NCBI GenBank assembly: GCA_021208605.1
Contig: JAJOJK010000001.1
Coordinates: 5,257-69,256 of the forward strand
DNA from: Candidatus Woesebacteria bacterium
Lineage (GTDB): Bacteria > Patescibacteriota > Microgenomatia > UBA1400 > UBA1396
Direction of reading: 5' to 3'
Length of the DNA stretch: 64,000 nt
Shown: positions 1 to 64,000 of the stretch, in pieces
Layout of the letters: each line of letters starts with the position of its first letter
Position numbering within the stretch: position 1 is the first letter of the stretch
The notes under the pieces: model-generated
Databases searched by the model: none
What the model was told of the DNA's origin: nothing
The model's input: the letters and a program-made list of their open reading frames with translations, nothing else
Program-made: the position numbers and the translations under genes

Positions 1-2
1 AG

Positions 3-266
3 TTGAGAGAGCGAGAAGAGGGCGAGGAAATGGATGAGGATGCAATAGCTCGATTTGTCGAGAGAGTGAAACACATAGCTACAGTACATACTCATCAGAT
101 CATTGCCGTTGTTACACACGGTTTTGTTATGCGGGGATTTCTGGCTTACTTAGGATATAAACAGCTGGAAGAAATGCCACAAGGTTTTATTAAAAACACG
201 GGGTATATAGTGTTTGAGTTTGAAAATGGAAATTTCCGAATCGCAAAAACCAAACAAATAGGATAG
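3..266 (+). CDS. Histidine phosphatase (PGAM-like) family protein, C-terminal fragment running off the window start
   Basis: VTHG motif near the C-terminus is typical of the histidine phosphatase superfamily; the ORF is open at the window edge. Confidence 0.45.
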   Translation: MREREEGEEMDEDAIARFVERVKHIATVHTHQIIAVVTHGFVMRGFLAYLGYKQLEEMPQGFIKNTGYIVFEFENGNFRIAKTKQIG

Positions 267-433
267 CTTCACAAAGTTTAACGAACTCTGATCGCGGCGA
301 CCCTCGACCTCGTGGAAACCGAACTTCGTGATTCTTGACCTGGTCAAGTTATTTGACCTGTTTGCCCCTGATATGAAGCTACTCGGCTTCTACTAATCCC
401 TAAGAGTATTCGAGGTAGAGTAAAATTACCAAT

Positions 434-1009
434 ATGATTAACCTAGCAGAACTCATAGCAACTAAACAACCAAAAGTTGGTAATACTATTTTTATTGCTA
501 TTGATGGCCATGGTGGCTCAGGTAAATCCACTTTTTCAGATTGGTTATCTAAAAGGCTTGATGCCGAATTAGTTCACACAGATGATTTTGCCAGTTGGGA
601 TAATCCACTTAACTGGTGGCCAATTGTTATTGATAGCGTTTTTAAACAAGTCTCAAATGGAGCAAAAGAGCTAAACTACCCTCGATCACAATGGTGGGAA
701 GGTCATAGTCGAGAACCAATTTCACAAACAGTTACAGAAATAATGATTTTAGAAGGTGTGAGTTCCCTAAGAATGGAGTTCAGGGATTATATTTCTCTGG
801 GCATCTTTGTTGATACGCCTAAGGAAGTTTGCCTTCAACGAGGAGTAAAAAGAGACTTGCAGTTTGGTAAATCAAGAGAGGAAGTAGTGCAAATGTGGGA
901 AAGCTTTTATACAGAAGAAGATAACTATATCAATCGTGATTTGCCAAAAGAATATGCAGACTTGATCTTAGATGGAACAAAACCTTTTGAGATTCAAGTT
1001 GAACTCTAA
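434..1009 (+). CDS. P-loop nucleoside/nucleotide kinase family protein (uridine-kinase-like)
   Basis: Walker A GHGGSGKST followed by HTDDF; size and layout fit the uridine kinase/PRK family. Confidence 0.55.
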   Translation: MINLAELIATKQPKVGNTIFIAIDGHGGSGKSTFSDWLSKRLDAELVHTDDFASWDNPLNWWPIVIDSVFKQVSNGAKELNYPRSQWWEGHSREPISQTVTEIMILEGVSSLRMEFRDYISLGIFVDTPKEVCLQRGVKRDLQFGKSREEVVQMWESFYTEEDNYINRDLPKEYADLILDGTKPFEIQVEL

Positions 1010-1034
1010 AGAACTCTGATAAAGTCTCACAATG

Positions 1035-1107
1035 TGACCCCACCCGGATTCGAACCGGGGTTACAAGGATGAGAACCTTGCGTCCTAGGCCTCTAGACGA
1101 TGGGGCC
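1035..1107 (-). tRNA. tRNA-Glu(CTC), CCA not encoded
   Basis: Reverse complement folds as a cloverleaf: acceptor GGCCCCA/TGGGGTC, D-loop TCTAGAGGCCTAGGA, anticodon loop TTCTCAT, T-loop GGTTCGAATCC. Confidence 0.85.
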
Positions 1108-1235
1108 GTCTTGAGAACTGAATTTTACCATATAGATTTGAGTTTCGGCCAGGCGGAGTTTTGCGGTTTGGCTCGTTTTTTGTGTACTTGTTGTGTGTTT
1201 TGCATGCCATGCTGAGCGAAACAAAAAGGAGGTGC

Positions 1236-1829
1236 ATGAAAAAAATACGCTCGCTGGTGGTCGGCGCGTTGTTGGTGGGGTTGTATACCATGATGGGAAC
1301 GGCGGCATATGCGTTGGTGCAGCCAGAAGTTGGGGCATCCGTATTTACGTTCACTACGGCGCAGTTGAATATCTTAATTGGAACATCGTCAGGTGGTCCA
1401 TTTGCACAAGAATTAGTGTTGCCTGCCACAGAAATGCTTCTCTCCAATGATGAGGAGCACATCATAGATTTCTGGGTGAAGAATGCTTCGTCGAATGGAA
1501 TTTCATACGCTCTGACTGGACAACTGAGTGAGGGCGATCAAGATTGGGATGTGCTCAAAAAAGCCATTCAAGTAAAAATGTCTAATTTGTCTGAAGAAAC
1601 TCGTTGGTATACCTTGGAGGAGGCAGTGGTTGAGTCAATCCCGTTTCCTGGATTGTTGGAAAATGGAGCGCGAAGATACCAGTTTATTTACCGCCTGCCT
1701 GCGCAGTACCCGGTTGATCCAGACGGTTCGGGACCTCTCCATGAGGGTGACCCAATCGGTGAGGAGCTTGAACAAAAAATTACCAACGGAATCTATTTTT
1801 TGATAACCGGTCATATTCAGGGGGAGTGA
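1236..1829 (+). CDS. Hypothetical secreted protein
   Basis: Internal ATG with AAAGGAGG RBS 5 nt upstream; signal-peptide-like MKKIRSLVVGALLVGL; the upstream part of the track ORF is probably untranslated. Confidence 0.55.
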   Translation: MKKIRSLVVGALLVGLYTMMGTAAYALVQPEVGASVFTFTTAQLNILIGTSSGGPFAQELVLPATEMLLSNDEEHIIDFWVKNASSNGISYALTGQLSEGDQDWDVLKKAIQVKMSNLSEETRWYTLEEAVVESIPFPGLLENGARRYQFIYRLPAQYPVDPDGSGPLHEGDPIGEELEQKITNGIYFLITGHIQGE

Positions 1830-1830
1830 G

Positions 1831-2040
1831 ATGATGCGTAACTTTGATGTTCTTTTCATACTTTGGACCATCGCTGCTATCACTGTGCTGGGAGTGGGAG
1901 GGCAATTTTTGCTCTCCCCACCAGTTTGGAAGAACGTATTTCCGAATATATGGATAGCGTATGCGGTGACCTGTGTCCTCCCTACCTTTCTCTTATCGAT
2001 TCCAGCACTGCGTTGGCTTACCAAGGAAGGTCATGCCTGA
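1831..2040 (+). CDS. Small integral membrane protein (2 TM), hypothetical
   Basis: 69-aa hydrophobic ORF whose stop overlaps the next start (ATGCCTGA). Confidence 0.4.
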   Translation: MMRNFDVLFILWTIAAITVLGVGGQFLLSPPVWKNVFPNIWIAYAVTCVLPTFLLSIPALRWLTKEGHA

Positions 2041-3028
2041 TCTTGAGTGGCGACGACTTCTCTATTGGGTGGAGTTGCTTTTCTTTTGGGTATTTTGTTG
2101 GCGAGTGTGGGCGGTTGCGCAAGTATTTGCCTTTACGAATCCGGCGATTCAAGTACTCGGATTGACATTTTCCACTCAAGTATCTCCCATAACTCCCCTC
2201 CCATTTTCGGAGACTGCTACTGTTTTGGCCGGAAATTGGTTTGTGTCTTCCCCACAAGTGGTTGATGATCCGGCGAGTGAAGTTTTGGGGAGGTCGTTAC
2301 GGTATTGCCATACACAAAAAAGCATAGATGGACCATATCAATCGGCGGAGTGCTCATCTGCAGATCGAGAGAAAGTTTTTTGGAACTCTGGGGACACAGA
2401 GTTCGTATGGCGGCAGGGAGATATTGATGCCAAACTCTTTTTTACACTGAGCTCAACCGCATCGCCACAAGACTTGTATGATCTGGTGATCTCAGAAGTG
2501 GCTTGGTCAGGAAGCTATGACGGCGAGGGAAGTCATTCGACAGATGAATGGATAGAGCTCTATAACCCAACTGGGAACACCTGGAATCTACATGGTGTGA
2601 AACTTGAAGGTATCCGTCGCAGTGGAGCGAGCTACACATTTCCTGCTGGGTATGCCATAGCACCGCATAGTTTTTTTGTTATAGCGCGGCACCCGGCAGA
2701 AGAGAGTGTCTTATCTTCTCCTCCTGATAGTGTTCTGTCTTCTCTCTCCTTGAGTAACACAAATGCCAGTATTCGGCTCAGCAACAGCGATGGCATGCTG
2801 TTGGATTCTGTACCGTCTGGAGAATGGAAAGCTGGAGCGAATGACACTGTTGCCGAGTTTCGTGCTTCGGCACAGCGTAATTTATGGCATTTGACACCCG
2901 AGTGGGATAGTTGGTTCACGTGTCAGTCCGCCAAAGCTTGTGGCTCTGGAGCTGTGTTTACCCATCTTGAGAGTCAGCAGACGTATGCTACACCATGGCA
3001 AGCTTCTCGCGGTTATAAGGAGAAATGA
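2033..3028 (+). CDS. Lamin-tail-domain (LTD) containing membrane-anchored protein
   Basis: N-terminal TM segment; LTD-like segment DEWIELYNPTGNTWNLHGVKLEG...YTFPAGYAIAPHSFFVIA; start chosen at the ATG overlapping the upstream stop. Confidence 0.55.
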   Translation: MPDLEWRRLLYWVELLFFWVFCWRVWAVAQVFAFTNPAIQVLGLTFSTQVSPITPLPFSETATVLAGNWFVSSPQVVDDPASEVLGRSLRYCHTQKSIDGPYQSAECSSADREKVFWNSGDTEFVWRQGDIDAKLFFTLSSTASPQDLYDLVISEVAWSGSYDGEGSHSTDEWIELYNPTGNTWNLHGVKLEGIRRSGASYTFPAGYAIAPHSFFVIARHPAEESVLSSPPDSVLSSLSLSNTNASIRLSNSDGMLLDSVPSGEWKAGANDTVAEFRASAQRNLWHLTPEWDSWFTCQSAKACGSGAVFTHLESQQTYATPWQASRGYKEK

Positions 3029-3074
3029 ACTCTTGGCGGCAAGTTGTGAAAAAGTATGATACTCTATCTGTACT

Positions 3075-3797
3075 ATGAAAGGCATTATTCTCGCTGGAGG
3101 TTCCGGCACTCGTCTCCGTCCCCTTACGAAAGTTACGAGCAAGCAGCTCTTACCCATCTACAACAAGCCGATGGTGTACTATCCGCTCGAGACGCTTTTG
3201 CAAGCGGGCATCAAAGATATTTTGGTGATTATTGCTCCTGATCACGCCGGCGATTTCTTAAAGCTTCTCGGCAGTGGAAAAGACTTTGGCTGTGATTTCA
3301 CTTACGAAATTCAAGACAAACCAGAAGGTTTGGCGCAAGCATTCCTGATTGGAGAAAAATTCATTGGTGATGATTCTGTCACCATGGTGCTCGGCGACAA
3401 CTTATTTGAAGATGATTTCTCAGAAGCTATACAGTCCTTTGAATCTGGTGCCCGGGTGTTTGCGAAAGAAGTGCCTGACCCAGAGCGTTTTGGTGTAGTT
3501 GAGTTCGACGAAAATATGAAAGCTCTTTCTATTGAAGAAAAACCAGCTCAGCCAAAGTCCAACTACTGTGTTACTGGTCTCTACATTTATGACAATACTG
3601 TTGTAGAAAAAACCAAACGACTCCAGCCTTCTGATCGTGGTGAGCTCGAAATTACTGATCTCAACATGATGTACCTGCAGGATGAGACGCTCGACGTAGC
3701 AAAAGTACATGGCCGCTGGTTTGATACCGGTACCTTTGAGTCCTGGTATGAGGCGACCAACTTTGCCCGTGAGCGTGCCATGCAAGAGTCTGCATAG
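3075..3797 (+). CDS. rfbA: Sugar-phosphate nucleotidyltransferase (short RmlA-like glucose-1-phosphate thymidylyltransferase family)
   Basis: N-terminal [18 protein letters not shown] nucleotidyltransferase signature; 240 aa short form. Confidence 0.75.
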
Positions 3798-3828
3798 TGA
3801 CCGCAACTGGCACGTCTGTTACACTCAA

Positions 3829-4725
3829 ATGGTGAAATCACCGCTGTCTGTCATTCGATTTTGTGCTCTTGTTTTGAGCGGTCTGGCGGTTTTTGGATCT
3901 GGAGTGTTATTAAGTACGTTACCAGCGCAGGCACAGTTTTCTGCCGTCGAAATCCAAGAAGCCACGCCAGTGACAGCGAGTGCAGAAGTGGTTTCGGTAG
4001 ATCCGGCTCGTTTGCAAAATGTGACTGAAACCTATTATGCCAACGTCGAAGCCTACCGCGATGCAGCCGAGCGCTACCAAATTGCCGAAATTGATTACTA
4101 TCAGCAAAATACCCTCGCTTCTTTAGAAGAGGCCATGCGCCGCGCTCGTGATCTTATGCGGACACGGGCTGACTTAATGGAATCATACTTTACGTACTTA
4201 CGCTTACTCTTGCAGGATACGCGCGGTATAGAGCTCGAAGACAAAAACATTGCCGATGCTGAAATGGCGTTTTGGCAACAGCAAATGGCCGAGTACCGCA
4301 CCAGTGTGGCTGGGCTCGAAACACGACCACAAATTCAGGACCATATGGAGCTTTTCAATGAACAGAAAAATGCCCTCTTACACTCGGCCTACATGGCACT
4401 CGTACTGATTAAAATTGGCAAAATACAAACCGCCCTCGATAATGCCGTAACTGTCCGCCAGACGTTGGATACCGCTATCAGTAACTCATCACTCTCTGCG
4501 GCTGATAAAGCCATTAAACAGCGTGGTCTTGAGGAAGTTGATCGCCTTATCCAACGTTCACAAAACAATGTCATTGACTTGCAGATTGATTTCCGCGCCA
4601 AAGCGACGCAAGGCGCCTATAACCAACAGTCATATCAAGCGTTCCAGTCGGACGCGGAGTTTAGTTATCTCCAGCTGCGACAGACTGGCGAATACATGAA
4701 TGAAATTGCCCGAGGACTACAATGA
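3829..4725 (+). CDS. Hypothetical secreted coiled-coil protein
   Basis: Internal ATG giving signal peptide MVKSPLSVIRFCALVLSGLAVFG; the upstream part of the ORF overlaps rfbA and was rejected. Confidence 0.5.
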   Translation: MVKSPLSVIRFCALVLSGLAVFGSGVLLSTLPAQAQFSAVEIQEATPVTASAEVVSVDPARLQNVTETYYANVEAYRDAAERYQIAEIDYYQQNTLASLEEAMRRARDLMRTRADLMESYFTYLRLLLQDTRGIELEDKNIADAEMAFWQQQMAEYRTSVAGLETRPQIQDHMELFNEQKNALLHSAYMALVLIKIGKIQTALDNAVTVRQTLDTAISNSSLSAADKAIKQRGLEEVDRLIQRSQNNVIDLQIDFRAKATQGAYNQQSYQAFQSDAEFSYLQLRQTGEYMNEIARGLQ

Positions 4726-5222
4726 GCGCTGATGCCCGCAAACACCTCCTTGGTAAGAAAGAGACCACTTCAGTAAACAAAAGTGGTTCGGAAGCTGATG
4801 AGTTAGAGCCTATTGTCGGACAGACGCATTTTGCAGAAGATGTGGTTATCGAAGATATTCGTGCGGCGGGGCCAACCCATGAAACAGAGTCTTCTCAAAA
4901 CACACCATGGTGGAAACAGAAGCGAATAATCCTCTTAGGAGCCGTTATTTTGGTTGGTTGTATCATGATGGTGATTGCACTCAGCTTGCAACAATCAATG
5001 ACTGATTTGCCAACGCAGCAACCATCACAACAGGAAACTACCGGAAATAGCGAAGAAGAAATTTCTGAACTGCGGCGACAACTTCTTCTCTTGGAACAAG
5101 ATATTGAAGCAGCTGATCCACTGGAAGCCGAACTCGCTTTTCCACCAGTAACCTTTGATAAAGTGCTCGAAGATGCGCTTTCTGCTGAGCGTTTGCAAGA
5201 CCTGCAAGAAGCGCGGCGCTAA
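4722..5222 (+). CDS. Hypothetical single-pass membrane protein
   Basis: ATGA start/stop overlap with the upstream gene; one TM (ILLGAVILVGCIMMVIAL); acidic C-terminus. Confidence 0.45.
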   Translation: MSADARKHLLGKKETTSVNKSGSEADELEPIVGQTHFAEDVVIEDIRAAGPTHETESSQNTPWWKQKRIILLGAVILVGCIMMVIALSLQQSMTDLPTQQPSQQETTGNSEEEISELRRQLLLLEQDIEAADPLEAELAFPPVTFDKVLEDALSAERLQDLQEARR

Positions 5223-5237
5223 GCTCTCTTCTTTTTC

Positions 5238-5900
5238 TTACTTTTCTTCTGGAAACAAGTGTTGATTGTGCCGGAATTCGGCAATGGCGCGGTGATCACC
5301 AGATTGAAGAATTTCTGGGACCCTCCAGCCATTGTATTCAGCTGGACGAGTGTACTGCCCGTGTCCGAGTTCGCCCGGTGTATCATGCGACTCACCAACG
5401 GTACTGTTTTCGTTACCCAATACGCCTGGCTGCAAGCGACTCAGTGCATCAACCATGACGGCCACGGCTGGTTCACCACCAGTTAAAACATAGTCCCCAA
5501 TGCGGATTTCGGCGTCAACTAAGTGCTGGGCGACCCGCTCATCGACACCTTCGTAATGTCCACAAATGAACGCAATTCTTTCCAAAGGTTGCCATTCTCG
5601 GGCCGTATCTTGCGTGAAGAGCTCGCCTTTGGCAGAGGTGAGAATAATTTTCTCGTTGGGAGTTCCTTGAGCATAGCCCAAGTGAGATAAGGCGGCATCG
5701 ATGGGCTCGATCATCATTACCATACCTGGACCACCTCCGTAAGGACGGTCATCAGTCAGTTTATGTTTTCCGACTCCGAATTGACGTAATCCGTGGACGT
5801 AGAGATCCACTTTTTCAGTCGCCACCGCTTTTCCCAAGATGCTGGTTTGCAGCAATGAGTCAAAATATTCGGGGAAAAGTGTCAAAATGTCGATTGTCAT
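5238..5900 (-). CDS. trmD: tRNA (guanine37-N1)-methyltransferase TrmD
   Basis: MTIDILTLFPEYF start and GGGPGMVM SAM-binding motif; internal ATG selected. Confidence 0.9.
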   Translation of the reverse strand: MTIDILTLFPEYFDSLLQTSILGKAVATEKVDLYVHGLRQFGVGKHKLTDDRPYGGGPGMVMMIEPIDAALSHLGYAQGTPNEKIILTSAKGELFTQDTAREWQPLERIAFICGHYEGVDERVAQHLVDAEIRIGDYVLTGGEPAVAVMVDALSRLQPGVLGNENSTVGESHDTPGELGHGQYTRPAEYNGWRVPEILQSGDHRAIAEFRHNQHLFPEEK

Positions 5901-5925
5901 GGTGTAGGTTATTCGATACACTAGG

Positions 5926-7005
5926 TTGAGTATGAATCGTGAACGAACAGACACTATTATATCGTCCTTTTGGGTCATTGCGGGATTAGTTGCCGTAATT
6001 GCGGTGGGATACTATTTCCGCAACATTTGGATGCTGGTGCTGTTGTCGTTTATTTTTGCCTCTGCTCTCCACCCGGGGGTTCAATTGGGTCGACGTTTTC
6101 GTATCCCGGCACCGATTTCATTGGTGACGATGTACGTGCTGATCTTTTTAGTGTTATCGCTGTTACTCTCATTTGTTATTCCGCCACTCGCCCAGCAAAC
6201 TTCGCAGCTAGCTGCCGTGGGGACGCAAATGCTGGGTCTGGAGAAAATCAATGTGGATCCTTCTTGGGCGCTAGATCTGAACAACTTAAAAGAGTTGGCG
6301 AACTCATACCAGGAATACAGTAATATTCTCACGCAGTTTACTGGTTCACTGCAAACAGCGTTTGTGTTTATTACCTCAACCTTCTCGGTCATGTTTGTGT
6401 TTGTTACGTGGTTGGTGATGACTTCGCATATATCATTATCAGTGGATCACTTTGCCGCTTCTTTTGCTTGGTTACTGCCAGAAAAAACTGCCGAGAAAAA
6501 AGCGGAGAGAGCCCGTAATATTTTGCAGTCAATTATGCGTAAACTCGGAGGTTGGGTGCGCGGTCAGTTGGTGCTTATGTTCGCAATTGGCATCGTGTCG
6601 TATCTGGGATTGACGTTGTTAGGTGTTCCCTATGCCTTACCACTGGCAATCATTGCCGGACTGCTTGAAATTGTGCCAAATCTCGGTCCGACCTTGTCTT
6701 CGATTCCCGCTATTGTAATTGCCTTCTTCTTTGTCAATCCGTTAACGGCGGTAGTGACAGCTGTTTTCTATTTCTTGATGCAACTGCTGGAGAATTCCTT
6801 CTTAGTACCGCAAGTGATGAAAGAAGCGGTCGATGTGCATCCGTTGACGACACTGATCCTCATGTTGCTCGGTTTTCAAGCCATGGGTGTGGTAGGTGCA
6901 GTAGGAATTCTTCCACTCTATATTATTGTTCGCACTCTGGTGCAAGAGTTGGTGCCCGGTGGTGGGCCATTTGCAAATTTAGAGCAATATATCCATAAAA
7001 AATAG
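5926..7005 (+). CDS. AI-2E family transporter (PerM/UPF0118)
   Basis: 8-TM topology with conserved LLEIVPNLGP and C-terminal motifs of the AI-2E family. Confidence 0.75.
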   Translation: MSMNRERTDTIISSFWVIAGLVAVIAVGYYFRNIWMLVLLSFIFASALHPGVQLGRRFRIPAPISLVTMYVLIFLVLSLLLSFVIPPLAQQTSQLAAVGTQMLGLEKINVDPSWALDLNNLKELANSYQEYSNILTQFTGSLQTAFVFITSTFSVMFVFVTWLVMTSHISLSVDHFAASFAWLLPEKTAEKKAERARNILQSIMRKLGGWVRGQLVLMFAIGIVSYLGLTLLGVPYALPLAIIAGLLEIVPNLGPTLSSIPAIVIAFFFVNPLTAVVTAVFYFLMQLLENSFLVPQVMKEAVDVHPLTTLILMLLGFQAMGVVGAVGILPLYIIVRTLVQELVPGGGPFANLEQYIHKK

Positions 7006-7028
7006 TTGAAAACACTTCCTTTTTAGCC

Positions 7029-7046
7029 AAAAACTTGGTATACTAT
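7029..7046 (+). promoter_or_regulatory. Extended -10 promoter (TGgTATACT) for RNase P RNA
   Basis: cttGGTATACTatg directly upstream of the P1 helix of rnpB. Confidence 0.4.
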
Positions 7047-7368
7047 GCGCTGCAGTCGACCGATGTGCTCGCGCTTTCCTATGGGAAAGTGAGGAAAGTC
7101 CGGACGGCAGAACGCAGGGTGTCTCCTGTAAGGGAGAGACTCCCACTTAAGTGGGAAGGACAGCTAGAGTCACAGAGACGATCTGGGTAACGCCAGCTGA
7201 AACGCCAAGTGGACGAGCTTCGTGCTCGGGACAATCCTCCCCGCCGCAACCATCGAACTTCACCGTATTGGACGCGTTCCCGATGAGTTTACTCAGGGTG
7301 ATACAGCTATGGGCATGAGATAAATGAGCGCACACGACAGAATCCGGCTTATTGGTCGCTGCACACGA
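7047..7368 (+). ncRNA. rnpB: RNase P RNA (bacterial type A)
   Basis: Conserved GAGGAAAGTCCGGAC (P4) and ACAGAATCCGGCTTA elements; P1 pairing between the 5' gcagtcgacc and 3' ggtcgctgc. Confidence 0.8.
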
Positions 7369-7373
7369 AATCC

Positions 7374-7430
7374 AGAGGAGTCATCTCTCTGAAAAGTCTC
7401 TTTTCAGAGTGGTGACTCCTTTTTGGGAAG
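7374..7430 (+). terminator. Intrinsic terminator after rnpB
   Basis: Long hairpin ggagtcatctctctgaaaag/cttttcagagtggtgactcc followed by a TTTTT run. Confidence 0.6.
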
Positions 7431-7488
7431 TGTGAGTAAGAATAGCTCCTTGTTCTTGAGAAACACCTTGAGGTACAATCAATCTATT

Positions 7489-8175
7489 ATGGGAGACACT
7501 TTTAACGCTTTGACCACAACCCGCTTTTTTTATGTCACTTCTGATTCGCTCTTTCGCATTCTTTTGAGTGTTGTCTTAGTCGTCCTGGGTTTTTTCGTCG
7601 CCCAACGCGTGACTTCCTTTTTACGAAACTCGGTCCGCTCTTTGCTCAGTCGTGAATTCATCACCAATTCTCCGTTTGGAGTCATGACAGAGTCGACCGA
7701 TGCGCTCCGTGGCTCGGGCTTATTTTCCAATGTGGTGTATTGGTTCGTGGTCTTTTTCTTCGTTTCGATTGCCGGTGAAGTATTGGGAATTACCTTCTTT
7801 AGTAATGTCGCGGCTCTAATTGTGTCGTTTATCCCGACGCTTATTTCGGCGGCGATAGTGTTCCTCTTTGGACTTGTCATTTCTGGTGTTGCCGAAAACG
7901 TGGTCAAACGTCAACTGAAGAAAATGATGCCACAGCAAGCTGTCTTGATGGGAACAGCGACCAGTTACGTCGTTTTGGCTCTCTTTACACTCATTGCATT
8001 GTCAGAGCTCGGTATTGCCAGTGAGTTCATATTAGTGCTCTTCTCTGGCCTTGTTCTGGCCTTGGCTTTATCGGTGGGTATCAGTATTGGATTTGGGTCC
8101 AAAGGCATTGTCGAAGACATGTTGCAAACCATGGTGAAAGAAGAAAAGAAGCGTCGTACCCGCGACGAGGAGTAA
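7489..8175 (+). CDS. Hypothetical polytopic membrane protein
   Basis: Multiple TM helices; start moved to an internal ATG downstream of the rnpB terminator. Confidence 0.45.
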   Translation: MGDTFNALTTTRFFYVTSDSLFRILLSVVLVVLGFFVAQRVTSFLRNSVRSLLSREFITNSPFGVMTESTDALRGSGLFSNVVYWFVVFFFVSIAGEVLGITFFSNVAALIVSFIPTLISAAIVFLFGLVISGVAENVVKRQLKKMMPQQAVLMGTATSYVVLALFTLIALSELGIASEFILVLFSGLVLALALSVGISIGFGSKGIVEDMLQTMVKEEKKRRTRDEE

Positions 8176-8179
8176 CGCC

Positions 8180-9004
8180 ATGGACATCTTGTGGTGGGAA
8201 GCCGCTATTCTTGGTGTAGTGCAAGGAATTACCGAGTTCTTACCAGTTTCGAGCTCTGGTCACTTAGCACTCTTTCAGCACTTTTTTGGCCTCTCTGGCA
8301 TTCCTCTCACGTTTGATGTCATGACCCATGCTGGTACTTTTATTGCCATCATTGCGTACTTTTGGAAAGATATTCGACAAGCATCACTGCGTTTGTGGTT
8401 TCATATCGCCTTGGCGAACATTCCTGTGTTTATCATGGGTTTTGCTGTGCGGCCGTACCTTGATTTCATGAAAGACAGCCGCGTCGGACTAGCGACTGCC
8501 TTTTTGATTACAGCCTTTCTCCTCATTGTGGCCGATTCTTTGTTGTGGCAGTCAAAGCAAAAAGGCAGCACTTGGTTTCATGCCATTGCCACAAAAGTTA
8601 AAAATCTGATTCACGGACAAAAACTGGTTGAACCTCAATTGCTGACGTTATTTGTAGTGGGTATCTACCAAGCGTTTGCAGTACTTCCCGGAGTATCTCG
8701 TTCTGGAAGTACGCTGACGGGTGGAGCTGTAGCCGGCTATGATCGAGAAACAGCTTTTAAGTATGCCTTTTTGATTGGTATTCCAGCGGTGGGTGGCGCA
8801 GTTTTTCTCGATTTTCTGAGTGTAACAAAGGACAATGCATGGGGCACAATTGATCTGCCTGCGACTCTTTTAGCGACGGCAATTGCCATGGCGGTTGGTC
8901 TGGTTTCACTGCGGTTATTGCGATTTGTCGTGCACAATGCACGCCTGAAATACTTCGCTTTTTACTGCGTTTTTGTTAGTATTGTGTCTCTTTTGTTTGT
9001 TTAA
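8180..9004 (+). CDS. uppP: Undecaprenyl-diphosphate phosphatase UppP/BacA
   Basis: GITEFLPVSSSGH and SRSGSTL motifs. Confidence 0.9.
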   Translation: MDILWWEAAILGVVQGITEFLPVSSSGHLALFQHFFGLSGIPLTFDVMTHAGTFIAIIAYFWKDIRQASLRLWFHIALANIPVFIMGFAVRPYLDFMKDSRVGLATAFLITAFLLIVADSLLWQSKQKGSTWFHAIATKVKNLIHGQKLVEPQLLTLFVVGIYQAFAVLPGVSRSGSTLTGGAVAGYDRETAFKYAFLIGIPAVGGAVFLDFLSVTKDNAWGTIDLPATLLATAIAMAVGLVSLRLLRFVVHNARLKYFAFYCVFVSIVSLLFV

Positions 9005-9013
9005 ATAGTTTTC

Positions 9014-10411
9014 GTGATTACCGTACACAGTGGAGTGCTTCATAATGGCGTCGTTGAATTAGTACAAGTTCAAGTGGTGGTGTACAAGCGCTCTTTTCCC
9101 CAATTGATTATTACTGGTTTGCCAGCGACCGAGGTACGTGAAAGCCGTGATCGCATTTTGACCGTTTTTCGAGAAATGGGTATTCGTTTACCGCGTGGTC
9201 GCTACGTGGTGCACTTACAGCCCGCCGGTACGAAAAAAAATGGCACGACGCTCGATGCCGCTATTTGGTTGGGTGTTCACTTGGCCCTTTCAGAGAAAGA
9301 ACCACCTCAATCCGTTTTTGCCATTGGGGAACTTGGGCTTGATGGTTCTCTCTTTGCCCCTCGAGGTGCGTTGGCTATTGTCGATCGTGCATTGCAGGAG
9401 CTTTCCGCAGATACGCAGTATATTGTGCCGGCGGATCTGCGAAAAGAACCGTATACGTGGAAAAACACAGCCTTGTCATCAGTCAAATTTGTATCATCAC
9501 TGACTCAGTATCTGGGTGGAAAGTCTGAGAAACCAGAAAAGACTTCAGTTTTTTCTCCACAATCATCCCCAGTGCCTTTGGCCGTATCTGCAGAGATGTT
9601 GCGATTGTTTCAACTTATTTGTGCCGGCGGACACTCAGCGTTGCTGTTTGGTTCGCCAGGAGAAGGTAAGACTCATTCACAGTTGTTATTACAGCATCTG
9701 GTAGTGCAAGATGGGAACAGTCAGGCAGCAACCCACATGCAGTACGAATATGGTGCAGCAAACTCGGATTTGGTCTTATTCCTTTCTCATACCGAAACAT
9801 TTGCCCAACTCAAACGTTGGAGCGCTTTTGTCGCGGAGCGATTTTGTTTTATTGATGAGTTGCCGCTGTGGGAGAAAAGGAAACGGGAGCTTTTGCACGG
9901 CTGGATGGAGATCGGTGAGACTCCCGATATGAGTCGGACCACTGTGGTGGCGACGGCGAATCCGTGCCCCTGTGGCTGGTTTGGTGACGCCCGGTGTACC
10001 TGCACAGAATACGAGCTTGGGCAGTATCAAAAGCGTCTCAGCGGTCCATTGTTGGATCGGTTTTGTTTTCACCATCGGGTAGTAAACATGGTTCCAAAAG
10101 TATTGACTGCTCCTGAGCTCCGGGTGGTACAAAAAACAATACTCCTGGCTCGAAAAAAACAAGAGCAGCGCCATGAACATCGAGGGTGGTCCAAATGGGC
10201 ACAGCAGTACGCCTGGACAGATATGCAGGCCGCGGTGAAAATACCGGATGAGTTACAGATGGCTGTTCAGACGTGGACTTTACGTCGGCAGACACATTGG
10301 TTGCAGTGTGCCTTTACACTCTGCGATCTCGGCGGAGATCACGAAGTACCGACACCTGAACATCTCTGGGAGGCACGCCAGCTTGTTGAGCCACAATTTG
10401 GAATGGGATAG
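9014..10411 (+). CDS. comM: YifB/ComM family Mg-chelatase-like AAA+ ATPase
   Basis: GTG start; N-terminal ChlI-like domain (GLPATEVRESRDRI), Walker A GSPGEGKT, ATANPCPCG zinc motif. Confidence 0.8.
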   Translation: MITVHSGVLHNGVVELVQVQVVVYKRSFPQLIITGLPATEVRESRDRILTVFREMGIRLPRGRYVVHLQPAGTKKNGTTLDAAIWLGVHLALSEKEPPQSVFAIGELGLDGSLFAPRGALAIVDRALQELSADTQYIVPADLRKEPYTWKNTALSSVKFVSSLTQYLGGKSEKPEKTSVFSPQSSPVPLAVSAEMLRLFQLICAGGHSALLFGSPGEGKTHSQLLLQHLVVQDGNSQAATHMQYEYGAANSDLVLFLSHTETFAQLKRWSAFVAERFCFIDELPLWEKRKRELLHGWMEIGETPDMSRTTVVATANPCPCGWFGDARCTCTEYELGQYQKRLSGPLLDRFCFHHRVVNMVPKVLTAPELRVVQKTILLARKKQEQRHEHRGWSKWAQQYAWTDMQAAVKIPDELQMAVQTWTLRRQTHWLQCAFTLCDLGGDHEVPTPEHLWEARQLVEPQFGMG

Positions 10412-11593
10412 TTATTGACTAGCAGCAGTAAGTGTGCCGGTGAGGGTGAGTTCTTCACCGTCACGCCAAATGCGGAGAGAAATGGCATCACCAATACTCT
10501 TTTGGTTGACGATGCCGGCCAGTCCACCTTGAATTTCGGCGATGCGTTGGCTGTCAACAGTGATGAGAATGTCGCCTGTTTGGAGACCAGCTGAATCAGC
10601 GGTGGTTCCGGGAAGCACATCAGTAATATAGGCACCTTCAGGAACGTCGTTGAGCAGGGCGGTTTCTTGGGGGATGAGTTTATAGCGTACACCCAAAAGT
10701 GCGCGATTAAACTCGCCTGTAGACTCAAAATTATCAAGCGATTCTTTAATCACGTTGATCGGAATGGCAAAACCAATATTCTCTGCTTCTGCCATAGCGA
10801 CATTTACTCCGATCACTTCTCCGCGTGAATTCAAGAGTGGGCCACCAGAGTTGCCGGGGTTAATGGCGGCGTCCGTTTGGATGAGGTTATCAATGCGTTC
10901 CGTCGAAAAGCCTGTGGAGGCCTCAATGCCGCGACCGAGTCCGGAAACGATACCGGTCGTGACGGTTTGGCGGAACTCACCGAGAGCGGTGCCAATGGCA
11001 ATGACTGTTTGGCCAATTTTGATCTCTTCACTATTTGCCAAGGGAAGCGCCGGGAGATCGGCAGTGGTTTCGAGAATGGCTAAGTCATTGATGGGATCGC
11101 GGTAGATGCGTTGTACTTCGTACTCATTTCCCTCGTTGTCGATCAAGGTGTACTCCGCTTCTGTATCACTCACAACGTGGCGATTGGTGACTACAAAACC
11201 GCGGCTTTTATCGACAATGAAGCCGGTACCAATATCCTGTTGGATAAGTTGCGATTCACCAGGTTGTTCTAACTGGAACAGTCCAAAGGGTCCAAACTGA
11301 ATGGAGTTTGGACGTTGCACATTCTTCTTAATAGCGACGGTGACAACCGATGGTTGGGCATTTTCAGCCACTTGGATAATAACGTTCTCGCCATCGGTAA
11401 CCGTACTGGGCACGGCAATTCGCGGGCGCTCCTCGGAGGTACCATCAAGGAGTGCTGTACCACGTGGGAGCACGGCGTCCAGAGGGCGAATCACAAACAG
11501 ACGGTCAGCCAAGGCGCCGCCAACGGCGGAAAATAACACCAATCCACTGACCACTAAACCAAGGAGAAAACCGGACCAACCCTGTACCTTCAT
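10412..11593 (-). CDS. htrA: HtrA/DegP family serine protease (trypsin-like domain + PDZ)
   Basis: N-terminal TM anchor; catalytic motifs TNRHVV, DLAIL and GNSGGPL; C-terminal PDZ domain. Confidence 0.85.
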   Translation of the reverse strand: MKVQGWSGFLLGLVVSGLVLFSAVGGALADRLFVIRPLDAVLPRGTALLDGTSEERPRIAVPSTVTDGENVIIQVAENAQPSVVTVAIKKNVQRPNSIQFGPFGLFQLEQPGESQLIQQDIGTGFIVDKSRGFVVTNRHVVSDTEAEYTLIDNEGNEYEVQRIYRDPINDLAILETTADLPALPLANSEEIKIGQTVIAIGTALGEFRQTVTTGIVSGLGRGIEASTGFSTERIDNLIQTDAAINPGNSGGPLLNSRGEVIGVNVAMAEAENIGFAIPINVIKESLDNFESTGEFNRALLGVRYKLIPQETALLNDVPEGAYITDVLPGTTADSAGLQTGDILITVDSQRIAEIQGGLAGIVNQKSIGDAISLRIWRDGEELTLTGTLTAASQ

Positions 11594-11605
11594 AGGAGTT
11601 TCATT

Positions 11606-12853
11606 TTAGAAGCTCTCGTAGGCGCGTTCAAGTACCTCATCTTGCTCGGTGTCTGGATTGTCCGTAACTTCGACATCCACCGGCAAACCGCTATCTTGAA
11701 TTGAGTTTCCTGATGGCAAGAGCCAGCGAGCGATGGTAATGTTCAAACCTGCGCCGCCTGGCAGTTGTTGGGCATCTTGCACCGTGCCTTTGCCGAAGGT
11801 TTGTTCGCCCACTAAGACAGCACTGCGACGGTCGCGGAGCGCGCCAGCCACAATTTCCGAAGCAGAAGCGCTTCCCTTGTTCACTAACACTACTACTGGC
11901 AGCGAATCCAAACGAGCGGAACGAGTGGTGCGGTAGGATTGCGTCGAGTTCCGACCCTGTTGGGAAACTACGACTCCTCCATTAAAGAAATCACTGGAGA
12001 TCTCAATCGCGTCTTGCAGGTAGCCACCAGGGTTGCCACGCATGTCGAGGATGATGCCATCAACATCATTGCGTTGTTGGATCTGTTGGACAGCCGCCTC
12101 CCATTCTTGCAGCGTTTTGTCTCCAAAGCGGGAGAGTTCTAGATAAGCGTACTGATTATCGTTGTTTTCGACGAAGCTGATTTCGAGGGATGGAATTTCA
12201 ATGGTGTCGCGTACGAGTTCAACGTCGCGTGGATCTTCACCAGGAGAAAGCATGGTGAGTGTGACGGTGGTATTTTTTTTACCACGAATCAAGCTGACAG
12301 CTTCCTCAGCAGTCATATTGATGGTATCGGTGTCAACGTTTTTTGTCGGGTCTTTAATGCCGAGGATATAGTCACCAGCTTTGACGCCCGCGGCTTCCGC
12401 TGGATGTCCTTTTAAAGGAGCGATCACAGCGAGCTGGCCATCAATATATCCGAGCTGAATACCAACGCCGTTAAACTCCCCTTGTAGGTCTTCGTTGAGG
12501 CGCTGTTTCGTTTCTGGCGGCAAGAATGCGGTGTAGGGATCGCCGATGGCTTCCGTCATGCCAGCAATGGCTCCATACACCATTTGTTGGGCGTCCATCT
12601 TGCCGGGATCAAGGTAGTCGCGCTCTAGACGGGCCCAGACTTCCCAGAATAAAGAAAAATCAACGTCAGTGTGTTCGGCCGGTACATTCGTGTTTTGCAC
12701 GCGTGCGAGCTCAGAATAGGAAATATTCGTGGACAGACCAATGAGTTGTCGGAATGTAAGACCACTGGCAACTCGGATACCAATAACTACTCCTAAAATG
12801 ATAACTAAGACGTGTGTGAGGGCGAAAAACCACAATCTATTTGGACGTTTCAT
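11606..12853 (-). CDS. ctpA: Carboxy-terminal processing protease (S41 family)
   Basis: TM anchor, PDZ region, S41 catalytic block GSASASEI...FGKG; internal ATG (MKRPNRLW) selected. Confidence 0.85.
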   Translation of the reverse strand: MKRPNRLWFFALTHVLVIILGVVIGIRVASGLTFRQLIGLSTNISYSELARVQNTNVPAEHTDVDFSLFWEVWARLERDYLDPGKMDAQQMVYGAIAGMTEAIGDPYTAFLPPETKQRLNEDLQGEFNGVGIQLGYIDGQLAVIAPLKGHPAEAAGVKAGDYILGIKDPTKNVDTDTINMTAEEAVSLIRGKKNTTVTLTMLSPGEDPRDVELVRDTIEIPSLEISFVENNDNQYAYLELSRFGDKTLQEWEAAVQQIQQRNDVDGIILDMRGNPGGYLQDAIEISSDFFNGGVVVSQQGRNSTQSYRTTRSARLDSLPVVVLVNKGSASASEIVAGALRDRRSAVLVGEQTFGKGTVQDAQQLPGGAGLNITIARWLLPSGNSIQDSGLPVDVEVTDNPDTEQDEVLERAYESF

Positions 12854-12944
12854 AAACAGAAGTGTAACTATATCAGGTTTTCCTCCGGGAAGCAATGAAA
12901 AGGGCGCTTTCCAGCGCCCTCCTCATTACAATTTCAATAGTTTC

Positions 12945-13145
12945 TTAGACCATCTGCGTGGCAAATGGTAAGAGTGCCAAATGGCGGGCGCGCTTGATTT
13001 CGCGGGCCAAACGGCGTTGTTGCTTGGCGTCCAAGCCAGTTTTCTCGCGAGGGAGAATACTGCCAGCCGGGGTCAAGAATTGACGCAACAATTTAGTGTT
13101 TTTGTAGTGAATGTCCTCAAGTTGGACGTTTTTTACTCTTGGCAT
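12945..13145 (-). CDS. rpsR: 30S ribosomal protein S18
   Basis: [25 protein letters not shown] signature. Confidence 0.9.
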
Positions 13146-13173
13146 AATTACTTTCTAGAGTCTTTTGTGCGAA

Positions 13174-13644
13174 TTAGAACGGAATGTCATCAGCGAGGTC
13201 ATCGAGGTCAGCGACATTGTCGTCGACTTGGAGATCGTCACTTTTGTCATTCGCGTTGGAGTTGGAAGATGACGAACCACTGTAGGAAGAGCCACCGTCG
13301 CCGTCACCAGGACCGTCCAGGGCGATGACTTGGTCAGCGACTACTTCGGTGGTGTAGCGCTTTTCGCCTTCTTTGGTTTCCCAGGATCGAGTTTGGAGTC
13401 GACCTTCTACATACACTTTGCGGCCCTTAGAGAGGATTTGACCGACGATTTCCGCCAGTTTTCCCCAGGCCACACAGCGTGTGAATTCTGCATCTTCTTG
13501 GGTTTGCCCGTTCGCATCGCTCCAGGTACGGTTGGTAGCAACAGTAAAGTTAGCTACGGCTGTGTTTTTTGGCGTAAAACGCACTTCTGGATCGCGAACA
13601 ATGTTTCCGATGAGTTGGACCTTGTTGAGGGAACGGGTCGCCAT
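13174..13644 (-). CDS. ssb: Single-stranded DNA-binding protein
   Basis: OB-fold N-terminus, Gly/Ser-rich linker, acidic tail ending DDIPF. Confidence 0.9.
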   Translation of the reverse strand: MATRSLNKVQLIGNIVRDPEVRFTPKNTAVANFTVATNRTWSDANGQTQEDAEFTRCVAWGKLAEIVGQILSKGRKVYVEGRLQTRSWETKEGEKRYTTEVVADQVIALDGPGDGDGGSSYSGSSSSNSNANDKSDDLQVDDNVADLDDLADDIPF

Positions 13645-13659
13645 GAAAGATTCCTTTCT

Positions 13660-13950
13660 TTATTCTTCCTTAATTGTAATGAGGTGACGAAGAACCCCTT
13701 CGGTGAGTTTGACAGCCTGGTCAAACGTAAAAACGTTCTGTGCGGTCATTTCAATGTCGTAGAAAGCGTAAAAGCCTTCTTTGTGACCACGCAATTTGTA
13801 GGCTGTAGGTTTTCGACCCCAAATGTCTTCGTTGATAACTTTACCCTCATTCTTTTCGATGAGAGTTTCAATGCTGCGACGGAGGCGTTCAAGCTCGGCA
13901 TCCGAGAGCTCCGGGTTCAGCACGACGGCAAATTCATAAGCACGCGTCAT
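13660..13950 (-). CDS. rpsF: 30S ribosomal protein S6
   Basis: YEFAVVLNPELSD...GRKPTAYKL pattern; canonical rpsF-ssb-rpsR order. Confidence 0.9.
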   Translation of the reverse strand: MTRAYEFAVVLNPELSDAELERLRRSIETLIEKNEGKVINEDIWGRKPTAYKLRGHKEGFYAFYDIEMTAQNVFTFDQAVKLTEGVLRHLITIKEE

Positions 13951-14084
13951 ATGCTCCTTTCTTGTTTTTGTCTCGCCACGCTTTGGGTCAGGAGATCGCT
14001 CCTGAGCGAGACCAACTGGTAGTATACCATGATTTGCATGTCTAGGCAGTAGTATGACGGGAAAATGAACAGAAAATGAACAGA

Positions 14085-14711
14085 TTATTGTTCGGAAGGG
14101 TTATTCTCCAGACGTTGTAGCTTAGAAGAGCTGTAGTATATTTGGCTGAGTAAACGACACACGTCTTCACTATATTCAGGAAATTTGTGTCGGAGAACTG
14201 CGTGAGCAAGAAGCATATACTCAGCCCCTTGAAAAATTGGGGGCAGAGGCTGATTTTCATTCAAAACTTTAATCTTCCTAATAATATTTTCTACTCGTTC
14301 CTCTAGGGTGCTATACCCTTCTTCCCCAAGTAATGTTAAGAGTTCCATCTTTGCAGATGCATTTATAACAAGTGCCTCCGCTTTTTCTGGATTCTCCTGG
14401 AACTCAGATGAAAGTGCGTCACTGGAGATTTCGTAGAGTATTGCTGGATGCTTTCCCGCCTTAATTTTGTCTTCGAGTTGGGGATCTTTTTCAAACGCAT
14501 CAATGATTTTTTTAATGTGTGAGGGTATTTTATCATTATTCTTTAGAGTACTCATCTCTTCTGGAGTGTGGGTTTTGAGTATATCGATCAAGGAGAGAAC
14601 AAACCCTTTTTTTGATTCAGATATTGCTTCGATTCGAATTATCTCCGCATGAACTTGTGCGTCATCTATTCCCGCTTGTGGTGTTTTGATTTCTTCTTGC
14701 ATACAAGTCAA
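14085..14711 (-). CDS. Hypothetical protein (AT-rich, no recognisable domain)
   Basis: 208-aa ORF in a lower-GC segment. Confidence 0.4.
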   Translation of the reverse strand: MTCMQEEIKTPQAGIDDAQVHAEIIRIEAISESKKGFVLSLIDILKTHTPEEMSTLKNNDKIPSHIKKIIDAFEKDPQLEDKIKAGKHPAILYEISSDALSSEFQENPEKAEALVINASAKMELLTLLGEEGYSTLEERVENIIRKIKVLNENQPLPPIFQGAEYMLLAHAVLRHKFPEYSEDVCRLLSQIYYSSSKLQRLENNPSEQ

Positions 14712-14729
14712 CTTTACTAGAATTTTGAG

Positions 14730-15816
14730 CTATTTTCCAATCATAAACTCCACCACATCATCTGGTTTCATGACGTAGTCTTTGCCCTCTTGGCGAATTT
14801 TGCCAAGTTCGGCAGCGGCTTTCCAGCCACCAACTTCTACAAAGTCGGTAAAAGAACAGACGCGGGCTTTAATAAAGTTTTTGGTGAAATCAGTATGAAT
14901 GACGCCAGCGGCCTGTGGCGCGGTCATGCCCTGGGAAATAGTCCAGGCGCGGACTTCTTTTTCGCCGGCGGTGTAGAAACTCTGCATGCCCAGTGTGGCA
15001 TAGGCTTTTTGGATGAGGCGTTCGAGTCCGGATTGTGCAATACCGAGTTCAGTGAGGTACTCCGACTTCTCTTCCGCGCTGAGGGAAACCAATTCTTCTT
15101 CTAACTTGGCCGAGATCACCACAATGTTGTCGGGTGAAATCCCGAGAATATCGCTGTATTCACCGATGATGGCGTCGGCATTGACCAAGTCAGTTTCGGC
15201 CACGTTGAGAGCGACCATCTCTGCTTTGGCAGTCAGCAAAGCCAGTTCTTTTGCCAAAATAAGCTGGTCTTCATTGAGCTCCAGGGAGCGAATATTTTTA
15301 CCGTCATCAAGTGTGCTGCGCCATTCTTGGATGGTGTTCCAGCGGGCCATGTTATCGGTGGTGGCTTGGTTGCCTTTCGGTTCGCGTTGCTTCTCGAGTG
15401 TCGAGAGGTCGGCCAGTTGCAGTTCGGTGGCAATGGTTTGGTAATCAGACTGGGGATCGACGCTACCCTCTTTAATGATGTTGCTGTCCGCAAATGCGCG
15501 CACCACGTGCAAAATGAAAGATGTCTCGCGAATATTGGCTAAAAATTTGTTACCCAGTCCCGCGCCTTCGGCGGCACCAGCGACTAAACCAGCGATGTCC
15601 ACAAACTCCACGGTGGCGGGCACAATTTTCTCAGTTTTGACAATCTCAGCCAACTGCGGCAGTTTTTTTGTCCGGCACGGGCACGATACCGACATTCGGC
15701 TCAATGGTGGCAAACGGATAGTTGGCCGCTAAGGCCTGCTGTTTTTCGAGTAAGGCATTAAATAAAGTTGATTTCCCCACATTGGGGAGACCGACGATTC
15801 CGACAGAAAGTGACAT
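14730..15816 (-). CDS. ychF: Ribosome-binding ATPase YchF, interrupted by a +1 frameshift in an A7 run (about 15663-15669)
   Basis: N-terminal G1 region [22 protein letters not shown] lies in a different frame from the rest (…[27 protein letters not shown]…); removing one A restores [15 protein letters not shown]. Confidence 0.8.
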
Positions 15817-15846
15817 GAGTGGTATTGTACCAGAGTAATAATAAGA

Positions 15847-16383
15847 TTATTTCATGGTTTGACGAGAGACTACCTCATACTCCAACACCAGCGTCTGCGA
15901 AGAAAGCGAATGCGTCTGCACGAGCTTCAGCGGCAGCTTCCCGAGATCCTCACTAAAGAGCGGAATACCCGTTCCAAAAACAAGAGGTTCTACAGTGAGG
16001 TAGAGTTTGTCGACCAAGCCAGCTTGCAAGAACAGGCTGTAAATGCTCGAACCGCCACAGAGGGCAACAGAAGAATAGCCTTTCGCTTTGAGTTGCTCAA
16101 GTAATTCGGCTGGAGGCACATTGGTGGCTTCGAACTGCACTGTGGGCGTGGTTGGTGCTGCAAATTTTTCGGGCTGCGAAGTGTAGATATACCAGTGGGA
16201 GTTTTTTGGATAGCGGTGAAAGGTATTGAAAGTTTGGCGGCCAATGATAATGGCATCGGATTGCTTGAGGTGACTCACGTAGAATTTTTTGTCTTCGGCG
16301 CTGGTCCAGTCAAAGGAGCGATCATCTTTGTCTTTGCCGATGAATCCGTCGGCGGTAATGGCGGCGAGAAGAGCAATCTGCAT
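15847..16383 (-). CDS. folA: Dihydrofolate reductase
   Basis: MQIALLAAITADGFIG... fold with ALCGGSSIY glycine-rich motif. Confidence 0.75.
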   Translation of the reverse strand: MQIALLAAITADGFIGKDKDDRSFDWTSAEDKKFYVSHLKQSDAIIIGRQTFNTFHRYPKNSHWYIYTSQPEKFAAPTTPTVQFEATNVPPAELLEQLKAKGYSSVALCGGSSIYSLFLQAGLVDKLYLTVEPLVFGTGIPLFSEDLGKLPLKLVQTHSLSSQTLVLEYEVVSRQTMK

Positions 16384-16406
16384 GAGAATATGCTAGCATA
16401 GCCTCT

Positions 16407-16955
16407 ATGAAAACGAGCAGTAAAATTATTTCTAGTTACGCTGCCCTGCCCGATCTTATTCATCAGTATCGCCAAGCGAAGAAAAAAATTGTGCTGACTC
16501 AAGGTTCTTGGGACATGTTGCACGTTGGTCATGCTCGATATTTAGAAAAAGCCAAAAGTTTCGGCGATATTCTTATTGTGGGTGTCGATAGCGATAAGAA
16601 AATTCGCCACCGCAAAGGATTAGGCCGGCCCGTGGTCCCAGAAGATGAGCGCCTTGAAATGCTAACGCACTTGGGTGCGGTGGATCACGTGATTCTCAAA
16701 GAACTCGATACACCCAAGTGGGAACTTATCAAGTTGGTGCAGCCGGATATTTTGGTCGCCATTCGAGAAAATTACGACGAAGAAAAAGTCGCAGCGCTAC
16801 AAGAACACTGTGGAAAAGTTATTATTTCCCCGCGCATGGCGACAACATCGACCAGTGCCAAACTGAGAAGTGTGCAGATCGGCGAAGCAAAAAAAATAGA
16901 AACGAAACTTACCAAAGCCATTCAAGAAGTCTTGAAGGAATTTTCTCCCCAATGA
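16407..16955 (+). CDS. Cytidylyl/adenylyltransferase-like nucleotidyltransferase (RfaE domain II-like)
   Basis: TQGSWDMLHVGHARYLEKA...LIVGVDSD (HxGH nucleotidyltransferase) motifs. Confidence 0.65.
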   Translation: MKTSSKIISSYAALPDLIHQYRQAKKKIVLTQGSWDMLHVGHARYLEKAKSFGDILIVGVDSDKKIRHRKGLGRPVVPEDERLEMLTHLGAVDHVILKELDTPKWELIKLVQPDILVAIRENYDEEKVAALQEHCGKVIISPRMATTSTSAKLRSVQIGEAKKIETKLTKAIQEVLKEFSPQ

Positions 16956-17791
16956 AGTCGGTGCTCCTCATCTACACTCCCGTGCTGCACGCCGGGTACC
17001 AACAATTTTTAGAGACGCATGCCGACGTCGATGCGGCCTATATTTTAGGTCCAGAGCTTATTGCGGAGTTCGATCATCTCCGTCGCAAAGACATTCGCGC
17101 CCTGGCACCGGAGCTTGTGCAGCAAGCGCTGCAAAGTTGGCAACTTCCGTATTCGGTACACATTGCAGATATGGAAACTCTGCTTTCCCTCAATACTTCA
17201 GATACCAAAGTGATTTTTCCTGATGAAGACGAGCTGCGCACGATAGCTGAAAAATACCTTGGCCATGCCAAGAAAGAACCAGTGTCGGTATTTTTGCGTT
17301 ACGATCGGAGTCAGTCGGTCGCTAAGAAACATGTGTTGGCCGATACAACTGTTACCAAAGACGCGTTCGCGCAAGAGATCATGTATCAGGCGTTTGAACT
17401 GGCAGAAAACAGTTCCGATTGGTGGCGCCAAGTGGGCGCGGTGGTGGTGAAGGATGGCCAGCTACTGATGTCTGGCTGGAATCATCATGTGCCAGACGAA
17501 AGAATGCCCTATGTGAATGGAGATCCACGAGGCAACTTCCATAAGAATGACCATATTGAGGCATCGACCGCACTGCATGCGGAAGCAGGCTTGATTGCGC
17601 AGGCGGCGCAAGCAGGTACTTCGCTTGCTGGAACAGACATGTATGTCACGACGTTTCCTTGTCCGAACTGTGCCAAACTCATTGCCTACTCAGGAGTGAA
17701 AAAACTCTACTTTGCGGAAGGCTATTCTTCGGTTGATGGTGAAAGTGTGTTGCGCAGCCAGAGCGTGGAAATTGTGCGCGTAACGGACTGA
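16952..17791 (+). CDS. CMP/dCMP deaminase family protein with an N-terminal extension (putative dCMP deaminase)
   Basis: ATGA overlap with the upstream gene; zinc-binding HAEAGLI...TFPCPNCAKLI motif. Confidence 0.7.
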   Translation: MKSVLLIYTPVLHAGYQQFLETHADVDAAYILGPELIAEFDHLRRKDIRALAPELVQQALQSWQLPYSVHIADMETLLSLNTSDTKVIFPDEDELRTIAEKYLGHAKKEPVSVFLRYDRSQSVAKKHVLADTTVTKDAFAQEIMYQAFELAENSSDWWRQVGAVVVKDGQLLMSGWNHHVPDERMPYVNGDPRGNFHKNDHIEASTALHAEAGLIAQAAQAGTSLAGTDMYVTTFPCPNCAKLIAYSGVKKLYFAEGYSSVDGESVLRSQSVEIVRVTD

Positions 17792-18271
17792 CTACTGTAA
17801 TTTTTCGGGTGATTTTCCCAGTTTTATCCGCACTGGCTGGTAGTTTTCGGCCGTAATATCTGGAACAATAAACTGCACATGAATATGGTTGATGGTGCCG
17901 GCTGAGTAGCGCGTGTCGCCAAAGCGCATGGCCCAGCCGCCACCGGGAACGTTGTAGGTTTTCTCTACCCACTGTACCAGTTCAAAGAGCTCTGTGCCGG
18001 CTTCGGTGGCGAGCTCATTCAGATTCGTAGCGTGGTCTTTGTAGATAATAAGAAGATGGTGTTGTGTGTGGTCATAGGGCCACTGATTGGTAGTTAGCAA
18101 CCAGTGCTCGGTTTTTCGCAAGATGGGTTGTTTGTGGTACTTTTCTAGGTTTTCGGCGCAAAAAGGACAGTGTGCATTGCCAGCAATTTCCTGCATGACT
18201 TGGATCTGGTCCTCTTTGCGGGCATTATCGATATCGATAAATTGTGTGGAATCGGTCTGCGGTTTCGTCAT
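17792..18271 (-). CDS. HIT family protein
   Basis: Histidine triad HIHVQFI and CPFCAENL zinc motif. Confidence 0.7.
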   Translation of the reverse strand: MTKPQTDSTQFIDIDNARKEDQIQVMQEIAGNAHCPFCAENLEKYHKQPILRKTEHWLLTTNQWPYDHTQHHLLIIYKDHATNLNELATEAGTELFELVQWVEKTYNVPGGGWAMRFGDTRYSAGTINHIHVQFIVPDITAENYQPVRIKLGKSPEKLQ

Positions 18272-18280
18272 ACATACTCC

Positions 18281-19156
18281 TTAGACAGCAACGGGAATAT
18301 CCCAAATTCCGGGATGTGGATTGTAGTTTTCAAGTTCAAAATCGCTGGCTTCATAGGCAAAGAGATCTTTGCGAGGGTTGACCAGTTTCATTTGCGGGAG
18401 CGGACGGTCTTCTCTCTTCAGGAGTTCTTGGACCTTCTCCATCTGGTCAACGTAAATATGCGCGTCAGAAAAACTGTGGACATACTCACCAACTTCGTAG
18501 CCAGTGACTTCAGCCAGCATCATGGTAAGTGCGGCGTACTGCGCTAGGTTGGCCGGCAAGCCGATGGCCACATCACAGCTGCGTTGGAACATGTTGAGGT
18601 GCAGTTTGTTGTTGAGAATACGAATATTGATCCAGCCATGACACGGACACACCACGACTTTTTGCGTGCGACCGGTGACACGAATGGTGTATTGCGGAAT
18701 CCAGGGTGTAATAAAGTGGGTTTTGAGGAATGGTTTTTCTTTGATCTGTTGGATGATATTTTCGAATTGATTAAAGGTCTCGCCTTCGGCAGTGGGGAAA
18801 TCATGAAATGCGGCGCCGTAGCTGCCGGGTCCAAGATCGCCGGTTTCCAGGCCGCGTTTTTTACACTTCTCTTCGCTGACCCAAGAGCTCCACCAGCGGC
18901 AACCGTAGCTTTCCAGCTCCTCTTGTGTGCGCGCCCCATTGATAAAACCCATGATTTCACCAATGGCTTGGTGCCACATCTTAGTGCTGATTTTGCGTTC
19001 GGTAATGAGGGGGAATTCTTTCTGCAGATCAAAACGCAGGCTGTTTGGAGCGAGACGAGTGATGGTGTCGACCTCCATTTGCGACTCACTGCGAATGCCG
19101 TGGTCAATGATGTCTTGAAGGAGTTGTTTGTATTGGGAATCGGGAGTGCCTGCCAT
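18281..19156 (-). CDS. thyA: Thymidylate synthase ThyA
   Basis: Full-length ThyA signatures including PCHGWINIRIL (catalytic Cys) and DAHIYVDQ. Confidence 0.9.
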   Translation of the reverse strand: MAGTPDSQYKQLLQDIIDHGIRSESQMEVDTITRLAPNSLRFDLQKEFPLITERKISTKMWHQAIGEIMGFINGARTQEELESYGCRWWSSWVSEEKCKKRGLETGDLGPGSYGAAFHDFPTAEGETFNQFENIIQQIKEKPFLKTHFITPWIPQYTIRVTGRTQKVVVCPCHGWINIRILNNKLHLNMFQRSCDVAIGLPANLAQYAALTMMLAEVTGYEVGEYVHSFSDAHIYVDQMEKVQELLKREDRPLPQMKLVNPRKDLFAYEASDFELENYNPHPGIWDIPVAV

Positions 19157-19260
19157 ACGGATCACTATACGATATTGCCTGGCACTCGACAAGTTGTTGC
19201 TGAGTTGTCTCTGAATTGACTTTCCGTCCTGTCTCGAGGAGAATGAGGAAAGAAAAAAGC

Positions 19261-20700
19261 ATGCTATTTAATTCGTTTCACTTTTACGTTTTTATTGTGT
19301 TGGTGCTCGGACTCTACTGGAGCATTCCCAAAAAGTGGCAATGGGTTTTGTTACTGGCGAGTAGTTACTTTTTTTATATGTCCTGGGAACCGCGTTATGC
19401 GGTCTTGATCTTTTTGACCACTTTGGTGAGCTATCTTTGTGCGCTCGCTATTGATCGCTATCGCCAGCAGCGGACGCTGTTTTTAGCGCTTGGTGCCGCG
19501 GTGAATCTCGGAGTATTGTTTGTGTTTAAGTACTTTAACTTTTTCTTTAACTCCTTGCAGAATTTTACGCAGTATTTCGAGATTGGCATGCCGGTGCCGA
19601 CGCTGTCGCTTTTGCTGCCGGTGGGGATTTCGTTTTATACGTTCCAGACGGTGAGTTATGTGGTGGATGTGTATCGCGGCACACAAAAGCCCGAAAAGCA
19701 TTTTGGCTACTTTGCCCTGTTTGTGTCGTTTTTCCCACAGTTGGTGGCTGGTCCCATTGAACGTGCCGAAAATTTGTTGCCGCAGCTCAAGGCGCCGCAC
19801 TGGTTTGATCGTGAACAGGTGGTGAGTGGCATCAAACTGTTTGCTTTGGGGCTCTTTAAGAAAGTGGTCATCGCCGATAACCTGGCTGTGGTGGTCGATA
19901 CCGTCTTCACTTCTCTGCCGGAGTATAAAGGCCTCAGTTTGATATTGGCGATTCTTCTCTTCTCATGGCAGATTTACTGTGATTTCTCAGGCTATACCGA
20001 TATGGCGCGCGGTGTGGCGCGGATTTTGGGTGTGAACTTGGTCGAAAACTTCAACCACCCGTACACTGCCACTTCGATTACCGACTTCTGGCGGCGCTGG
20101 CACATGTCGCTCTCGCGCTGGTTCCGCGATTATTTGTATATTCCGCTCGGTGGAAATCGCCAAGGTTTGTCTCGCACGGCGCTGAATCTGTTTATTGTGT
20201 TTGCTTTGTGTGGACTGTGGCACGGCGCAGCATGGACATTTGTGCTGTGGGGTGCGCTGCACGGAGTAGTAATGGCGATAGAGCGCATCGGCATGCACGT
20301 GTGGTCACGGAAGTTCCAGATTCCGGCAGTGGTGAGTATGGCGTATACCTATGGCGTGGTGTTGGCTTCGTGGGTGCTCTTTCGGGCGCAAAACTTGGCC
20401 GACGCGGCATACATCTATCGCTATGCACTCAGCGGTGCCAAGAATTTCTGGCGTCCTGATTACATTTGGGCAACTCTCAACCAAGTTTTTGGCACGAACC
20501 AACTCGAGATGGCTATTGTTTTAGCATGTTTGGCTATGATCAGCGCCTGGGAGTTCGGTGCGCTCGATTTTGGCATACGCCGTTGGCCAAGAGTTTGGGG
20601 ACAGCCAGTTGTGCGGTGGACTTTCTATTCTGTCGCGGTCGTACTCATTTTTCTTTTGGGACAAACAGAAATACAGGAGTTTATTTACTTCCAGTTTTAA
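19261..20700 (+). CDS. MBOAT family membrane O-acyltransferase (DltB/AlgI-like)
   Basis: Polytopic; conserved His-containing block RRWHMSLSRWFRDYLYIPLGGNR...GLWHGAAW; RBS before the internal ATG. Confidence 0.8.
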   Translation: MLFNSFHFYVFIVLVLGLYWSIPKKWQWVLLLASSYFFYMSWEPRYAVLIFLTTLVSYLCALAIDRYRQQRTLFLALGAAVNLGVLFVFKYFNFFFNSLQNFTQYFEIGMPVPTLSLLLPVGISFYTFQTVSYVVDVYRGTQKPEKHFGYFALFVSFFPQLVAGPIERAENLLPQLKAPHWFDREQVVSGIKLFALGLFKKVVIADNLAVVVDTVFTSLPEYKGLSLILAILLFSWQIYCDFSGYTDMARGVARILGVNLVENFNHPYTATSITDFWRRWHMSLSRWFRDYLYIPLGGNRQGLSRTALNLFIVFALCGLWHGAAWTFVLWGALHGVVMAIERIGMHVWSRKFQIPAVVSMAYTYGVVLASWVLFRAQNLADAAYIYRYALSGAKNFWRPDYIWATLNQVFGTNQLEMAIVLACLAMISAWEFGALDFGIRRWPRVWGQPVVRWTFYSVAVVLIFLLGQTEIQEFIYFQF

Positions 20701-20703
20701 AGT

Positions 20704-21774
20704 ATGAAATACGTTATTGCCCGACTCTTACTCTTATTTGTTATTGTGGTGAGTTCACTACTTCTCGTGGATACGCTGTATCGTCAGCAATATAATCTGG
20801 AGTATCCCAGCATGGGACCACTCTGGAAGCATCCACCGATTGTTGAACCGTACGAAATTGTCAAAGTGGGCAACTCCCATGCAGACGACGGGATTACCTT
20901 TGAGTTTTATAACTTGCGTGGACTCGAGTTGGCTGGTGTAGCCCAGCGCTTCCGGTTTGACCGCGTGCTTTTGCAACAGTACGAAAACCAAATTGCCGAT
21001 GATGCCATTATCTTGATCGATGTGTCACACATTTCATTCTCTCACCGCAAAGCCGATCAAAGCGATGGCATGCAGGGGAATTACTACGGCCGAGTGAGTC
21101 CTTTTTTGATTCCGGATCTCAAAGTGAGTGACTATTTGCAAACCACCGTGGCGCCATTTATTCGTTCTGGATACGCCTGGCGAAAAGCGTATTCCGACGA
21201 AGTGCGCGAACGCATCGCTGCCGAAGAAAAGTGGATTGACCCGCTCGAAGCCACGGCTTCGTCCGAGCCAAAAGAAATTCCCTTCAAAGAAACCAAAGAG
21301 TACTTCACATACGTGGACTCCATTGAGTACGAACTCGCCCACCCGCGCAAAATTCCGCGCGCCAGCTACGTGGACAACATGAATTTTATTTTCAACAAGT
21401 GGTATCACACCGAGGAGTTTGACCCGCAGTACTTTGCGTACAACCGCCGCGAGCTGGAAAAGTTGATAGCATACTGTTTGCGCCAAAACTGGCGACCGGT
21501 GCTCATTACTATTCCGGTAACTTCGATTTTGGAAGAAGGTTTACTCGATGACTACAAACAGATCTATCTCTACGACAACCTGGCCCAAACCGATACGCAA
21601 GGCGTGGAGTATATCGACTTCACCACGCGCACCGATTTCACTGACAACATGACCTTCTTCAGCAACGCCGACCACCTCAATGAACGCGGACGGATTGTGT
21701 TTAGCTACCTGCTGTTGCAGGAGTTGGTGGAGCGTGGGTATGTGGGTCCGGAGGTTGATGGATATCGCCAGTGA
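20704..21774 (+). CDS. DltD/AlgX-like SGNH-type partner of the MBOAT acyltransferase
   Basis: N-terminal TM anchor; immediately downstream of the MBOAT gene; C-terminal NADHLNERG motif as in DltD. Confidence 0.6.
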   Translation: MKYVIARLLLLFVIVVSSLLLVDTLYRQQYNLEYPSMGPLWKHPPIVEPYEIVKVGNSHADDGITFEFYNLRGLELAGVAQRFRFDRVLLQQYENQIADDAIILIDVSHISFSHRKADQSDGMQGNYYGRVSPFLIPDLKVSDYLQTTVAPFIRSGYAWRKAYSDEVRERIAAEEKWIDPLEATASSEPKEIPFKETKEYFTYVDSIEYELAHPRKIPRASYVDNMNFIFNKWYHTEEFDPQYFAYNRRELEKLIAYCLRQNWRPVLITIPVTSILEEGLLDDYKQIYLYDNLAQTDTQGVEYIDFTTRTDFTDNMTFFSNADHLNERGRIVFSYLLLQELVERGYVGPEVDGYRQ

Positions 21775-21815
21775 AGATACTATGTTATAGTGATGCAAAT
21801 GAAAAAAGGAGAGCA

Positions 21816-22358
21816 ATGGCATTGTTAGATAGTAAACATTACGATCAAGAGATGGCCAGGTTTACGGATACAGTGATCTCTAAAATCCCCGAAGAACACT
21901 GGGATGAAGAAGAATACCAAACACTTGTACAGAGCCTTCAATCTGGAAACACTGAAATAACTGGTAATCCTGATGGAATGTTACAAATACTGCAAAAGCG
22001 CCAGGAAACTAGCCAAAATATACAAAACATTCTTAAAGTCAAAGAAAAAGAAAAAGAGGCACTTCAGCGTTTACAGCTGGATATAGCAGCCGTAAATAAC
22101 TTCCTCTTTGACTTGATGACTTGTAAATCAAAGAGTGAATTTGATGAGAAATACCCAGCGGGAAGTGAAAATATGGCAGAGCTGGCGGCTCGTATGCAAG
22201 GTGCACGTGATTTTATTAACACACTTATTTCCAATGATATATTTCCAGAAATGGATTTAGGTGATCCTCAGGTGCAAATTCGACAGGTTTTAGCTAACAG
22301 CACTGCTTTGAGTCCATATAAAGATATCATTGAATCACAGATTTTTAATAATACATAA
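21816..22358 (+). CDS. Hypothetical protein (AT-rich orphan)
   Basis: AGGAG RBS 5 nt before the ATG; low-GC segment; no recognisable domain. Confidence 0.4.
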   Translation: MALLDSKHYDQEMARFTDTVISKIPEEHWDEEEYQTLVQSLQSGNTEITGNPDGMLQILQKRQETSQNIQNILKVKEKEKEALQRLQLDIAAVNNFLFDLMTCKSKSEFDEKYPAGSENMAELAARMQGARDFINTLISNDIFPEMDLGDPQVQIRQVLANSTALSPYKDIIESQIFNNT

Positions 22359-22384
22359 ATCGCTATTTAATTTAGTAATTTAAT

Positions 22385-22416
22385 AAAAAGAGGCTCATGG
22401 TATGAGCCTCTTTTTC
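22385..22416. terminator. Bidirectional intrinsic terminator between the orphan gene and typA
   Basis: aaaaagaggctcat-ggt-atgagcctcttttt hairpin flanked by an A-run and a T-run. Confidence 0.6.
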
Positions 22417-22436
22417 ATGTTCATGCATTTTTTTAC

Positions 22437-24248
22437 TTACTCGCCCTCACCCTGAGCCAGCTTACTCAAATGTCGCTTGCGCAAGCGCAAGTTCAAAGGC
22501 GTGACTTCCAGCAACTCGTCGGACTGAATAAAGTCGAGACACTGCTCGAGTGTCATGCGGCGTGGGGCCTTTAAGGTGGTCAGAATATCGGCGTTAGCGC
22601 TGCGGTGGTTGGTGAGGTTTTTAGCCTTGGTGGCGTTCATGTCGATGTCTTCTTGGCGGCGGTTCATGCCGATAATCATGCCTTCGTAGACGGCTTCACC
22701 AGGGCCAATGAAGGTTTCGCCGCGCTTCTCGATGGACTCGAGGGCGTAGCCGGTTGATTGGCCAGATTCGGTGGCAATGATGGCGCCGTTGCGGAACTGT
22801 TCGAGCGCTGGGGTGAGTGGGCGGTACTCCAAGAATTGCGAGTTAATGATGGCGGTACCGCGGGTGCGGGTGAGAAGCTCACTGCGCAGGCCGAGCAAGT
22901 TTTTACTCGCCACGTGGAAAGTCAAACGGGTCAACCCTGGGCGAGGTTGGGCGGTGTTGACCATGTCGGCGCGGCGACGGCCCATTTCTTCGACCACGGC
23001 TCCCATGTGCTCGGACTCGACTTCGATCGAGACTTCTTCGGCTGGCTCCATGGTGACACCGTCTTTTTCCAGCGTAATGACTTGCGGTTGGCCAACTTCG
23101 AGCTCGTAGCCTTCGCGGCGCAGGTTTTCGATCAGCACCGACAGATGCAACTCACCGCGACCGGCGACTAACCAGCCGTGACCGTCTGGATTCGTCTCGA
23201 TACGCAGACCAATGTTGGTTTGCTTTTCTTGTTCCAAGCGAGCTTCCAGCTGACGGGCGGTGTAGTACTCTCCTTCTTTAGCGGAGATTGGCGAGGTGTT
23301 CGGACCAATGTAGATCTTCATGGTTGGTTCACTGAGGCTAATGATGGGGTATCCAGTCGGATCCTGTGGATCGGCCAAAGTGTGCCCAATCTTGACAGGA
23401 TCAATACCCGTGAGGGCGACGATATCACCTGGCTGGGCTTCTTGCACCTCAACGCGCTCTAAACCTTGACTGGTAAAGACTTGTTGCACAGAGTGTTTGG
23501 AAATGACCTCGTTTTCGGCCAGTTGGACGAGCTGTTTGCCTGGTTTAACGGTTCCCTGAGTGACTTTACCAATGCTGTAGGTGCCTTTGTAGGAGTCAAA
23601 GTCGAGCGTGGAAACCAGCATTTTGAATGGCTTGTCGGATTCGACCTGCGGGGCGGGAATGTACTCAACAATCTTCTGGAACAATGGTTCTAAACTGCCC
23701 TCGGCGTTGAAGTCGCTGGGGAGTTCGTTCCAGACTTTTCCGTCGCGGGCGACGGCGTATAAAACTGGGAAGGCTAAGTCGCCTTCGTTTTCGGCCAGCT
23801 CGAGGAAGAGTTCTTCGGTTTCGTTGAGCACCTCTTCTGGGCGAGCGTCGCCACGGTCAATTTTGTTCAGGACCACGATAATGGAAAGTTTTTGCTTGAG
23901 CGCCTGGCGCAGCACAAACTTGGTTTGTGGCAGTGGACCTTCAGCGGCGTCCACAATCAATAAAGCGCCATCTGCCATGCTGATAACGCGTTCTACTTCA
24001 CCGCTAAAGTCAGCGTGTCCAGGTGTGTCGATAATGTTGATCTTGGTGTCACCGTACTGCACGGCAGTGTTTTTGGCCAAAATGGTGATACCGCGTTCGC
24101 GTTCGAGTTCGTTGCGGTCCAAGATAGTGGTCTGCTCCATTTCCGCTTGGTTGTCGCGGAAGGTATGGGTCTGTTTGAGCATGCCGTCCACAAGAGTTGT
24201 TTTACCGTGGTCGACGTGCGCGATAATAGCAATATTACGAATGTCCAT
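22437..24248 (-). CDS. typA: Translational GTPase TypA/BipA
   Basis: NIAIIAHVDHGKTTL, DTPGHADF and NKIDR G-motifs; about 600 aa. Confidence 0.9.
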   Translation of the reverse strand: MDIRNIAIIAHVDHGKTTLVDGMLKQTHTFRDNQAEMEQTTILDRNELERERGITILAKNTAVQYGDTKINIIDTPGHADFSGEVERVISMADGALLIVDAAEGPLPQTKFVLRQALKQKLSIIVVLNKIDRGDARPEEVLNETEELFLELAENEGDLAFPVLYAVARDGKVWNELPSDFNAEGSLEPLFQKIVEYIPAPQVESDKPFKMLVSTLDFDSYKGTYSIGKVTQGTVKPGKQLVQLAENEVISKHSVQQVFTSQGLERVEVQEAQPGDIVALTGIDPVKIGHTLADPQDPTGYPIISLSEPTMKIYIGPNTSPISAKEGEYYTARQLEARLEQEKQTNIGLRIETNPDGHGWLVAGRGELHLSVLIENLRREGYELEVGQPQVITLEKDGVTMEPAEEVSIEVESEHMGAVVEEMGRRRADMVNTAQPRPGLTRLTFHVASKNLLGLRSELLTRTRGTAIINSQFLEYRPLTPALEQFRNGAIIATESGQSTGYALESIEKRGETFIGPGEAVYEGMIIGMNRRQEDIDMNATKAKNLTNHRSANADILTTLKAPRRMTLEQCLDFIQSDELLEVTPLNLRLRKRHLSKLAQGEGE

Positions 24249-24529
24249 AGAAATCCTTATTTTTCTCTTTCCTCGCCAGAGTACCAGCGAGGCAGAGGCG
24301 AACAACCAATTATACCCTAAGACTGAGAATAAAACGAACGAGATACCAACTGTTGGTTGAGAGTGCTGAGCGAGGAGCCCTTAGAGCAGCTGAGTAATGA
24401 GGTGCACTTATGAATCAGCTAGTTCTTGCCATTTTTGTCTATTGGTTTCATACATCTCAATATGATCAGCAAGACCTTTATTATATTGTTTTACTTTTTT
24501 AGCTAAGGGGATGAAAGCATCAGCGGCTT

Positions 24530-24799
24530 TTAGGTATTTTTTGTATTTTCGCTTTTTTTCTGAGTAGCAGATTCTGGACTTCTTTCACCGTATTTTTCAA
24601 TGTAATCATTAGCTACTTCAATTGCTGCTAATGTATTTCCTAAATCCTGCCAAAATGAATGTGCTATAGCTTCCAAAAGTTTAGCATTTCCGTTTTCAGA
24701 CTCTATTACCGCCTCTAAGCTAGTAATTGAATTTTCTACTGATGCCACGACATCCCTAATAGGCTTAAAATGTGAATCCTGTAAAAATCCCTCAGACAT
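24530..24799 (-). CDS. Hypothetical small protein in an AT-rich islet (possibly frameshifted, longer product)
   Basis: ORF in an AT-rich 500-bp insert between typA and mltG; an alternative frame continues past the T7/A7 run at about 24533. Confidence 0.3.
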   Translation of the reverse strand: MSEGFLQDSHFKPIRDVVASVENSITSLEAVIESENGNAKLLEAIAHSFWQDLGNTLAAIEVANDYIEKYGERSPESATQKKSENTKNT

Positions 24800-24843
24800 A
24801 GTGCCTTTCTTTTCTAATCCACAGTATAGTGCATTACAAGATA

Positions 24844-25872
24844 TTAATACAGATAGTTCCAAATATTTTCCTGATGCCCCTCATACGTCTCGGCATAGTA
24901 CATTTTTCCGTCTGGTGCGTGCAGGTAGTAGAGTTCGTCTGACTCTAGCGGATTAGCGACGGCGGCAAGCGCATTCCGGCCTGGATTTGATATTGGTCCG
25001 GGCGGCAAGCCAGGATTTTGGTAGGTGTTGTAGGGAGAATCGATCTGCTTATCAGCCGCTAGCGGAGGCGCCCACCAGGTTTTGGCTTGGGGGTTGTAGC
25101 CTTTGGCGTACTGCAGCGTGGCGTCAACTTGCAGAGCCATGCCAATTTCCAGCCGATTCAAAAGAATGCCGGCTACGTGGCGCATTTGCTCCGGATCGCG
25201 GGCTTCTCTTTCCACGATGGAGGCAAGAATAACTGCCTCTTCATCGCTGAGGCCCGTATTGGCCGCGACCTGGTTGCGCAAATCCAAAGTAAAGACTTCA
25301 CCGTACTGCTCGCGCATGAGTTGGCACATCTGGGCGGTAGTGTATTCCGAAGGTACTAAATAGGTTTCGGGGAATAAAAAGCCTTCGTAAGCCAGACATT
25401 CAGTGGTGAAGCTGGGATTATTGGTGGAGAAATTGGGCAGTTCTTGTTCTAGATAGGCTCCAATTTCCGCGGCGCGGAGGCCTTCCTTGATCGTCACCCA
25501 CTGGTCATCGGAACCTTGTGTGAGGGTTTCGGCAATCTCTGCGGGCGTCATGCTGGGCGAAAGTGTGAATGATCCCGCCTGGATTTGGCCTGCTAAGTTG
25601 TTTTGCCAGATGGCAATTTTGAGAGCGAGCGGAGACTTGAGCAGGTTTCTCTCGGTCAGATCAGCCGCAACGAGGGAGGTGGCCCGTCCGCGCGGAATCA
25701 CAAAAGAGACAGTGCTTTCATTGCTGGGATCGACTGGTTGCAGTAACTGCATCAGATAGATCGCCATGGCGATAGCCCCAGCGCCGCCAATAACTGTGGC
25801 TGCGAGCAATCCACGCAGCATCCATTGGAGCGGTGTTGTTTTTTTCTTTTGGGGTATAAACGGTAGGCGCAT
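24844..25872 (-). CDS. mltG: Endolytic murein transglycosylase MltG (YceG-like)
   Basis: N-terminal TM anchor and the YceG-like catalytic region; TAATG overlap with ruvX. Confidence 0.8.
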   Translation of the reverse strand: MRLPFIPQKKKTTPLQWMLRGLLAATVIGGAGAIAMAIYLMQLLQPVDPSNESTVSFVIPRGRATSLVAADLTERNLLKSPLALKIAIWQNNLAGQIQAGSFTLSPSMTPAEIAETLTQGSDDQWVTIKEGLRAAEIGAYLEQELPNFSTNNPSFTTECLAYEGFLFPETYLVPSEYTTAQMCQLMREQYGEVFTLDLRNQVAANTGLSDEEAVILASIVEREARDPEQMRHVAGILLNRLEIGMALQVDATLQYAKGYNPQAKTWWAPPLAADKQIDSPYNTYQNPGLPPGPISNPGRNALAAVANPLESDELYYLHAPDGKMYYAETYEGHQENIWNYLY

Positions 25873-26264
25873 TACCACTCCTCGTCCAGGTATCTTTGTA
25901 GAATGACTGCCGCAGCATAGTGATCGATCGGACCACGGTGTTGGCGTTTTCCGATGCGGGTGCTGCGGAGTTTGGTGTCAACTTCTTTACTGGAAAGCGT
26001 TTCGTCCATCATGGCCAAAGGCAAACCTAGGGTTTCGGCAAGTTCCTGTGCAAACTGGCGGCTCTTCTCTGCCATCTCGTTTTCGCTCTGACCGACGACT
26101 AAGTGAGTGATTTTATATTCTAACGATATTTCCCGCAGTCGATCCCAGTGCGTGCCATCATTGGGCAAAACAATAAGTGGTTCGGCGAGCGTACCGTAAG
26201 AAACCGCCACGCCAATGCGGGCGTCACCATAATCAATACCGAGAAAGCGGGTGTCTGTGGACAT
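25872..26264 (-). CDS. ruvX: Holliday junction resolvase-like RuvX/YqgF
   Basis: FLGIDYGDARIGVAVS start and a C-terminal RNase H-like fold. Confidence 0.85.
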   Translation of the reverse strand: MSTDTRFLGIDYGDARIGVAVSYGTLAEPLIVLPNDGTHWDRLREISLEYKITHLVVGQSENEMAEKSRQFAQELAETLGLPLAMMDETLSSKEVDTKLRSTRIGKRQHRGPIDHYAAAVILQRYLDEEW

Positions 26265-26274
26265 GAGGCCTATT

Positions 26275-27273
26275 TTAGTTGATTTCTTCCAGTTGAGCGA
26301 GCACCACACCCCGGCGGAGATAGGTGCCTTCTGGTACACACGTGACTAACTTGAGCTGTTTGGCAGAGAATTCTTGTTCAAGAATGTAGGTATCTTCAGG
26401 TTTGACTTCAACTTTTTTCTTGACTGAATAGGTGTACCGAATGCCGTCGTACGTAATGTAAATTTTTTCTCCCTCAGACATGGTCATGATTTTGCTGAAG
26501 ATGGACATGTAGCGCCGGGGATTTTTTTCGCTGGGATTGTAGAACTGTCGCAACACGGAGTGGCCAAAAATAACCGGTGCGCCGAGTTCTCCTGGATCAG
26601 CCGTGCCTGGATACTGAATGAGATTATTGTCGAGGTTCGTGCCGCCGATCTTGACTTCGGCATTGTGGATGTCGAGAGAGGGAATTTCCACAATATAGGT
26701 CTTCTCTTCGGCTGCTTGCTTTTCTAAGGACGCTCCAGCCACTTCTGTTTCCGGGAACCAGTTGGAGAGATTCGTGTAATCAAGATTGTCACGAATAACT
26801 TTTGGATTGATTTCTGGCTCTGTGGCGGCTTGGGCGGTAGGGATGGTTTGTGTTTGCCGGAGAATCGGAACATCTGGCAAAGGAGAAACGAGTTTTTCCA
26901 CTCGTAGGTCTGGAGATACGAAGACGAAGTACGACAAAATTGGCCACGCGGCATTCGCAATTATGACGCTTCCAAGCGTGACAAAGATGGCGGGCATGAG
27001 GCGAAACAAGCGCTGTCCAGCAGTCTCTTTTTGCATCTTCCAGTGCTGACGCCGAGCAAAGTTAACGAGATTGCGTTTGTGGTAGCGCTGCAAGCGTTGG
27101 CGAAAGGCGTGTTCGCGCTGAGTAAGGGTCTCAATGTGAATGTGAACGCGAAACATGAGGTTGTCAGCATCGGTGGAGATTTCGGTGGTGATACTTTCCG
27201 AAGCATCATCGAGCCATTCCCAGAAACGCTGGAAGCGATGTTTCAGCCAGTCGAGTGGGTTGGCGTGGTTCAT
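26275..27273 (-). CDS. Sortase family transpeptidase with a long N-terminal membrane-anchored extension
   Basis: Catalytic triad context: GHSVL (His), LKLVTCVPEG (TLxTC Cys), downstream RRG (Arg). Confidence 0.7.
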   Translation of the reverse strand: MNHANPLDWLKHRFQRFWEWLDDASESITTEISTDADNLMFRVHIHIETLTQREHAFRQRLQRYHKRNLVNFARRQHWKMQKETAGQRLFRLMPAIFVTLGSVIIANAAWPILSYFVFVSPDLRVEKLVSPLPDVPILRQTQTIPTAQAATEPEINPKVIRDNLDYTNLSNWFPETEVAGASLEKQAAEEKTYIVEIPSLDIHNAEVKIGGTNLDNNLIQYPGTADPGELGAPVIFGHSVLRQFYNPSEKNPRRYMSIFSKIMTMSEGEKIYITYDGIRYTYSVKKKVEVKPEDTYILEQEFSAKQLKLVTCVPEGTYLRRGVVLAQLEEIN

Positions 27274-29666
27274 TGCGATTTGTCGATACGGATGTTTACA
27301 GGAATACGGTCAGTGTCTTTGGGAAGGCGATTGAAAAGCCATCCAATCCAAGTTGGTTTGGAAGTGATGGTAAATCGTTCAATGCGAGTGTCTCCAGAAA
27401 GAATCTGTTCAGCTCGCGAGGTGTAGGCACCGGCAATTTTTTCGAGGATTGCACTGGCTTGGACAGTTGGTACGCCTTGGCCAGAGATTTCAGCTTCTAG
27501 AGTGTAGACACCTTCGCCTCGGATCGCGACTGATTTGGGCTCTAGATCAACGCTTTCTGGGAGGAGCGTTTGGTCGGCTTGCACTTGGTCGGATAAGAGT
27601 TGTTGGGCAGTGGCTTGTAAATCATCTTCGGCAATGCGCAGTGCTTGGCCTTCGACAGTGACTTTGACAGTCACAAACTTCGCTTCTTCACCGACTTCCA
27701 CAGACGGCGCGATGTCGGTAATCTCAACTTCATCGGTGAAGAAGACATACTGACCGTCTTCGGCGCTGCCCTCGATTTTTTCGACGAGTTGTGTTTTCCC
27801 AGCTTCGCTGAGGCGGTCGGCTGTATCATCAATGTCAGCTTGAGAAACGGCTTGGATTTCTCGACTGCTTCCGCCACTGAAAGCTGCATCATTTTTAGCT
27901 TCATATGAAGAGGAATCAAAGTTTGCGACGGTGAACGTTGTGTCTTCGCCGAGATTGCCTTCGGGACCAATATCGACCGCTGTGACGCCCACTTCACCAG
28001 TTCCAAACGAAATGGTTCGCGATTCGTCATTTTCTTGTGAGGAGGCTGAGGCGATCGTAATATCTTCATCGAGGGTAAAGGTGAGGCTGTTCGCGGTTAT
28101 TTGCGTGCCAGCGGGAAAACTTTTCTCCTGCGCTGTTTTATTGATCATTTTGACGCGACCGGTAGCCGGATCGCCGATGACCTTGCTGCCCGTGGTGGGT
28201 ACTTCTTCCTCCAGGGTGACACTTTCGGTAAAGGTAGTGGCTTGTAGAGCGGATTCACTCGCACTACTGACATTTTCTCCGACTACAAATGTATCAGTCA
28301 GCGAGAGCTCTTGTGTATTGAGCCAGATATCGACTTGTGTTTGGTAGCTTTGCGACAGCGCGAAGTAGCCACCGCCCAGTGTGAGCAGAAGTACAACAAT
28401 TATTCCGGCAGCAACCAGGGTAAGCGGTTTGCCTTTGAATGCCTTTCCTAGACCGGAAAATGTTTTTGGAAGGCGTGAGAATTGGGTGAGTAAACCGGTA
28501 GTTAATCCGGCGAGTGACGATTTTTTTGGAGAGGAGTCGTTGGGAGTTGCGGAATCGAGTCCGTCGACGGCGGTATGCGGCGTGGCAGCAGAGATTTCTG
28601 GATCGTCGTAGTGATGCATGTTGATTTGTGGGCCAGCTTGCTGGCCGACGGTATTGGACCCCTGAGAATTCGGGCTGAAATTTGGTTCACTGAAAGTATC
28701 GGTTGCGGTGGATTCTGGCTCTCCTGCGTCGGCTTCTGGATCCTGGGTGAGTCCAGTGTTTTTGGCAAATGACGGCGGAGCAAACCCGGCTGGAGGCGCA
28801 TTGAGCAGTGGTGCGTCTTCTCCACTCGTGCCTGGTGGGAGCACGACGTTGCTGGTTTCTTCGGCGGCTGGTGTGACAGGGGTGGTAGGTGTGGTCGCGC
28901 TGGCGAGGTGGGATGAATCGGCACTCGATGCTTCGGTACTAGATGTGTTGGTGTCTTTTGGATGCGTTGTGTCTTCTCCGGCAGAGAGCACTTCAAAACC
29001 ACCGGTGGTGATGGCATTTTCAGAAATATTTTGTGCGGAAAGTGTTTCGATTGAGGTACTGAATGTTGTGTGCAGTGCGTCTTCGACTTCGCTTGTGCTG
29101 CGATTATTGGGACTGAGGACGATGATTCGCTGTGGTGAAGTAATACCACTCGCTGTGAGGCGAGCTTGTAGTTCGACGATATCTTGCTGTATATCACCAC
29201 TCTTGCCGATCCGTTCGACTTGTTTTTCGGCGCCATCTTGGTATACAGAAATATCAAGGTATTGTGGTGTATCGCTGATCAGAAGTCCGGAGAAGTTAAC
29301 GCCGTGCTGGGCGCTTTGTTGTGCGGCTACGGTGTCGGTGAGTACAACGAAACCAAGAGGATCGAGTACTAAATCTTGCGACAGGCTTTTGAGAAAGCGC
29401 TTACGACCTTCGATTAAGTCATTTTCTTTGACCCAGTGGTGCGGCAAGATGTAGAGCACATTTTTGAGGGTGAGCCCGGCCTCGCCGAGATTGTCGAGGG
29501 CTTTGTCGACGGCGTCGTTGTAGGCCAAATCTTCGTCCTGTTGCAGGTCGATTATTGGGGAGTGATTGAGGATGGTTACTTTTGAGTCGACGAGCTGCCA
29601 AATAGCGGCGCTCACCCACTCATCACTCAGGACTAAGGCTAAATATTGTTGGGCAGATTGAGCCAT
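27270..29666 (-). CDS. Large hypothetical membrane-anchored surface protein (cytoplasmic N-domain, Ser/Thr/Pro-rich linker, TM, 330-aa extracellular C-domain)
   Basis: 798-aa ORF overlapping the sortase stop; single TM LTLVAAGIIVVLLLTLGGGYFAL; low-complexity PTTPVTPAAEETS linker. Confidence 0.55.
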   Translation of the reverse strand: MAQSAQQYLALVLSDEWVSAAIWQLVDSKVTILNHSPIIDLQQDEDLAYNDAVDKALDNLGEAGLTLKNVLYILPHHWVKENDLIEGRKRFLKSLSQDLVLDPLGFVVLTDTVAAQQSAQHGVNFSGLLISDTPQYLDISVYQDGAEKQVERIGKSGDIQQDIVELQARLTASGITSPQRIIVLSPNNRSTSEVEDALHTTFSTSIETLSAQNISENAITTGGFEVLSAGEDTTHPKDTNTSSTEASSADSSHLASATTPTTPVTPAAEETSNVVLPPGTSGEDAPLLNAPPAGFAPPSFAKNTGLTQDPEADAGEPESTATDTFSEPNFSPNSQGSNTVGQQAGPQINMHHYDDPEISAATPHTAVDGLDSATPNDSSPKKSSLAGLTTGLLTQFSRLPKTFSGLGKAFKGKPLTLVAAGIIVVLLLTLGGGYFALSQSYQTQVDIWLNTQELSLTDTFVVGENVSSASESALQATTFTESVTLEEEVPTTGSKVIGDPATGRVKMINKTAQEKSFPAGTQITANSLTFTLDEDITIASASSQENDESRTISFGTGEVGVTAVDIGPEGNLGEDTTFTVANFDSSSYEAKNDAAFSGGSSREIQAVSQADIDDTADRLSEAGKTQLVEKIEGSAEDGQYVFFTDEVEITDIAPSVEVGEEAKFVTVKVTVEGQALRIAEDDLQATAQQLLSDQVQADQTLLPESVDLEPKSVAIRGEGVYTLEAEISGQGVPTVQASAILEKIAGAYTSRAEQILSGDTRIERFTITSKPTWIGWLFNRLPKDTDRIPVNIRIDKSQ

Positions 29667-29712
29667 ACTTACTTATTTAAGCAGGAATTGGAGCGCTTGT
29701 CAGCCACTAGGT

Positions 29713-30241
29713 ATCGGGAGACACCCCTAGGCCTGTAATAATTTTGTTCATTTCATTTGTTTATATGTTTACATATGCCAGCAATTAACGCTCTCAAACA
29801 ATATCGGCCGAACACTATTTACCACGTTTATAACCGCGGTGTGAACAAACAAGACGTTTTTTTCTCTGAAAGAGACTATATGGTTTTTCGAAACTTGGCT
29901 CGGACGACACAGTACGAAATGGCAAAAACTGGATCGCAAATTGAGGTGTTCGCTTTTGCTCTTTTACCAAATCACTTCCATTTTATTCTTTGGCAGTACT
30001 ATGAACGCGACATGGTGCATTTTATGCGATCTTTGACGTTGAAATATGTGAAGTACGTAAATGAAGAGTATGAGCGAGTGGGAAATTTATTTATGAGACC
30101 GTATAAAGCTCGACTACTTTACACCCCAGTGCAAGTCGCAAAAGCCACGAGATATGTTTTGCAAAATCCGGTAGATGCAAACTTGCCTGCCGATTGGAAG
30201 CATGTGGGAACAAAGTTATAGGCCTAGGGGTGTCTCCCGAT
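29713..30241 (+). mobile_element. IS200/IS605-RAYT-like element: HUH Y1 transposase flanked by perfect 21-bp inverted repeats
   Basis: ATCGGGAGACACCCCTAGGCC at about 29713-29733 and its exact reverse complement GGCCTAGGGGTGTCTCCCGAT at about 30221-30241. Confidence 0.7.
29775..30221 (+). CDS. tnpA: IS200-like/REP-associated tyrosine (Y1, HUH) transposase
   Basis: HUH motif NHFHFIL, catalytic Tyr context RYVLQ, YHVYNRG N-terminus; about 148 aa. Confidence 0.75.
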   Translation: MPAINALKQYRPNTIYHVYNRGVNKQDVFFSERDYMVFRNLARTTQYEMAKTGSQIEVFAFALLPNHFHFILWQYYERDMVHFMRSLTLKYVKYVNEEYERVGNLFMRPYKARLLYTPVQVAKATRYVLQNPVDANLPADWKHVGTKL

Positions 30242-30244
30242 TCC

Positions 30245-32071
30245 TTAGTTTTTAAAACGCAAATACACCCGCCGCACCCCAGCGCTCACCGACTTCTGTT
30301 TAAAGATCTCAATCAAGCCAATTTCGCCAGTATGTTCCACATGTGGACCACCACAAAGTTCGCGGCTCACCCAGTTGTTCTTCTCTCCCACCGTGTACAC
30401 GCTCACGGTGTCAGGATACTTTTCCTTAAAAAATGCTAAAGCTCCAGAAGCAAGTGCCTCGTCTTTAGGGAGCACTTCTTTGTAAACAGGCCAGTCTTTT
30501 TCGATTTGTTCGTTGATCCATGCTTCGACTTGTTGCAGCTGATCCTCAGTCAATGCAGAGTCGTGAGAAAAGTCAAAGCGCAAGCGCTCAGCAGTGATGT
30601 TCGAGCCTTCCTGATGCACATGATCGCCTAAGACGTGACGCAAAGCCGCATGAAGCAAGTGCGTAGCAGTGTGGTAGCGAGTGGCGGCTTCAGAATGGTC
30701 CGCCAGTCCTCCCTTGAAAGTCTGACCAGACTGCTCTCGGGACAAATTTTGGTGACGAGCGAACTCATCCTCAAAGCGAGCGGGGTTTACTTTTTCGCCG
30801 CGTTCTTCGGCAATTTCTTGCGTCATCTCGATTGGGAAGCCGTAGGTTTGGTAGAGGTCGAAAGCAATTTGACCATCTAAAGAGTCGTACTTCTCGATTT
30901 CGCGGAGGCCTTTACGGAGCGCTTTACTGAACTTCTCTACTTCATCGACAATGGTGGATACAATTGACTCGCGATTCGCGTCGAGTTCAGGATACTGCAG
31001 TACGTAGGCTGGGTTACTGCACTGTTCGTTAACCAAACGAGCCATGATCGCGCTGTATTGCGTGTCATCTAAGCCGAGCTTAAAGAGTTCGCGCACTGCC
31101 CGGCGGATGAGGCGGCGCAGCACGTAGCCGCGTTCCTTATTACTGGGAGTGACCCCATCTTGCACCATAAAGATGCCAGCACGAACGTGGTCGGCGATAA
31201 TGCGCATGCTGCGAGTGTGGCTTTGGTAGGTGTGGTCAGAAATTTCTTCCAAAATGCGAATCACCGGCATAAATAACTCGGTTTGGTAGGCATCTGGTTC
31301 CGGCAGTTCCCCTTGAATCCAGTTAAAGATAGCGAGCATGCGTTCTAGGCCGAGACCAGTGTCGACATTATTTTTCTTCAGCGGCTCGTAGGATGCGTCT
31401 GCTGTTTTGTTGAACTGCATGAAGACATTGTTCCAAACTTCGACGAAGTCGCTGACGTCGTTAGCTGGTTCATCATTGAAATCGTCGGCAAAAGGATCGC
31501 CGTTGCCGGTGTAGTAGAAAATCTCAGTATCGGGGCCACAGGGGCCTGTTATGCCGGCTGGTCCCCACCAGTTTTCTGACTTGGGATAGTAATAGATGCG
31601 TTTTTCTGGATTGGAAACCCCTGCTTGGGTAAGAACCTCAAGCCAAATAGTGGCGGATTCCTCATCGCGTGGCGCGTCAGCGTCGCCTTCAAAAACGGTG
31701 ACAAAGAGCTTTTCTTTGTCGAGGCCCATGTACTCAGCGGCAGTCAGAAATTCCCAGCTCCAAGTAATAGCTTCTTTTTTAAAGTAATCACCAAGAGACC
31801 AGTTCCCGAGCATTTCAAAGAAAGTGAGATGCGTGCGATCGCCGACTTCGTCGATATCAACCGTTCGGATACATTTTTGTACATCAACTAAGCGAGTACC
31901 CTCCGGATGTGGCTGACCGAGTAGATATGGCACCAAAGGATGCATGCCAGCAGTAATAAATAAGGTAGTAGGATCATTATCAGGAACCAAAGAAGCAGAA
32001 GGAATGACGGCGTGTTCGCGCAGTTCAAAAAAACTCAGGAATTTGTGGCGAAGTTCTTGTGCTGTAATCAT
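30245..32071 (-). CDS. alaS: Alanine--tRNA ligase, short form lacking the C-terminal C-Ala/DHHA1 domain
   Basis: Class II aaRS catalytic core and editing domain motifs (HTATHLLH..., CGGPHV); ends after the editing domain. Confidence 0.85.
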   Translation of the reverse strand: MITAQELRHKFLSFFELREHAVIPSASLVPDNDPTTLFITAGMHPLVPYLLGQPHPEGTRLVDVQKCIRTVDIDEVGDRTHLTFFEMLGNWSLGDYFKKEAITWSWEFLTAAEYMGLDKEKLFVTVFEGDADAPRDEESATIWLEVLTQAGVSNPEKRIYYYPKSENWWGPAGITGPCGPDTEIFYYTGNGDPFADDFNDEPANDVSDFVEVWNNVFMQFNKTADASYEPLKKNNVDTGLGLERMLAIFNWIQGELPEPDAYQTELFMPVIRILEEISDHTYQSHTRSMRIIADHVRAGIFMVQDGVTPSNKERGYVLRRLIRRAVRELFKLGLDDTQYSAIMARLVNEQCSNPAYVLQYPELDANRESIVSTIVDEVEKFSKALRKGLREIEKYDSLDGQIAFDLYQTYGFPIEMTQEIAEERGEKVNPARFEDEFARHQNLSREQSGQTFKGGLADHSEAATRYHTATHLLHAALRHVLGDHVHQEGSNITAERLRFDFSHDSALTEDQLQQVEAWINEQIEKDWPVYKEVLPKDEALASGALAFFKEKYPDTVSVYTVGEKNNWVSRELCGGPHVEHTGEIGLIEIFKQKSVSAGVRRVYLRFKN

Positions 32072-32268
32072 GCGTGGATTGTAGCATACGACAGGGTTTG
32101 CGACAGGTATCATGCTGAGTCGGAAACAGCAGATTCATTCGGTATATTTTCGGAATTTGGGTATAATTCCTACTTGCATTCAGTTATCAAAATATTGATA
32201 CTGGAATGAGGCGGAAACGCTCAAAAAACACAAGAAAACAAAGCAAGTCGAACAAAAGCAAGGGAAAT

Positions 32269-35200
32269 ATGGAAACAAGTGAAAGAACTACAGAGCAAAT
32301 TGTAGCTGAACTTAGAGATTTAATGAAAAACACCGGCGTTAACGTCGATAATATTACAAGTCGACTCGCAGAATTACCTCCAATAGTTCATGAGCAATTA
32401 CAGACTCAACTTGAGAACAAAGCGCATCAAGCCATTGAAGCTGATCAAGAGTTATCGCAAGCAGAACAGTCTGTGCTTCAGTGGTTGCAAGAGAATTCAC
32501 AAGCTGCTAGTCCTGATCTTATTCCTGAGGAAACTACTGATCCACAATTTATCGGCAAACCGCTTCCTGCTGTTGAGAGTGAGTGGCTTACGCAAGAAGA
32601 AATTGGCTTGACCGAAGAAACGCCGGCAGAAACTGTGTCTGCTCAAGACGAAGAACAGTCAGCTAAAAAGAACATTTTCCAGCGTCTTTATGATGGTTTT
32701 ATGAAATTTGGAAAGCTTCAGATAAATAGACTTCCGAATGCTGTCGATTCGTTGCTGAAAGGCTGGAGACAGCGAACTGAGAAAAGACGGGCTGAGCGAG
32801 CTCAGCGAGTGCAGCAACAACCAGAAGGTAGGCGCAATCCATTCAGTTTGGTTGAGAACGAAAACTCTTTAGAGGAAAGGTTAGCCAAGAAGGTCCAAGC
32901 TATCGTTGAAAAACTTAACAAAGCCGCTGCTGGGTTAGACTCTGAGGATGAAGAATCGAGATATCTAGATTTAGTGCAAAAGGTAACTCAAGATCATGCA
33001 GCAGTCGTGGCAAAACGATCCGAGTATAAAGCTGAAACTGATCCAGAAAAGAAAAAACAGTTGTCGGATGAAGTGTACCAATTAGAAAAAGATCTTGAAC
33101 AAACAATCGAACTCACTGAGAGTAGATTGCAAGAGTTACAGGGTCCAGGATTTGTACAAAGAGGTCGTGAGCGGATTTCGCAATTTGTTGGCTCGCTGGA
33201 AACACAATTTACGGCCGCAGGCCGGCGCGAAGCGAAAGTTGCTAGAAAAGAAAAGCAACTGGAAACTACGAATAAACGTTCCGAAAAGCATGCTGGTCAA
33301 GCTGAAGCGCTGCTTGCAGAGTACACATCTCTCACTGACACTGTTCGCGAAAGACAGACTTCTATTGCGAGAATCAAAGCTCGTTTGGAAGCTAACATTC
33401 CTGCAGATGAACGGGCAGTGCGGGAATCGCAGTTGAAGCAACTAGAGGCCGAGGTATCGCCACTTGAAAAACGCCTCAAGGAGATGAAGAAGAAATATCA
33501 CGAAGCTTTAGAGAAGCAGCGAGTGGCCGATGTGCAAGCTAACATCCTGCAGATAGATGTGCAAATTGCGAGATTGAAGCAAGTACTCGACCAAGTTCGA
33601 TTTGGTAAATTTGATGAGACCGCTATAGAAGTGAGTAGAATCCAGCAAAAAATTGCTGCACTAGAAGCACGCCGTGCAGAGCTTTTGAAGAAAGAACCGG
33701 ATAATGCTACGGAAACGGAGCGTTCAAGTCTCCTAAATTCAGTAGGAAGAGCGTTTGCTGAAAACGGTGTTCTTCGTAATGTTTGGGAGATTACTGGAGG
33801 GAAAATTAAGTCTCGTGAACAGGCGCTTTGGCTTTTAGCCATGATCATTGCTGGTTTGGCCGGTGGCGCACCTGCGTTGATGGCAGCAAGTACAGGCGCT
33901 TTAGTGCGGGGAATTCAACGAGCTGGTTTGCTCGATCTTGATGTGAGTTCTCAAGAAATCTATGCCAAGTTTGCCGGTATGTCACCGGAAGAGATTTATG
34001 CAGAAATTTCTGAGGGTCTGTCTGAGGATGCCGAAGAGACAAGCAATGAAACACCAGAAGGTGCTCGCCGCAACTATCTGAAGAGCTTGTTACGTATTCC
34101 TGGTGGGGTGTTTGGCATAATTGGAAATGCCTTAAATACTGCCGACCGTAAAATCCTCGGAGTCATCAATAATGGTGCCGAAACTCGAGGCGTACAGTAT
34201 GCCAGAGAGATTGCTGAAGCACTCCAACAGTCAAGTGACTACGATGGTGCACTCGCAAAATATGTTGACCAGAGTATTGGCCGAGAAGAGCTGGATCGCC
34301 TCATAAAGGAAGTACGACGGGCTGAGAATGAGCAAGCCAAAGAAGTGGCGGTGAAAGCTCTCCGCAAAAAACTGAACCAGATGCGTCGCCTCGTGGAGGA
34401 TATTGCACAACTTCAAGCTCAAGGAGGAGTAATTGTCGGTGGCGCGGCGATGGGGTTGCGTACAGCCGAGTTATCGGTGGGTGAACGCTCTGCTCTGTCA
34501 CCACAGAACTTGTTGAACCTTCGTCGCAATTTGGAGAAGGCTGTTGATCGTATTCGTCAGTTTTTGTCTTATGATAATCAAGAAATTGATGGCATGATTG
34601 CCGATATTCTTGACGACATGCAAAGCAATGAGATAGATTACAACGCCGAGTTTCGTGTGAAGTGGTGGACCTTTACTGCCCATGCTTTGAGTAAGTTTTT
34701 ACAATCTGCCGCCGTGCATGCTGGTACTGATGTCGTGCGTGATCGCTTATTGGGACAGTTTGATATGGATATTGATGCAAAGAAACCGAGTTTGGAAGAT
34801 CAGGCTATTCGTGTCAAGTCTGATGCATTTGGTTCTAGTGGGGGTGCTGATCTTGAAGCACAAGCAAAGATGGCAGAAGGTATGGGTTATCAACGAGAGG
34901 TTGAAGGTGTTCAGTTTGTTGACAGTACGCCAGATCTCTCTGGAGGGTACTCACCAGACATAATTCAAACCGTTGATGGACAGCCAGTAATCAACTTATC
35001 GCCTGACGTGGATGGAAACAGATTCTGGATGGAAAATAATCTCGACTTGGCACAAGGAGACGAGTCTCACTTTGCCCAAAGAGCATTACAATTACTAGGA
35101 TATGAGAGTACAAATCCACTTATTAATGTTACTTCTAAAGTGATGCAAAGCATGGAGAGAACTTTAACACCGGCGGAAATGGAGACTGTAGTTGCCGCTT

Positions 35201-35325
35201 TCAACGGAGCTGATGGAATACCTGCTTCGGTAGCTGAAGCAGCACTTGAAATTGGCCGAGGAAGTGATCTTGCAAACTACGCAGAAAACATGGCTATCCT
35301 GACTGAGTATGTTGAAAGTCAGTAG
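32269..35325 (+). CDS. Giant hypothetical coiled-coil protein (about 1018 aa) with a central hydrophobic hairpin
   Basis: Start placed at METSERT after a purine-rich leader; extensive heptad-like Glu/Lys/Arg-rich sequence; hydrophobic ALWLLAMIIAGLAGGAPALMAASTGALV segment. Confidence 0.5.
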   Translation: METSERTTEQIVAELRDLMKNTGVNVDNITSRLAELPPIVHEQLQTQLENKAHQAIEADQELSQAEQSVLQWLQENSQAASPDLIPEETTDPQFIGKPLPAVESEWLTQEEIGLTEETPAETVSAQDEEQSAKKNIFQRLYDGFMKFGKLQINRLPNAVDSLLKGWRQRTEKRRAERAQRVQQQPEGRRNPFSLVENENSLEERLAKKVQAIVEKLNKAAAGLDSEDEESRYLDLVQKVTQDHAAVVAKRSEYKAETDPEKKKQLSDEVYQLEKDLEQTIELTESRLQELQGPGFVQRGRERISQFVGSLETQFTAAGRREAKVARKEKQLETTNKRSEKHAGQAEALLAEYTSLTDTVRERQTSIARIKARLEANIPADERAVRESQLKQLEAEVSPLEKRLKEMKKKYHEALEKQRVADVQANILQIDVQIARLKQVLDQVRFGKFDETAIEVSRIQQKIAALEARRAELLKKEPDNATETERSSLLNSVGRAFAENGVLRNVWEITGGKIKSREQALWLLAMIIAGLAGGAPALMAASTGALVRGIQRAGLLDLDVSSQEIYAKFAGMSPEEIYAEISEGLSEDAEETSNETPEGARRNYLKSLLRIPGGVFGIIGNALNTADRKILGVINNGAETRGVQYAREIAEALQQSSDYDGALAKYVDQSIGREELDRLIKEVRRAENEQAKEVAVKALRKKLNQMRRLVEDIAQLQAQGGVIVGGAAMGLRTAELSVGERSALSPQNLLNLRRNLEKAVDRIRQFLSYDNQEIDGMIADILDDMQSNEIDYNAEFRVKWWTFTAHALSKFLQSAAVHAGTDVVRDRLLGQFDMDIDAKKPSLEDQAIRVKSDAFGSSGGADLEAQAKMAEGMGYQREVEGVQFVDSTPDLSGGYSPDIIQTVDGQPVINLSPDVDGNRFWMENNLDLAQGDESHFAQRALQLLGYESTNPLINVTSKVMQSMERTLTPAEMETVVAAFNGADGIPASVAEAALEIGRGSDLANYAENMAILTEYVESQ

Positions 35326-35357
35326 GCAAAAAGGAACCGAAAACAAAGGAGTAAATC

Positions 35358-35819
35358 ATGAATGAACAAACTGCCCAACAATTGGCTGCAATGGATGTTT
35401 TCACGCTACTCGGTATTACTGATGCCAGTGAAGAAGATCGCGAAGCCTTTCTGAATCAGTTACAAGACGCCATTTGGGAAGAGGTTGTCGAGCAAGAGTT
35501 AGCAGATTCGTTGACCGATGACGAGATCGATACCATCGACCGCGTTATTACCGATGAGGCCCTGCAAGCTGACGAAAAGCGCAATCAGCTTTTCTCTCTT
35601 TTGGCCAACAAAGTGCCAAATCTGGAGGAAGGATTGGCTGATGCCACCAATCAGCTAAAGTATGATCTTTTAGGTGAGCGAGTGGATGGTTTGCGTGAAT
35701 TTTATGCAGCGAAGCCAGATCAGCTCCAAGTGTTGGACCAAGTTGAAGAAATGGTCAACGCCGGTAATGTGAATGAAGCTGTCGCCACGCTGAATAAGCA
35801 GCAAGCTGAAAACGCATAA
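35358..35819 (+). CDS. Hypothetical acidic protein
   Basis: AAAGGAG RBS; 153 aa, strongly acidic. Confidence 0.45.
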   Translation: MNEQTAQQLAAMDVFTLLGITDASEEDREAFLNQLQDAIWEEVVEQELADSLTDDEIDTIDRVITDEALQADEKRNQLFSLLANKVPNLEEGLADATNQLKYDLLGERVDGLREFYAAKPDQLQVLDQVEEMVNAGNVNEAVATLNKQQAENA

Positions 35820-35839
35820 ATTTCAAAAAAGGAATACTG

Positions 35840-35868
35840 AACAGGCTCTCATTTTGAGGGCCTGTTTT
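35840..35868. terminator. Intrinsic terminator (bidirectional context)
   Basis: caggctctcattttgagggcctg hairpin followed by a T-run. Confidence 0.45.
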
Positions 35869-37703
35869 TATGTAGTGAGGTTCTTATGCTGATACAACTC
35901 CCGCAACGAATACCCCCGTTTCGCGTAGTAGCCGCGCGTTCCAATGGCCGAGATAACGGCAATGCGTTCAAAGTTCGCGGCGCGGGCAATGGACTCGGCT
36001 TTTTCGAGAAGTTGTTTCCCCAAGCCTAAGTGCTGGGCTTGCGAGTGGCCGCTCTGGCCTACTTTTTCGGTGAGTCCGTAGACGTGCAGTTCGCGGATAA
36101 TGGCCGCGTCTTGGAGTTCGGCAAATGTGTTGGACGTCGTAGGCAGGGAAAGACGGCAAAAGCCTAAAATGCGGTTCTGGGCATCGACAAACTGGATAAA
36201 GTGCTCTTTGCTCACCGCTGTATCGTATTCGGTGACTTTGAGCGTAATGGGCTCGGTCGGAGTTTGACGGCGAATTTCGCGGGCGCGAATGTCTTGCATT
36301 TTGTCCGCACTCCCCTGTTTTTGTAATGCATTTTGAACCAGTTGGCGTTGGTTGGTCTTGATATGAGTATCGACTGTTTCAGTAGAAGGAATATCGCGCA
36401 CAACGCGAGTTAAACGCGCCCATTCTGGCGTATGTGTGAGACAGTACGCCAAGAGCTCGTTGAGCGTTTCTTCACTGTAGGAGTACCACTCACCGCGTTC
36501 GTGGTACTGCATGAGTTCGGCACTGGGAATCAATGCGCAGGGATAAATTTTGAGTTCATCTGGTTTGAAGTCTGGGTCGCTAAATAAAACACCGTACTCT
36601 TCTCGATCCATTTCGGGGTTTGAGCCATAGAGGTTTGGCATCCAGTGGGCGTGGATTTTGAAGCCGGCCTGGCGCAGCATGGCGACGGCTCGGCGAGTGG
36701 CGGCGACGTCATGGCCGCGCTTGTTTTTTTCTAATACTTCGTCGTTCAGTGACTGGAAACCAATTTGTGTTTTTGTCGCCCCGAGTCGGCGGATGCGCAG
36801 AACTTCTTTTTCGGAGATATTGTCAGGACGAGTTTCGATCGTTAGGCCCACGCAGCGCACAGGAGCGTTTTCATTTTCGCGGTGCAGCATTTCCAGCTCA
36901 TCCCAGGTGGCCACTTCGGGGCGGGCAATATCGGTGGACTGCATGAGTCGCTCGGGAAGCAGATAGTGTTTGGCCACCACTTGGTTATAGTTTTCTTTGG
37001 TGTTGAGTTCGCGGCCGTCGATGGCAATGTCATCCGAGTTGATAACTCGATTTTGGGCACGGTGAATTGTTTTGGCGGTTTTTTTGATCGCCTCAAGGAT
37101 TTCATCACGAATGTCACGACCGGCACCGAAGTCGTTTAGAGCGCGGAAACACTCGGCGATAAACCAGATTTGGTAGGGCTCGGGATAGTCAGACCAGGTT
37201 CCGCCGAGAATAATCAGTTCGATTTTGCTCGGATCGTGGCCCATGTTGTAGAGCGCTTGCAGGCGGTTGTAGGTTTGCAGATACGGATCAAATGAGTTGC
37301 GTTCGGCTCGTTGGGCGCCAGGTTCGGAGGCAATGTAACTTTTGGGCATGCGCACGTCATTAGGACAAAAAATACACTGACCTGGACAGGGAAATGGTTT
37401 AGTGAGGACAGCCACCGACTGAATCCCAGATTGAGATCGCATTGGTTTGAGGCGGATCTTGCGGAGTGTGGCCGGAGTTTCCGCCGGAAGTCCGTATTGA
37501 CCAGCATCGGCGCGATAGATACGAATCAGCAAGTCCTGCGTAATGGCTGGATCAAAGTTTTTTTGCAGTTGGCGTATACCACTTTTGAGAATTTCCTGGC
37601 TCTGTTGAAGCGACTCTTGTTTCAGAGCGCGCAGAAGGAGTTGGTGGATGGCGTGACGAAGTTCAGCTGGAACAGCTTGCAGGTCGTCGTATACTACAGA
37701 CAC
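35868..37703 (-). CDS. Elp3-like radical SAM + GNAT acetyltransferase (tRNA wobble-uridine modification family)
   Basis: CPGQCIFCPN (Cx3Cx2C radical SAM) followed by a C-terminal GNAT block AQHLGLGKQLLEKAE...GTRGYYAKRGY; start set at the GTG just before the divergent MTase gene. Confidence 0.7.
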   Translation of the reverse strand: MSVVYDDLQAVPAELRHAIHQLLLRALKQESLQQSQEILKSGIRQLQKNFDPAITQDLLIRIYRADAGQYGLPAETPATLRKIRLKPMRSQSGIQSVAVLTKPFPCPGQCIFCPNDVRMPKSYIASEPGAQRAERNSFDPYLQTYNRLQALYNMGHDPSKIELIILGGTWSDYPEPYQIWFIAECFRALNDFGAGRDIRDEILEAIKKTAKTIHRAQNRVINSDDIAIDGRELNTKENYNQVVAKHYLLPERLMQSTDIARPEVATWDELEMLHRENENAPVRCVGLTIETRPDNISEKEVLRIRRLGATKTQIGFQSLNDEVLEKNKRGHDVAATRRAVAMLRQAGFKIHAHWMPNLYGSNPEMDREEYGVLFSDPDFKPDELKIYPCALIPSAELMQYHERGEWYSYSEETLNELLAYCLTHTPEWARLTRVVRDIPSTETVDTHIKTNQRQLVQNALQKQGSADKMQDIRAREIRRQTPTEPITLKVTEYDTAVSKEHFIQFVDAQNRILGFCRLSLPTTSNTFAELQDAAIIRELHVYGLTEKVGQSGHSQAQHLGLGKQLLEKAESIARAANFERIAVISAIGTRGYYAKRGYSLRELYQHKNLTT

Positions 37704-37720
37704 GTAACGTATTGTACCGT

Positions 37721-38449
37721 ATGGACGAAGCCAAGATTCGAGAACACAACCAGTATAACCGTCGTTTTTACACCGATTTTGGTGCCTCTTTTGCGCGTCA
37801 GCGCGAGTATTATTGGCCCAGTTGGTATCAGTTTGCTCAGCAGTCACCAGCAGCCACTCAAGATGATCCAGTACGCGTAACCGACATTGGCTGTGGCTCT
37901 GCTCGATTTGCCCTTTTTTGGCAAACACACGTTTTAGCACCTGTAGAGTTCTATACTGGCATGGATATATCGCCCGTTTTACTGGCGGTGGCAGAAGAGC
38001 AGTTGGCTTCCAGTGAGATAGCGTATGAATTGCAAGAGATTGATATTGTAGAGCGATTGCTGCAGCATGATTTTCAGTTACCTCCCAATACGCACGTCGC
38101 GACTCTTTTTGGTGTTCTGCATCATATTCCGGGCAAAGAAACTCGCCAGCGATTACTGCAGGTGCTGATTCAGCAATTACCACCAAAGGGTGAAATATGG
38201 TTGACCATCTGGAATCCAGGCCGAGTCAGCGGAAAAAAGAATCGATCGGCTCTCGATTTAGGTAACAATGATCATTTACTGGGTTGGCAACACGAAGTAG
38301 ACGCTCAGCGTTTTGTGCACTGGATTTCTGCGGAAGAAGAAGCCTCTCTGTTGAAATCACTTTCTTCCGTAAAAGTAGTGGCCCGTTGGGAAGTAAATAC
38401 CCCTGGTGAGCGCGGAAATATTTGTCTTCTTTTACAAAAACAGGCTTAA
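37721..38449 (+). CDS. Class I SAM-dependent methyltransferase
   Basis: Motif I VTDIGCGSARF; 243 aa. Confidence 0.65.
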   Translation: MDEAKIREHNQYNRRFYTDFGASFARQREYYWPSWYQFAQQSPAATQDDPVRVTDIGCGSARFALFWQTHVLAPVEFYTGMDISPVLLAVAEEQLASSEIAYELQEIDIVERLLQHDFQLPPNTHVATLFGVLHHIPGKETRQRLLQVLIQQLPPKGEIWLTIWNPGRVSGKKNRSALDLGNNDHLLGWQHEVDAQRFVHWISAEEEASLLKSLSSVKVVARWEVNTPGERGNICLLLQKQA

Positions 38450-39360
38450 AGCCAGCGCATAAAGCGGAAGATAACGGCGGCGACAACCGCCAGAAGTGCT
38501 GTGCCCGCCATCACAATCAAGAAAGCAAATGGATGGCTTTGTAGCGGCAGGCCAATATTCATGCCGTAGGTCGAGGAAATAACGGTCGGAATCGTCATGA
38601 TAATCGTGAAGGAAGTCAAGATTTTCATGGTGTGGTTGACGTTGTTGTTGATCAAAGAAGAATACGTTTCGCCTAAGGTGGACAAAATTTGTGTGTAGAT
38701 GGAGATCATGGCTTTGGCTTGTGTGTTTTCCAAGAGCAAGTCGTTCAGGACATCTTGATCGCTTTGGTACTTTGGAATGGCGGGTTCTTGGAGCATTTTT
38801 TCCAAGATTCCCTCGTTGGAAACAATGGCAGTATTAAAGTAAATCAATTGTTTTTGCAGTTTGAGGATGTTTTGCAGTGAGTCGGTAGCGCGGTGACCTT
38901 TCATGATCGAGGCTTCGAGTTTTTCCATGCGCTGTTCGGTTTGTTCGAGCCCGCGCATAAAAGATTTCAGCGCTAAACGATAAAAGTGGAGTGTGGCGCG
39001 AGTGCGTTTACTGGTATAGAAGTCAGCTGGAGGACGCTCAAGAATAGTGCTCAAGAAACCATATTGCTCGAGTGAAATAGTAATGATGGCACTTCGGGTG
39101 AGAATGAGCGAGAACGGAAGCGCTTTACCGGCATGCGGAATTTGGAACACAATCAAGACGTGCTTTTCGCCGATTTCAATCTGGGCTTTTTCGTCTTTAT
39201 CGAGAATGTGGTGAATATCTTCGTAGGGTAAATAGAACTCGTCACAGACTTTGTGCAGCTCTCCGGGAGTTGGCTGTAGCAAGTTTACCCAAACGTCGCG
39301 TTTGGACTCTGTTTTTTTGAGTACCGGGGCACTGTTCGTACGTTTGTAGTAGGCAAGCAT
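38446..39360 (-). CDS. corA: CorA family magnesium transporter
   Basis: YGMN signature followed by two C-terminal TM helices. Confidence 0.8.
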   Translation of the reverse strand: MLAYYKRTNSAPVLKKTESKRDVWVNLLQPTPGELHKVCDEFYLPYEDIHHILDKDEKAQIEIGEKHVLIVFQIPHAGKALPFSLILTRSAIITISLEQYGFLSTILERPPADFYTSKRTRATLHFYRLALKSFMRGLEQTEQRMEKLEASIMKGHRATDSLQNILKLQKQLIYFNTAIVSNEGILEKMLQEPAIPKYQSDQDVLNDLLLENTQAKAMISIYTQILSTLGETYSSLINNNVNHTMKILTSFTIIMTIPTVISSTYGMNIGLPLQSHPFAFLIVMAGTALLAVVAAVIFRFMRWL

Positions 39361-39417
39361 AGTACCAGTGTAGTTCGTGGCGAGAAGAAGATCAATTTCT
39401 TTTTTTCTTCGGGAAAA

Positions 39418-40164
39418 TTACTGCGTGAGTACTGGCCAGTTCACAAGGTGCAAGAAAAGCAGACTTAAGCCACTAAATTGGTTGGCCAGCATGAGAACGC
39501 CAGTAATGACGATGAGAATTCCTGAAGCTAGGTGGAGCGCGCGAGCAATTTTTTGAGATTTCTGGAAGAAGGGGAAAATGCGATCAAATGCTACGGCAAC
39601 CAAAAGGAATGGAACGCCGAGGCCAAGTCCGTAGCTAATAAGTAAGAAAAAACCCTGGAGCGCAGTGGCTTGTTGCGTTGACCAGTACAGAATTACCGCG
39701 AGGACTGGTCCAATGCATGGTGTCCAGCCGAAGCCGAAAGCCAGCCCTGTCAGCCAAGCATAGAAGAGTTTCCAGTTCTGTAGAAAACTCGGCACAACGA
39801 CTTTGAACTCCCGCTGCAGAATACTTTGCTTGCCGACTCCCAAAATAAAGAGGCCCATGAGAAGAAAGAGCAATCCTCCCACACGGGTAAGCCAAATGCG
39901 ATATGGACCAAGTACGAGCGCAAATCGGTTTAAAACAAAACCTATCAAAACAAAAGTCGTGACAAATCCAAAGACAAAGGCGAATGCTACTTTGAGGAGG
40001 TGCCACCGATCCTCAACATTGGTGTGTGTGAGGCCATGGCCAGACAAAAAAGCGAGATAGGTAGGGACGAGTGGTAGTAAACAGGAGGCAAAAAAAGTCA
40101 AAAATCCGCCCAGGAAAGCGATAAAGATGTTGACTGTGGAGCCGTCGAGGAGTGTTTCGAACAT
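39418..40164 (-). CDS. ccdA: Cytochrome c-type biogenesis/thiol-disulfide transporter CcdA (DsbD family)
   Basis: Polytopic protein with conserved Cys in TM1 (FASCLLPLVP) and TM4 (WTPCIGPVL). Confidence 0.8.
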   Translation of the reverse strand: MFETLLDGSTVNIFIAFLGGFLTFFASCLLPLVPTYLAFLSGHGLTHTNVEDRWHLLKVAFAFVFGFVTTFVLIGFVLNRFALVLGPYRIWLTRVGGLLFLLMGLFILGVGKQSILQREFKVVVPSFLQNWKLFYAWLTGLAFGFGWTPCIGPVLAVILYWSTQQATALQGFFLLISYGLGLGVPFLLVAVAFDRIFPFFQKSQKIARALHLASGILIVITGVLMLANQFSGLSLLFLHLVNWPVLTQ

Positions 40165-40185
40165 AGTGTGGTTAGGTGGGTGTTA

Positions 40186-40220
40186 CGGAGAGGGCGCGGT
40201 GGGCGAATGCCCACCGCGCC
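40186..40220. repeat. GC-rich near-perfect stem-loop between the dsbA-like gene and ccdA
   Basis: gggcgcggtgggc-gaat-gcccaccgcgccc (13-bp stem) with outer gagag/ctctc arms. Confidence 0.5.
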
Positions 40221-40251
40221 CGGCTCTCTCATTCTCAGAGAATACTGACCG

Positions 40252-40999
40252 TTATTCTAAATAACCGTCAATAATGGTTTTTACTTGCGTAAATGGCAGA
40301 GCACCCGAGATGAGCTCGGTTTCGCCATCGGCGGTGACTAAGATAGTACCGGGGGTACCACTGACACCAGCAGCAGCGCCAGCCGCCATTTCGTCCGCAA
40401 TGTTGTCAGCGTATTTGCCGCTGTCAATACATTCTTGGACGGCACCGGCGTTCACACCAGCGACCTCAGCTGCTAAAGCGGCTACGTCTTCCTGGGGGAA
40501 ACCAGTTCCAGTGGCTTCAGTGCGTGCGAAGTAAGCGTCGGTGAAAGCCCAGAAGGCATCGTTGCCACCCAGTTCGGCCACACACTCAGAGGCTTGAGCC
40601 ACTGGCTCAGCATACTCGTGGAAAGAAAGTGGGTAGTGGCGGAAGACCCAGCGCACTTGGCCATCGTATTCTTCCATGACTTGAACCATAGTTTCGTGGA
40701 AATTTTTACAGAAGGGACATTCGTAGTCAGAGTACTCAATCAAGGTGATTTGAGCATCTTCGGCACCACGAACATGGTCGGTTTCATCTACTGGCGGGAG
40801 GGCGTCAACGTTGACGGTGTCTCCACCGAGCGTATCAGCTCCGGCTCCGGCAGGATCAGCGACGACTGCGCCAGTTCCAGCGGTTGGCGTTTTTTTTGAG
40901 GTAACGAACCTCGGTAAATAACATACCAATCACGAAGGCAGCCACAACGAGCAAACCAGTGATCAGGTACGAATCGAGGTTTTCTTTGATTCGATCCAT
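40252..40999 (-). CDS. DsbA-family thiol:disulfide oxidoreductase (CPFC active site), membrane-anchored, interrupted by a +1 frameshift in an A8 run (about 40890-40897)
   Basis: ATG at about 40999 preceded by AAAGGAG; N-terminal TM MDRIKENLDSYLITGLLVVAAFVIGML in one frame and the thioredoxin-fold body (YECPFCKNF) in another; removing one A joins them. Confidence 0.7.
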
Positions 41000-41044
41000 G
41001 CGAAAACTCCTTTATAGTTTCTTTTTTCGGCAGATAGCAGACCG

Positions 41045-41060
41045 TACTACGAGTGTAGTA
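41045..41060. promoter_or_regulatory. Candidate BlaI-family operator palindrome TACTAC-gagt-GTAGTA upstream of the dsbA-ccdA operon
   Basis: Perfect 6-4-6 inverted repeat between the blaI-like stop and the dsbA-like start, next to TTGACA on the coding strand. Confidence 0.35.
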
Positions 41061-41090
41061 AGGACACTAGACCATTGTCAATACTCTACC

Positions 41091-41459
41091 TTATTTCTGG
41101 AAGATCGTCTGGAGTATTTCTTGTTGGTCCTCGGGTAAGCGGTCAATTTCATCTTGCAGGGCCTTGATACCGTCTTCTTCGTAGCGGTCAAATAAAGCCG
41201 CTAAGAAGTTTCTAGCCTGGAAGCGTGCCATGTCGCGGCGGGAGGTACAGACATCGTAGACGTGGGCTTTCCCCTTTTTGTGGCGACAAAGAATGCCTTT
41301 CTCCACCAAGCGGCCCATGACTGTCATCACTGTGGTGTAGGCAATTTCGCGATCGTTTTGCAGTTTTTCGTGTACAGAGCGCACGTTACACGGACACTCA
41401 CTCCAAATGATGTCCATAATTTCTTTTTCGAGAGGGCCTAATTGGCATACCTGATTCAT
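41091..41459 (-). CDS. BlaI/MecI/CopY family transcriptional repressor
   Basis: Winged-helix N-terminus (LGPLEKEIMDIIWS..., TTVMTVMGRLVEKG) and C-terminal dimerisation helix. Confidence 0.7.
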   Translation of the reverse strand: MNQVCQLGPLEKEIMDIIWSECPCNVRSVHEKLQNDREIAYTTVMTVMGRLVEKGILCRHKKGKAHVYDVCTSRRDMARFQARNFLAALFDRYEEDGIKALQDEIDRLPEDQQEILQTIFQK

Positions 41460-41515
41460 GCTCTGACCATTATAATACATGAGTACGATCCAGATATTTA
41501 GAAAAGAAAGGACCC

Positions 41516-43270
41516 ATGTCTGTATCACCACAATCGCACGTAATGCTCGCCGCTCTGGAGCAGGCTGTGCGTCGTGGCGTGCAGTCAGTTCTGCCCGCTC
41601 TTTCTGATGCCGAGTACGTACCCGCTTTTGAGCACCCAGCCGATACTTCCCATGGTGAGTGGTCAACTAACATTGCTTTACAGCTGTTTGGACAGCACAA
41701 AAGTGAATTGGTTGATATTCGTTCTCCACGCCAGTTTGCGGAAACACTAGTCGTCGGCATGGGTGAAATTCCAAGTGTGACTGTTTCAGTTGCCGGACCA
41801 GGATTTATTAATTTTTCTTATGCACCAGCTGTCTTTTTACAGACTTTGGATACTATCCAACAAGGCACTGTGGAAGCGCTCCTTCCCGCTTATGGCACCG
41901 GTCAAACAGCCGTGGTGGAATACTCTTCGCCCAATATTGCCAAGCCATTTACGATTGGACACCTCCGCTCAACCATTATTGGCGACGCGGTAGCGAATTT
42001 ACTCGAAGCTACTGGATGGACCGTAAAACGAGATAACCATCTTGGTGATTGGGGGACGCAGTTTGGAAAACAGATTTGCGCCATTAAAAAATGGGGTGAC
42101 GAAGAAGAGATAGCGCAGTCAGAACGACCGGTGAAAAAACTGGTGGAACTCTATGTGAAGTTCCATGCGGAAGCCGAAGAGAATCCCGAATTAGTAGACG
42201 AAGGTCGAGCCTGGTTCAAAAAACTCGAGGACGGTGACCTAGAAGCGCGCCGCCTCTGGCAAAAATGTATCGATTGGTCCTGGAAAGAGTTCAATCAGAT
42301 TTATGAAGAACTGGGAGTTCGTTTTACCGAAAATGACGGCCGTGGATATGGTGAATCCTACTTTGAAGACAAGATGGATGTTGTTGTCGAAGAGCTGGAA
42401 ACGAAAAACCTGCTGACCGACAGCGAAGGTGCTCGCCTCGTTTTCTTCCCCGATGATCAATATCCACCTCTTATGGTGATCAAAAAAGATGGAACAACCC
42501 TCTACGCCACCCGTGATTTAGCTACGGACAAGTTCCGTTTGCAGAAATACGGTGCTGATGTGCGCATCATCAACGAAGTCGGTGCCGAACAAAGTCTCTA
42601 TTTCCAGCAAATTTTTGCCATTGAGTTGATGTTGGGCTGGGTAGAACCGGATCAGCGGGTACACGTCAAACACGGGATGTTCCGCTTTAAAGACGGCAAG
42701 ATGTCCACCCGTAAAGGCAACGTTATTTGGTTAGAAGATGTTTTGCAGGAAGCTCGCGAGCGCGCGCAACAGCTCGGCGATGATCCCGAACACGCGCAAA
42801 CGATTGCCTCTGCCGTTGGTATTGGGGCGCTCAAATGGAATGACCTCAAACGCAGCGCGCACTTAGATGTTGTTTTTGACTGGGATGAAATGCTTTCCAT
42901 GGAAGGGAACTCCGGGCCCTACATGCAGTACACCGTAGTGCGTGGCAAAAGTGTGTTGCAAAAGTGGCAGGAAAGTGGCTTTACCGCGACCGCGACTACA
43001 GAAGCTGATATCACACCAGAAGGATTAGAGATTCTGCGATTACTCTCTCGCTACGGTGAAGCGGTAGAACGGGCGGCTCAAGAGTATGCACCGCATTTGT
43101 TGGCCAATGCTTTGTTTGAAATTGCGCAGAGTTTTAATACGTTTTACAACAAGCATCAAATCGTGGCTGACGGTGTCCCGCAAGTGCGAATTGATCTGGT
43201 AAACGCTACGGTAGCTGTTCTTTCTCATGGTTTAGGTTTGCTCGGGATTGAAACCGTTGACCGGATGTAA
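41516..43270 (+). CDS. argS: Arginine--tRNA ligase
   Basis: Class I HIGH-like motif PFTIGHLRST, KMSTRKG (KMSK), DALR anticodon-binding C-terminus. Confidence 0.9.
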   Translation: MSVSPQSHVMLAALEQAVRRGVQSVLPALSDAEYVPAFEHPADTSHGEWSTNIALQLFGQHKSELVDIRSPRQFAETLVVGMGEIPSVTVSVAGPGFINFSYAPAVFLQTLDTIQQGTVEALLPAYGTGQTAVVEYSSPNIAKPFTIGHLRSTIIGDAVANLLEATGWTVKRDNHLGDWGTQFGKQICAIKKWGDEEEIAQSERPVKKLVELYVKFHAEAEENPELVDEGRAWFKKLEDGDLEARRLWQKCIDWSWKEFNQIYEELGVRFTENDGRGYGESYFEDKMDVVVEELETKNLLTDSEGARLVFFPDDQYPPLMVIKKDGTTLYATRDLATDKFRLQKYGADVRIINEVGAEQSLYFQQIFAIELMLGWVEPDQRVHVKHGMFRFKDGKMSTRKGNVIWLEDVLQEARERAQQLGDDPEHAQTIASAVGIGALKWNDLKRSAHLDVVFDWDEMLSMEGNSGPYMQYTVVRGKSVLQKWQESGFTATATTEADITPEGLEILRLLSRYGEAVERAAQEYAPHLLANALFEIAQSFNTFYNKHQIVADGVPQVRIDLVNATVAVLSHGLGLLGIETVDRM

Positions 43271-43294
43271 CCCGGCAGCTGCTACAATGCCCCT

Positions 43295-44311
43295 ATGATT
43301 GATACTTCTCTGGCCCAGCAAATTTGGAATGAAGTGGAACGCGCGCAGCGAATTCTGTTGCACATGCATCCTACCCCTGACGGCGACTCTGCCGGAAGCT
43401 CCCTCGCTCTGCGCGATGTCCTCGATTCCATGGGGAAAGATGTCACCTTGATTCAAGGCGATACTGCTTTTCCAGACTATTTGCGTCATCTTCCGGGTGC
43501 CGAAAACGTGGAACCACATCCTTACGGTTCGGTCGAAACGGAGCAGTTTGACCTGTTTATTATTCTTGATAGTGCCAACAAAGATCAGATTTCCCGCCAG
43601 TCAGAGGTAGTCTTCCCAGAAAATTTACGCACTCTTGTTATCGACCATCACGCCACCAACGAAGGCTACGGTGATATCAACTGGATTGATTCTGGCTATG
43701 TGGCGACCTGTCATATGGTGTTTGATCTTTTGACAGCGGCAAAGATAGAGATTTCTCGCGAAGCAGCCACCTGTTTGTTTGTTGGTATGTTTACGGACTC
43801 TGGCGGTTTCCAGTATCCACCGACTTCGGCTGCCACGCTCCACGCCGCCGCCGATCTCGCCGCCAAAGCGCCCGATTTTTCCGAGTACATTTTCCATATC
43901 AATAACACGTTTGATCCGGAAAACATGTACTACCGCGGTATTGCTTTGAAAAATATCGAGTTGTTTCATAACGGCCATATTGCTATCTCGGCAGTAAGCG
44001 CTTCCGAGCTCGATAGCCGCGGCATTCTCCCAGACCAAGCAGACAAAAGCTTTATTGCCAACCAACTTAAGAGTGTTGTCGGTTGGGATGTAGCGGTCGG
44101 ATTAGTAGAAAGTGAGCCTGGCGTTGTGAAAGCCAGTTTCCGTACGCGTAAACCAGAAATCTATCATGTCGGTAAAATTGCCGCCATGTTGGGTGGCGGC
44201 GGCCATCAAGCAGCGGCTGGTCTGACTCTCAAAACTTCACTGGATGATGCCAAGCGGCAGATTGTTGAGGCAGTGTTGGCGTGGGAAAATGAGCACGGAG
44301 CTACTGAGTAA
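43295..44311 (+). CDS. nrnA: DHH/DHHA1 phosphoesterase (NrnA-like nanoRNase/pAp phosphatase)
   Basis: DHH motif (VIDHHATN) and GGGH motif (MLGGGGHQAAAG). Confidence 0.8.
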   Translation: MIDTSLAQQIWNEVERAQRILLHMHPTPDGDSAGSSLALRDVLDSMGKDVTLIQGDTAFPDYLRHLPGAENVEPHPYGSVETEQFDLFIILDSANKDQISRQSEVVFPENLRTLVIDHHATNEGYGDINWIDSGYVATCHMVFDLLTAAKIEISREAATCLFVGMFTDSGGFQYPPTSAATLHAAADLAAKAPDFSEYIFHINNTFDPENMYYRGIALKNIELFHNGHIAISAVSASELDSRGILPDQADKSFIANQLKSVVGWDVAVGLVESEPGVVKASFRTRKPEIYHVGKIAAMLGGGGHQAAAGLTLKTSLDDAKRQIVEAVLAWENEHGATE

Positions 44312-44446
44312 TCGATTATCATTTTGTTCCCGGGCAGGATTTACGACTGCGTTCGCCATAGCTCACTCCGCATGCACTACCCAGGTGCTTCGCACTTGGC
44401 GGCGCGAACAGAGGCTTTTTTGCCATCACCCCAAAACTACAAAAAA

Positions 44447-44468
44447 AGCCGAAGGCGGCTTTTTTTAT
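44447..44468. terminator. Intrinsic terminator hairpin (A-run/T-run flanked)
   Basis: aaaaaaagccgaaggcggcttttttt. Confidence 0.5.
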
Positions 44469-44470
44469 AG

Positions 44471-44541
44471 TTCCCGGGCAAGGATTCGAACCCTGAATAA
44501 CTGTGCCAGAAACAGTTGTGATGCCATTTCACTACCCGGGA
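44471..44541 (-). tRNA. tRNA-Gln(CTG), CCA not encoded
   Basis: Cloverleaf: acceptor TCCCGGG/CCCGGGA, D-arm GTGAAATGGCATCAC, anticodon arm ACTGT-TTCTGGC-ACAGT, T-arm CAGGGTTCGAATCCTTG. Confidence 0.8.
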
Positions 44542-44611
44542 TCGGTTCGAGGAGATCATTATACCGCATGGTATGGAGCGCGGCGGGAGGGATTTTTTTG
44601 AGGAGAAAATG

Positions 44612-44640
44612 GAAAAGCCCCGCACGGAGTGCGGGGCTTT
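44612..44640. terminator. Intrinsic terminator hairpin
   Basis: aaaagccccgcacggagtgcggggcttt flanked by A- and T-runs; downstream of the small minus-strand membrane gene. Confidence 0.55.
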
Positions 44641-44652
44641 AAAAACGGATCG

Positions 44653-44898
44653 TTAATTTGGGAAGTGTATCAATGCGAATGATGTTGTAAATGTGATTAT
44701 CCACACCACCAATCTAATTGCACCCAGGATGTAAATCCCAAAGGCCTGGATCACCCACGGATTAGTGGGAAAATCGAATTGCAGCAGAAATGAAAAAGCC
44801 ATAACTGCAATTACCAGGAGTCCCGCTGAGACCCACTCTGGTGTTTTCCATATCATGCCACATGTTCCTCCGGCTACTACTCCTGCGAGTAACCACAC
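44653..44898 (-). CDS. Small hypothetical membrane protein (2 TM)
   Basis: 81-aa hydrophobic ORF with its own terminator. Confidence 0.4.
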   Translation of the reverse strand: MWLLAGVVAGGTCGMIWKTPEWVSAGLLVIAVMAFSFLLQFDFPTNPWVIQAFGIYILGAIRLVVWIITFTTSFALIHFPN

Positions 44899-45042
44899 TA
44901 TGTATATGTAAACGATCTCTCGCCTCTCCCCTTCAGTTTCGCCGCGTTGGCGAGGGGGAGATTTGAGAGCTATATTATAACAAAAATACTATAGGATGTC
45001 TATATAACAGAAGCAAACCCAAATATTCCGCAAATTGCTCTC

Positions 45043-45070
45043 TTGACACAGCCCATAACATATGTATAAT
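45043..45070 (+). promoter_or_regulatory. Consensus sigma70-type promoter (TTGACA-17-TATAAT)
   Basis: ctcTTGACAcagcccataacatatgTATAATact; perfect -35 and -10 hexamers with a 16-17 nt spacer. Confidence 0.55.
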
Positions 45071-45076
45071 ACTTAA

Positions 45077-45147
45077 TTACATCAGCAGGTTGATCCCTCA
45101 TCGGAGATACGTGCTGATACAAAAGAAGCCCGGGAGGGCTTTTTTTG
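45077..45147 (+). ncRNA. Candidate small RNA (about 70 nt) between the consensus promoter and an intrinsic terminator
   Basis: Internal hairpin atcagcag...gtgctgat, then terminator aagcccgggagggcttttttt; no ORF; 80 nt upstream of tRNA-Arg. Confidence 0.3.
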
Positions 45148-45231
45148 TACCCCAAGATATGGCGCTTCCATCACACTCATATAAGGACGGTACTGCTCTC
45201 CCCGATTTCCCTGCTACAATACCCCTATCTG

Positions 45232-45305
45232 GCGCCAGTAGCTCAGCTGGATAGAGCAACTGCCTTCTAAGCAGTAGGTCGCGGGTTCGAGTCCCTCCTG
45301 GCGCA
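45232..45305 (+). tRNA. tRNA-Arg(TCT), CCA not encoded; 3' half overlapped by the recombinase gene end
   Basis: Acceptor GCGCCAG/CTGGCGC, D-arm GCTCAGCTGGATAGAGC, anticodon arm ACTGC-CTTCTAA-GCAGT, T-loop TTCGAGT. Confidence 0.85.
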
Positions 45306-47075
45306 CAAATTAGCATCCTTAACCCCGAACCTAAAGAAAAGCTCTTGTAGAATATCTTTAGGTAATCGGAAATGGATGTCGAGTTTATACGGGAGCATTT
45401 GCTCCTGTTTCTTTTTCCCAGAAATAATATCTGTTTCGTTTACCGGTCTGGACCGAACAACCACCTTTTCTATAAGGCTTACGAGCAGATCATGAGTAAA
45501 TCGTGGGTTACTCTTGAGATCAAGAAGTGAGTCTTGGTACGTCTGCTGGAAGTAGGTAAGGGTGTCAGCATATTGCTTGGAAAGTGTAATCTTGCCAATC
45601 TTTACTTCAATTTCATCTGCTTCTTTCTGCCAAGATTCGGCTTTCTGGTCTTCCTCAGCGAGTTGTGTTTTAAGTGCTTCTATAGAAGGAATGATGCCGG
45701 CCACATGTTGTTCTTGGAGCAGTTTCTTGCGCACAGGAGTTCCCTTTATAAGGTTGAGTAAGTATGCTTGTTTTTCCTGCAAATGCTTCTTTTCCAACAG
45801 GTTTGATTTCAGTGTGTTTTGATAGTTTATGACCGGTTCGGGGTTATCAAGAAGGAGTCGGACTTGTTCAAGTACGATATTCTCAACTTGGTCTCCAGGG
45901 AGTGGAATGACTGAGCAGGTATGGGAAAACTTCTTTGGATTCCTCCTGCCACACTTATACATGTAACTGATTGTCTGACCTTCATTCGTTGTTACTCTTC
46001 TGGATTCACCAGACCAGGATGGCATCGCATCCGCGCGCCCGCTGACTAAACAGTCTTCGCATTTAAGTAACCCGGAAAGCAGATAAATATGCTGCTCTTT
46101 CTTTTCCCTTGCAACGTTAGTACTAGTCGTTTTGAGTTTTTCAAGCCGTTTTTGAGCCATCTCAAAAACCACGTTTTCGATAATAGTGGGGTATGAGTAC
46201 TCTGTACGTTTCCATTCGGACTTAGGAAGCTTAGTTGCTCCGTTGTATTTGTGATAGTAATGAACGCCAATATACATCTCATTTGAGAGAATTTGACGTA
46301 CTTGATGGGCACGCCAGAAGTAAGGATCGTTCTTTTTCTTCGTCCGACCTTTTCGTTTTTGGTGGAACACGGCGGATGCTGAGGGGGATAGGATTTGTAG
46401 TCGCTTAAGTTCGTCTGCAATGAGCTGTGGTGTTTTATTTTGTGTTATTAACAGATCAAATATCATACTGACGATCTTGGCTTCTGGCTCAAAAACTTTT
46501 GCGGTCTTATCTGGATTCTTGATATAGCCAAAGGTAGCATTTTCCCCCATGATTATTCCTTTATTTACTGCTTGGCGAATACCATCTTGTGTGCGTTGCT
46601 TCATGGTTTCAATCTCAAGCTCGGCGATGACTCCAATGATGCTCAATATGGCGCGACCAAAAGGAGTGCCAGTATCTATGCTTTCATTTGCCGAAAGGAG
46701 CTTTACGCCATGTTCATTGAAAAGGTCAATCACATCCATGAGGACTTTGAGTCTTCGAGCGAACCGGTCTATACGATAAACAGCAACAACATCAAAAGGT
46801 TTTTTTCCATCTGGTGACTGAATAAGATCCTCTATTAACCGAGAAAAACCTGGCCGACTGCCAATTTCAGTGGTTCCACTGACTCCATCATCAACATACA
46901 CGTATTGAGGTCCTGCCAAAACGGCACGAGGAGTACCATCTTCGAGATGACCTTTCGATTTGACAAGGGACTCTACGGCCTCTTTTTGCAGATCAAGGCC
47001 ATATTTATCCACCTGATCATCAGTGGAGACTCTGAGATAGATAGCAACTCGAAGTTGCGTAGTTACGTCTGTCAT
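45267..47075 (-). CDS. Large serine recombinase (integrase); C-terminal 13 codons and the stop lie antisense inside tRNA-Arg(TCT)
   Basis: Resolvase catalytic N-domain AIYLRVSTDDQ...RIDRFAR, recombinase domain, zinc-ribbon cysteines (CEDC...CGRR...HTC) and a coiled-coil; the TAG stop sits in the tRNA anticodon loop. Confidence 0.85.
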   Translation of the reverse strand: MTDVTTQLRVAIYLRVSTDDQVDKYGLDLQKEAVESLVKSKGHLEDGTPRAVLAGPQYVYVDDGVSGTTEIGSRPGFSRLIEDLIQSPDGKKPFDVVAVYRIDRFARRLKVLMDVIDLFNEHGVKLLSANESIDTGTPFGRAILSIIGVIAELEIETMKQRTQDGIRQAVNKGIIMGENATFGYIKNPDKTAKVFEPEAKIVSMIFDLLITQNKTPQLIADELKRLQILSPSASAVFHQKRKGRTKKKNDPYFWRAHQVRQILSNEMYIGVHYYHKYNGATKLPKSEWKRTEYSYPTIIENVVFEMAQKRLEKLKTTSTNVAREKKEQHIYLLSGLLKCEDCLVSGRADAMPSWSGESRRVTTNEGQTISYMYKCGRRNPKKFSHTCSVIPLPGDQVENIVLEQVRLLLDNPEPVINYQNTLKSNLLEKKHLQEKQAYLLNLIKGTPVRKKLLQEQHVAGIIPSIEALKTQLAEEDQKAESWQKEADEIEVKIGKITLSKQYADTLTYFQQTYQDSLLDLKSNPRFTHDLLVSLIEKVVVRSRPVNETDIISGKKKQEQMLPYKLDIHFRLPKDILQELFFRFGVKDANLCARRDSNPRPTA

Positions 47076-47184
47076 GAATGCTGTGTTCTTGTATAGGAAC
47101 AGCAGACCCCGAAGTAGCTGTTTCAATGAATGATACACCATACTAGTGGGGGTTTTTACAGTAAGAGATATATAATAAGCTTTA

Positions 47185-47814
47185 ATGAACTTTTACTCAC
47201 AAATCCCTTTTTGGGAAAACAAACTCAGGCAGCGAGAGCTAAATTCGTTTAAAGAATCAATTGAACATTATTTCCAAGATCTTGAGTATGATGCCCTAGG
47301 TGACCCCATGGTTACTGAAAAAGGGATGAAAGTACGATCCTCGATAAATAAAAAAATAGACTACATAGGCGACGTTATTCGGTTGGCTGGAATAAATACG
47401 AAGATTACGTACTATCCTCCTCCAGCTATCGGTGGCCCGGTTACAACGCTCGATGTTATTGAAAACACCTTTAACCTTCGATCATTTAGCATTACTCCCA
47501 TAGAAATCATTGATCAACTTGATAAGGCACTCGGTATCTACGAGGCAGATGAAAAAAGGGCATTTATTCGTACCTTTAATCCTTTCTTTTGGATGGGAAG
47601 ACTATTTGTTTGGCTATCGTCACTTCCATTTATGTTCTTACACCATGCTGGCTTTGATGTGGTGAAGATACAAACTACTATATGGGGAAAGCTTTTGAAA
47701 CTTTTCTTTGATTGTGTGGCGTTCGCTGCGGGAGTCCTCACCATTTTCCAGGTGCTTGGATATGTTGGTGTTTTGCAATCACTAAAAGCAATTATTGATT
47801 CAATGTTGCCGTAA
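47185..47814 (+). CDS. Hypothetical protein with a C-terminal 2-TM region
   Basis: 209 aa, AT-rich, first gene after the integrase. Confidence 0.4.
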   Translation: MNFYSQIPFWENKLRQRELNSFKESIEHYFQDLEYDALGDPMVTEKGMKVRSSINKKIDYIGDVIRLAGINTKITYYPPPAIGGPVTTLDVIENTFNLRSFSITPIEIIDQLDKALGIYEADEKRAFIRTFNPFFWMGRLFVWLSSLPFMFLHHAGFDVVKIQTTIWGKLLKLFFDCVAFAAGVLTIFQVLGYVGVLQSLKAIIDSMLP

Positions 47815-47816
47815 AA

Positions 47817-48254
47817 TCACGGATTCTCTCGCAGTTTTCCATAGAGTAGGTGTAGTGTTGTCTCATCATCTGTTTCACTTGAGAAAATACCAACAGAGAG
47901 CTCCTTTACAGAGCTTGTTCCAGAAATAGGATAAACGCGATAGTTCTCAAGAGAAAACTGGCTTACGTGATACTGTTTTCGCAGTTCATCTGAATCGGCC
48001 GATTTAATAAGGCCAGCGAGCTTGTGAGCTGCTTTTACCGGGTCAGATTCATTTATAGCCTGAACAAGTGATTCACTCTTGGAAGGTTTGCCACTCACTT
48101 TCTTGCCATGAATGGTAACTTTAGCAGTAGGATCCATTTTTATGGCAATAAGGTCAGTAAACCCATCATTAATCTCAGTCTCTTCACTCGGTGAGTTTTC
48201 ATCTTCTTCATCGAGCAGATACTGTTTGTAGTTTTTGAGATCGATGACTGACAT
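47817..48254 (-). CDS. Hypothetical acidic protein
   Basis: 145 aa, AT-rich island gene, no recognisable motif. Confidence 0.4.
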   Translation of the reverse strand: MSVIDLKNYKQYLLDEEDENSPSEETEINDGFTDLIAIKMDPTAKVTIHGKKVSGKPSKSESLVQAINESDPVKAAHKLAGLIKSADSDELRKQYHVSQFSLENYRVYPISGTSSVKELSVGIFSSETDDETTLHLLYGKLRENP

Positions 48255-48335
48255 GGATTAACAGTATCCTACCAGAGTTTCAGAAGCATTCTAAACGAGG
48301 TATTATTAAATGATACATACGCAAGAAGGCTTTTT

Positions 48336-48716
48336 ATGGCAAAAGTTGGTAGACCTACTAAATACAAACGCAAATATTGTCAGGTAGCCTCGGATTTTCT
48401 TTCTCAAGGCTATTCCAAGGAGGCTTTAGCAGGAGAATTAGGGATTTCCAGGCAGTGCCTGTATGAATGGCTAGAGAAACATCAGGAATTTGGTGACACG
48501 GTGGCGCAGGCGGAAGCCAAGGCACAATGCATCTGGGAAAAGTACGGCCAAGATGCGGTTCAAGGGAAAATAAAAGGATTCAATACCTCGGTGTGGATGT
48601 TTGTGATGAAGAATCGCTTCGGATGGAAAGAGCGCGAAAGCATTACTTTTGATCAGGAGCCGATTACTGGAGTATCAATACTTGCTCCCGTGGGATCTAC
48701 TATTTCGGAAAGTTGA
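48336..48716 (+). CDS. HTH DNA-binding protein resembling a phage terminase small subunit (GRPTKY family)
   Basis: MAKVGRPTKY... and GISRQCLYEWLEKHQEF helix-turn-helix, as in prophage TerS-like DNA-packaging proteins. Confidence 0.45.
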   Translation: MAKVGRPTKYKRKYCQVASDFLSQGYSKEALAGELGISRQCLYEWLEKHQEFGDTVAQAEAKAQCIWEKYGQDAVQGKIKGFNTSVWMFVMKNRFGWKERESITFDQEPITGVSILAPVGSTISES

Positions 48717-49234
48717 ATACCAGCTTTCTCAAAAGCATCAAAATAAGCTTGATAATCAGATTCACTGTATGTGGTCATAACAATCTGCTTGATTCGCGCC
48801 GCTTTCTTCTCTTGATAGTCAGCGAAAACATCAGCTACAACAGATGCCGCATCATCTATTGGAAAGGCATGAGTTCCGGTAGATATGGAAGGAAAAGCAA
48901 TGGAGTCACACTCAAGCTTCTCAGCGAGTGCCAGTGATGCTTTATAGCACTGAGCTAGCAAAAGAGACTCTCTCCCGTTTTCACGACCATACAACGGCCC
49001 AACGGTATGAATAACATGGCTAGCTGGTAGGCAATAGCCTTTTGTAGGTACGACCTCACCGACTTCGCAGTGACCAATAATACGGCATTCTCTTTCAAGT
49101 TCTTTCCCAGCGGCTCGATGGATAGCGCCACAAACTCCACTTCCGGCTAAAAGCGACCGATTAGCAGAGTTCACAACAACATCAACTTGAAGAGTTGCTA
49201 TATCGCCTAAAAAGACACTTATTTTTGGTTTCAT
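48653..49234 (-). CDS. Macro domain protein (ADP-ribose/O-acetyl-ADP-ribose processing, YmdB-like)
   Basis: VVNSANRSLLAGSGVCGAIHRAAG and SIAFPSISTGTHAFP macro-domain signatures. Confidence 0.8.
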   Translation of the reverse strand: MKPKISVFLGDIATLQVDVVVNSANRSLLAGSGVCGAIHRAAGKELERECRIIGHCEVGEVVPTKGYCLPASHVIHTVGPLYGRENGRESLLLAQCYKASLALAEKLECDSIAFPSISTGTHAFPIDDAASVVADVFADYQEKKAARIKQIVMTTYSESDYQAYFDAFEKAGIQLSEIVDPTGASIDTPVIGS

Positions 49235-49293
49235 GGCTGACGAGGATATTTTTCCTTGTGGTCCATTAATACCATATTGTGAACAGATAGGAC

Positions 49294-49467
49294 TTAGCGT
49301 TTTTTCTTTCTCAATCCGAGCATTCGAGCTAAAATGGCGAAAACACCGATTAATCCGATAAGCTTTCCTACATTATAGGTAAAGGATGGACCAAACATTG
49401 TTCCCAAGCCGATTACTATGAAGATTAAGATGAACGCGCCTGCTACTCGAAAAAGCAACCTCTTCAT
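49294..49467 (-). CDS. Small hydrophobic protein (2 TM)
   Basis: MKRLLFRVAGAFILIFIVIGLG...; ATGA-coupled to a second 56-aa hydrophobic ORF (about 49464-49634, below the track threshold). Confidence 0.3.
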   Translation of the reverse strand: MKRLLFRVAGAFILIFIVIGLGTMFGPSFTYNVGKLIGLIGVFAILARMLGLRKKKR

Positions 49468-49723
49468 TTCTCTCCTCCGGATCGGCAAACATCAAAAAGT
49501 ATGAAAGTTGTGCATTCCCCTCTTATCTGCCTGGAAAACCAACGATACGTCCTTGTAATGTGGTTACTAAGCATGAACACGAAGATCAAAATGGCGATTA
49601 TTGGAGCAATGTACTGAATGATTTTTTCCGACATATGATTTGTTTGTCCTATGCATAAATAATAGCATAAACTCTCAATACTAGTGCGTAATAATTTAAT
49701 GCGGATTCATATGCAATATCTTC

Positions 49724-49984
49724 ATGAAAATAAAAAATATTCAAAAGGTCGAAGAACGCAGAAAAGAAAAGCAAGCTTTTGCCAAGAAACTTGGCGACCA
49801 TCTTCGAAAGGTTCGTAACAAGGTAGGAAAAAGCCAGGAAGACCTCTCAATGGATGCTGGCTACTACCGTACGTATGTTGGCAAGATCGAGCAAGGTCAC
49901 TATTCTCCAAGTGCTCACACCATTTGGCGACTAGCTCATACTCTGGGAATGAGCTTGGATGAGTTTTTTGAGGGGTTTAAGTAA
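49724..49984 (+). CDS. XRE-family (Cro/C1-type) helix-turn-helix transcriptional regulator
   Basis: LRKVRNKVGKSQEDLSMDAGYYRTYVGKIEQG...LGMSLDEFF is a classic HTH_XRE. Confidence 0.75.
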   Translation: MKIKNIQKVEERRKEKQAFAKKLGDHLRKVRNKVGKSQEDLSMDAGYYRTYVGKIEQGHYSPSAHTIWRLAHTLGMSLDEFFEGFK

Positions 49985-50074
49985 AACCTTTATTTTTTGA
50001 TTTAAAGCAATCAGTAGCATTCACTTACATAGTGGTAAAATTAGCGTGTTTTATAGATAGACTAGCTAGGTTAT

Positions 50075-51268
50075 ATGAAGCTTAAGACAATTGATAAAAA
50101 AGATTTGCGCGAAATCATCCAGAGTGGGCACATTAATTTTTTAATTGGTTCTGGTTGCTCTTCTGGCTATCTCCCAATGCTTGGCGATATTGAAAAAAGA
50201 ATGAATGATCCTGCTACTGAGGAGGATTCAAAGAAACAGTATCTTGCCATTATTAATAAATCAAAAGCGATTCTGGATGAAAATAGAGAAACAGATCAAT
50301 CTGAAAAAGCAAACCTACTGAAAACAAAAAAAGCGTATGGTGATTTCCTAAATTTCTGGTTAGAAACACTATCCAGGAGAGCATTACCAATCGTAAACAA
50401 GCAAATCAACGTTTTTACAACAAACTTTGATATGTTTATTGAAGATGCTTGTGAATCATCAAGTATCCCTTACAACGATGGATTTTCTGGACAAATAAAA
50501 CCTGAATTTGATCCAGCAAACTTTAATCGAATCCAAAAGTATAAAACTCTCCAGTTCGATAACATTTCTGATTTCCCTCTATTTAACATAGTAAAATTGC
50601 ATGGCTCTCTTTCATGGGAAGCGACGACAGATAAAACAATTGTATATTCCCAAGGGGATCACATTAAAGACAATCTGGGTACATTGTCAGGTTCTGCTTT
50701 TCTCGATGAGTATAAAAGCCAAGTCGCTGTAATTAATCCGAATGCGGAGAAACATTATGAAACTGTTCTGGATATTAGACATGCAGCACTCTTAAGAAAA
50801 TTCACATTAGAACTAGAAAAAGAAAACAGTATTTTATTTGTATTTGGAACCTCATTGGGTGATGGTCACATTAAGCACTTACTTGATACCGTAATGAGAA
50901 CGAATCCTACGTTGATAGTACTTTACTTTTCATTTTCTCCATATCAAACAGATAGGCTTGGCGAGAAAAAATATCCCAACCTATATGTTGTATACCCAGA
51001 CTTAAAGATAGAATCGTTTGATGCAGTGTTCGGCAGTGAGAGCAGGCATCAATGGGAGTCGTTCGTGGTGGATCCAAATGCTGAGAAAATTGAACCTGTA
51101 GATGAGATCAAGACCAGATTACATGAAATTTCAGAGGACACAGATGAAGGTATCGAATTAAAAAATAAATTGAAGTCCATTTTCGAATTCACTTTTGAGA
51201 AGAATACAGAATTTTTAATGGAGATCTTTCAAAAAAAGGTAGTTGATAATGAGCAACGAGAAATTTGA
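50075..51268 (+). CDS. SIR2-like (SIR2_2/DUF4020-type) NAD-utilising effector of a SIR2-HerA defense pair
   Basis: Gly-rich loop FLIGSGCSSGYLP, VFTTNFDMFIE (TTNYD-like) and KLHGSLSW (HGS) motifs. Confidence 0.65.
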   Translation: MKLKTIDKKDLREIIQSGHINFLIGSGCSSGYLPMLGDIEKRMNDPATEEDSKKQYLAIINKSKAILDENRETDQSEKANLLKTKKAYGDFLNFWLETLSRRALPIVNKQINVFTTNFDMFIEDACESSSIPYNDGFSGQIKPEFDPANFNRIQKYKTLQFDNISDFPLFNIVKLHGSLSWEATTDKTIVYSQGDHIKDNLGTLSGSAFLDEYKSQVAVINPNAEKHYETVLDIRHAALLRKFTLELEKENSILFVFGTSLGDGHIKHLLDTVMRTNPTLIVLYFSFSPYQTDRLGEKKYPNLYVVYPDLKIESFDAVFGSESRHQWESFVVDPNAEKIEPVDEIKTRLHEISEDTDEGIELKNKLKSIFEFTFEKNTEFLMEIFQKKVVDNEQREI

Positions 51269-53135
51269 TTTACAAGATGATCTTGCAAGCAATTCTGTTT
51301 TCACAATTGGGAATGTTTTCAGTGTTAGAGGAAAAGATATTGTTGTCAGAGTAAACAAAGATAAAAACCTCCCTCACCTCTTTTTTAAGGGTAAAACAGT
51401 AAAGAACGTTTCTGTAGGCCTGTCCAACTATGTAAAGATTCTTAAAGGATTTACAGAAATAATTTGCAAAGTTGAGGGCGAGTATTTAGAAGAAGACAAG
51501 TTTCAAACTAAAAAAACGTATGCCAATGAAAAGCAGAAAATTGAAAGGTTTCTCAACGTATCTGTCTTCGGTTTTTATGATAACGAAGGACAATTTCAGC
51601 ATGGTATAAAAGAAATGCCGTTAATCGGCAGTGAGTGTCGAATATTATCTAGAGAAGAGTTTGAGAGACTACATGAGTTATCAAATGATGATCTGTCAAT
51701 CCCTTTGGGAACACTTATTGACGAAGAAACTCAGGAAATATCTGTCTCGGTAAATAATCTTTTTGCAGGACATATAGGCATATTCGGAAATACTGGATCT
51801 GGAAAGTCAAATACTCTTGCCAAAATGTTTACCGAGTTATTCGCTTTGCAATCAAACAATAGTAATTTTAACTCCAAATCAAAGTTTATTTTTATAGACT
51901 TTAATGGCGAATACTCAGGTGATTTAACGTTATCAACTCCTAAAGAAATTTACAAACTCAATACTGAAATAGAACTGGAACACACCCGGTCAGAGAATAA
52001 AATTCCACTAACTGAGAAAAGCTTTATTGACCTTGAATTACTCTCAATATTGTCTAATGCTTCTGAAAAAACTCAAAAACCTTTTTTGAGTAGAGCTGTT
52101 AATTTGTATAAAAAAATAATAATAAAAGAAGAAGAAGATCCACTTGAATACTTTAAGAACATTCTGAAAATTAACGCTCTGCGAATCTTAAAGTTGAAAA
52201 ATAAGGACTTAGCATTCTTATGTCTAGACAGATATAAGCAAATATTAAAAATTCAAAATGATGATACGGAATTTACAATACCCGAATGGCATAACACTCA
52301 TTCCTATTTCAAATGTGGTGGTGAAGCCGACTATGACAATATATCTGATGAACAATATAAATCACAACCTATTTATATTAGAGCGGATGACTACACATTC
52401 CCTGAGAATATAATTGAAAAATTCTTGGATATAGCTAGAGTGCAATTATTATATGATTTACTTGATTACAGAGTTCAGAATGAACATGTTTACCCATGTA
52501 TAACTAAGCTTGAAAGTATTAAAAAGAGTATTAAAAAAGTAATTGATACTTCTGTAAATCATAATAGAGATATTTTCCGCCAGCATAACTTAGCAGTTAT
52601 CGATCTTAAATTCTCGAATAGAGAAATCAAAAAGGCAATCCCATTAGTTGTTTTGAAATGGTTGTATGAGAATCATAAAAACACATATGATGGCAACTCA
52701 TCGCTGCATATAGTTATTGATGAAGCTCATAATATCTTATCCGAGAACTCGGTCCGAGAATCAGAAACCTGGAAGGATTACAGACTTGAAACATTTGAAG
52801 AGATTATTAAAGAGGGTAGGAAGTTTGGAGTTTTCTTGACAATTGCCAGCCAAAGACCTTCTGATATTTCTCCTACAATAATTTCTCAGCTACATAATTA
52901 CTTTATTCACAAGTTAATGAATGAAAATGACTTAAGAGCTATTAATAAAGCTGTTAGTTATTTAGATAAGTTGTCATTTGACTCAATATCAAATCTTTCC
53001 AAAGGATGTTGTTTTATTGCTGGCCAACTCACACAATTTCCTCTCTCAGTAAAAGTGAAGTTGCTAGATAAACCTTTACAACCCAAAAGCGAAACGATTA
53101 ATCTGGATAAGCTTTGGAGGGGTAGAGGTAATTAA
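51249..53135 (+). CDS. HerA-like (DUF87) P-loop ATPase/helicase partner of SIR2
   Basis: Walker A GNTGSGKSNT, Walker B HIVIDEAHNIL, TIASQRPSDIS (HerA family); the ATG overlaps the SIR2 gene by 20 nt. Confidence 0.75.
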   Translation: MSNEKFDLQDDLASNSVFTIGNVFSVRGKDIVVRVNKDKNLPHLFFKGKTVKNVSVGLSNYVKILKGFTEIICKVEGEYLEEDKFQTKKTYANEKQKIERFLNVSVFGFYDNEGQFQHGIKEMPLIGSECRILSREEFERLHELSNDDLSIPLGTLIDEETQEISVSVNNLFAGHIGIFGNTGSGKSNTLAKMFTELFALQSNNSNFNSKSKFIFIDFNGEYSGDLTLSTPKEIYKLNTEIELEHTRSENKIPLTEKSFIDLELLSILSNASEKTQKPFLSRAVNLYKKIIIKEEEDPLEYFKNILKINALRILKLKNKDLAFLCLDRYKQILKIQNDDTEFTIPEWHNTHSYFKCGGEADYDNISDEQYKSQPIYIRADDYTFPENIIEKFLDIARVQLLYDLLDYRVQNEHVYPCITKLESIKKSIKKVIDTSVNHNRDIFRQHNLAVIDLKFSNREIKKAIPLVVLKWLYENHKNTYDGNSSLHIVIDEAHNILSENSVRESETWKDYRLETFEEIIKEGRKFGVFLTIASQRPSDISPTIISQLHNYFIHKLMNENDLRAINKAVSYLDKLSFDSISNLSKGCCFIAGQLTQFPLSVKVKLLDKPLQPKSETINLDKLWRGRGN

Positions 53136-54031
53136 TGTTGTTCTGCAATCACTTGCAAGTATCTTTCAAGTAATTGCCTATTCAGAATCATAAGGTTAAT
53201 ATCATATTCCATCAGAGCCTGTTTGTTTTTCCACAGAGCGATAAACCCGCCAGCGTCCTCAAAACCAGCAAGTTTACCTGTATGGATGTATTGTGATCTA
53301 ACTGGATGATAAAGTTTTTTCATCAAAGAAACCCACGTTTGAGAATAGGGCTCATCTATAAGATCATTTATGAGTTTTGCCATTTCTTGAACATGACTTG
53401 TGCTGTGAGAGAGTGCAGAGACTTCCTCGCATTCCGGGCATATAAGCTTTACTTCTTTTTCATGTACACTATGTGGTTCATCAGCCAACTGGTTTATTGA
53501 TGCCAAGTGTAGTGTCATGTACAAGGTGTATCGATACTGTGGATTAGGTAGATGAGCAATTTCTCGTGCATGGCAATAAGTTTGCAATGCTTGCCAAAAT
53601 TTTGTTTGTTTTTCAGGTGGTAGTTTATGAATGAGTTGAACATATGCAGCGATTCTGAGTGGCAAATCCCAATCCAACTGATTACCAAAGCGAATTTCTG
53701 GATTATAGAATTTTGAGGCTAGGTTACTTTCAATGAACTGATCAATTTCTTCATCTACTGTTTCCCAACGACACATAGGGATATTTGTATATGATAGACA
53801 AATAAGGTTTTTTATTCGTTCAACACTCTTATAGGAAGTTTCTTCATTTAGTTCACTTTTTATATCAAGGATTATCCCTAGTTCACCATCGTGTTCCATG
53901 CCCAAATGAGATCGACCCTTATAAGCAAAAATTTTCCCACCCTGAATAATAGAGTCGGCTAATGCTGGGAAAGTATATGATGGTTCTTTTGAGTTATAAA
54001 CGAACCCAGGAATGTATGTAAAAAGCAACAT
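53132..54031 (-). CDS. Hypothetical protein convergent on HerA (stop codons overlap)
   Basis: 299 aa, AT-rich, no recognisable motif. Confidence 0.45.
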   Translation of the reverse strand: MLLFTYIPGFVYNSKEPSYTFPALADSIIQGGKIFAYKGRSHLGMEHDGELGIILDIKSELNEETSYKSVERIKNLICLSYTNIPMCRWETVDEEIDQFIESNLASKFYNPEIRFGNQLDWDLPLRIAAYVQLIHKLPPEKQTKFWQALQTYCHAREIAHLPNPQYRYTLYMTLHLASINQLADEPHSVHEKEVKLICPECEEVSALSHSTSHVQEMAKLINDLIDEPYSQTWVSLMKKLYHPVRSQYIHTGKLAGFEDAGGFIALWKNKQALMEYDINLMILNRQLLERYLQVIAEQH

Positions 54032-54072
54032 TATGTTGATTATACTTTCTTGCTATGAAATAGTAATTCCAT

Positions 54073-54543
54073 ATGCCAGAACTTACTCGCAACGAACTTG
54101 CTATCGAAGATCTGCGCCGGCGTGCTAAGGATAATAAGGCCCAAAATGCTGCTCAATTCGCAACCCTGTCAGAGTCATATCTTGATAAAACAAGAAATGT
54201 TCTTTTTCTCATCAGTTTTGCTATCCTGACGTACTTAGGCGCAATTCAAAAAACTTTAACTACTTGTGAAACTGTATTTTTACTTGCTTCAATAATTTTT
54301 GGCATAGTTTCATATTTGGGGTCATATCGCTATGCTTGGGCGCTAAGCCGTTACTACTCTGATCTTGAACGCAATTTAGCAAGAGCGTTTCCGAGTCAGG
54401 AAGAATATAACCAGATGCTGTTGAATGAGTCGAGTATTAGTACGCAACATTCAAGAAGACATGTTCCTCAATTTTTTGCACTTGGATTTCTTCTTGCTCA
54501 GGCTCTAGTACTTTTCTCTACACTTTTGGGAATTTTTATCTAA
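54073..54543 (+). CDS. Hypothetical 3-TM membrane protein
   Basis: 156 aa; hydrophobic helices LFLISFAILTYLGAI, VFLLASIIFGIVSYLG and a C-terminal helix. Confidence 0.4.
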   Translation: MPELTRNELAIEDLRRRAKDNKAQNAAQFATLSESYLDKTRNVLFLISFAILTYLGAIQKTLTTCETVFLLASIIFGIVSYLGSYRYAWALSRYYSDLERNLARAFPSQEEYNQMLLNESSISTQHSRRHVPQFFALGFLLAQALVLFSTLLGIFI

Positions 54544-54545
54544 TG

Positions 54546-55469
54546 TCAGTTCACCCGATTTGGAAATTTACTTTTTGTAGCCTGAATTATAGCCTCAACC
54601 CACTGCTCAGCATTCTTTCTCATAGAGTCTTCTGTACACCATGCCAGCTCTGGACCAGCCCAGACGTTACCTTTGTGATCGAGCATGCTAGGTTTACTCT
54701 CCTCAAAACCATATCCGAACAAACCGTCGTTAGCCACCATTTTTAAGAGCAGGTCATGGTTGTATACATTATGGATAATGCTGGCAAAAATAGCAGTTTT
54801 CTTCATTGATCCCAGCATTTCGTCCGTAATTAACCCGTGCGTTTCTTCATTTTGAGCTACGGTTGGAATGATGACATCCGAGGTTTTCATTAATTGTGAG
54901 AGTTCTACACGCTCAAATCGGTCGTCAGTAGTGTTCTTTGACCAGTACTGAACTTTCATACCTAATCCAGCCATATTTTCTGCTACTGAACGCCCAATGT
55001 TGCCTAAGCCAATAATACCTGCTGTTTTCCCTCGAAGTTCAATACCCTGGTGTTTGATGTAGTCCTGTTTCCACTCGTCCTTAATGATTACGGGCAGTCT
55101 TCGTGCTAACGCAAAAACCATCATTGTGGCCCACTCTGCCACTGCAATTTTAGAAAACCCTCTCAGGTTAATGACAGGAATACTAAGAGTCTTAGCGAAA
55201 TTCACATCGAGCCAACTAAATGAGGTAGTTTGCAAGACGATTGCCTTGAGGTGTGGAATGCGCTCAATGACATCATTAGGGACCTTCCAGTCACAGAAAT
55301 CTGGATCAATGGCCAAGATACGATCTTCATCGCCGGTAAATAGTCCCTCTACTGAGTCAAAGCCATTCACTTCTGAGTGGAAAATAACATCACCAGCTTG
55401 TTTAAGACTATCAATCTGATCTGGAGAAAAGAGTGCATTGATATTTGGGCTGATGAGAAAGATTTTCAT
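54546..55469 (-). CDS. D-isomer-specific 2-hydroxyacid dehydrogenase family (NAD-binding)
   Basis: Rossmann motif GIIGLGNIGRSVA and the catalytic R/E/H layout of D-2-hydroxyacid dehydrogenases. Confidence 0.75.
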   Translation of the reverse strand: MKIFLISPNINALFSPDQIDSLKQAGDVIFHSEVNGFDSVEGLFTGDEDRILAIDPDFCDWKVPNDVIERIPHLKAIVLQTTSFSWLDVNFAKTLSIPVINLRGFSKIAVAEWATMMVFALARRLPVIIKDEWKQDYIKHQGIELRGKTAGIIGLGNIGRSVAENMAGLGMKVQYWSKNTTDDRFERVELSQLMKTSDVIIPTVAQNEETHGLITDEMLGSMKKTAIFASIIHNVYNHDLLLKMVANDGLFGYGFEESKPSMLDHKGNVWAGPELAWCTEDSMRKNAEQWVEAIIQATKSKFPNRVN

Positions 55470-55618
55470 ATGGCCATTGTACCTCACGATACCCACCTAT
55501 TCTTATACCTCTTGATCAATCTATCTAGTTCTGGCACCTGCACTATCAACGGTATGCCCGCCACTTTACCTACTTCGGGGTCATGCACGCTGACCCACAA
55601 GTCTGTTACAATACGACT

Positions 55619-55846
55619 ATGTCTACAGAATTGTCAGTCGAATCCCTTTTTGAGCAAATGGTGCAAGGCCTTGAAATGACTCCTGAGCAACACACAAGAA
55701 TATTCCAAGCTATTCAGCAAGGTTTATTAGCTGAGCCACAAACCGATGGCCAGCTAGAAACTGATATTCGTCTTGTGCAGTGGATGGATCAAGATTCAGA
55801 CTCAGGTTCAGATTCTGAACCTCGTTTTGTTCGCAAGCTGCGTTAA
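55619..55846 (+). CDS. Small hypothetical acidic protein
   Basis: Internal ATG (MSTELSVESL); 75 aa. Confidence 0.3.
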   Translation: MSTELSVESLFEQMVQGLEMTPEQHTRIFQAIQQGLLAEPQTDGQLETDIRLVQWMDQDSDSGSDSEPRFVRKLR

Positions 55847-55931
55847 AGCATTTGCAGCCACTTTTCCAATTTTCTTGATGGGTATGTTACGGTCTACTGT
55901 ATGAAACAAGGCTACGTTGCATAGAAGTATT

Positions 55932-56318
55932 TTACTCGTTTTGGAGCTCGTGGGAATCAAGTGTGACAGAATACTTCTGAACAATTATTTCCCAATCTGA
56001 TCGCAATGTACTTAGGTACTCTTCATACTGGTCACTCGGCTTGACCCAAGTGATATCCAAAAGTGTGTGCAGGAGAAAAATGATGTCACTGATTCTATTA
56101 ATATATGGTTTGAAATGAAATTTTTTAGTCTTTGGGTGTATTAAACTCTGATGGATAAGTGCACTTATAGTTTGCTCATCAATTTTTCCTTCAAAGAAAT
56201 CTCGGCACATGTTACAAGATAATTGAATAAAATCCTGAAGAGTTTCTTTTTGGGGCATAAACTCGTTTATATAAGCAGAAAACATTTTTTGTTTATTTCC
56301 TTCTCGAAATATGGACAT
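55932..56318 (-). CDS. Hypothetical protein
   Basis: 128 aa, AT-rich, last low-GC gene of the island core. Confidence 0.4.
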   Translation of the reverse strand: MSIFREGNKQKMFSAYINEFMPQKETLQDFIQLSCNMCRDFFEGKIDEQTISALIHQSLIHPKTKKFHFKPYINRISDIIFLLHTLLDITWVKPSDQYEEYLSTLRSDWEIIVQKYSVTLDSHELQNE

Positions 56319-56397
56319 CCTAAATTTTACACTATCTCTTTCTTGAGTCTCCCCGCAAACCCTGCTAGAGTGATTTCTCTACCGAAGAAAGGAAACT

Positions 56398-56973
56398 ATG
56401 GCAGACGACATGACCAATGACAGCACAAAAATGCTCCCAGCAGACGACACGCAAGAACTTGAGGCCGGCGAAGCCGTAGAAAGCCTGGAAGCCGGTGATG
56501 ATACCGATGCATTACCAGATGGCTACGAAATTGTCGCTACCGACGAAGCGACTGTCGAAGACAACGTTGAGCAAGCCGAACAATTCGGCGAAGCCCTCAC
56601 TTCTCTCCAGAACATTATTCAACGCTACTCTGATCAATATGATCAAGTGAACTCTCGCTACAAAGATCTGCGCGAGATGATGAAAAATATGTTTGACAAT
56701 GACGCTGAGTTGCAAGAGCTGTCCGAACAAGCCAAGACAGCGCAGCAAGACGCCAAGATGCGTAAACAACGCATTAAGGAGTCGCCAGAGTCAGTCGAGC
56801 TCCAGATGAAGATGAAAGAGACCAAAGAAGAAATTAACGAGATTCAAGAGACCTTGAATAACCACCTTTTGCGCTACTACCAGATGACTGGTTCGCAAGT
56901 GATCGAAGAGCCAGATGGCACGGAGCGTGAATTCAAGATTTCTGCCCGTCTCAAGTCAAAAAAGGCATCGTAA
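56398..56973 (+). CDS. Hypothetical acidic coiled-coil protein
   Basis: 191 aa, normal GC, Asp/Glu-rich N-terminus. Confidence 0.45.
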   Translation: MADDMTNDSTKMLPADDTQELEAGEAVESLEAGDDTDALPDGYEIVATDEATVEDNVEQAEQFGEALTSLQNIIQRYSDQYDQVNSRYKDLREMMKNMFDNDAELQELSEQAKTAQQDAKMRKQRIKESPESVELQMKMKETKEEINEIQETLNNHLLRYYQMTGSQVIEEPDGTEREFKISARLKSKKAS

Positions 56974-57023
56974 CACCAGCTTTTTGTTACATTTTTGTTT
57001 GCATTGATTGGTATAATAGAAGT

Positions 57024-58051
57024 ATGAGGGCAGGTGTCCGCATCCTACTGGTTACCCTATTTATACTCTTCGGATTTTTGAGGAGTGCTTCGGCTGCGGC
57101 GGCAACTGACTACGGTATGCACGTTCTGCGTCCAGAAGAGATAGAGACAATTGCCGCGCAGACAACCGAGTTGCGTCAAGAAAGCTCGGCGCCGCTCTAT
57201 GTAACGCTGCCATTCAGTTTAGACGATACTAAAGATTTAGATCGTTGGCGCACCGCCTTTCGGGTGGCTAAAGAGAATAACATCGTGCCTCTGGTGCGCC
57301 TGGTGACTCGTTTTGACACCGAGGCAAATGCCTGGGCAGTGCCGATCAGTACGAAATCGTGCAACTAACTAGTGCCTTAAACCAACTAGAGTGGCCACAG
57401 ACTGAGCGCCACGTCATTCTCTTTAATGAACCAAACCACGCGGCTGAATGGGGTGGCACTACTGATCCCGAAAGCTATGCTAGCATTTCATACTTTGCCG
57501 CCCAGTGGCTGAATACCGAGTCTGAAAACTACGTCGTTTTGCCGGCAGCTGCAGACTTAGCAGCTCCTAATGGACCAGTTACTATGGAAGCGTTCACTTT
57601 TTGGAAGCGAGCTTTGGCGGCAGAGCCTGACCTGCTCTACCAACTTGATGCCTGGAACTCGCATAGCTATCCAAATCCAGGTTTTGTGGCTGCTCCAACT
57701 CGTACAGGTCAAAACAGCTTGCGCGGTTTTGAACATGAGTTAGCTTTTTTGGACCAATACCAGATTAAAGAGTGGAAAGTCTATATCACCGAAACTGGCT
57801 GGCGCCAGACACCAACCAATGCGCGCAGCATGGCTTACTATTATGAATACGCGCATGAGAATATCTGGAACCACTCTCAAGTTGTCGCTGTGACACCATT
57901 CCTCTGGCAAGGTGCTCCAGGGCCATTTGCCGAGTTTAGTTTGCAAAACGAGGCGCAGAGTTTGACCTACCAAGGCGAAGCTCTCTTTGATTTGATCGCG
58001 CAGTCCGCAGCCGTATTGCTAACTGATAGCGCGGCGGCCTCTGGACGTTAG
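57024..58051 (+). pseudogene. Clan GH-A glycoside hydrolase-like gene (signal peptide; NEP acid/base and ITETGW nucleophile motifs) split into two frames near 57359
   Basis: Track ORFs 57024-57368 (frame 0, signal peptide) and 57359-58051 (frame 2, carrying VILFNEPNH and YITETGW) overlap by 10 nt. Confidence 0.5.
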
Positions 58052-58088
58052 TTTTGAAGCCTGTAATTCTGTAGAATAGAATGAAACT

Positions 58089-58534
58089 ATGCAAAAGAGA
58101 TGTTCTTCTTGCAAACTTCTTCTGAACGAAGAAGAATTTACGTGGAAGTATAAAAATGTAAAGAGATCCTTGTATTGTCGCACGTGTTCTCGGAGCTATG
58201 TCAGAGAACACTACAAAAGAATCGAGCCTATTATCTCAATAAAGCTCATCAGCAAAATAAAATAAAAAGAGATAAAATACAGCTACTTATAGGCAAGTAT
58301 CTTTCATCTCATCCCTGTGTTGATTGCGGCGAAACAGATATTCTTGTTTTGGAGTTTGATCATAGAGAAAGAAGCAGTAAAATAGGAGCAATTAGCGACT
58401 TAGTGAGAAAGGGTCTCCCTTTCTCAGCAATTCGCCAAGAGATGAGTAAGTGCGAAGTCCGCTGTGCAAACTGCCACCGCAGGAAAACAGCAGTGGAAAA
58501 CAAGAGTTGGAAACTCAATTTTTCGCGCCCGTAG
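58089..58534 (+). pseudogene. HNH homing-endonuclease-like protein (N-terminal Cys4 finger + HNH), frameshifted in an A4 run (about 58215)
   Basis: 59-aa ORF (CSSCK...CRTC) in one frame and 58175-58534 in another with CVDCGE...EFDH...CANCH; one extra A would join them (…EHYKKNRAYY…). Confidence 0.55.
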
Positions 58535-58599
58535 CTCAATGGATAGAGCACCTGTCTTCGGAACAGGGTTTGTTGGGGGTTCGAGTCCCTCCGGGCGCA
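58525..58599 (+). tRNA. tRNA-Arg(TCG), CCA not encoded
   Basis: Acceptor GCGCCCG/CGGGCGC, D-arm GCTCAATGGATAGAGC, anticodon arm CCTGT-CTTCGGA-ACAGG, T-loop TTCGAGT. Confidence 0.85.
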
Positions 58600-58629
58600 C
58601 ATAAAAAAGCATTTTGCTATACTCTTCTT

Positions 58630-59607
58630 ATGTCTTCCCTTTTTGCCGAACTTCCCTATCTTCTCTGGCGACCGTTCGCTCTCTTGGCACAGGTTCCGCT
58701 ATTTGGAGTTTTTCGTTTTCTCGAGTTCATTACCTCAGGCCTCAACTCACTTTTTCCAACTCAGTATCTAGAAGGAAATATCGGCGTATTTCCAGTCTGG
58801 GGTGTGGTGTATACGATCGTGTTTACGAGCGTTTTTGCCTTTGCGGTAACGACGGTTATGGAGCTTGTTCTGCGGGTGATTGGCTTTCAACGACAGCGTC
58901 AGCGCAGGAAGAAAAAACGGTTTCAACTCTCTTTCCAGCAGTGGTTCTTACTCTGGTTGTTGATTTGGTTTGGTGTGCTGGGTGTGGGCAGAATCTTGAG
59001 TCCGGTGTGGTCGGATTTGTTTCTTTCGGAATCGCTTGTTGGCCTCTATTTTGCTGGTTTTGCCTTTGGCGTGGTGGCGATCGTTCGGTATCTGATTCTG
59101 ACGGCAGTGAATCTTGGTGTGCGTATATCGGCTCAGAAAATAAAGTTCCCACAGTGGTCAAAAACTATGGGAAGAGCGGGTCTAATTTTCTTGGCGGTCT
59201 ATCCGATTTTAGCCCTTATTGGCGTCATTGCCTGGTTTCGCTACGAAACCAATCCTGGTGGGAGTCAGTTTCATGTGCTGCATGCTGCAATCAAGAATAC
59301 GTGTTTGATTGATGCAGCTCGCGAAAATTGTCCGCAGACGTTGGAAGAACTGAGCTATATTGAACCAGCGGCATTCGCTCGTGCGCAGGAATTTACACAA
59401 ATGCAGTATCAGTATGACGCGGAGACGAATCAGTACAGCTTAGTTATTCGCTACAATCCTCAGCGGGCGGTGGTGTTTGACCAGCGTTTGCATGCGGTGT
59501 ATGGTTTGGATTTCCATGAGTATTCGGTAGCACTTTTGGGGACAGATCGACTCAAAGAAGCCCCCGCGTGGTCAGGACCATGGATGTTTCCGGATTGGGA
59601 TTACTGA
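58630..59607 (+). CDS. Hypothetical polytopic membrane protein
   Basis: Internal ATG after the tRNA (TATACT -10 upstream); several TM helices. Confidence 0.5.
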   Translation: MSSLFAELPYLLWRPFALLAQVPLFGVFRFLEFITSGLNSLFPTQYLEGNIGVFPVWGVVYTIVFTSVFAFAVTTVMELVLRVIGFQRQRQRRKKKRFQLSFQQWFLLWLLIWFGVLGVGRILSPVWSDLFLSESLVGLYFAGFAFGVVAIVRYLILTAVNLGVRISAQKIKFPQWSKTMGRAGLIFLAVYPILALIGVIAWFRYETNPGGSQFHVLHAAIKNTCLIDAARENCPQTLEELSYIEPAAFARAQEFTQMQYQYDAETNQYSLVIRYNPQRAVVFDQRLHAVYGLDFHEYSVALLGTDRLKEAPAWSGPWMFPDWDY

Positions 59608-59612
59608 GTTGC

Positions 59613-60617
59613 CTAAGTTGCACTCAGGCGAACTGGCAGCTTATTCGTTTTGATAATATCGAGTACGGTTTCTTTGTAGGTGGTGCGTTCGTTCAAGAAG
59701 GCTGGAAGTAAAAGATCACTCACAGTGAGTTCACTCTGGCTCCAGGCTCGACTTATGTCATTCAGAGCAACTTTTCCTACGTACAGTTTTTCAACTGCAT
59801 AATCATTTTTGACTAACCACTGACACACTTGAATTGCTCCAGCTAAGTAAATTTGGTTTTTGGTGAAGGCGCCGGGAACAGAGGTGTCGGTCAGACCGCG
59901 CTTGACTTTCAAACAGATATTAAAGCGTTTCTGTTTATCAGGGAGATAGTCTTTCAGTTCGGCGAAGAGTTCGGAGAAAGAGAGGTACTCAGCTCGGCAG
60001 ACAGCGTAGTAGTTGAGTGCCGGGAAAAAGAGTAAACGGTCGTCCAGAGAAAGCTGGGCATGAATAACCGCCAGGCCCTCTTCAGTGGCCAAATATGGCG
60101 AGAAATCAAAGGCTTTAGCGCGGCGATGCCAGGGTTGCTTTTTGTCGTTAAGGCGGCGAAAAACGTGGGTGCCAATTTCGTGGTCTAGTACGCTCTGGAT
60201 GCCGTGCTCGCGATACTGCACCGGAGTACGGATGCGGAGAGTATTCTGGAAGACGCTGGTGCGAGCCATGTAGCTGCTGGAGAAACTGTAGGTAATGGTG
60301 TTGCTGAGGTGATTGCGATCGAGATATTCTTTGACGTATTCTTCCACTTCAGTTTGGGAAAGTACTCTGCCCTGCACCTCATCGTTGTAGTTTTCTTCGT
60401 TACCCCACTTGTGAACCAGTTTGTTGAGAATGGCTTGCGCCGTGGATAAGTACTCTTGCGAGACCGGACCATAGCGATACAGAGCTTCTTCGTCGATATC
60501 TTCTTCGTACTCAAATTGTGGGTTATAGAGCGGGTCGAAAAGGAACTTTTCCTCTTCTTCCTTGAGGTTGGTCGGGATCAGCTGGCTGAGGAATGTGGTG
60601 GTGTTTTTGGCAGACAT
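59613..60617 (-). CDS. DUF1704 (QEGLA-motif) protein, zincin-like HExxH
   Basis: LDHEIGTHVF (HExxH) and ATEEGLAV (QEGLA-like) motifs. Confidence 0.65.
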   Translation of the reverse strand: MSAKNTTTFLSQLIPTNLKEEEEKFLFDPLYNPQFEYEEDIDEEALYRYGPVSQEYLSTAQAILNKLVHKWGNEENYNDEVQGRVLSQTEVEEYVKEYLDRNHLSNTITYSFSSSYMARTSVFQNTLRIRTPVQYREHGIQSVLDHEIGTHVFRRLNDKKQPWHRRAKAFDFSPYLATEEGLAVIHAQLSLDDRLLFFPALNYYAVCRAEYLSFSELFAELKDYLPDKQKRFNICLKVKRGLTDTSVPGAFTKNQIYLAGAIQVCQWLVKNDYAVEKLYVGKVALNDISRAWSQSELTVSDLLLPAFLNERTTYKETVLDIIKTNKLPVRLSAT

Positions 60618-60618
60618 A

Positions 60619-61893
60619 TTACTCTCCGAGAATCAGGAATCCTTTGAGGTCGTTGCGACCGAGCTCGATATTGTGTTTCTTGTGGTTCAGGCGTTTGGAA
60701 ACAATCATGGAAGTGGGGATAATGCGATCGCGAATTTTGATTGAAACCGGCACAACCGGGACTTTGCCTTCATCTTCGTCGCTTTGGTTATAGAGAAGGT
60801 CGCGGCGTTCGTTGAGTTTGAGTTCAGTGGCCAAACTTTCGGCGATGGCACTCTGCAAGCGTTGGGTATTGATCAAGGCTTTGACGTCATGATAGGTGCG
60901 TTTGTCGTCCAGCAGTTTGATGGTTTCACGAATGTTGATGATGGGACGGTCGACTTCGTTACCAATGCCGGGATAGTTTTCTGCAAAAAGTGACTGACCA
61001 ATTTTTACTGCGTGCAACACACTGCGGGCTTGGACGCCTTCGACGCGTTCCAGACGCTGTCGTAGACCAGCATGGTTTGCTAACTGAATGGAAAGGCCTG
61101 GATAGGCGTTTACTTCGGCAATCATCGGGCCTTTTTCAGGATGGAGAAAGATATCGACACCCAGGTACACCATGCCGCTGGCGTTCGCTGTCCGGACGGC
61201 GGTTTTGAGCACTTCCAGCCAATACGGAATCTGGATACCGCGCACCGAGGCGTTGTTATGGGGGAAATAGGTAATGCTTTTTTTCTTTCCAGAGACGGCA
61301 AAGGTTGACTTGCCAGTACCCATATCAATACCGAGACCGATGGCGCCTTGGTCCAAATTTGCGCGACCATTTGAGGCTTTCGTTGGAATACGTGCCATGG
61401 CCATGATGGGGATTTTGCGATACAAAATAACACGAATGTCGGGTGTGCCCTGCATGACGTAGTCTTCGAGATCGGGGTGAATAGGAATGCGTTCTTCGAC
61501 CAGTGCCTTGTGGCGGTTGCCCCAGGTACTGTACTGGCCATCGAGAATATCACTCACGTGGAGAGTGAGGTCGTCGGAAGAGTATTCTTTGCCACTGACG
61601 TCTACCCAGCGATCGTGCCCCACTTTATGGCTGATCACAATAATACCCTTACCAGCGCTGCCGCTAGCGGGTTTGACAGCAAAATGGCCTTCAATACTGT
61701 GCCAATTAAATTCACGCAGTTCTTCCTGCGAAGTGATTTGGGCATAGAGCTGCGGCACGCCTATGTTGTGTTTGCTCAAGAAAGCTTTCGCGCGGAGCTT
61801 GGAAAAACCCAAACGCTTCGCCTTACGGCTATTCAGCGAAGTATACCGCTGCACTCGAGCGTTGAGACCAAGAATATCACCCGGTTTCACCAT
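60619..61893 (-). CDS. RimK-like ATP-grasp ligase fused to a C-terminal DUF785-like (retropepsin-type) domain
   Basis: ATP-grasp motifs (FAVKPASGSAGKGIIV, MIAEVNAYPG) plus a C-terminal extension typical of alpha-L-glutamate-ligase-related proteins. Confidence 0.7.
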   Translation of the reverse strand: MVKPGDILGLNARVQRYTSLNSRKAKRLGFSKLRAKAFLSKHNIGVPQLYAQITSQEELREFNWHSIEGHFAVKPASGSAGKGIIVISHKVGHDRWVDVSGKEYSSDDLTLHVSDILDGQYSTWGNRHKALVEERIPIHPDLEDYVMQGTPDIRVILYRKIPIMAMARIPTKASNGRANLDQGAIGLGIDMGTGKSTFAVSGKKKSITYFPHNNASVRGIQIPYWLEVLKTAVRTANASGMVYLGVDIFLHPEKGPMIAEVNAYPGLSIQLANHAGLRQRLERVEGVQARSVLHAVKIGQSLFAENYPGIGNEVDRPIINIRETIKLLDDKRTYHDVKALINTQRLQSAIAESLATELKLNERRDLLYNQSDEDEGKVPVVPVSIKIRDRIIPTSMIVSKRLNHKKHNIELGRNDLKGFLILGE

Positions 61894-61896
61894 GGG

Positions 61897-62865
61897 TTAC
61901 TCCTCTTCTGAATCGAGAATTGGTTTAAAGCGGAAGTACTCGGACAACCGGAGACCAGTGTATTTCCCTACCGCCACATCGAGTACCAGCACAGCCAAAA
62001 TAGTTAATTCCGGATGCAAGATCACGAAGTCCTGAACCATTTCGGTGCGTAAGAACAAGGCTGATAACACTGCTAACAGAATAGTTTCCAAAGTGAGTTC
62101 AATCGCCCGCGACTCACTGCCTGTTTGGGTGGCTTCCACAAAGTTTTCGGACAAGAGGATGAGCACCAAGATCGGGAAAATACCGACGGCAATCAAGTCA
62201 ATATTGATCTGAATTAAGTACGGCGAAAGCAGTAACAGGCCAAAGACCGAGAGCGATACCACCCAGAGTAAGAGCGCCGTGCGCGGCAGATACTGCAGTT
62301 TGAAGCGCTTGATGATGCTACGACCCACACTCGCCACCAGCAGAATCGAGATGAAGAGGGCCAAACCAGTAACAATACCAGTCGATAACAGTGCCACAGC
62401 CAAAATGGCGGGCGTGTACACACCAAAACCTGAGAGACCAACAATGTGGCGCGAAGCGGCAATAAAGGAAGCAATCACTGGGAATAAGAGAATCAGGACC
62501 AAAATGTTGGCTGGTACTCCACTCTCTACAGCCCGGCGGATCGCGTGCTGCAGGATGTTGGTGGGATTCATGGGATCAACAGGATTGTTGTCGAGAAGTT
62601 GGGCCAGTCGACTTTTGGCTTGACCGGTGGTTTCGGTAATATCGCGTTCTTTTTTCTCTTCGATCTTTTGGACGACCTCAGCCGATGGTGTGGCCGTAGC
62701 AGAAGCAGTTGCTTCTGCCGATTCTGTTGAAGCCGGCGTGGCAACATTTTCCACGAGATCAACGCGCGAGGTTTGGGCTTGGGCTGGTAAGTGGAGCGTT
62801 AAGAACAACACCACGCAACCACCAATCAAGAGCATCAGGGAAAGGAGCTTTTGCAAAAAAGTCAT
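61897..62865 (-). CDS. Secreted/7-TM membrane protein, third member of the ATP-grasp/DUF1704 operon
   Basis: Signal peptide and Ala/Thr/Ser-rich linker followed by about seven hydrophobic helices. Confidence 0.5.
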   Translation of the reverse strand: MTFLQKLLSLMLLIGGCVVLFLTLHLPAQAQTSRVDLVENVATPASTESAEATASATATPSAEVVQKIEEKKERDITETTGQAKSRLAQLLDNNPVDPMNPTNILQHAIRRAVESGVPANILVLILLFPVIASFIAASRHIVGLSGFGVYTPAILAVALLSTGIVTGLALFISILLVASVGRSIIKRFKLQYLPRTALLLWVVSLSVFGLLLLSPYLIQINIDLIAVGIFPILVLILLSENFVEATQTGSESRAIELTLETILLAVLSALFLRTEMVQDFVILHPELTILAVLVLDVAVGKYTGLRLSEYFRFKPILDSEEE

Positions 62866-63064
62866 GTCGTTATTATACGATGAATGCTATCGGAAAGAAA
62901 AGGATTTGGTGGTGAAAAGGAGGTGTCTAGCCTGGAGAAGGTCGCTTGCCAGTTGGTGTCAGCAAACTTGTCCTCGCCGATTTGGACCGCATTTGGTATA
63001 ATTCCTCCATCTCATCTCGAGAACCAGAAATTGACAAGCGCGAATGCGCTTTTCTCTTTCTCAC

Positions 63065-63138
63065 CGGGTCAGTAGCTCAGTCGGTTAGAGCATCTGCCTC
63101 TTAAGCAGAGTGTCGTGGGTTCGAGTCCCACCTGACCC
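63065..63138 (+). tRNA. tRNA-Lys(CTT), CCA not encoded
   Basis: Acceptor GGGTCAG/CTGACCC, D-arm GCTCAGTCGGTTAGAGC, anticodon arm TCTGC-CTCTTAA-GCAGA, T-loop TTCGAGT. Confidence 0.85.
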
Positions 63139-63145
63139 ACTTTCA

Positions 63146-63177
63146 TAAAAAAAGACAGCCAAGGCTGTCTTTTTTTA
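63146..63177. terminator. Bidirectional intrinsic terminator after tRNA-Lys
   Basis: aaaaaaagacagccaaggctgtcttttttt. Confidence 0.6.
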
Positions 63178-63378
63178 TGAAAATGGGCGAGTTGGCAGAT
63201 GAGAGGCCATTTGGGGTCCGACGGGACCGAGCATACCGAATGTAAAATAATGCGAGGTGACCCTAGTGCATGCGGAGTGAGATTCAAAAGTATTTACTAA
63301 AAATAATAGTTTTGTTTTCATTAACACCGTAATTCTCTCATACCTGGTTTGTCTTTTGATAGCGTATGATGAGTGTAT

Positions 63379-64000
63379 ATGGGTTTTTTTAGACAACGTA
63401 GTGGGATTGATAGGGGGAAACTGAATTCTGAACGAACCTTTTTCGTACCTCAAGATCACGTTCTCTCTGAGTGTATTCGATCAGATGGTTGGAATGAAAA
63501 TGAGATAGCCAGTATTCGCTATGGACTAGAAATTCATCAACAACTCAAAGAGATGAAATTAGATGCCTATAGGTTGCCGCTTATTTATTTAGGATCAGGA
63601 GGCGATCTTTTTTCAGCGTTAGCCGTCTCTGGGTCTCAAAGAATTTTCTTGATTGATCCAAATGATTTCTATTCACGCCCGGGTGAACAAAGGAATTTTG
63701 GTACTTATTCTTCTTTTCACGAAGTTTGGGAGGAAGTGGTGGGAGAAGCTAAAAAGTTTGAGAAACTACTCGCTCCAGGGCAACTGGAATATTGGAACGC
63801 ACTCTCACCTGTTCGCCGCATTGTACAAGACTTGCAAAGATTAGGAGTGCAGTTTTCAGACGTTAGCGTCGAGTATATTCCAGCCTTAGAAGCAAATCTG
63901 ACTATTACATTTCCGAATCGCAATGTAATTACTGTAACTTATATTCCAGCTACCATCGGAGCTCAAGATATTTCAGATCTTCTGTCTGAATATGATGTTT
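63379..64000 (+). CDS. Hypothetical protein, 5' partial running off the window end
   Basis: Open frame MGFFRQRSGIDRGKL... for more than 200 codons with no stop before the window edge; absent from the ORF track, presumably because no stop is reached before the window end. Confidence 0.35.
   Translation, partial: MGFFRQRSGIDRGKLNSERTFFVPQDHVLSECIRSDGWNENEIASIRYGLEIHQQLKEMKLDAYRLPLIYLGSGGDLFSALAVSGSQRIFLIDPNDFYSRPGEQRNFGTYSSFHEVWEEVVGEAKKFEKLLAPGQLEYWNALSPVRRIVQDLQRLGVQFSDVSVEYIPALEANLTITFPNRNVITVTYIPATIGAQDISDLLSEYDV

Follow-up and report, generated by a model that had tools for sequence, protein, structure and literature searches.

We analysed a 64,000-nt stretch of a contig from a Candidatus Woesebacteria genome (Patescibacteria), referred to here as the window. 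Between the start of a 798-aa gene linked to a sortase gene and the stop codon of alaS, where the first-pass annotation had also located it, lies a small unit made up of a tnpA-like gene, a short leader and two inverted-repeat arms. Below, W denotes this window element, and L003, L168 and so forth denote comparison loci. The L003 element has the same genomic context as the window unit, and the L172 element an unrelated one.

27270..29666, minus strand: 798-aa gene, then sortase gene; neighbour, outside the unit
29709..29738, no strand: left arm AGGTATCGGGAGACACCCCTAGGCCTGTAA, perfect core 29713-29733
29728..29738, plus strand: inner motif of the left arm, TAGGCCTGTAA, common to the L003 and L172 elements
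29739..29774, plus strand: A+T-rich leader from left arm to start codon, partly conserved with L003 (TTTTGTTC...)
29775..30221, plus strand: tnpA-like gene, 148 aa, class-2 Y1 HUH enzyme (RAYT/TIRYT type), from ORF, homologue alignment, profiles and structure model
30216..30245, no strand: right arm TTATAGGCCTAGGGGTGTCTCCCGATTCCT, perfect core 30221-30241
30216..30226: inner motif of the right arm, TTATAGGCCTA, overlapping the last codon and stop codon of tnpA
30245..32113, minus strand: alaS; neighbour, outside the unit

Alignment with homologues sets the true start of tnpA at the ATG at 29775 (MPAINALKQY...). In GenBank the gene is entered as a "hypothetical protein" of 113 aa, truncated at its N-terminus, where the product should be a RAYT-like tyrosine transposase of 148 aa. 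It is a short form lacking the C-terminal extension found in most relatives. The unit contains no second ORF and no tnpB. The catalytic motifs of TnpA are an HUH motif, H67-F68-H69, in LLPNHFHFILWQ and Tyr127 in ATRYVLQNP, accompanied by NHFH, W72-Q73 and Y127-V-L-Q-N131-P132 (YVLQNP, the class-2 Y---NP). H67-F-H69 and Y127 are invariant across alignments of 14 and 9 sequences, as are N131 and P132 in the short-form alignment. Class 2 of the TnpAY1 enzymes is defined by Y---NP and class 1 by Y---Q (Quentin 2018, PMC6006769). The class-1 motifs DH[VI]H and Y---Q do not occur in TnpA, which has NHFH and YVLQNP instead.

Y1_Tnp (PF01797), the family named at first pass for classifying the protein, was its sole Pfam match but fell short of the gathering threshold (22 bits against 23), and the sole NCBIfam match, REP_Tyr_transpos (NF047646), reached 37.1 bits against an equivalog cut-off of 80. 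A single-sequence search of PDB sequences returned only spurious GPCR matches, and a family profile was required; this matched ISDra2 TnpA (E = 6e-4) and TnpAREP 4ER8 (E = 0.02) with the HUH motif and the tyrosine aligned. An AF2 model of the 148-aa protein (pLDDT 93.7) had Y1 transposases as all 28 of its top 28 Foldseek matches, the best being E. coli TnpAREP 4ER8 (TM 0.71, rmsd 2.5 over 141 columns); against ISDra2/IS608 the TM was 0.53–0.60. The HUH motif and catalytic tyrosine, set in a predicted Y1 fold, place TnpA in the Y1 HUH endonuclease superfamily, and its motifs assign it to class 2 (TnpAREP/RAYT sensu lato) and not to canonical IS200.

The inverted-repeat arms

The sequence ATCGGGAGACACCCCTAGGCC occurs at 29713–29733 on the plus strand and its exact reverse complement at 30221–30241. 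The starts are 508 nt apart, close to the 509 bp first given for the distance, with 487 nt in between. These two are the only matches at up to three mismatches in the 64-kb window, and none of 100 dinucleotide shuffles held any match; the perfect 21-bp inverted repeat that had been described around the transposase is real and non-random. Extended to 30 nt (29709–29738 and 30216–30245), the arms are 93% complementary (28/30) with 477 nt between them, and gapped alignment lengthens them to about 44 nt (29706–29749 and 30208–30249). The left arm lies 36 nt upstream of the tnpA start codon, while the right arm overlaps the tnpA stop and its outer end touches the alaS stop codon (30245–30247). The unit has a G+C content of 41% versus 50% in its flanks, a difference that runs in the same direction in L003, L171 and L172.

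Neither arm forms a hairpin by itself: each folded alone gave −2 to −6 kcal/mol (z −0.9 to +0.8), and the sole palindromic feature of the arms is a degenerate mini-palindrome, GGGAGACACCCC. Neither GTAG nor GTGG, the two forms of a GT[AG]G foot, stands at either arm end. The TTAC-like target features suggested for the borders were looked for and not seen at the unit edges, and neither was a target-site duplication. A 9-nt direct repeat around the L003 element, GCTGACAGC, was rejected as a duplication because it follows from the palindromic CAGCTG in the L003 arms. When a 576-nt region was folded as RNA, the arms paired as its closing stem (z = −5). A promoter scan of the unit, leader included, found no sigma-70 consensus promoter, and an Rfam scan of the unit returned no match.

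Comparison with L003, L171 and L172 divides the left arm into an outer part of 15–19 nt that varies between loci and an inner part of 11 nt that is conserved. Within each element the arms are complementary, their outer sequence differing from element to element. Pairing was counted over just four elements (W, L003, L172 and L171), of which three belong to unrelated loci. Of the cells counted, 94% pair, and both sides have changed in 15 of 25 pairs; no shuffle among 500 reached this level, and controls in which the arms were slid paired at 29–45%. The covariation means that the arms are always complementary within an element, an outcome that a copy mechanism could also yield. A metagenome scan with the TnpA protein returned relatives at no more than 40% identity and added no orthologues to this count. 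Where arm positions depart from Watson–Crick pairing, the tnpA-sense strand mostly has G·T (7 GT versus 1 AC at the IR-dominant loci), with one more G·T position each in L171 and L172; with about ten positions, some of them inherited, this strand bias is only suggestive. In L003 and L171 an arm provides the last codons and stop codon of the neighbouring gene. A convergent gene ends at or within the right arm at each of the four short-form IR loci, its stop codon being abutted or overlapped by the arm, and in L172 an arm directly abuts the start codon of a divergent UDG gene.

Site occupancy, copy number and related loci

Relatives differ in whether this site is occupied. The unit is missing from L168, L169 and L170, where alaS is directly followed by the 798-aa homologue, sortase, ruvX and yceG, with spacers of 47–57 bp. 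In the window, about 40 bp of native upstream spacer of the 798-aa gene (…ATTCCTGCTTAAAT…ATG) is retained outside the left arm. The last codons of alaS read …YLRF-KN* here versus …YLRF-AA* and …AAQK* in relatives without the unit, so one unit boundary lies at the alaS 3' end. L003 is a diverged relative that has kept the unit at the same site, with TnpA 61% identical; for comparison, the C-terminus of alaS is 81% and the 798-aa protein 53% identical. Between W and L003, tnpA has a dN of 0.32 and dS is saturated for all genes; dN/dS is not computable for that reason, and in qualitative terms the alignments indicate that TnpA is conserved beyond neutral expectation. With W, L003 and L168 about equidistant, the pattern fits a single ancestral insertion followed by loss as well as it fits separate insertions at this site.

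The empty site of L168 carries, at the same place, a small palindrome, AGGGCC-A-GGCCCT. Written as GCCTAGGG-CC-A-GG-CCCT it resembles the window arm, with a hand-estimated chance probability of ~0.03, and is an unexplained lead.

Each of the three MAGs of the species has the unit, at one locus. The 90% protein cluster of TnpA holds two contigs only; the third MAG (L174) has the same locus, with a unit that is 99.94% identical and three indels that break the ORF calls and look like assembly errors. A search for an empty site within the species by way of the 100%-identical alaS cluster found none. For the L172 element, the empty site in L175/L176 (flanking proteins 84–92% identical) has neither the element nor an arm-like palindrome. 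TATAAT of the arm and native TACAAT at L175/L176 can be aligned two ways in a region too diverged for exact boundaries, and we make no claim from them.

Within the window, tblastn gave one match to tnpA. The REP-like dispersal suggested for the 21-mer was not seen, with no further copies at up to three mismatches in 64 kb and no exact match in 185,579 representative genomes, a set from which this species is absent. Sub-motifs of the arm, 10–12 nt long, were not found elsewhere in the 64 kb, and no dispersed arm copies occurred within 10–20 kb around most Patescibacteria relatives. The genome has about 345 kb more of this contig plus other contigs, and dispersed arm copies may exist there. The RAYT reading made at first pass survives for the enzyme, through its class-2 motifs, the REP_Tyr_transpos match and 4ER8 as best structure, but not for its REP-associated part, given arms with no hairpins, no foot and no extra copies in 64 kb. 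It was to give way to an unusual IS if the 21-mer proved unique and the protein grouped with canonical IS200 enzymes; these searches found the 21-mer nowhere else, but the protein falls outside canonical IS200.

Bracketing by matching sequence is the rule in the wider family. Of 149 analysable homologous loci, mostly Patescibacteria, 125 (~84%) had significant matching sequence no more than 120 bp from start and stop, and these brackets are locus-specific, each homologue having its own matching repeats. Most family members have a complete palindrome or separate local hairpin in each flank, or flanks that are direct repeats. The DR-dominant loci, with flanking hairpins in direct orientation, number 58, and L004, a relative at 46% identity, has 4+4 alternating BIME-like copies. 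A genome scan with the short-form alignment, with a best match of 39%, was used solely for this survey.

Interpretation of the bracketed unit

The explanation we prefer, with a probability of roughly 0.65, is that the 537-bp unit (29709–30245) is a persistent single-copy TIRtron-like element whose arms are the cognate single-strand DNA sites of its enzyme. TnpA would bind and cut the arms as single-stranded DNA. Paired with each other on the tnpA-sense strand, the arms could form a 25–30-bp "panhandle" joining both ends, whose inner duplex (TAGGCCTGTAA / TTATAGGCCTA) is conserved and whose outer duplex varies. The unit may have arrived once at the alaS 3' end via HUH-type single-strand transposition and since then have been inherited vertically, with very low activity or as a domesticated element rather than a proliferating insertion sequence; we see no sign that it has seeded a dispersed REP family. 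Neither an excised circle nor an empty donor nor another copy of the unit came to light. To our knowledge, every Y1 enzyme studied so far uses hairpin substrates, unlike the non-hairpin arms here.

That a class-2 Y1 enzyme consisting of the core only reads the ends as one long-range duplex substrate on the tnpA-sense strand, with selection having kept the complementarity, we consider unlikely, if conceivable. Compensatory change would then have preserved arm pairing while synonymous sites saturated, and the outer duplex would have been free to vary. We know of no experimental precedent for panhandle end recognition. Were it true, it would be a mode of end recognition undescribed for any HUH transposase, and single-copy retention in minimal Patescibacteria genomes would suggest a role in host ssDNA processing, not self-propagation.

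Several observations would also fit an ordinary, currently mobile insertion sequence of the IS200 group, with a class 1 TnpA and ends that are inverted by chance: the unit is small (537 bp), its lone tnpA ORF is of IS200-like length, Y1_Tnp is the sole Pfam match, its G+C is below that of the host, the site is filled in some relatives and empty in others, and the hairpins of the 58 DR-dominant family loci are oriented like the left and right ends of IS200/IS605. This is nonetheless very improbable. The enzyme has Y---NP and not Y---Q, NHFH and not DH[VI]H, a Pfam score of 22 against a threshold of 23, and a modelled structure closest to TnpAREP, not IS608 or ISDra2. Neither the window nor the protein collection has a second copy of the gene, the same site is filled in a relative with saturated dS, and subterminal hairpins, a TTAC-like target and a border duplication are all missing at the unit.

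Two further accounts deny the arms, in whole or in part, to the enzyme. The outer arm halves might be a host terminator hairpin downstream of alaS that a short-ended element (ends TAGGCC…GGCCTA) split at its apex. The host does have many long intergenic hairpins (arms 12–33 nt, loops 2–4 nt), the right arm lies at the stop of a convergent gene, where terminators sit, in 4/4 short-form IR loci, the outer arm is unique to each locus while the inner motif is conserved, and the empty L168 site bears AGGGCC-A-GGCCCT at the same place. Yet the empty site nearest to L172 (L175/L176) has no palindrome like the L172 arms, and the complete-palindrome flanks, direct repeats and 4+4 copies of the family could not be produced from a split host hairpin. 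A split of 480 nt would abolish function and lead to decay, whereas W and L003 stay complementary despite saturated dS, and the arms of L003 and L171 supply the last codons and stop of the neighbour; we regard a split terminator as quite unlikely. It is very doubtful, too, that the repeat acts mainly as RNA and not as the DNA substrate of the enzyme, either by pairing the ends of the tnpA transcript or as a processed or insulating stem in alaS read-through. Such a stem could be subject to RNase III-like processing or shield the operon from the inserted antisense gene. The 576-nt fold with the arms as closing stem (z = −5), the covariation of the arms and the G·U-compatible mismatches favouring the tnpA-sense strand would all suit an RNA, and read-through is likely because the unit sits inside what in relatives is a spacer of 47–57 bp from alaS to the 798-aa gene. 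A sense transcript with the whole left arm, however, needs an external promoter, for which there is no room in L172, where the arm abuts the UDG start; the promoter and Rfam scans gave no match; the alaS read-through transcript corresponds to the other strand than the one with the G·T bias; and the local hairpins and direct repeats of most family members fit the recognition of DNA ends by a protein better than they fit long-range RNA pairing.

Enzymes of the RAYT type are the textbook "domesticated" bacterial transposases, and the only RAYT biochemistry we know of is that of the E. coli enzyme, whose hairpins are true REPs. The locus adds a minimal example, in which a core enzyme of 148 aa goes with two arms that form no hairpins and with no dispersed repeats in 64 kb, in a candidate-phyla-radiation genome with little room for selfish DNA. 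In practice it is of modest use, as a compact candidate substrate–enzyme pair for studying end recognition by class-2 Y1 enzymes.

Comparison with known systems

IS200/IS605 elements have subterminal hairpins, no terminal inverted repeats, several near-identical copies and often tnpB. The window unit resembles those of the IS200, IS608 and ISDra2 type in the Y1 HUH fold predicted for its TnpA, a protein length of ~150 aa, a tnpA-only format of 0.5–0.7 kb and a presumed ssDNA chemistry, but it differs in having no class-1 motifs, subterminal hairpins, multi-copy state or tnpB, and in a TM of only 0.53–0.60. REPtrons reportedly consist of a TnpAREP/RAYT gene with flanking REP or REPIN sequences (Nunvar 2010; Bertels & Rainey 2011; Ton-Hoang 2012), 4ER8 is reportedly the TnpAREP structure (Messing 2012), and RAYTs are said to be single-copy per genome, vertically inherited and housekeeping-like (Bertels 2017). 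REPs are imperfect palindromes that start with a conserved 5' GT[AG]G foot and form families scattered through the genome in many copies. Features shared with REPtrons are the class-2 Y---NP, 4ER8 as best structural match, inverted, putatively cognate flanks and an own repeat for each paralogue or orthologue. With one copy in the window and the same site filled in L003, the gene may also be single-copy and vertically inherited like theirs, but L168, L169 and L170 lack it. The L004 relative resembles REPtrons as well in its 4+4 alternating BIME-like copies. Unlike those of REPtrons, the arms are not palindromic hairpins, carry no GT[AG]G foot and have no dispersed copies in 64 kb, and the NCBIfam match stays at 37 bits, with the equivalog cut-off at 80.

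In its NH[YF]H, W[EQ] and Y..LNP-type motifs and the absence of a REP family, TnpA is similar to TnpAY1 subclass 2.1 (Bertels group 1; PMC6006769). Patescibacteria homologues of 200–245 aa resemble this subclass in length, whereas the window protein is without the C-terminal extension. No flanking secondary structures were reported for subclass 2.1 (Quentin 2018, PMC6006769), against matching flanks at 84% of the loci surveyed here.

The name TIRtron, or TIRYT, was given to RAYT-like genes with long non-REP inverted repeats on both sides (Di Nocera, De Gregorio & Rocco 2013, BMC Genomics 14:522, PMC3733652). Such units are usually low- or single-copy, often have no dispersed repeat family, and have flanks that sometimes overlap the 3' end of the gene (PMC3733652). 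The motif GGGGWSAS is common to some TIRYT repeats and was not treated as defining (PMC3733652); it is not matched exactly here, the closest sequence, read on the strand complementary to the left arm, being GGGGTGTC, which agrees at 7/8 positions. Described TIRtrons come from Proteobacteria, Acidobacteria and similar phyla and their TIRYTs are mostly ~238-aa proteins of subclass 2.1 with a C-terminal HTH, whereas the window unit is from Woesebacteria (Patescibacteria) and encodes a core-only protein of 148 aa. The arms here are also unlike those of TIRtrons in that the elements have 11 conserved inner nt in common and an outer part that covaries. With a Y1 HUH RAYT-like gene and close, long inverted repeats unrelated to GTAG REPs, the unit has the architecture for which the name TIRtron/TIRYT already exists, and this is the closest described category for it.

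Layout of the unit between alaS and the 798-aa gene

The unit, a tnpA-like gene and two inverted-repeat arms, occupies most of the 578 bp that separate the start of the 798-aa gene from the alaS stop codon, and its gene is antisense to both neighbours. This layout bears out the first-pass annotation, which had set the unit between the sortase-operon side and alaS.

27270-29666, minus strand: 798-aa gene, followed by sortase, ruvX and yceG
29775-30221, plus strand: tnpA-like ORF, the sole ORF between the arms
30245-32113, minus strand: alaS, its stop codon facing the unit
63128-63195, 7376-7420, 58392-58438, 44435-44472, 22385-22415, 40192-40221, 44614-44640: long hairpins elsewhere in the window

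The perfect 21-bp inverted repeats that had been described as bracketing the transposase are present, with ATCGGGAGACACCCCTAGGCC at 29713-29733 and its exact reverse complement at 30221-30241. Dinucleotide-preserving shuffles of the window never yielded a 21-mer match (0/100), and with up to three mismatches allowed the 21-mer occurs in the 64-kb window at just these two sites. The repeat extends to 30 nt without gaps (29709-29738 / 30216-30245, 28/30 complementary) and to ~44 nt with gaps (29706-29749 / 30208-30249). The G+C content of the unit is 41%, versus 50% in both neighbours, a difference with the same direction in three related elements. The locus is found on contig JAJOIK010000006 of GCA_021209405.1, a Candidatus Woesebacteria MAG, and in two further MAGs. 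One of these, L174 (GCA_021208155.1, contig JAJOJZ010000019), is from the same species and 99.94% identical over 4.9 kb; three indels in it interrupt tnpA, called there as 100 aa, and the 798-aa gene, called as 573 aa with additional fragments. The indels resemble assembly or polishing artefacts more than genuine pseudogenes.

Alignment with homologues places the tnpA start at ATG 29775 (MPAINALKQY…YHVYNRG…), giving a product of 148 aa. The GenBank entry LRY65_05545 (window 29880-30221; 10001-10342 of the locus as fetched, L001) is a 113-aa 'hypothetical protein' beginning at Met36, an internal start that cuts off the conserved YHVYNRG strand. This comparison supports the 148-aa form as the product in preference to the deposited one.

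The surrounding window is rich in long near-perfect hairpins (arms 12-33 nt, loops 2-4 nt), several with A/T runs on either side, like bidirectional terminators; the longest begins within the 3' end of tRNA-Lys (63066-63140). AlaRS is short (608-622 aa, equally long in all close relatives), with tRNA-synt_2c and tRNA_SAD as its only recorded domains. Longer bacterial AlaRS, ~875 aa in E. coli, has a C-terminal domain that this lineage seems to lack. The 798-aa protein includes an extended low-complexity stretch rich in Ser, Thr, Pro and Ala, matches Baseplate_J only faintly, and is fast-evolving, with 53-56% identity where AlaRS has 81-86%; the sortase gene (26275-27273) overlaps its gene by 4 nt.

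Placement of the encoded protein

Searches with the protein sequence point weakly to the Y1 family. The sole Pfam match is Y1_Tnp at 22 bits, just missing the gathering score of 23, and the sole NCBIfam match, REP_Tyr_transpos, scores 37 bits where the cut-off is 80. A profile built from the window protein and 13 homologues matched ISDra2 TnpA at E = 6e-4 and, at E = 0.02, E. coli TnpAREP 4ER8, with HUH and Tyr aligned to their catalytic residues. Structure places the protein more clearly. The AlphaFold2 model from 61 sequences is confident (pLDDT 93.7, pTM 0.87), and among PDB entries Foldseek ranks 4ER8 first, TnpAREP with a REP hairpin bound (TM 0.71, rmsd 2.5 Å, 141 columns), followed by ISDra2, IS608 and IS200 transposases at TM 0.53-0.60.

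The motifs of class 1 (IS200) are DH[VI]H and Y---Q; that of class 2, comprising TnpAREP/RAYT and relatives, is Y---NP (Quentin et al. 2018, PMC6006769). By these definitions the motifs NHFH, WQ and Y127-VLQ-NP identify the window protein as a RAYT-like enzyme of class 2, as opposed to a canonical IS200 transposase; H67, F68, H69, Y127, N131 and P132 are invariant across nine short-form sequences. The earlier RAYT reading is therefore partly right, being supported for the protein class but not for the association with REPs. The nearest relatives are metagenome proteins of 143-150 aa with 41-61% identity, and most of the family consists of Patescibacteria 'transposases' of 200-245 aa, which carry an additional insert and are extended at the C-terminus. 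When 1.84 billion cluster representatives were searched exhaustively, 2,007 proteins passed E <= 1e-10 and 12,224 passed E <= 1e-3, with ~20 short forms among the best 150. No second tnpA was found in the 64-kb window.

Occupied and empty sites, arms and flanks

Relatives differ in whether they carry the unit at the 3' end of alaS. In three relatives graded by alaS identity (L168 86%, L169 76%, L170 73%), alaS is followed directly by the 798-aa homologue across spacers of just 47-57 bp, with sortase, ruvX and yceG downstream as in the window. Beyond the left arm, the window retains the native spacer beside the 798-aa gene (…ATTCTTGCTTTAATG…ATG). The final two to four alaS codons differ between the window (YLRF-KN*) and the relatives lacking the unit (YLRF-AA*, YLRF-AAQK*, YLRR-A*), which sets the unit boundary at the extreme 3' end of alaS. 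The unit borders show neither a direct target duplication nor the TTAC-like target features for which the first-pass annotation had proposed a check. At 6831-6860 of L168 (GCA_964447905.1) the 47-bp spacer contains GCCTAGGG-CC-A-GG-CCCT; it has GCCTAGGG and a small G/C hairpin in common with the window arm, and its motif is similar to the flank motif AGGGCCAGGCCCT of an unrelated family member (L029). This could be a solo arm remaining after loss, a favoured target, or chance (p ~0.03, hand estimate).

A diverged relative, L003, carries the unit at the same site on a 2.3-kb contig of another MAG, in the order 798-aa gene start, tnpA, alaS end. Identity to the window is 61% for TnpA, 81% for the alaS C-terminus and 53% for the 798-aa protein, and synonymous sites are saturated in every gene compared. 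In L003 the tnpA ORF is unbroken and keeps every catalytic residue, indicating purifying selection over a long time. The window's element, L003 and the unit-free L168 are roughly equidistant, and the site may have seen either one insertion followed by loss or several insertions.

The L003 arms, TCAGCTGTCAGCTTTAGGCCTGTAA / TTATGGGCCTAAGGCTGTCAGCTGA, have the inner TAGGCCTGTAA / TTAYRGGCCTA in common with the window, and several outer positions have changed on both arms in a compensating manner. Two more short-form elements, each with a long inverted repeat, lie in unrelated contexts: L172, with a UDG gene on one side and an AAA gene on the other (repeat of 27 nt, 93% complementary, same inner motif), and L171, adjoining an HD-domain gene (repeat of 28 nt, 96% complementary). 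In an ungapped alignment of these four arm pairs, 94% of cells are standard pairs and both sides have changed in 15/25 pairs; none of 500 shuffles attained any of the covariation measures, and pairing fell to 29-45% when the partner was shifted by 1-3 columns. Within these four elements, the comparison shows arms that are always complementary while their outer sequence is free to change, as either base-pairing or a copy mechanism would produce. Among non-Watson-Crick positions, G·T on the tnpA-sense strand predominates (7 vs 1 A·C in inverted-dominant loci, plus one each in L171 and L172); such an excess would be expected from selection on a single-stranded sense-strand stem, although the positions are few and some are inherited. 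The left arm of L172 (710-737, Logan SRR22387862 contig) lies immediately next to the start codon of the divergent UDG gene and on that strand holds AAGG as well as a perfect TATAAT, 8 nt ahead of the ATG, so it may also serve UDG as promoter or leader. The first UDG codons differ between L172 and L175, a relative without the element.

The window arms are not REPs. Folded singly as DNA, each is no more stable than shuffled sequence (-2 to -6 kcal/mol) and holds just the degenerate mini-palindrome GGGAGACACCCC, where relatives have perfect GGGAGACTCCC-type ones. The GT[AG]G foot is absent from both arms, and the 64 kb contain no further copies of the 21-mer, of its 10-12-nt sub-motifs or of the inner motif. 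When the whole region is folded as RNA, the arms form a closing stem (z = -5) because the repeat itself is present.

Across the family, we compared the 120 nt before the start with the 120 nt after the stop of every fetched locus, in both orientations and against shuffles. Significant matching flanks occurred in 125/149 analysable loci (58 direct-dominant, 28 inverted-dominant like the window, 39 indistinguishable), usually 10-50 nt ahead of the start codon and 0-25 nt past the stop. In most loci the flank is itself a small palindrome, e.g. CTAAGGGTCCGACCCTTAG, ACAAGGTTCGACCTTGT or GCAGGGAGACTCCCTGC. Beyond these flanks the motif almost never recurs in the 10-20 kb available around Patescibacteria loci, and is dispersed in a few non-CPR loci, e.g. 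L079. L004, a 46%-identical short form of 143 aa (Logan SRR14069906 contig), has four alternating GAAGGGTAATCCT copies per side, spaced 26-29 nt, resembling a BIME/REPIN arrangement; its ~95-bp blocks are mutual direct repeats.

7531-7636 and 8110-8215: L004 repeat blocks

The remainder of that 17-kb contig holds a single doubtful GAAGGGTAATCCT match, with 2 mismatches, at 2868. Two diverged paralogues within one MAG (L008 and L011 in DS4.bin43; L012 and L043 in UBA10108) each have a different flank motif, e.g. ACAAGGTTCGACCTTGT versus AGGTGCGACCTATGCCATAGGTCGCACCT, mirroring the 'one RAYT, one REP family' rule.

Y1 HUH enzymes such as IS608, ISDra2 and E. coli TnpAREP bind structured single-stranded DNA and cleave via a 5'-phosphotyrosine. 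By analogy, the arms would be cognate sites of the window enzyme, and in this sub-family the two sense-strand arms may pair with each other instead of folding into separate hairpins. Recognition of the ends through such a long-range panhandle, kept by compensatory evolution, is a tentative reading to which we assign a probability of roughly 0.15. A host terminator hairpin split by insertion is a plausible source of the arms, given the many long hairpins of the host and a right arm that always abuts a convergent stop codon; however, neither the nearest unit-free site of L172 nor the family-wide flank types support it, and complementarity has been retained after synonymous saturation. A role purely at the RNA level is unlikely, as L172 leaves no room for an outside promoter and the strand of the G·T bias disagrees with a read-through version. 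That the unit is an active IS200-type insertion sequence is contradicted by motifs, structure and copy number.

Relation to TIRtrons and RAYTs

RAYT-like genes flanked by long non-REP inverted repeats have been named TIRtrons/TIRYT; their repeats are often without a dispersed family and some have GGGGWSAS in common (Di Nocera et al. 2013, PMC3733652), which the window's GGGGTGTC matches at 7/8 positions. Most TIRYTs belong to subclass 2.1, for which no flanking structures were found (Quentin et al. 2018, PMC6006769). In contrast, our survey suggests that matched flanks are the rule, at least among Patescibacteria relatives. RAYTs have been described as single-copy, vertically inherited and housekeeping-like, and group 1 (= subclass 2.1) as having few dispersed flanking 16-mers (Bertels et al. 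2017, PMC5581495), a picture that the window locus fits. The unit is of the already described TIRtron kind, and what is new is a minimal-form member from a candidate-phylum genome.

What the first reader, a model, noticed from the sequence alone, without database searches (positions are those of the whole stretch)
45232..58599. AT-rich integrative island at tRNA-Arg(TCT) with a serine integrase reading antisense into the tRNA
The large serine recombinase ORF ends with ...CARRDSNPRPTA, which is the antisense translation of the tRNA-Arg 3' half, and its TAG stop lies in the anticodon loop. The attachment site and the integrase 3' end therefore overlap. GC content then falls for about 9 kb across the cargo genes: orphan genes, a TerS-like HTH protein, a macro domain protein, an XRE regulator, SIR2-HerA, and a dehydrogenase. 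A second, distinct tRNA-Arg(TCG) with a nearly identical T-arm/acceptor 3' end (GGGTTCGAGTCCCTCC[T/G]GGCGCA) and an adjacent HNH endonuclease sit at the far side. Integrase + TerS-like + repressor + defense cargo is the architecture of small phage satellites or defense islands. That would be a notable find in this kind of genome.
Basis: partly seen in the sequence, partly recalled or inferred. Interest (0 to 1): 0.75.

Follow-up and report, generated by a model that had tools for sequence, protein, structure and literature searches.

The report
tRNA-targeting serine-integrase defence island
A 10.3-kb mobile island carrying an anti-phage system sits at the end of a tRNA-Arg gene in a Woesebacteria (CPR) genome, inserted by a large serine integrase from a big CPR-wide family that always targets tRNA 3' ends and whose own gene loses its conserved tail on integration; I found no published description of either feature for this enzyme class.

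Summary
A syntenic relative (L121) lacks it, and flank homology stops at those two points. The second tRNA-Arg(TCG), the HNH-like ORF and the genes at 56.4-58.0 kb are host DNA.

The integrase has the large serine recombinase domains. In 59 of 61 related CPR loci with readable downstream sequence, its 3' end abuts the 3' end of a convergent tRNA (Lys, Gly, Glu, Val, Ala, Leu, Arg) in one fixed register. Site symmetry places the crossover at the discriminator base.

The far end carries an inverted copy of the int 3' half-site. Joining the two ends rebuilds a ~50-bp quasi-palindromic attP. It also extends the int ORF by a conserved tail of about 20-100 aa (37 here). Between close pairs, tail substitutions fall 42/27/92 by codon position. 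Integration therefore truncates the integrase, as in Mx8, but with serine chemistry.

Cargo is SIR2-HerA, a macro domain protein, a TerS-like HTH protein, an XRE regulator and a dehydrogenase. I found no replication or virion genes, so the satellite reading is unsupported. No excised form was found. What the tail does remains inference.

The parts
45232..45305 (+). tRNA-Arg(TCT). It is host-derived in full. Its T-loop and 3' acceptor strand (about 45281-45304) form the B half-site of attB.
   Evidence: ARAGORN and Rfam tRNA at 68.2 bits. It is identical, including the C50-U64 T-stem mismatch, in island-free relative L121.
45304..45308 (.). attL core CACAA. The inferred central dinucleotide is AC at 45305-45306, i.e. 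the discriminator base plus the next base.
   Evidence: Homology to L121 ends at 45306. The same 5-bp block occurs at attR. The symmetry centre of the reconstructed attP falls here.
45306..45331 (-). P' half-site, formed by the last codons of int (...FGVKDANL). The distal motif is GTTCGGGGT.
   Evidence: GTTCGGGG-N14-TTG sits in a fixed register before the tRNA end in 58 loci. This stretch is 96% identical to L004.
45267..47075 (-). Large serine integrase in its integrated (truncated) form. It has 590 conserved aa plus 12 aa encoded by antisense tRNA. The ORF is open up to 47141.
   Evidence: Pfam Resolvase 2.9e-32, Recombinase 1.9e-16, Zn_ribbon_recom 2.4e-5. phrog_95 integrase 1e-90. 395 homologues, and S39 plus four Cys are invariant.
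47081..47114 (-). Half-site-like motif CTTCGGGGTCTGCTGTTCC... lying 6-40 nt upstream of the int start. It is a possible Int operator.
   Evidence: Conserved in L004. Similar motifs that covary with each element's own P' motif occur upstream of int in many loci. The function is inferred.
47185..47814 (+). 209-aa backbone protein with a hydrophobic C-terminus. Function unknown.
   Evidence: 66% identical to the L004 homologue at the same position. No Pfam, PADLOC or PHROG hit.
47817..48254 (-). 145-aa backbone protein. Function unknown.
   Evidence: 56% identical to the L004 homologue. No family hit.
48336..48716 (+). 126-aa HTH protein resembling the N-terminal part of terminase small subunits. 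It is a candidate DNA-binding accessory or directionality factor.
   Evidence: Pfam GP3_package 9.6e-8 and HTH_7. phrog_309 at 6.9e-23. Homologues lie next to int in L017 and L029.
48653..49234 (-). Macro domain protein.
   Evidence: Pfam Macro 9.7e-39.
49724..49984 (+). XRE/HTH_3 regulator, part of the element backbone.
   Evidence: Pfam HTH_3 1.4e-13. 94% identical to L004's regulator.
50075..53135 (+). SIR2-HerA two-gene defence system. SIR2 is at 50075-51268 and HerA at 51243-53135.
   Evidence: PADLOC SIR2 PDLC04080 1.6e-49 and HerA PDLC04097 1.7e-174. Pfam SIR2_2 and DUF87.
53132..54543 (.). Two orphan cargo genes: 299 aa (-) and 156 aa (+).
   Evidence: ORFs. No family hits.
54546..55469 (-). 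D-2-hydroxyacid dehydrogenase family cargo gene.
   Evidence: Pfam 2-Hacid_dh_C 1.8e-25. Called as 307 aa in Logan contigs.
55484..55597 (-). Detached 3' tail of int (WVSVHDPEVGKVAGIPLIVQVPELDRLIKRYKNRWVS*). It is in frame with int only after excision.
   Evidence: Translation. 74% aa identity to L004, with homology starting at the centre and ending at the stop codon. Third-codon-position excess of substitutions. The tail is family-wide.
55573..55597 (+). P half-site, an inverted copy of P' (CTTCGGGGTCATGCACGCTGACCCA). The attR centre AC is at 55597-55598.
   Evidence: 19 of 23 positions match the L004 P arm. Chimeric-query score 20/28 against a control of 16. Homology to L121 resumes here.
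55598..55621 (+). B' host half-site (CAAGTCTGTTACAATACGACTATG), directly upstream of a 74-aa host gene that starts at 55619.
   Evidence: 89% identical to L121 from this point on.

Best explanation
The window holds a 10,292-bp integrative island (45,306-55,597) in a Candidatus Woesebacteria chromosome. A large serine recombinase (LSR) inserted it immediately after the discriminator base of tRNA-Arg(TCT).

Shown:
- The island is absent from a collinear relative, and its ends coincide with integrase half-sites.
- The integrase belongs to a large family found almost only in Patescibacteria MAGs. Its 3' end always abuts a convergent tRNA 3' end in one register.
- Joining the island ends rebuilds a ~50-bp imperfect-palindrome attP: CTTCGGGGTCATGCACGCTGACC-CACAA-ATTAGCATCCTTAACCCCGAA.
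- The same junction fuses int in frame to a conserved tail that is under purifying selection.

Inferred:
- The enzyme reads the T-loop plus 3' acceptor strand as its B half-site. The distal TTCG motif lies 20 nt from the centre in the tRNA and 24 nt in both P arms. This offset resembles the one known between attB and attP half-sites of LSRs.
- The enzyme tolerates almost any B' sequence and exchanges strands at discriminator/+1, so the tRNA stays intact.
- Integration replaces the last 37 codons of int with 12 antisense-tRNA codons. Full-length Int can therefore be made only from the excised circle.
- The integrated copy encodes only the truncated form, yet tails stay under selection across diverged elements. 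Excision must therefore still occur.

My preferred mechanism is that the tail sets directionality or activity. Full-length Int would integrate. Tail-less Int, perhaps helped by the small TerS-like HTH protein or the 145/209-aa backbone proteins, would either be quiescent or be the excision-competent form.

The cargo (SIR2-HerA, macro domain protein, dehydrogenase) benefits the host. The route of transfer between cells is unknown.
For: Boundaries:
- L121 (DHH protein 81% identical) is collinear on both flanks. Homology stops at 45306 and resumes at about 55590-55598.
- GC is 0.388 in the island against 0.48 outside.

Enzyme:
- Pfam and PHROG domain hits.
- The catalytic Ser and four Cys are invariant across the alignment.

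Family behaviour:
- 395 homologues, many with C-termini that are antisense tRNA (W.R.DSNP, GNRTPD and similar).
- 56 of 63 genome loci show a convergent tRNA at the int stop.
- Three more loci end inside a tRNA, giving 59 of 61 with readable downstream sequence.
- The register is fixed, and 13 tRNA species are used.

Sister element:
- The L004 integrase is 84% identical and sits at tRNA-Lys(ctt). It has the same backbone genes but different cargo.

Far-end half-site and tail:
- Found.
- Alignments show homology starting at the centre and ending at the tail stop codon.
- In 29 loci with a P arm above control, the int-frame read-through has a median of 39 aa, against 9 and 8 aa in the other two frames.
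- The conserved tail motif appears in 18 of those 29, against 0 and 1 in the other frames.
- Substitutions by codon position in six close pairs are 42/27/92.
- Independent database ORFs carry the same tail behind non-homologous N-termini.

Accretion relics:
- Relics of int 3' ends lie at the far ends of the L004 and L020 islands. This implies repeated insertion next to the tRNA.
Against: - No excised circle or free attP form was found. The attP pattern gave only chance hits in viral and JGI metagenome contigs.
- No full-length Int+tail protein appeared in the protein database.
- L121 is not a clean empty site. It carries a 176-nt insert and a 19-nt second copy of the tRNA 3' end. The simple attB is therefore reconstructed, not observed.
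- Logan contig breaks fall in mid-tRNA. They reflect shared tRNA k-mers, not excision.
- The window element's P arm mimics the tRNA-Lys acceptor rather than the tRNA-Arg acceptor. This insertion may be at a secondary site.
- The crossover dinucleotide rests on symmetry only.
- The tail alone did not fold with confidence (pLDDT 50), so nothing structural supports any role for it.
Confidence: 0.85

Rival explanations
1. The island is a phage satellite (PICI- or P4-like). It would use its TerS-like protein to hijack a helper phage's packaging, with the XRE protein as its repressor.
For: The 126-aa protein matches terminase small subunit families: phrog_309 at 6.9e-23 and Pfam GP3_package at 9.6e-8. 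Int, an XRE regulator and small size resemble satellites. Two sister islands also carry the TerS-like gene next to int.
Against: No primase or replication, capsid, portal or packaging-remodelling genes appear here. None appear among 135 ORFs of 27 sister islands, which instead carry methylases, AAA_15/21 ATPases, nucleases, kinases and dehydrogenases. Only 3 family loci occur in IMG/VR. The TerS-like match covers only an HTH-containing part of the profile. The gene is absent from the closest sister element, L004.
Confidence: 0.08
2. The island is a fixed, no longer mobile remnant. The int read-through and the 'tail' would be incidental, with the tail being a separate small gene or a regulatory DNA element.
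For: No excised form or clean empty site was found. Gene callers do call the tails as small ORFs. All seven Logan contigs spanning either island end and both NCBI MAG loci fetched (L007, L008) from this population carry the island.
Against: Int, both half-sites and the tail ORF are all intact. The tail lies in the int frame across the reconstructed junction in diverged elements, while the other two frames are closed. The called small ORFs have non-homologous N-termini, so their starts look spurious. An 84%-identical integrase sits at a different tRNA with different cargo, which indicates recent mobility. Accretion relics also point to repeated insertion.
Confidence: 0.08
3. Integration follows the classical tRNA-island pattern. 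The crossover would lie inside the tRNA (T-loop or anticodon loop), and the tRNA 3' half would be supplied by the element.
For: The tRNA has a C-U mismatch in the T-stem that could suggest a hybrid gene. L121 shows a 19-nt duplicate of the tRNA 3' end.
Against: The same mismatch is present in the island-free relative. No displaced tRNA 3' fragment exists at the far end. The 3' acceptor strands next to the window and L004 integrases differ and each pairs with its own tRNA 5' strand. The far-end arm is element-derived and conserved between elements sitting at different tRNAs.
Confidence: 0.03
4. The island extends to tRNA-Arg(TCG) at 58.6 kb. The two similar tRNA 3' ends would act as its att repeats.
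For: There is a 23-nt near-identical 3' end and a GC dip at 55.6-56.4 kb.
Against: The region 55,598-58,047 and the tRNA-Arg(tcg) itself are collinear with L121, which lacks the island. The 191-aa gene has 55%-identical homologues on the host side of other loci. Isoacceptor tRNAs of one genome normally share their 3' ends.
Confidence: 0.01

Closest known systems
Large serine integrases of phages and ICEs (phiC31, Bxb1, A118/LI, TP901-1, SPbeta SprA)
   Same: They share the Resolvase + Recombinase + zinc-ribbon architecture. They also share a ~50-bp attP with imperfect inverted half-sites, very short attP/attB identity, and a different spacing of the distal motif in P-type versus B-type half-sites.
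   Different: Targets here are tRNA gene 3' ends, whereas known LSRs use protein-coding or intergenic sites. Islander and TIGER authors state that serine integrases were not known to target tRNA genes, with 14/297 unverified predictions (PMC4383910, PMC7192596). attP lies inside the int 3' coding region. The family is almost confined to Patescibacteria. The elements are only 3.6-11.4 kb and are not phages or ICEs.
Myxophage Mx8 IntP/IntX and SSV-type integrases (tyrosine recombinases)
   Same: attP lies within the integrase ORF, so integration changes (Mx8) or splits (SSV) the gene. The targets are tRNA genes. In Mx8 the altered C-terminus changes integrase activity (PMC6070905, PMC4383910, PMC7253208).
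   Different: The catalytic family and mechanism are unrelated. Here only a 20-100-aa tail is removed and all known LSR domains remain.
phiRSM-type small serine recombinase integrases
   Same: A serine-chemistry integrase acting as a site-specific integrase of a small element (cited in PMC7192596). That it targets tRNA genes is my recollection, not checked here.
   Different: These are resolvase-sized S-Core proteins without Recombinase or zinc-ribbon domains, carried by filamentous phages of proteobacteria.
tRNA-linked genomic/defence islands with tyrosine integrases (P4-like int)
   Same: They have a tRNA 3' end location, an int gene at the tRNA-proximal edge, AT-rich variable cargo rich in defence genes (here SIR2-HerA), and tandem accretion at the tRNA.
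   Different: There is no 15-100-bp direct repeat of the tRNA. The tRNA is not split. The recombinase family is different.
Phage satellites (PICI, cfPICI, P4, PLE)
   Same: They combine an integrase, a small regulator and a TerS-like protein in a ~10-kb element.
   Different: No replication module, no capsid or packaging-redirection genes and no identifiable helper. Sister islands lack the TerS-like gene.

Membership tests
Large serine recombinase (serine integrase) | N-terminal resolvase catalytic domain with a conserved nucleophilic serine | tested here: met
   PF00239 at 2.9e-32. R37-V38-S39 is invariant in the 40-sequence alignment.
Large serine recombinase (serine integrase) | Recombinase domain followed by a zinc-ribbon domain | tested here: met
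   PF07508 at 1.9e-16. PF13408 scores 25.1 bits, just under its 25.3-bit cutoff. C361, C364, C397 and C409 are invariant.
Large serine recombinase (serine integrase) | Coiled-coil insertion in the zinc-ribbon domain that controls directionality | not tested
   About 110 residues lie between the zinc ribbon and the C-terminal strands and were not analysed. PDB sequence search matched only the N-terminal domains.
Large serine recombinase (serine integrase) | About 40-50-bp att sites with imperfect inverted half-sites around a 2-bp crossover, and minimal attP/attB identity | tested here: met
   The reconstructed attP is quasi-palindromic. attL and attR share only CACAA exactly. The same holds in 29 loci. 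The 2-bp cut itself is not testable here.
Large serine recombinase (serine integrase) | Demonstrated attP x attB recombination | not testable with these tools
   Needs an in vivo or in vitro assay, or junction reads.
Integrated mobile genomic island | Present/absent polymorphism with precise ends in collinear relatives | tested here: met
   L121 lacks the 10.3 kb and flank homology breaks at 45306 and about 55597. Caveat: L121 has its own 176-nt insert at the site.
Integrated mobile genomic island | Excised circular form or regenerated empty site in the same population | tested here: not met
   All seven Logan contigs spanning either island end and both NCBI MAG loci fetched (L007, L008) carry the island. 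attP pattern scans of viral and metagenome contigs gave only chance hits. Raw reads could not be searched.
SIR2-HerA defence system | Adjacent SIR2-domain and HerA-type ATPase genes matching the system's models | tested here: met
   PADLOC SIR2 at 1.6e-49 and HerA at 1.7e-174. The genes overlap by 26 nt. Anti-phage activity is not testable.
Phage satellite (PICI/P4-like) | Own replication module (primase/helicase or rep-ori) | tested here: not met
   No such Pfam, PHROG or PADLOC hit in any island ORF or in 135 ORFs of sister islands.
Phage satellite (PICI/P4-like) | Packaging-hijack genes (TerS, capsid-size redirection, head-tail adaptors) | tested here: inconclusive
   Only a 126-aa TerS-like HTH protein is present. 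No other morphogenesis genes were found.
Mx8/SSV-like 'integrase ORF spans attP' arrangement | Integration changes the integrase coding sequence | tested here: met
   The int frame continues across the reconstructed junction into a conserved tail under purifying selection. The membership concerns the arrangement only, because the recombinase family differs.

The most novel reading that the evidence does not exclude
The detachable C-terminal tail is a built-in directionality switch for a serine integrase. Full-length Int, expressible only from the excised circle, would catalyse attP x tRNA integration. The tail-less Int expressed from the chromosome would be the excision-competent form. If so, the element would need no separate recombination directionality factor. 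The family would also offer compact, programmable recombinases aimed at universally conserved tRNA 3' ends, including a first site-specific integration tool for CPR bacteria.
Probability: 0.2. Interest if true: 0.9.

Novelty: new variant of a known kind. Interest (0 to 1): 0.72.

Why it matters
Serine integrases are the main tools for large-DNA insertion in synthetic biology. They have been described as not using tRNA genes, the favourite target of tyrosine integrases.

This family has hundreds of members with a fixed geometry. It cuts at the discriminator base, reads the T-loop and acceptor strand as one half-site, and tolerates nearly any sequence on the other side.

- **Mobile-element biology.** It would change the picture of how the two integrase classes differ. 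It may explain a share of the unexplained tRNA-adjacent islands in Patescibacteria.
- **Control of directionality.** The int ORF crossing attP gives a natural experiment on how a C-terminal tail affects LSR directionality.
- **Tools.** It gives candidate enzymes and landing sites for genetic work in CPR bacteria.
- **CPR defence.** It shows that streamlined CPR genomes trade defence systems such as SIR2-HerA on small dedicated vehicles.

Tried and rejected
- **Direct repeat of the tRNA 3' end.** Only other tRNAs matched. The search was rejected once the serine-type core became clear.
- **Six-frame search of the window for a second FGVK-type int end.** None found.
- **Logan contig ends inside the tRNA as a sign of excision.** Rejected. 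The break lies 25 nt or more from the crossover and fits shared tRNA k-mers.
- **Exact-protein look-up of the 87-aa flank gene for an empty site.** All contigs carry the island.
- **IMG/VR scan with the integrase alignment.** Three loci only. Two abut tRNAs. L080 is followed by a P-arm-like sequence and remains unresolved.
- **attP pattern scans of viral and JGI metagenome contigs.** Only chance hits in GC-rich DNA.
- **Protein database search with a tail profile.** Only short ORFs from integrated copies were returned, and no full-length Int+tail. The first attempt failed on the 40-aa minimum.
- **AlphaFold of the long-type tail alone.** pLDDT was 50, which is uninformative, so I ran no fold search.
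- **PDB sequence search.** Only N-terminal domains matched, so it says nothing about the C-terminus.
- **Literature searches for a prior description.** None found in the library. One search failed on term length.
- **Rfam on the window and L121.** tRNAs only.
- **Hybrid-tRNA explanation for the T-stem mismatch.** Rejected, because the mismatch is also in L121.

Full report
**1. Check of the observation**

ARAGORN and Rfam place tRNA-Arg(tct) at 45232-45306 (+) and tRNA-Arg(tcg) at 58525-58600 (+). A 624-aa ORF lies at 45267-47141 (-). Its likely start is the ATG at 47075. It carries Resolvase (2.9e-32), Recombinase (1.9e-16) and Zn_ribbon_recom domains.

The last 12 codons of this ORF (CARRDSNPRPTA) are antisense to the tRNA, and the TAG stop lies in the anticodon loop. 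GC falls from 0.48 to 0.388 across the cargo.

The cargo calls hold:
- Macro domain protein, XRE/HTH_3 regulator and 2-hydroxyacid dehydrogenase.
- SIR2-HerA, with PADLOC scores of 1.6e-49 and 1.7e-174.
- A 126-aa TerS-like HTH protein, phrog_309 at 6.9e-23.

The host is a Candidatus Woesebacteria bacterium, going by the source names of the flanking proteins.

**2. The antisense read-through is a family signature, not a local oddity**

The integrase has 395 database homologues at E<=1e-10. The few that carry a source name are labelled as CPR/Patescibacteria proteins. Most are about 590 aa and end ...FGVKxxNL. Many others run on with W(A/T)R(R/W)DSNP..., GNRTPD... or GGIRTHD..., which are antisense translations of tRNA 3' ends.

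A scan of one genome per species returned 65 loci, nearly all from Patescibacteria MAGs.
- In 56 of 63 loci a convergent tRNA starts at the int stop.
- Three more contigs end inside such a tRNA.
- This gives 59 of 61 loci with readable downstream sequence.

The register is fixed: GTTCGGGG-N14-TTG, or TGG where CCA is encoded, then the antisense discriminator and acceptor strand. Thirteen tRNA species are used. They are mainly Val, Lys, Gly and Glu, and the window is the only Arg(tct) case.

**3. Finding the other end**

The closest relative outside this population is P0002 (84% identical) on Logan contigs L004-L006. It sits in the same geometry but at tRNA-Lys(ctt). It shares the 209-aa, 145-aa and HTH_3 backbone genes at 66%, 56% and 94% identity. 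Its cargo differs: AAA_21 + DUF4276, SRA-HNH and an ADP-ribosylglycohydrolase.

A copy of its int 3' end lies 9.2 kb away, directly followed by an inverted copy of it. The window holds the homologue of that inverted arm at 55573-55597 (CTTCGGGGTCATGCACGCTGACCCA), matching L004 at 19 of 23 positions.

Alignment of the window with L004 shows that homology starts exactly at TTGTGGG and stops about 105 nt further in. At the tRNA side, the last 115 nt of int are 96% identical between the two.

Joining the island ends gives attP = CTTCGGGGTCATGCACGCTGACC-CACAA-ATTAGCATCCTTAACCCCGAA. This is an imperfect palindrome. Its centre falls on AC, which corresponds to the discriminator plus the next base (45305-45306 and 55597-55598).

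The distal TTCG motif lies 24 nt from the centre in both P arms and 20 nt in the tRNA arm. From established knowledge of LSR-DNA complexes, the zinc-ribbon motif sits further out in attP than in attB half-sites. The 4-nt offset fits that, although the structural model predicts about 5.

**4. Independent confirmation of the boundaries**

A relative with an 81%-identical DHH protein (L121, GCA_964447905.1) is collinear on both sides and lacks the island.
- Left homology runs through the tRNA to ...CTGGCGCAC (window 45306).
- Right homology resumes at CAC[A/C]AGTCTGTTACAATACGAC (window 55597 onward).
- blastn finds nothing for 45307-55589.

They are the 74-aa gene (true start 55619), the 191-aa gene, the secreted 342-aa protein and tRNA-Arg(tcg). 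The 191-aa gene also has 55%-identical homologues on the host side of two other loci.

L121 is not a clean empty site. A 176-nt insert and a 19-nt second copy of the tRNA 3' end lie between the flanks.

**5. The int ORF crosses attP**

Read through the reconstructed junction, int continues as ...ANL-WVSVHDPEVGKVAGIPLIVQVPELDRLIKRYKNRWVS*. L004 gives a 74%-identical tail.

I built a half-site model from 3 nt, 9 nt of antisense acceptor and 16 nt of the inverted int distal arm. It finds a far-end P arm above control in 29 of 58 loci. The resulting island sizes are 3.6-11.4 kb.

In those 29 loci:
- The int-frame read-through has a median of 39 aa, against 9 and 8 aa in the other two frames.
- A shared motif (..PE[LV]......L.h....[IL]D..I.RIG) appears in 18, against 0 and 1 in the other frames.

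Six ungapped close pairs show 42/27/92 substitutions at codon positions 1/2/3.

A profile search of the protein database with the tails returned only short ORFs. They carry the same tail behind non-homologous N-termini, which marks their starts as spurious calls in integrated copies.

The tail is therefore coding sequence kept under selection in the int frame. Integration detaches it.

**6. Mechanism: what is shown and what is inferred**

Shown:
- Target choice and geometry.
- The boundaries of the island.
- The structure of attP.
- The detachable tail.
- Variable cargo on a conserved backbone.
- Tandem accretion. The L004 and L020 islands are flanked at their far ends by relics of another element's int 3' end. 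In L020 this is a 48-codon fragment that is 90% identical to the window's Int, plus decayed tails.

Inferred:
- Strand exchange occurs at discriminator/+1.
- The tRNA half-site is the main specificity determinant, because the B' arms are unrelated between loci and even a P' relic is accepted.
- The tail modulates activity or direction.

Only the truncated gene exists in the chromosome, yet tails remain selected across diverged elements. Excision must therefore occur, either by the truncated enzyme or in trans. I favour a state-dependent switch, but nothing here tests it.

A half-site-like motif 6-40 nt upstream of the int start (47081-47114) is conserved in L004. It covaries with each element's own arm motif in other loci, which hints at autoregulation.

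**7. What it is not**

Neither this island nor 135 ORFs from 27 sister islands contain replication, virion or conjugation genes. The sister cargo is methylases, AAA_15/21 ATPases (HEC-01/AbiL/OLD-like), nucleases, kinases and dehydrogenases. Only three family loci occur in IMG/VR. The satellite reading is therefore unsupported. The TerS-like HTH protein may equally be a DNA-binding accessory factor.

The crossover does not lie inside the tRNA. The acceptor strands are host-specific, and the T-stem C-U mismatch is also present in L121.

**8. Missing evidence**

No excised form or regenerated attB was found in contigs or in proteins. Contig breaks in the Logan assemblies are mid-tRNA and do not bear on excision. 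The tail alone did not fold with confidence.

**9. Comparison with what is known**

The domain architecture and att logic are those of large serine integrases. The target class is not. Hudson et al. 2015 state that only tyrosine integrases are known to target tDNAs (PMC4383910). Mageeney et al. 2020 found 14/297 S-Int islands at t(m)RNA genes and called this unreported and in need of proof (PMC7192596).

An ORF spanning attP is known for the tyrosine integrases of Mx8 and SSV. I found no serine example in the library.

My classification is a new variant of a known kind. It is a tRNA-3'-end-specific LSR family, seen almost only in CPR MAGs, with an Mx8-like C-terminal remodelling. In this window it carries a SIR2-HerA defence island.

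Noticed in passing
window 44312-44470 (-), window 63141-63300 (+), L121 12235-12410: A shared unit of about 160 nt follows three tRNA genes. It has a terminator hairpin, then a conserved core (...CGAGCATACCGAA...AATGCGAG...TAGTGCATGCGGAGTGAGC...GCGAACGCAGTCGT). In two copies it ends with a 17-19-nt second copy of the adjacent tRNA's 3' end. There is no Rfam hit. It could be a miniature tRNA-targeting insertion, a decayed island scar or an sRNA.
   Followed up: partly
window 58048-58522: The HNH-like ORF (58175-58534) lies in a ~475-nt stretch absent from relative L121, where the upstream gene ends 17 nt before tRNA-Arg(tcg). It looks like a free-standing insertion. It has no Pfam hit and overlaps the tRNA start by 10 nt.
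   Followed up: partly
window 57024-58051: This gene is split by a frameshift in the window (114 + 230 aa). In Logan contigs of the same population (L011-L013) it is a single 342-aa gene. An assembly error or a strain variant is likely.
   Followed up: no
window 47081-47114 (-): A half-site-like motif (CTTCGGGGTCTGCTGTTCCTATACAAGAACACAG) lies just upstream of the int start. It is conserved in L004. In other loci it is echoed by AAGTTCxGGGTA...CTxTATTTA motifs that covary with each element's own arm. It is a possible Int operator.
   Followed up: partly
window 63066-63140: tRNA-Lys(ctt) is unoccupied. Its antisense acceptor (TGGGTCAGG) matches the island's P-arm proximal part better than tRNA-Arg(tct) does, and the closest sister elements sit at tRNA-Lys. 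The Arg insertion may be a secondary-site event.
   Followed up: partly
L004 2553-2579; L020 4128-5629: Relics of other elements' int 3' ends and tails lie directly outside the far ends of these islands. One is a 48-codon fragment 90% identical to the window's Int. This indicates successive insertions next to the tRNA followed by decay of the older element.
   Followed up: partly
L070 11758-11800; L080 9955-10084: In these two family loci int is followed by a P-arm-like sequence rather than a tRNA, with a TGA stop at the centre. They could be tandem arrays, degenerate attP sites or free forms. This was not resolved.
   Followed up: partly
window 45281-45297 (tRNA-Arg(tct) T-arm): The T-stem has a C50-U64 mismatch, which is also present in relative L121, so it is native. 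The sister isoacceptor Arg(tcg) has G-U at the same pair with the same 3' strand.
   Followed up: yes
window 45042-45150: A TTGACA/TATAAT promoter, a hairpin and a terminator-like stem lie upstream of tRNA-Arg(tct). They are about 90% conserved in L121. This may be a small leader or sRNA.
   Followed up: no
L007 (GCA_021208155.1), L008 (GCA_021208925.1): NCBI MAGs of the same population carry the island. In both, no integrase gene is called. L007 also has several split genes (ArgRS, SIR2, HerA), and CorA is split in L008. This probably reflects indel errors in those assemblies.
   Followed up: no

Follow-up and report, generated by a model that had tools for sequence, protein, structure and literature searches.

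A pair of adjacent genes on the forward strand, encoding a putative SIR2-family NADase effector (50075-51268) and a HerA/DUF87-type ATPase (51249-53135), lies in a window of 64,000 nucleotides, the whole stretch of DNA analysed here, from a Candidatus Woesebacteria genome. It is preceded on the same strand by an XRE-family helix-turn-helix gene (49724-49984, 86 aa), with SIR2 starting 90 nt downstream of the latter. Farther upstream, a large serine recombinase of 624 aa (45267-47141, reverse strand) and a tRNA-Arg(TCT) gene (45232-45306, forward strand) mark the left end of a low-GC island. An earlier note, made from the letters of the sequence, had described the two genes as an anti-phage SIR2-HerA pair in a CPR-like organism. 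The host was well guessed: identical proteins are encoded by 3-4 NCBI MAGs of Candidatus Woesebacteria, which belong to the Patescibacteria/Microgenomates group.

The SIR2 and HerA genes

The SIR2 ORF encodes 397 aa, the length given by the earlier note, and is the "long" form of its clade. All three motifs named in that note were located in it: the Gly-rich loop GSGCS at residues 25-29, TTNFD at 115-119 and HGS at 176-178. The putative catalytic residues N117 and D119 (TTNFD) and H176 (HGS) are intact and invariant in an alignment of 30 clade members, which answers the question of Asn/His conservation that had been raised for this protein. N117 and H176 align residue for residue with the N226/H287 dyad of SaSir2, whose H287A variant loses NADase activity (PMC11514289), and the TTNFD and HGS motifs are the counterparts of the catalytic motifs N163/D165/H212 of PsSIR2 (PMC11472057).

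Profile searches, proposed earlier as a check, returned significant matches for both proteins. SIR2 matched Pfam SIR2_2 above the gathering score (6.9e-14) and the PADLOC SIR2 model PDLC04080 at 1.6e-49, with residues 7-312 on profile positions 13-329 of 347. The part of the protein that this model leaves uncovered is an insertion of about 55 aa in the long form, at about residues 311-368, which the clade alignment of long and short forms places before a conserved C-terminal helix. The AF2 model of the SIR2 monomer reached a pLDDT of 75, a moderate confidence, and loops close to the active-site region were predicted with low confidence. When it was compared with the PDB by Foldseek, the best 38 matches were SIR2 chains of SIR2-HerA complexes (8wld, 8uae, 8su-series, 8w9l, 8yhx and 8j4u chains), with E values from 6e-12 to 3e-7 and TM scores of 0.40-0.56. 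Identity to the experimentally studied SIR2 subunits is 16-20%, at TM 0.4-0.56.

The longest HerA ORF, of 630 aa, begins at TTG 51243; ATG 51249, which is preceded by AAGG, gives 628 aa, and this is the form in public gene calls. The 629 aa quoted in the earlier note is thereby corrected to 628, while the three sequence blocks that it reported are present, in 628-aa numbering, as Walker A GNTGSGKS (180-187), Walker B VIDEAH (489-494) and ASQRP (533-537), all of them unchanged in 12 homologues. The protein matched Pfam DUF87 above the gathering score (6.8e-20) and the PADLOC HerA model PDLC04097 at 1.7e-174, with residues 18-627 on profile positions 4-613 of 618. With ATG 51249 as the start, the 5' end of HerA overlaps the 3' end of SIR2 by exactly 20 nt, as had been claimed. 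Such an overlap of two intact genes suggests that translation of SIR2 and HerA may be coupled.

That the pair has no present function and is carried as inactive or degenerating cargo is very improbable. Decay could be read from the sister MAG GCA_021208155.1, in which SIR2 is 349 aa long and HerA is split into 93 aa and 313 aa, and from the few conserved positions at which the SIR2 described here leaves the clade consensus (GTSLGDGH versus GFSLADKH). However, the same MAG also splits ArgRS and other housekeeping genes, and nearly all differences between the sister assemblies and the window are indels, each alignment having 1-21 gaps but 0-3 mismatches; this favours assembly error over decay. 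Neither ORF is truncated, three MAGs and an independent short-read contig carry identical copies of both, and every catalytic and nucleotide-binding residue is intact.

The island and the upstream XRE gene

The AT-rich island noticed earlier was confirmed, with a GC content of 0.394 (45200-57000) versus 0.483 and 0.477 in its flanks. The SIR2-HerA segment is nested in it at a still lower 0.30-0.35 (SIR2 0.351, HerA 0.324). At the left boundary, tRNA-Arg(TCT) was predicted by ARAGORN and scored 68.2 bits with the Rfam tRNA model; the 3' half of this tRNA is covered, on the opposite strand, by the final 40 nt of the recombinase gene. The recombinase carries Resolvase (2.9e-32), Recombinase (1.9e-16) and Zn_ribbon_recom domains and matched the phrog_95 integrase at 2.8e-91. 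Three short-read contigs from other samples end within the tRNA gene, at 45251, 45277 and 45279.

The earlier note had linked the island to a tRNA. This link stands on the left side, where the tRNA and the serine recombinase lie together; no att repeats or empty site came to light. The far side carries no copy of the tRNA 3' end, whose sole match is a separate tRNA-Arg(TCG) gene, and no island-free contig was found among the contigs with the flanking genes. Since serine recombinases do not require long repeats, the missing att repeats do not refute an island. The placement of the pair on a mobile or integrative island is supported, with a boundary defined by recombinase and tRNA on the left only.

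The XRE gene (HTH_3, 1.4e-13) was described earlier as a regulator directly upstream of the pair. The gene is indeed directly 5' of SIR2, but a conserved role did not hold up: a homologue immediately 5' of SIR2 was found in 0 of 25 related loci, where three XRE-like ORFs lie 2-3 kb away or downstream. Its best PADLOC match is the restriction-modification (R-M) "Control_protein" model (2e-11), and capH is also matched (9e-7). These matches leave some room for a dedicated controller in a three-gene operon, comparable to the C proteins of R-M systems or to CapH of CBASS, which would delay or repress the toxic pair after transfer. XRE lies on the strand of SIR2, only 90 nt from it and with no terminator predicted in between, and since R-M genes are usual beside the relatives of this clade, XRE could be a C-protein-like gene left over from such a layout.

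Such a controller is nevertheless unlikely. Besides the missing homologues, a protein of 45% identity (3.5e-19) is found in locus L043, a serine-recombinase island that carries the ORF299 module described below and has no SIR2-HerA. The operator search of 49480-50110, 5' of XRE and SIR2, yielded only short and weak inverted repeats and no convincing palindrome. A possible extended -10 element, TGGTAAAAT, was read by eye at 50033-50041 and could drive SIR2 without XRE; in the promoter and terminator scan, the number of sites was no greater than expected by chance. By sequence comparison, XRE is not part of the conserved SIR2-HerA system, and it is more likely a regulator of the island backbone than one dedicated to the pair. 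It may nonetheless also act on the pair, by repressing its expression or setting the timing, and some local control by read-through is conceivable.

Relatives and known SIR2-HerA systems

In all 25 related loci of species-representative genomes, SIR2 and HerA share a strand and SIR2 is the gene immediately 5' of HerA, so the homologues do occur as a pair, a point on which the earlier note had made its reading depend. The gene 5' of SIR2 is an R-M gene of varied type in 16 of 24 related loci, and in 12 of these 16 it is separated by a gap of no more than 25 nt or overlaps. Abi and toxin-antitoxin genes also occur among the neighbours. The pair has a lower GC than its flanks at this locus, and the same holds for every one of the 20 related loci that were measured.

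By NCBIfam equivalog models, SIR2 scored 82 bits with SIR2_antiphage (cut-off 500) and HerA 129 bits with HerA_antiphage (cut-off 800); the pair therefore belongs to a divergent clade and does not count as equivalogous to those reference proteins. The PADLOC SIR2-HerA models match both proteins over nearly their full length and have the same gene order and orientation, the differences being the uncovered insertion in SIR2 and the XRE gene that precedes the pair here.

Three experimentally studied systems serve for comparison. E. coli Sir2-HerA, or Nezha (PDB 8J4U, 8SU9, 8UAE), is built of a HerA hexamer and a SIR2 dodecamer and shares with the locus the SIR2_2 and DUF87 genes and the TTN.D, HGS and Walker A/B motifs. 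Its chains matched by sequence at 5.4e-12 for SIR2 (8j4u_A) and 1.7e-20 for HerA (8j4u_M) and by fold at 1.6e-11 for SIR2; the structural alignment has a TM score of about 0.45 and about 18-20% identical residues. The SIR2 protein described here has a C-terminal helix, and in EcSir2 ring assembly is mediated by a C-terminal helix (PMC11514289). Types I-III are distinguished in E. coli by PMC13434337. SaHerA of the S. aureus system (PDB 8YHX/8YHO) is the best PDB sequence match of HerA (8yho, 1.2e-28); 8wiv, likewise from a SIR2-HerA complex, follows at 3.6e-21, and all these HerA alignments are partial. By sequence, SIR2 matched 8yhx_G at 3.1e-11 and 8w9l_A at 1.5e-9. The best fold match of SIR2 is PsSIR2 of the Paenibacillus system (PDB 8WLD/8W9L; 5.7e-12, TM 0.49-0.56). 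The S. aureus and Paenibacillus complexes are themselves unlike in stoichiometry (12-mer versus 14-mer) and in ATPase activity (PMC11514289, PMC11472057).

The closest relatives found in cultured bacteria are encoded on plasmids of Enterobacterales, one example being a plasmid of Yersinia massiliensis (NZ_CP028488.1), with 40% identity over 97% of the length for HerA and 33% for SIR2. This pair has the same gene order as the locus and has Abi and toxin-antitoxin genes alongside; unlike the locus, it is plasmid-borne, has a short-form SIR2 (346 aa) and lacks XRE. We know of no experimental test of it. DSR2 and Thoeris ThsA share the SIR2 NADase fold and the logic of NAD+ depletion, but they are weaker fold matches (E 2.7e-5 to 4.9e-4), ranking clearly below the SIR2-HerA subunits, and each consists of one polypeptide that carries its own sensor domains and is not paired with HerA.

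Defence HMMs, intact catalytic residues, fold matches and adjacency in relatives make the SIR2-HerA reading well supported, in line with the earlier identification as an anti-phage pair. We consider it very probable that the locus is a two-gene SIR2-HerA abortive-infection system, carried as low-GC cargo of an integrative island in this Candidatus Woesebacteria genome. A function other than mainly anti-phage defence is highly improbable: the pair would then serve the island for addiction or stabilisation, or work as a HerA-based machine for processing DNA, like HerA-NurA in repair, in which SIR2 would be a regulatory partner. Carriage by a mobile element fits this alternative, as do the nuclease and helicase activities of published complexes (PMC11472057) and the matches of HerA to NCBIfam models of archaeal repair HerA (9e-28) and Ced DNA-import ATPases (1.6e-22), both under cut-off. 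However, the defence-specific models are the best by far (580 bits versus at most 97 bits), the partners NurA, Mre11 and Rad50 are absent nearby, the fold matches of SIR2 are to defence complexes, and the neighbours of the pair in relatives include defence genes of the R-M, Abi and toxin-antitoxin kinds.

As a SIR2-HerA system, the locus is an ordinary copy of what is already known and adds no new mechanism, because such systems are already well characterised and widespread. Its value is contextual: an intact SIR2-HerA lies on a mobile island in Woesebacteria, and half of its species-level relatives are CPR. Thirteen of the 25 species-representative genomes with this clade are Patescibacteria, so that SIR2-HerA in a CPR organism is not exceptional. 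The distribution suggests that abortive-infection immunity is freely exchanged into reduced CPR genomes. According to PMC12366544, the defence systems identified so far in Patescibacteria are very few, and the locus yields clonable candidates for studying the conflict between CPR bacteria and phages.

A broader proposal is tentative and, in our estimate, rather doubtful: that this SIR2-HerA clade is carried with preference by CPR/Patescibacteria and other small-celled or host-associated lineages, and that it normally moves joined to the 3' end of varied R-M operons. It draws on the share of Patescibacteria among the genomes with the clade (13 of 25, the phylum being about 5-10% of GTDB species) and on the R-M genes directly 5' of SIR2 in 16 of 24 related loci. 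If it were true, restriction and NAD+ depletion would form one coupled defence cassette, and suicide by NAD+ depletion would be a significant immune strategy of obligate episymbionts that probably rely on salvaged cofactors.

Proposed mechanism and neighbouring genes

By homology to the systems of E. coli, S. aureus and Paenibacillus, a HerA hexamer would dock through its N-terminal barrel on a SIR2 ring of 12 to 14 subunits, forming a complex that would be held without activity as long as the cell is healthy. Infection, by way of phage proteins, DNA ends and/or falling ATP, would then release the SIR2 NADase together with associated nuclease and ATPase activities. NAD+ would be cleaved to ADP-ribose and nicotinamide, growth of the infected cell would stop, and the phage cycle would be left incomplete. 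Infection-triggered NADase activity and protection against phages are described for published SIR2-HerA systems in PMC11514289, PMC11472057 and PMC13434337. The locus raises the question of how NAD+ depletion proceeds in cells that may live on salvaged cofactors. To our knowledge, there is no phage of Woesebacteria with which the trigger could be tested.

Two genes beyond HerA lie outside the SIR2-HerA system. ORF299 (53132-54031, reverse strand) converges on HerA, sharing 4 nt with that gene at its stop. The unannotated product has a beta domain at its N terminus, together with a HEPN-like helical domain (R245-x4-H250) and a zinc motif of the form CxxC..H..H. The gene may serve in defence or encode a toxin, separately from SIR2-HerA. 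ORF156 (54073-54543, forward strand) is membrane-protein-like and divergent from ORF299. The pairing recurs: locus L042 has a homologue of 66% identity in the same divergent layout, and L043 has a 155-aa gene at the place of ORF156. Together, ORF299 and ORF156 could represent a new pair of defence genes of the HEPN type.

Gene organisation and family assignment

The three open reading frames that the earlier note read as a two-gene anti-phage operon with an upstream regulator are all present where it placed them, on the forward strand: an XRE gene (49724-49984, 86 aa), a SIR2 gene (50075-51268, 397 aa) and a HerA gene ending at 53135. The longest HerA frame begins at a TTG codon (51243) and encodes 630 aa; the ATG at 51249, which follows an AAGG and is the start chosen by public gene calls, gives 628 aa (51249-53135), one residue fewer than the 629 aa claimed, and overlaps the 3' end of SIR2 by exactly the 20 nt that had been described. 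Every quoted motif was recovered, namely GSGCS (residues 25-29), TTNFD (115-119) and HGS (176-178) in SIR2, and GNTGSGKS (180-187), VIDEAH (489-494) and ASQRP (533-537) in the 628-aa numbering of HerA.

Profile searches identified each protein without ambiguity. Scores exceeded the Pfam gathering score for SIR2_2 (6.9e-14), the DUF87/HerA central domain (6.8e-20) and, in the XRE protein, HTH_3 (1.4e-13). With PADLOC, the SIR2 model PDLC04080 was matched at 1.6e-49 and the HerA model PDLC04097 at 1.7e-174, the latter across residues 18-627 and reaching 613 of the 618 profile positions. By sequence, SIR2 matched the SIR2 chains of the solved E. coli (8j4u/8su9), S. aureus (8yhx) and Paenibacillus (8w9l) complexes, and HerA matched the HerA chains of the same complexes. 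The active site is retained as well: N117 and H176 of the window SIR2 are aligned by HMMER with N226 and H287 of the S. aureus protein SaSir2, the proposed catalytic dyad, in which H287A abolishes NADase activity (PMC11514289). The putative catalytic residues of the Paenibacillus protein PsSIR2, N163/D165/H212 (PMC11472057), correspond to the TTN.D and HGS motifs of the window SIR2, and none of these residues varies among 30 aligned members of the clade.

An AlphaFold2 model of the SIR2 monomer (pLDDT 75, pTM 0.78) was compared with known structures using Foldseek. The first 38 matches were SIR2 subunits of solved SIR2-HerA complexes (E 6e-12 to 3e-7), and DSR2 and ThsA ranked only after them. 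These matches are remote (16-20% identity, TM 0.40-0.56), and the window proteins score far below the cut-offs of the NCBIfam equivalogs SIR2_antiphage and HerA_antiphage; the pair thus belongs to a divergent clade of the SIR2-HerA family and not among the orthologues of the studied proteins. The SIR2-HerA identity first proposed is well supported: both proteins are homologous to the known pair and keep their active sites, their genes are coupled, and the genomic context agrees.

From published systems we infer how the pair may work. A HerA hexamer would dock via its N-terminal barrel on a ring of 12 or 14 SIR2 subunits arranged in two layers, and the NADase would be autoinhibited before infection. 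The triggers so far described in published systems include falling ATP, DNA ends and proteins of the phage; activation would then lead to NAD+ depletion with accompanying nuclease activity, and infection would be aborted. Within the clade, SIR2 occurs in two length classes, one short (about 336 aa) and one long (about 390 aa), and the window protein belongs to the long class. The long form carries an acidic, partly helical insertion of about 55 aa (residues ~311-368) ahead of a shared C-terminal FEKxTEYL helix.

Distribution and genomic context of related pairs

GTDB species, each represented by a single genome and the source genome not being among them, were scanned with a HerA profile; this returned 26 loci, 25 of which encode a close HerA relative (53-80% identity). 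In all 25 the HerA gene is immediately preceded by a co-oriented gene for a SIR2 homologue (55-63% identity). Homologues thus clearly do co-occur as a pair elsewhere; had they never done so, the reading would have been refuted. Cultured relatives, with about 40% HerA identity, are found on plasmids of Enterobacterales, Listeria, Rhodococcus and others; in Yersinia massiliensis a 33%-identical SIR2 gene precedes HerA, and Abi and toxin-antitoxin genes flank the two. None of the phage records searched carries a member of the HerA clade, the single weak match being a terminase.

The window proteins were found identical in the metagenome-assembled genome GCA_021208925.1 (contig JAJOJC010000022.1) and in sister assemblies, named by their submitters Candidatus Woesebacteria bacterium, a member of the Patescibacteria/Microgenomates group. 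On the submitters' taxonomy, the earlier guess of a CPR-like host is therefore supported. SIR2-HerA is not unusual for CPR: 13 of the 25 related loci, all in species-representative genomes, come from Patescibacteria. These carriers comprise Buchananbacteria, Uhrbacteria, Saccharibacteria, Paceibacterota, Parcubacteria, Peribacteria and unclassified members, and the others belong to Bacteroidota, Ignavibacteriaceae, Fibrobacterota, Gammaproteobacteria, Bdellovibrionales, Chlamydiota and Dormiibacterota. A literature search on SIR2, abortive infection and CPR returned no paper combining all three terms.

Restriction-modification genes of several types directly precede SIR2, in the same orientation, in 16 of 24 related loci: a type I HsdM-S fusion (four loci), GmrSD-HNH (four), Type III res (three), HpaII (two), and AlwI, an Eco57I/MmeI-like type IIG enzyme and an N6/N4 methyltransferase (one each). 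The gap to SIR2 is at most 25 nt, or the genes overlap, in 12 of these 16. Upstream genes that reach or nearly reach the start of SIR2 include those at 5032-6978 in L003, 5865-6983 in L004, 3867-7004 in L015 and 5177-6268 in L024, all related SIR2-HerA loci. Such tight linkage to differing upstream types is strong defence-island evidence for the clade and reveals the pair as a self-contained cassette landing in differing defence contexts. The window copy is without an upstream restriction-modification gene. GC content of the pair was below that of the distal flanks in all 20 related loci measured.

The XRE gene and the host island

The XRE protein is a genuine HTH_3 member, and PADLOC matches it best to the restriction-modification 'Control_protein' model (2e-11). 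Its proposed role as regulator of the pair is not well supported. An XRE homologue was not found to recur next to the pair in the 25 related loci, and a 45%-identical homologue (3.5e-19) lies in L043, an island with a serine recombinase and an ORF299-type module (described below) that is free of SIR2-HerA. No clear operator palindrome was found upstream of XRE or of SIR2. Across 49200-54200, 16 promoter-like sites were detected versus 19 expected by chance, and a terminator scan, itself no better than chance, returned none between XRE and SIR2 and none after HerA. The case for dedicated regulation is consequently weak, and XRE is taken as part of the island backbone, although it may still act on the pair locally.

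The AT-rich island in which the genes had been placed is compositionally real, with a GC content of 0.39 over 45.2-57 kb versus 0.48 in the flanks, and the nested pair at 0.30-0.35. It starts on the left with tRNA-Arg(TCT) (45232-45306) and a 624-aa serine recombinase (45267-47141, reverse strand; phrog_95 integrase, 2.8e-91). The final 40 nt of the recombinase frame, with its stop codon, lie antisense to the 3' half of the apparently intact tRNA gene. Inside this tRNA lies one end of each of three short-read contigs from other samples (45251, 45277, 45279), and contig breaks on the right side are scattered (53780, 54563, 58156, 58319). Direct repeats of the tRNA 3' end, sought at the far side of the island, yielded only an unrelated tRNA-Arg(TCG) gene (58525-58600); an empty site was sought through contigs with the exact flanking proteins DHH (43295-44311) and MATCAP (59613-60617), and nine of nine were collinear with the window. 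The right end near 57 kb is therefore a compositional estimate only.

Nearly all differences between the window and its sister assemblies (L001, L029, L032) are indels, each alignment having 1-21 gaps and 0-3 mismatches, and the sister assemblies show split housekeeping genes (ArgRS, CorA). This looks like assembly error, by which the apparent truncation of SIR2 and HerA in GCA_021208155.1 would be explained. A 342-aa gene called in comparison locus L002 is frameshifted in the window (57024-58052).

ORF299 and other island cargo

Directly downstream of HerA, ORF299 (53132-54031, reverse strand) matched no family in Pfam, PADLOC, PHROGs or NCBIfam. About 30 homologues share an invariant CxxC..H..H pattern and a near-invariant R245-x4-H250, and the structural model is confident (pLDDT 85), with no match at E <=0.001 in a fold search of a viral structure library. 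ORF299 was considered as a third SIR2-HerA component and rejected, being absent from all related SIR2-HerA loci and occurring elsewhere without the pair. Its homologues adjoin ApeA_NTD1, DUF5677, DUF4276 and serine-recombinase genes, and in two of four distinct contexts examined one is divergently paired with a gene of about 155 aa resembling ORF156 (54073-54543, forward strand). ORF299 may represent a separate, so far undescribed defence or toxin module.

A Macro gene (48653-49234, reverse strand) was likewise weighed as a SIR2 partner handling ADP-ribose or O-acetyl-ADP-ribose. The link is not conserved and was rejected because no Macro homologue lies within 8 kb of the pair in any of the 25 related loci, and because the gene is on the opposite strand with three genes between. 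Its product resembles O-acetyl-ADP-ribose deacetylase (NF001664, 1.1e-49, below its cut-off). Converging on it with a 64-nt overlap is a gene (48336-48716, forward strand) for a 126-aa terminase-small-subunit-like HTH protein (phrog_309, 6.9e-23; GP3_package, 9.6e-8); together with the recombinase, these two genes suggest a prophage remnant or satellite-like element. Between Macro and XRE lie two small overlapping frames of 64 and 56 aa (49294-49634, reverse strand), whose sequences look strongly hydrophobic and which had no homologues in related loci.

ORF209 (47185-47814, forward strand) has a 38%-identical homologue in L042 (6922-7542), directly downstream of an ORF299 homologue. ORF156, ORF299 and ORF209 are contiguous in L042, whereas in the window they are 5.3 kb apart, with SIR2-HerA included in the interval, and differ in orientation, which hints at modular reshuffling of the cargo. 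Just past the island, a cluster of MATCAP (PF08014), ATP-grasp (ATPgrasp_ST) and 7TM_transglut genes (59613-62865, reverse strand) resembles a peptide-modification or ligase system, with no apparent connection to the pair.
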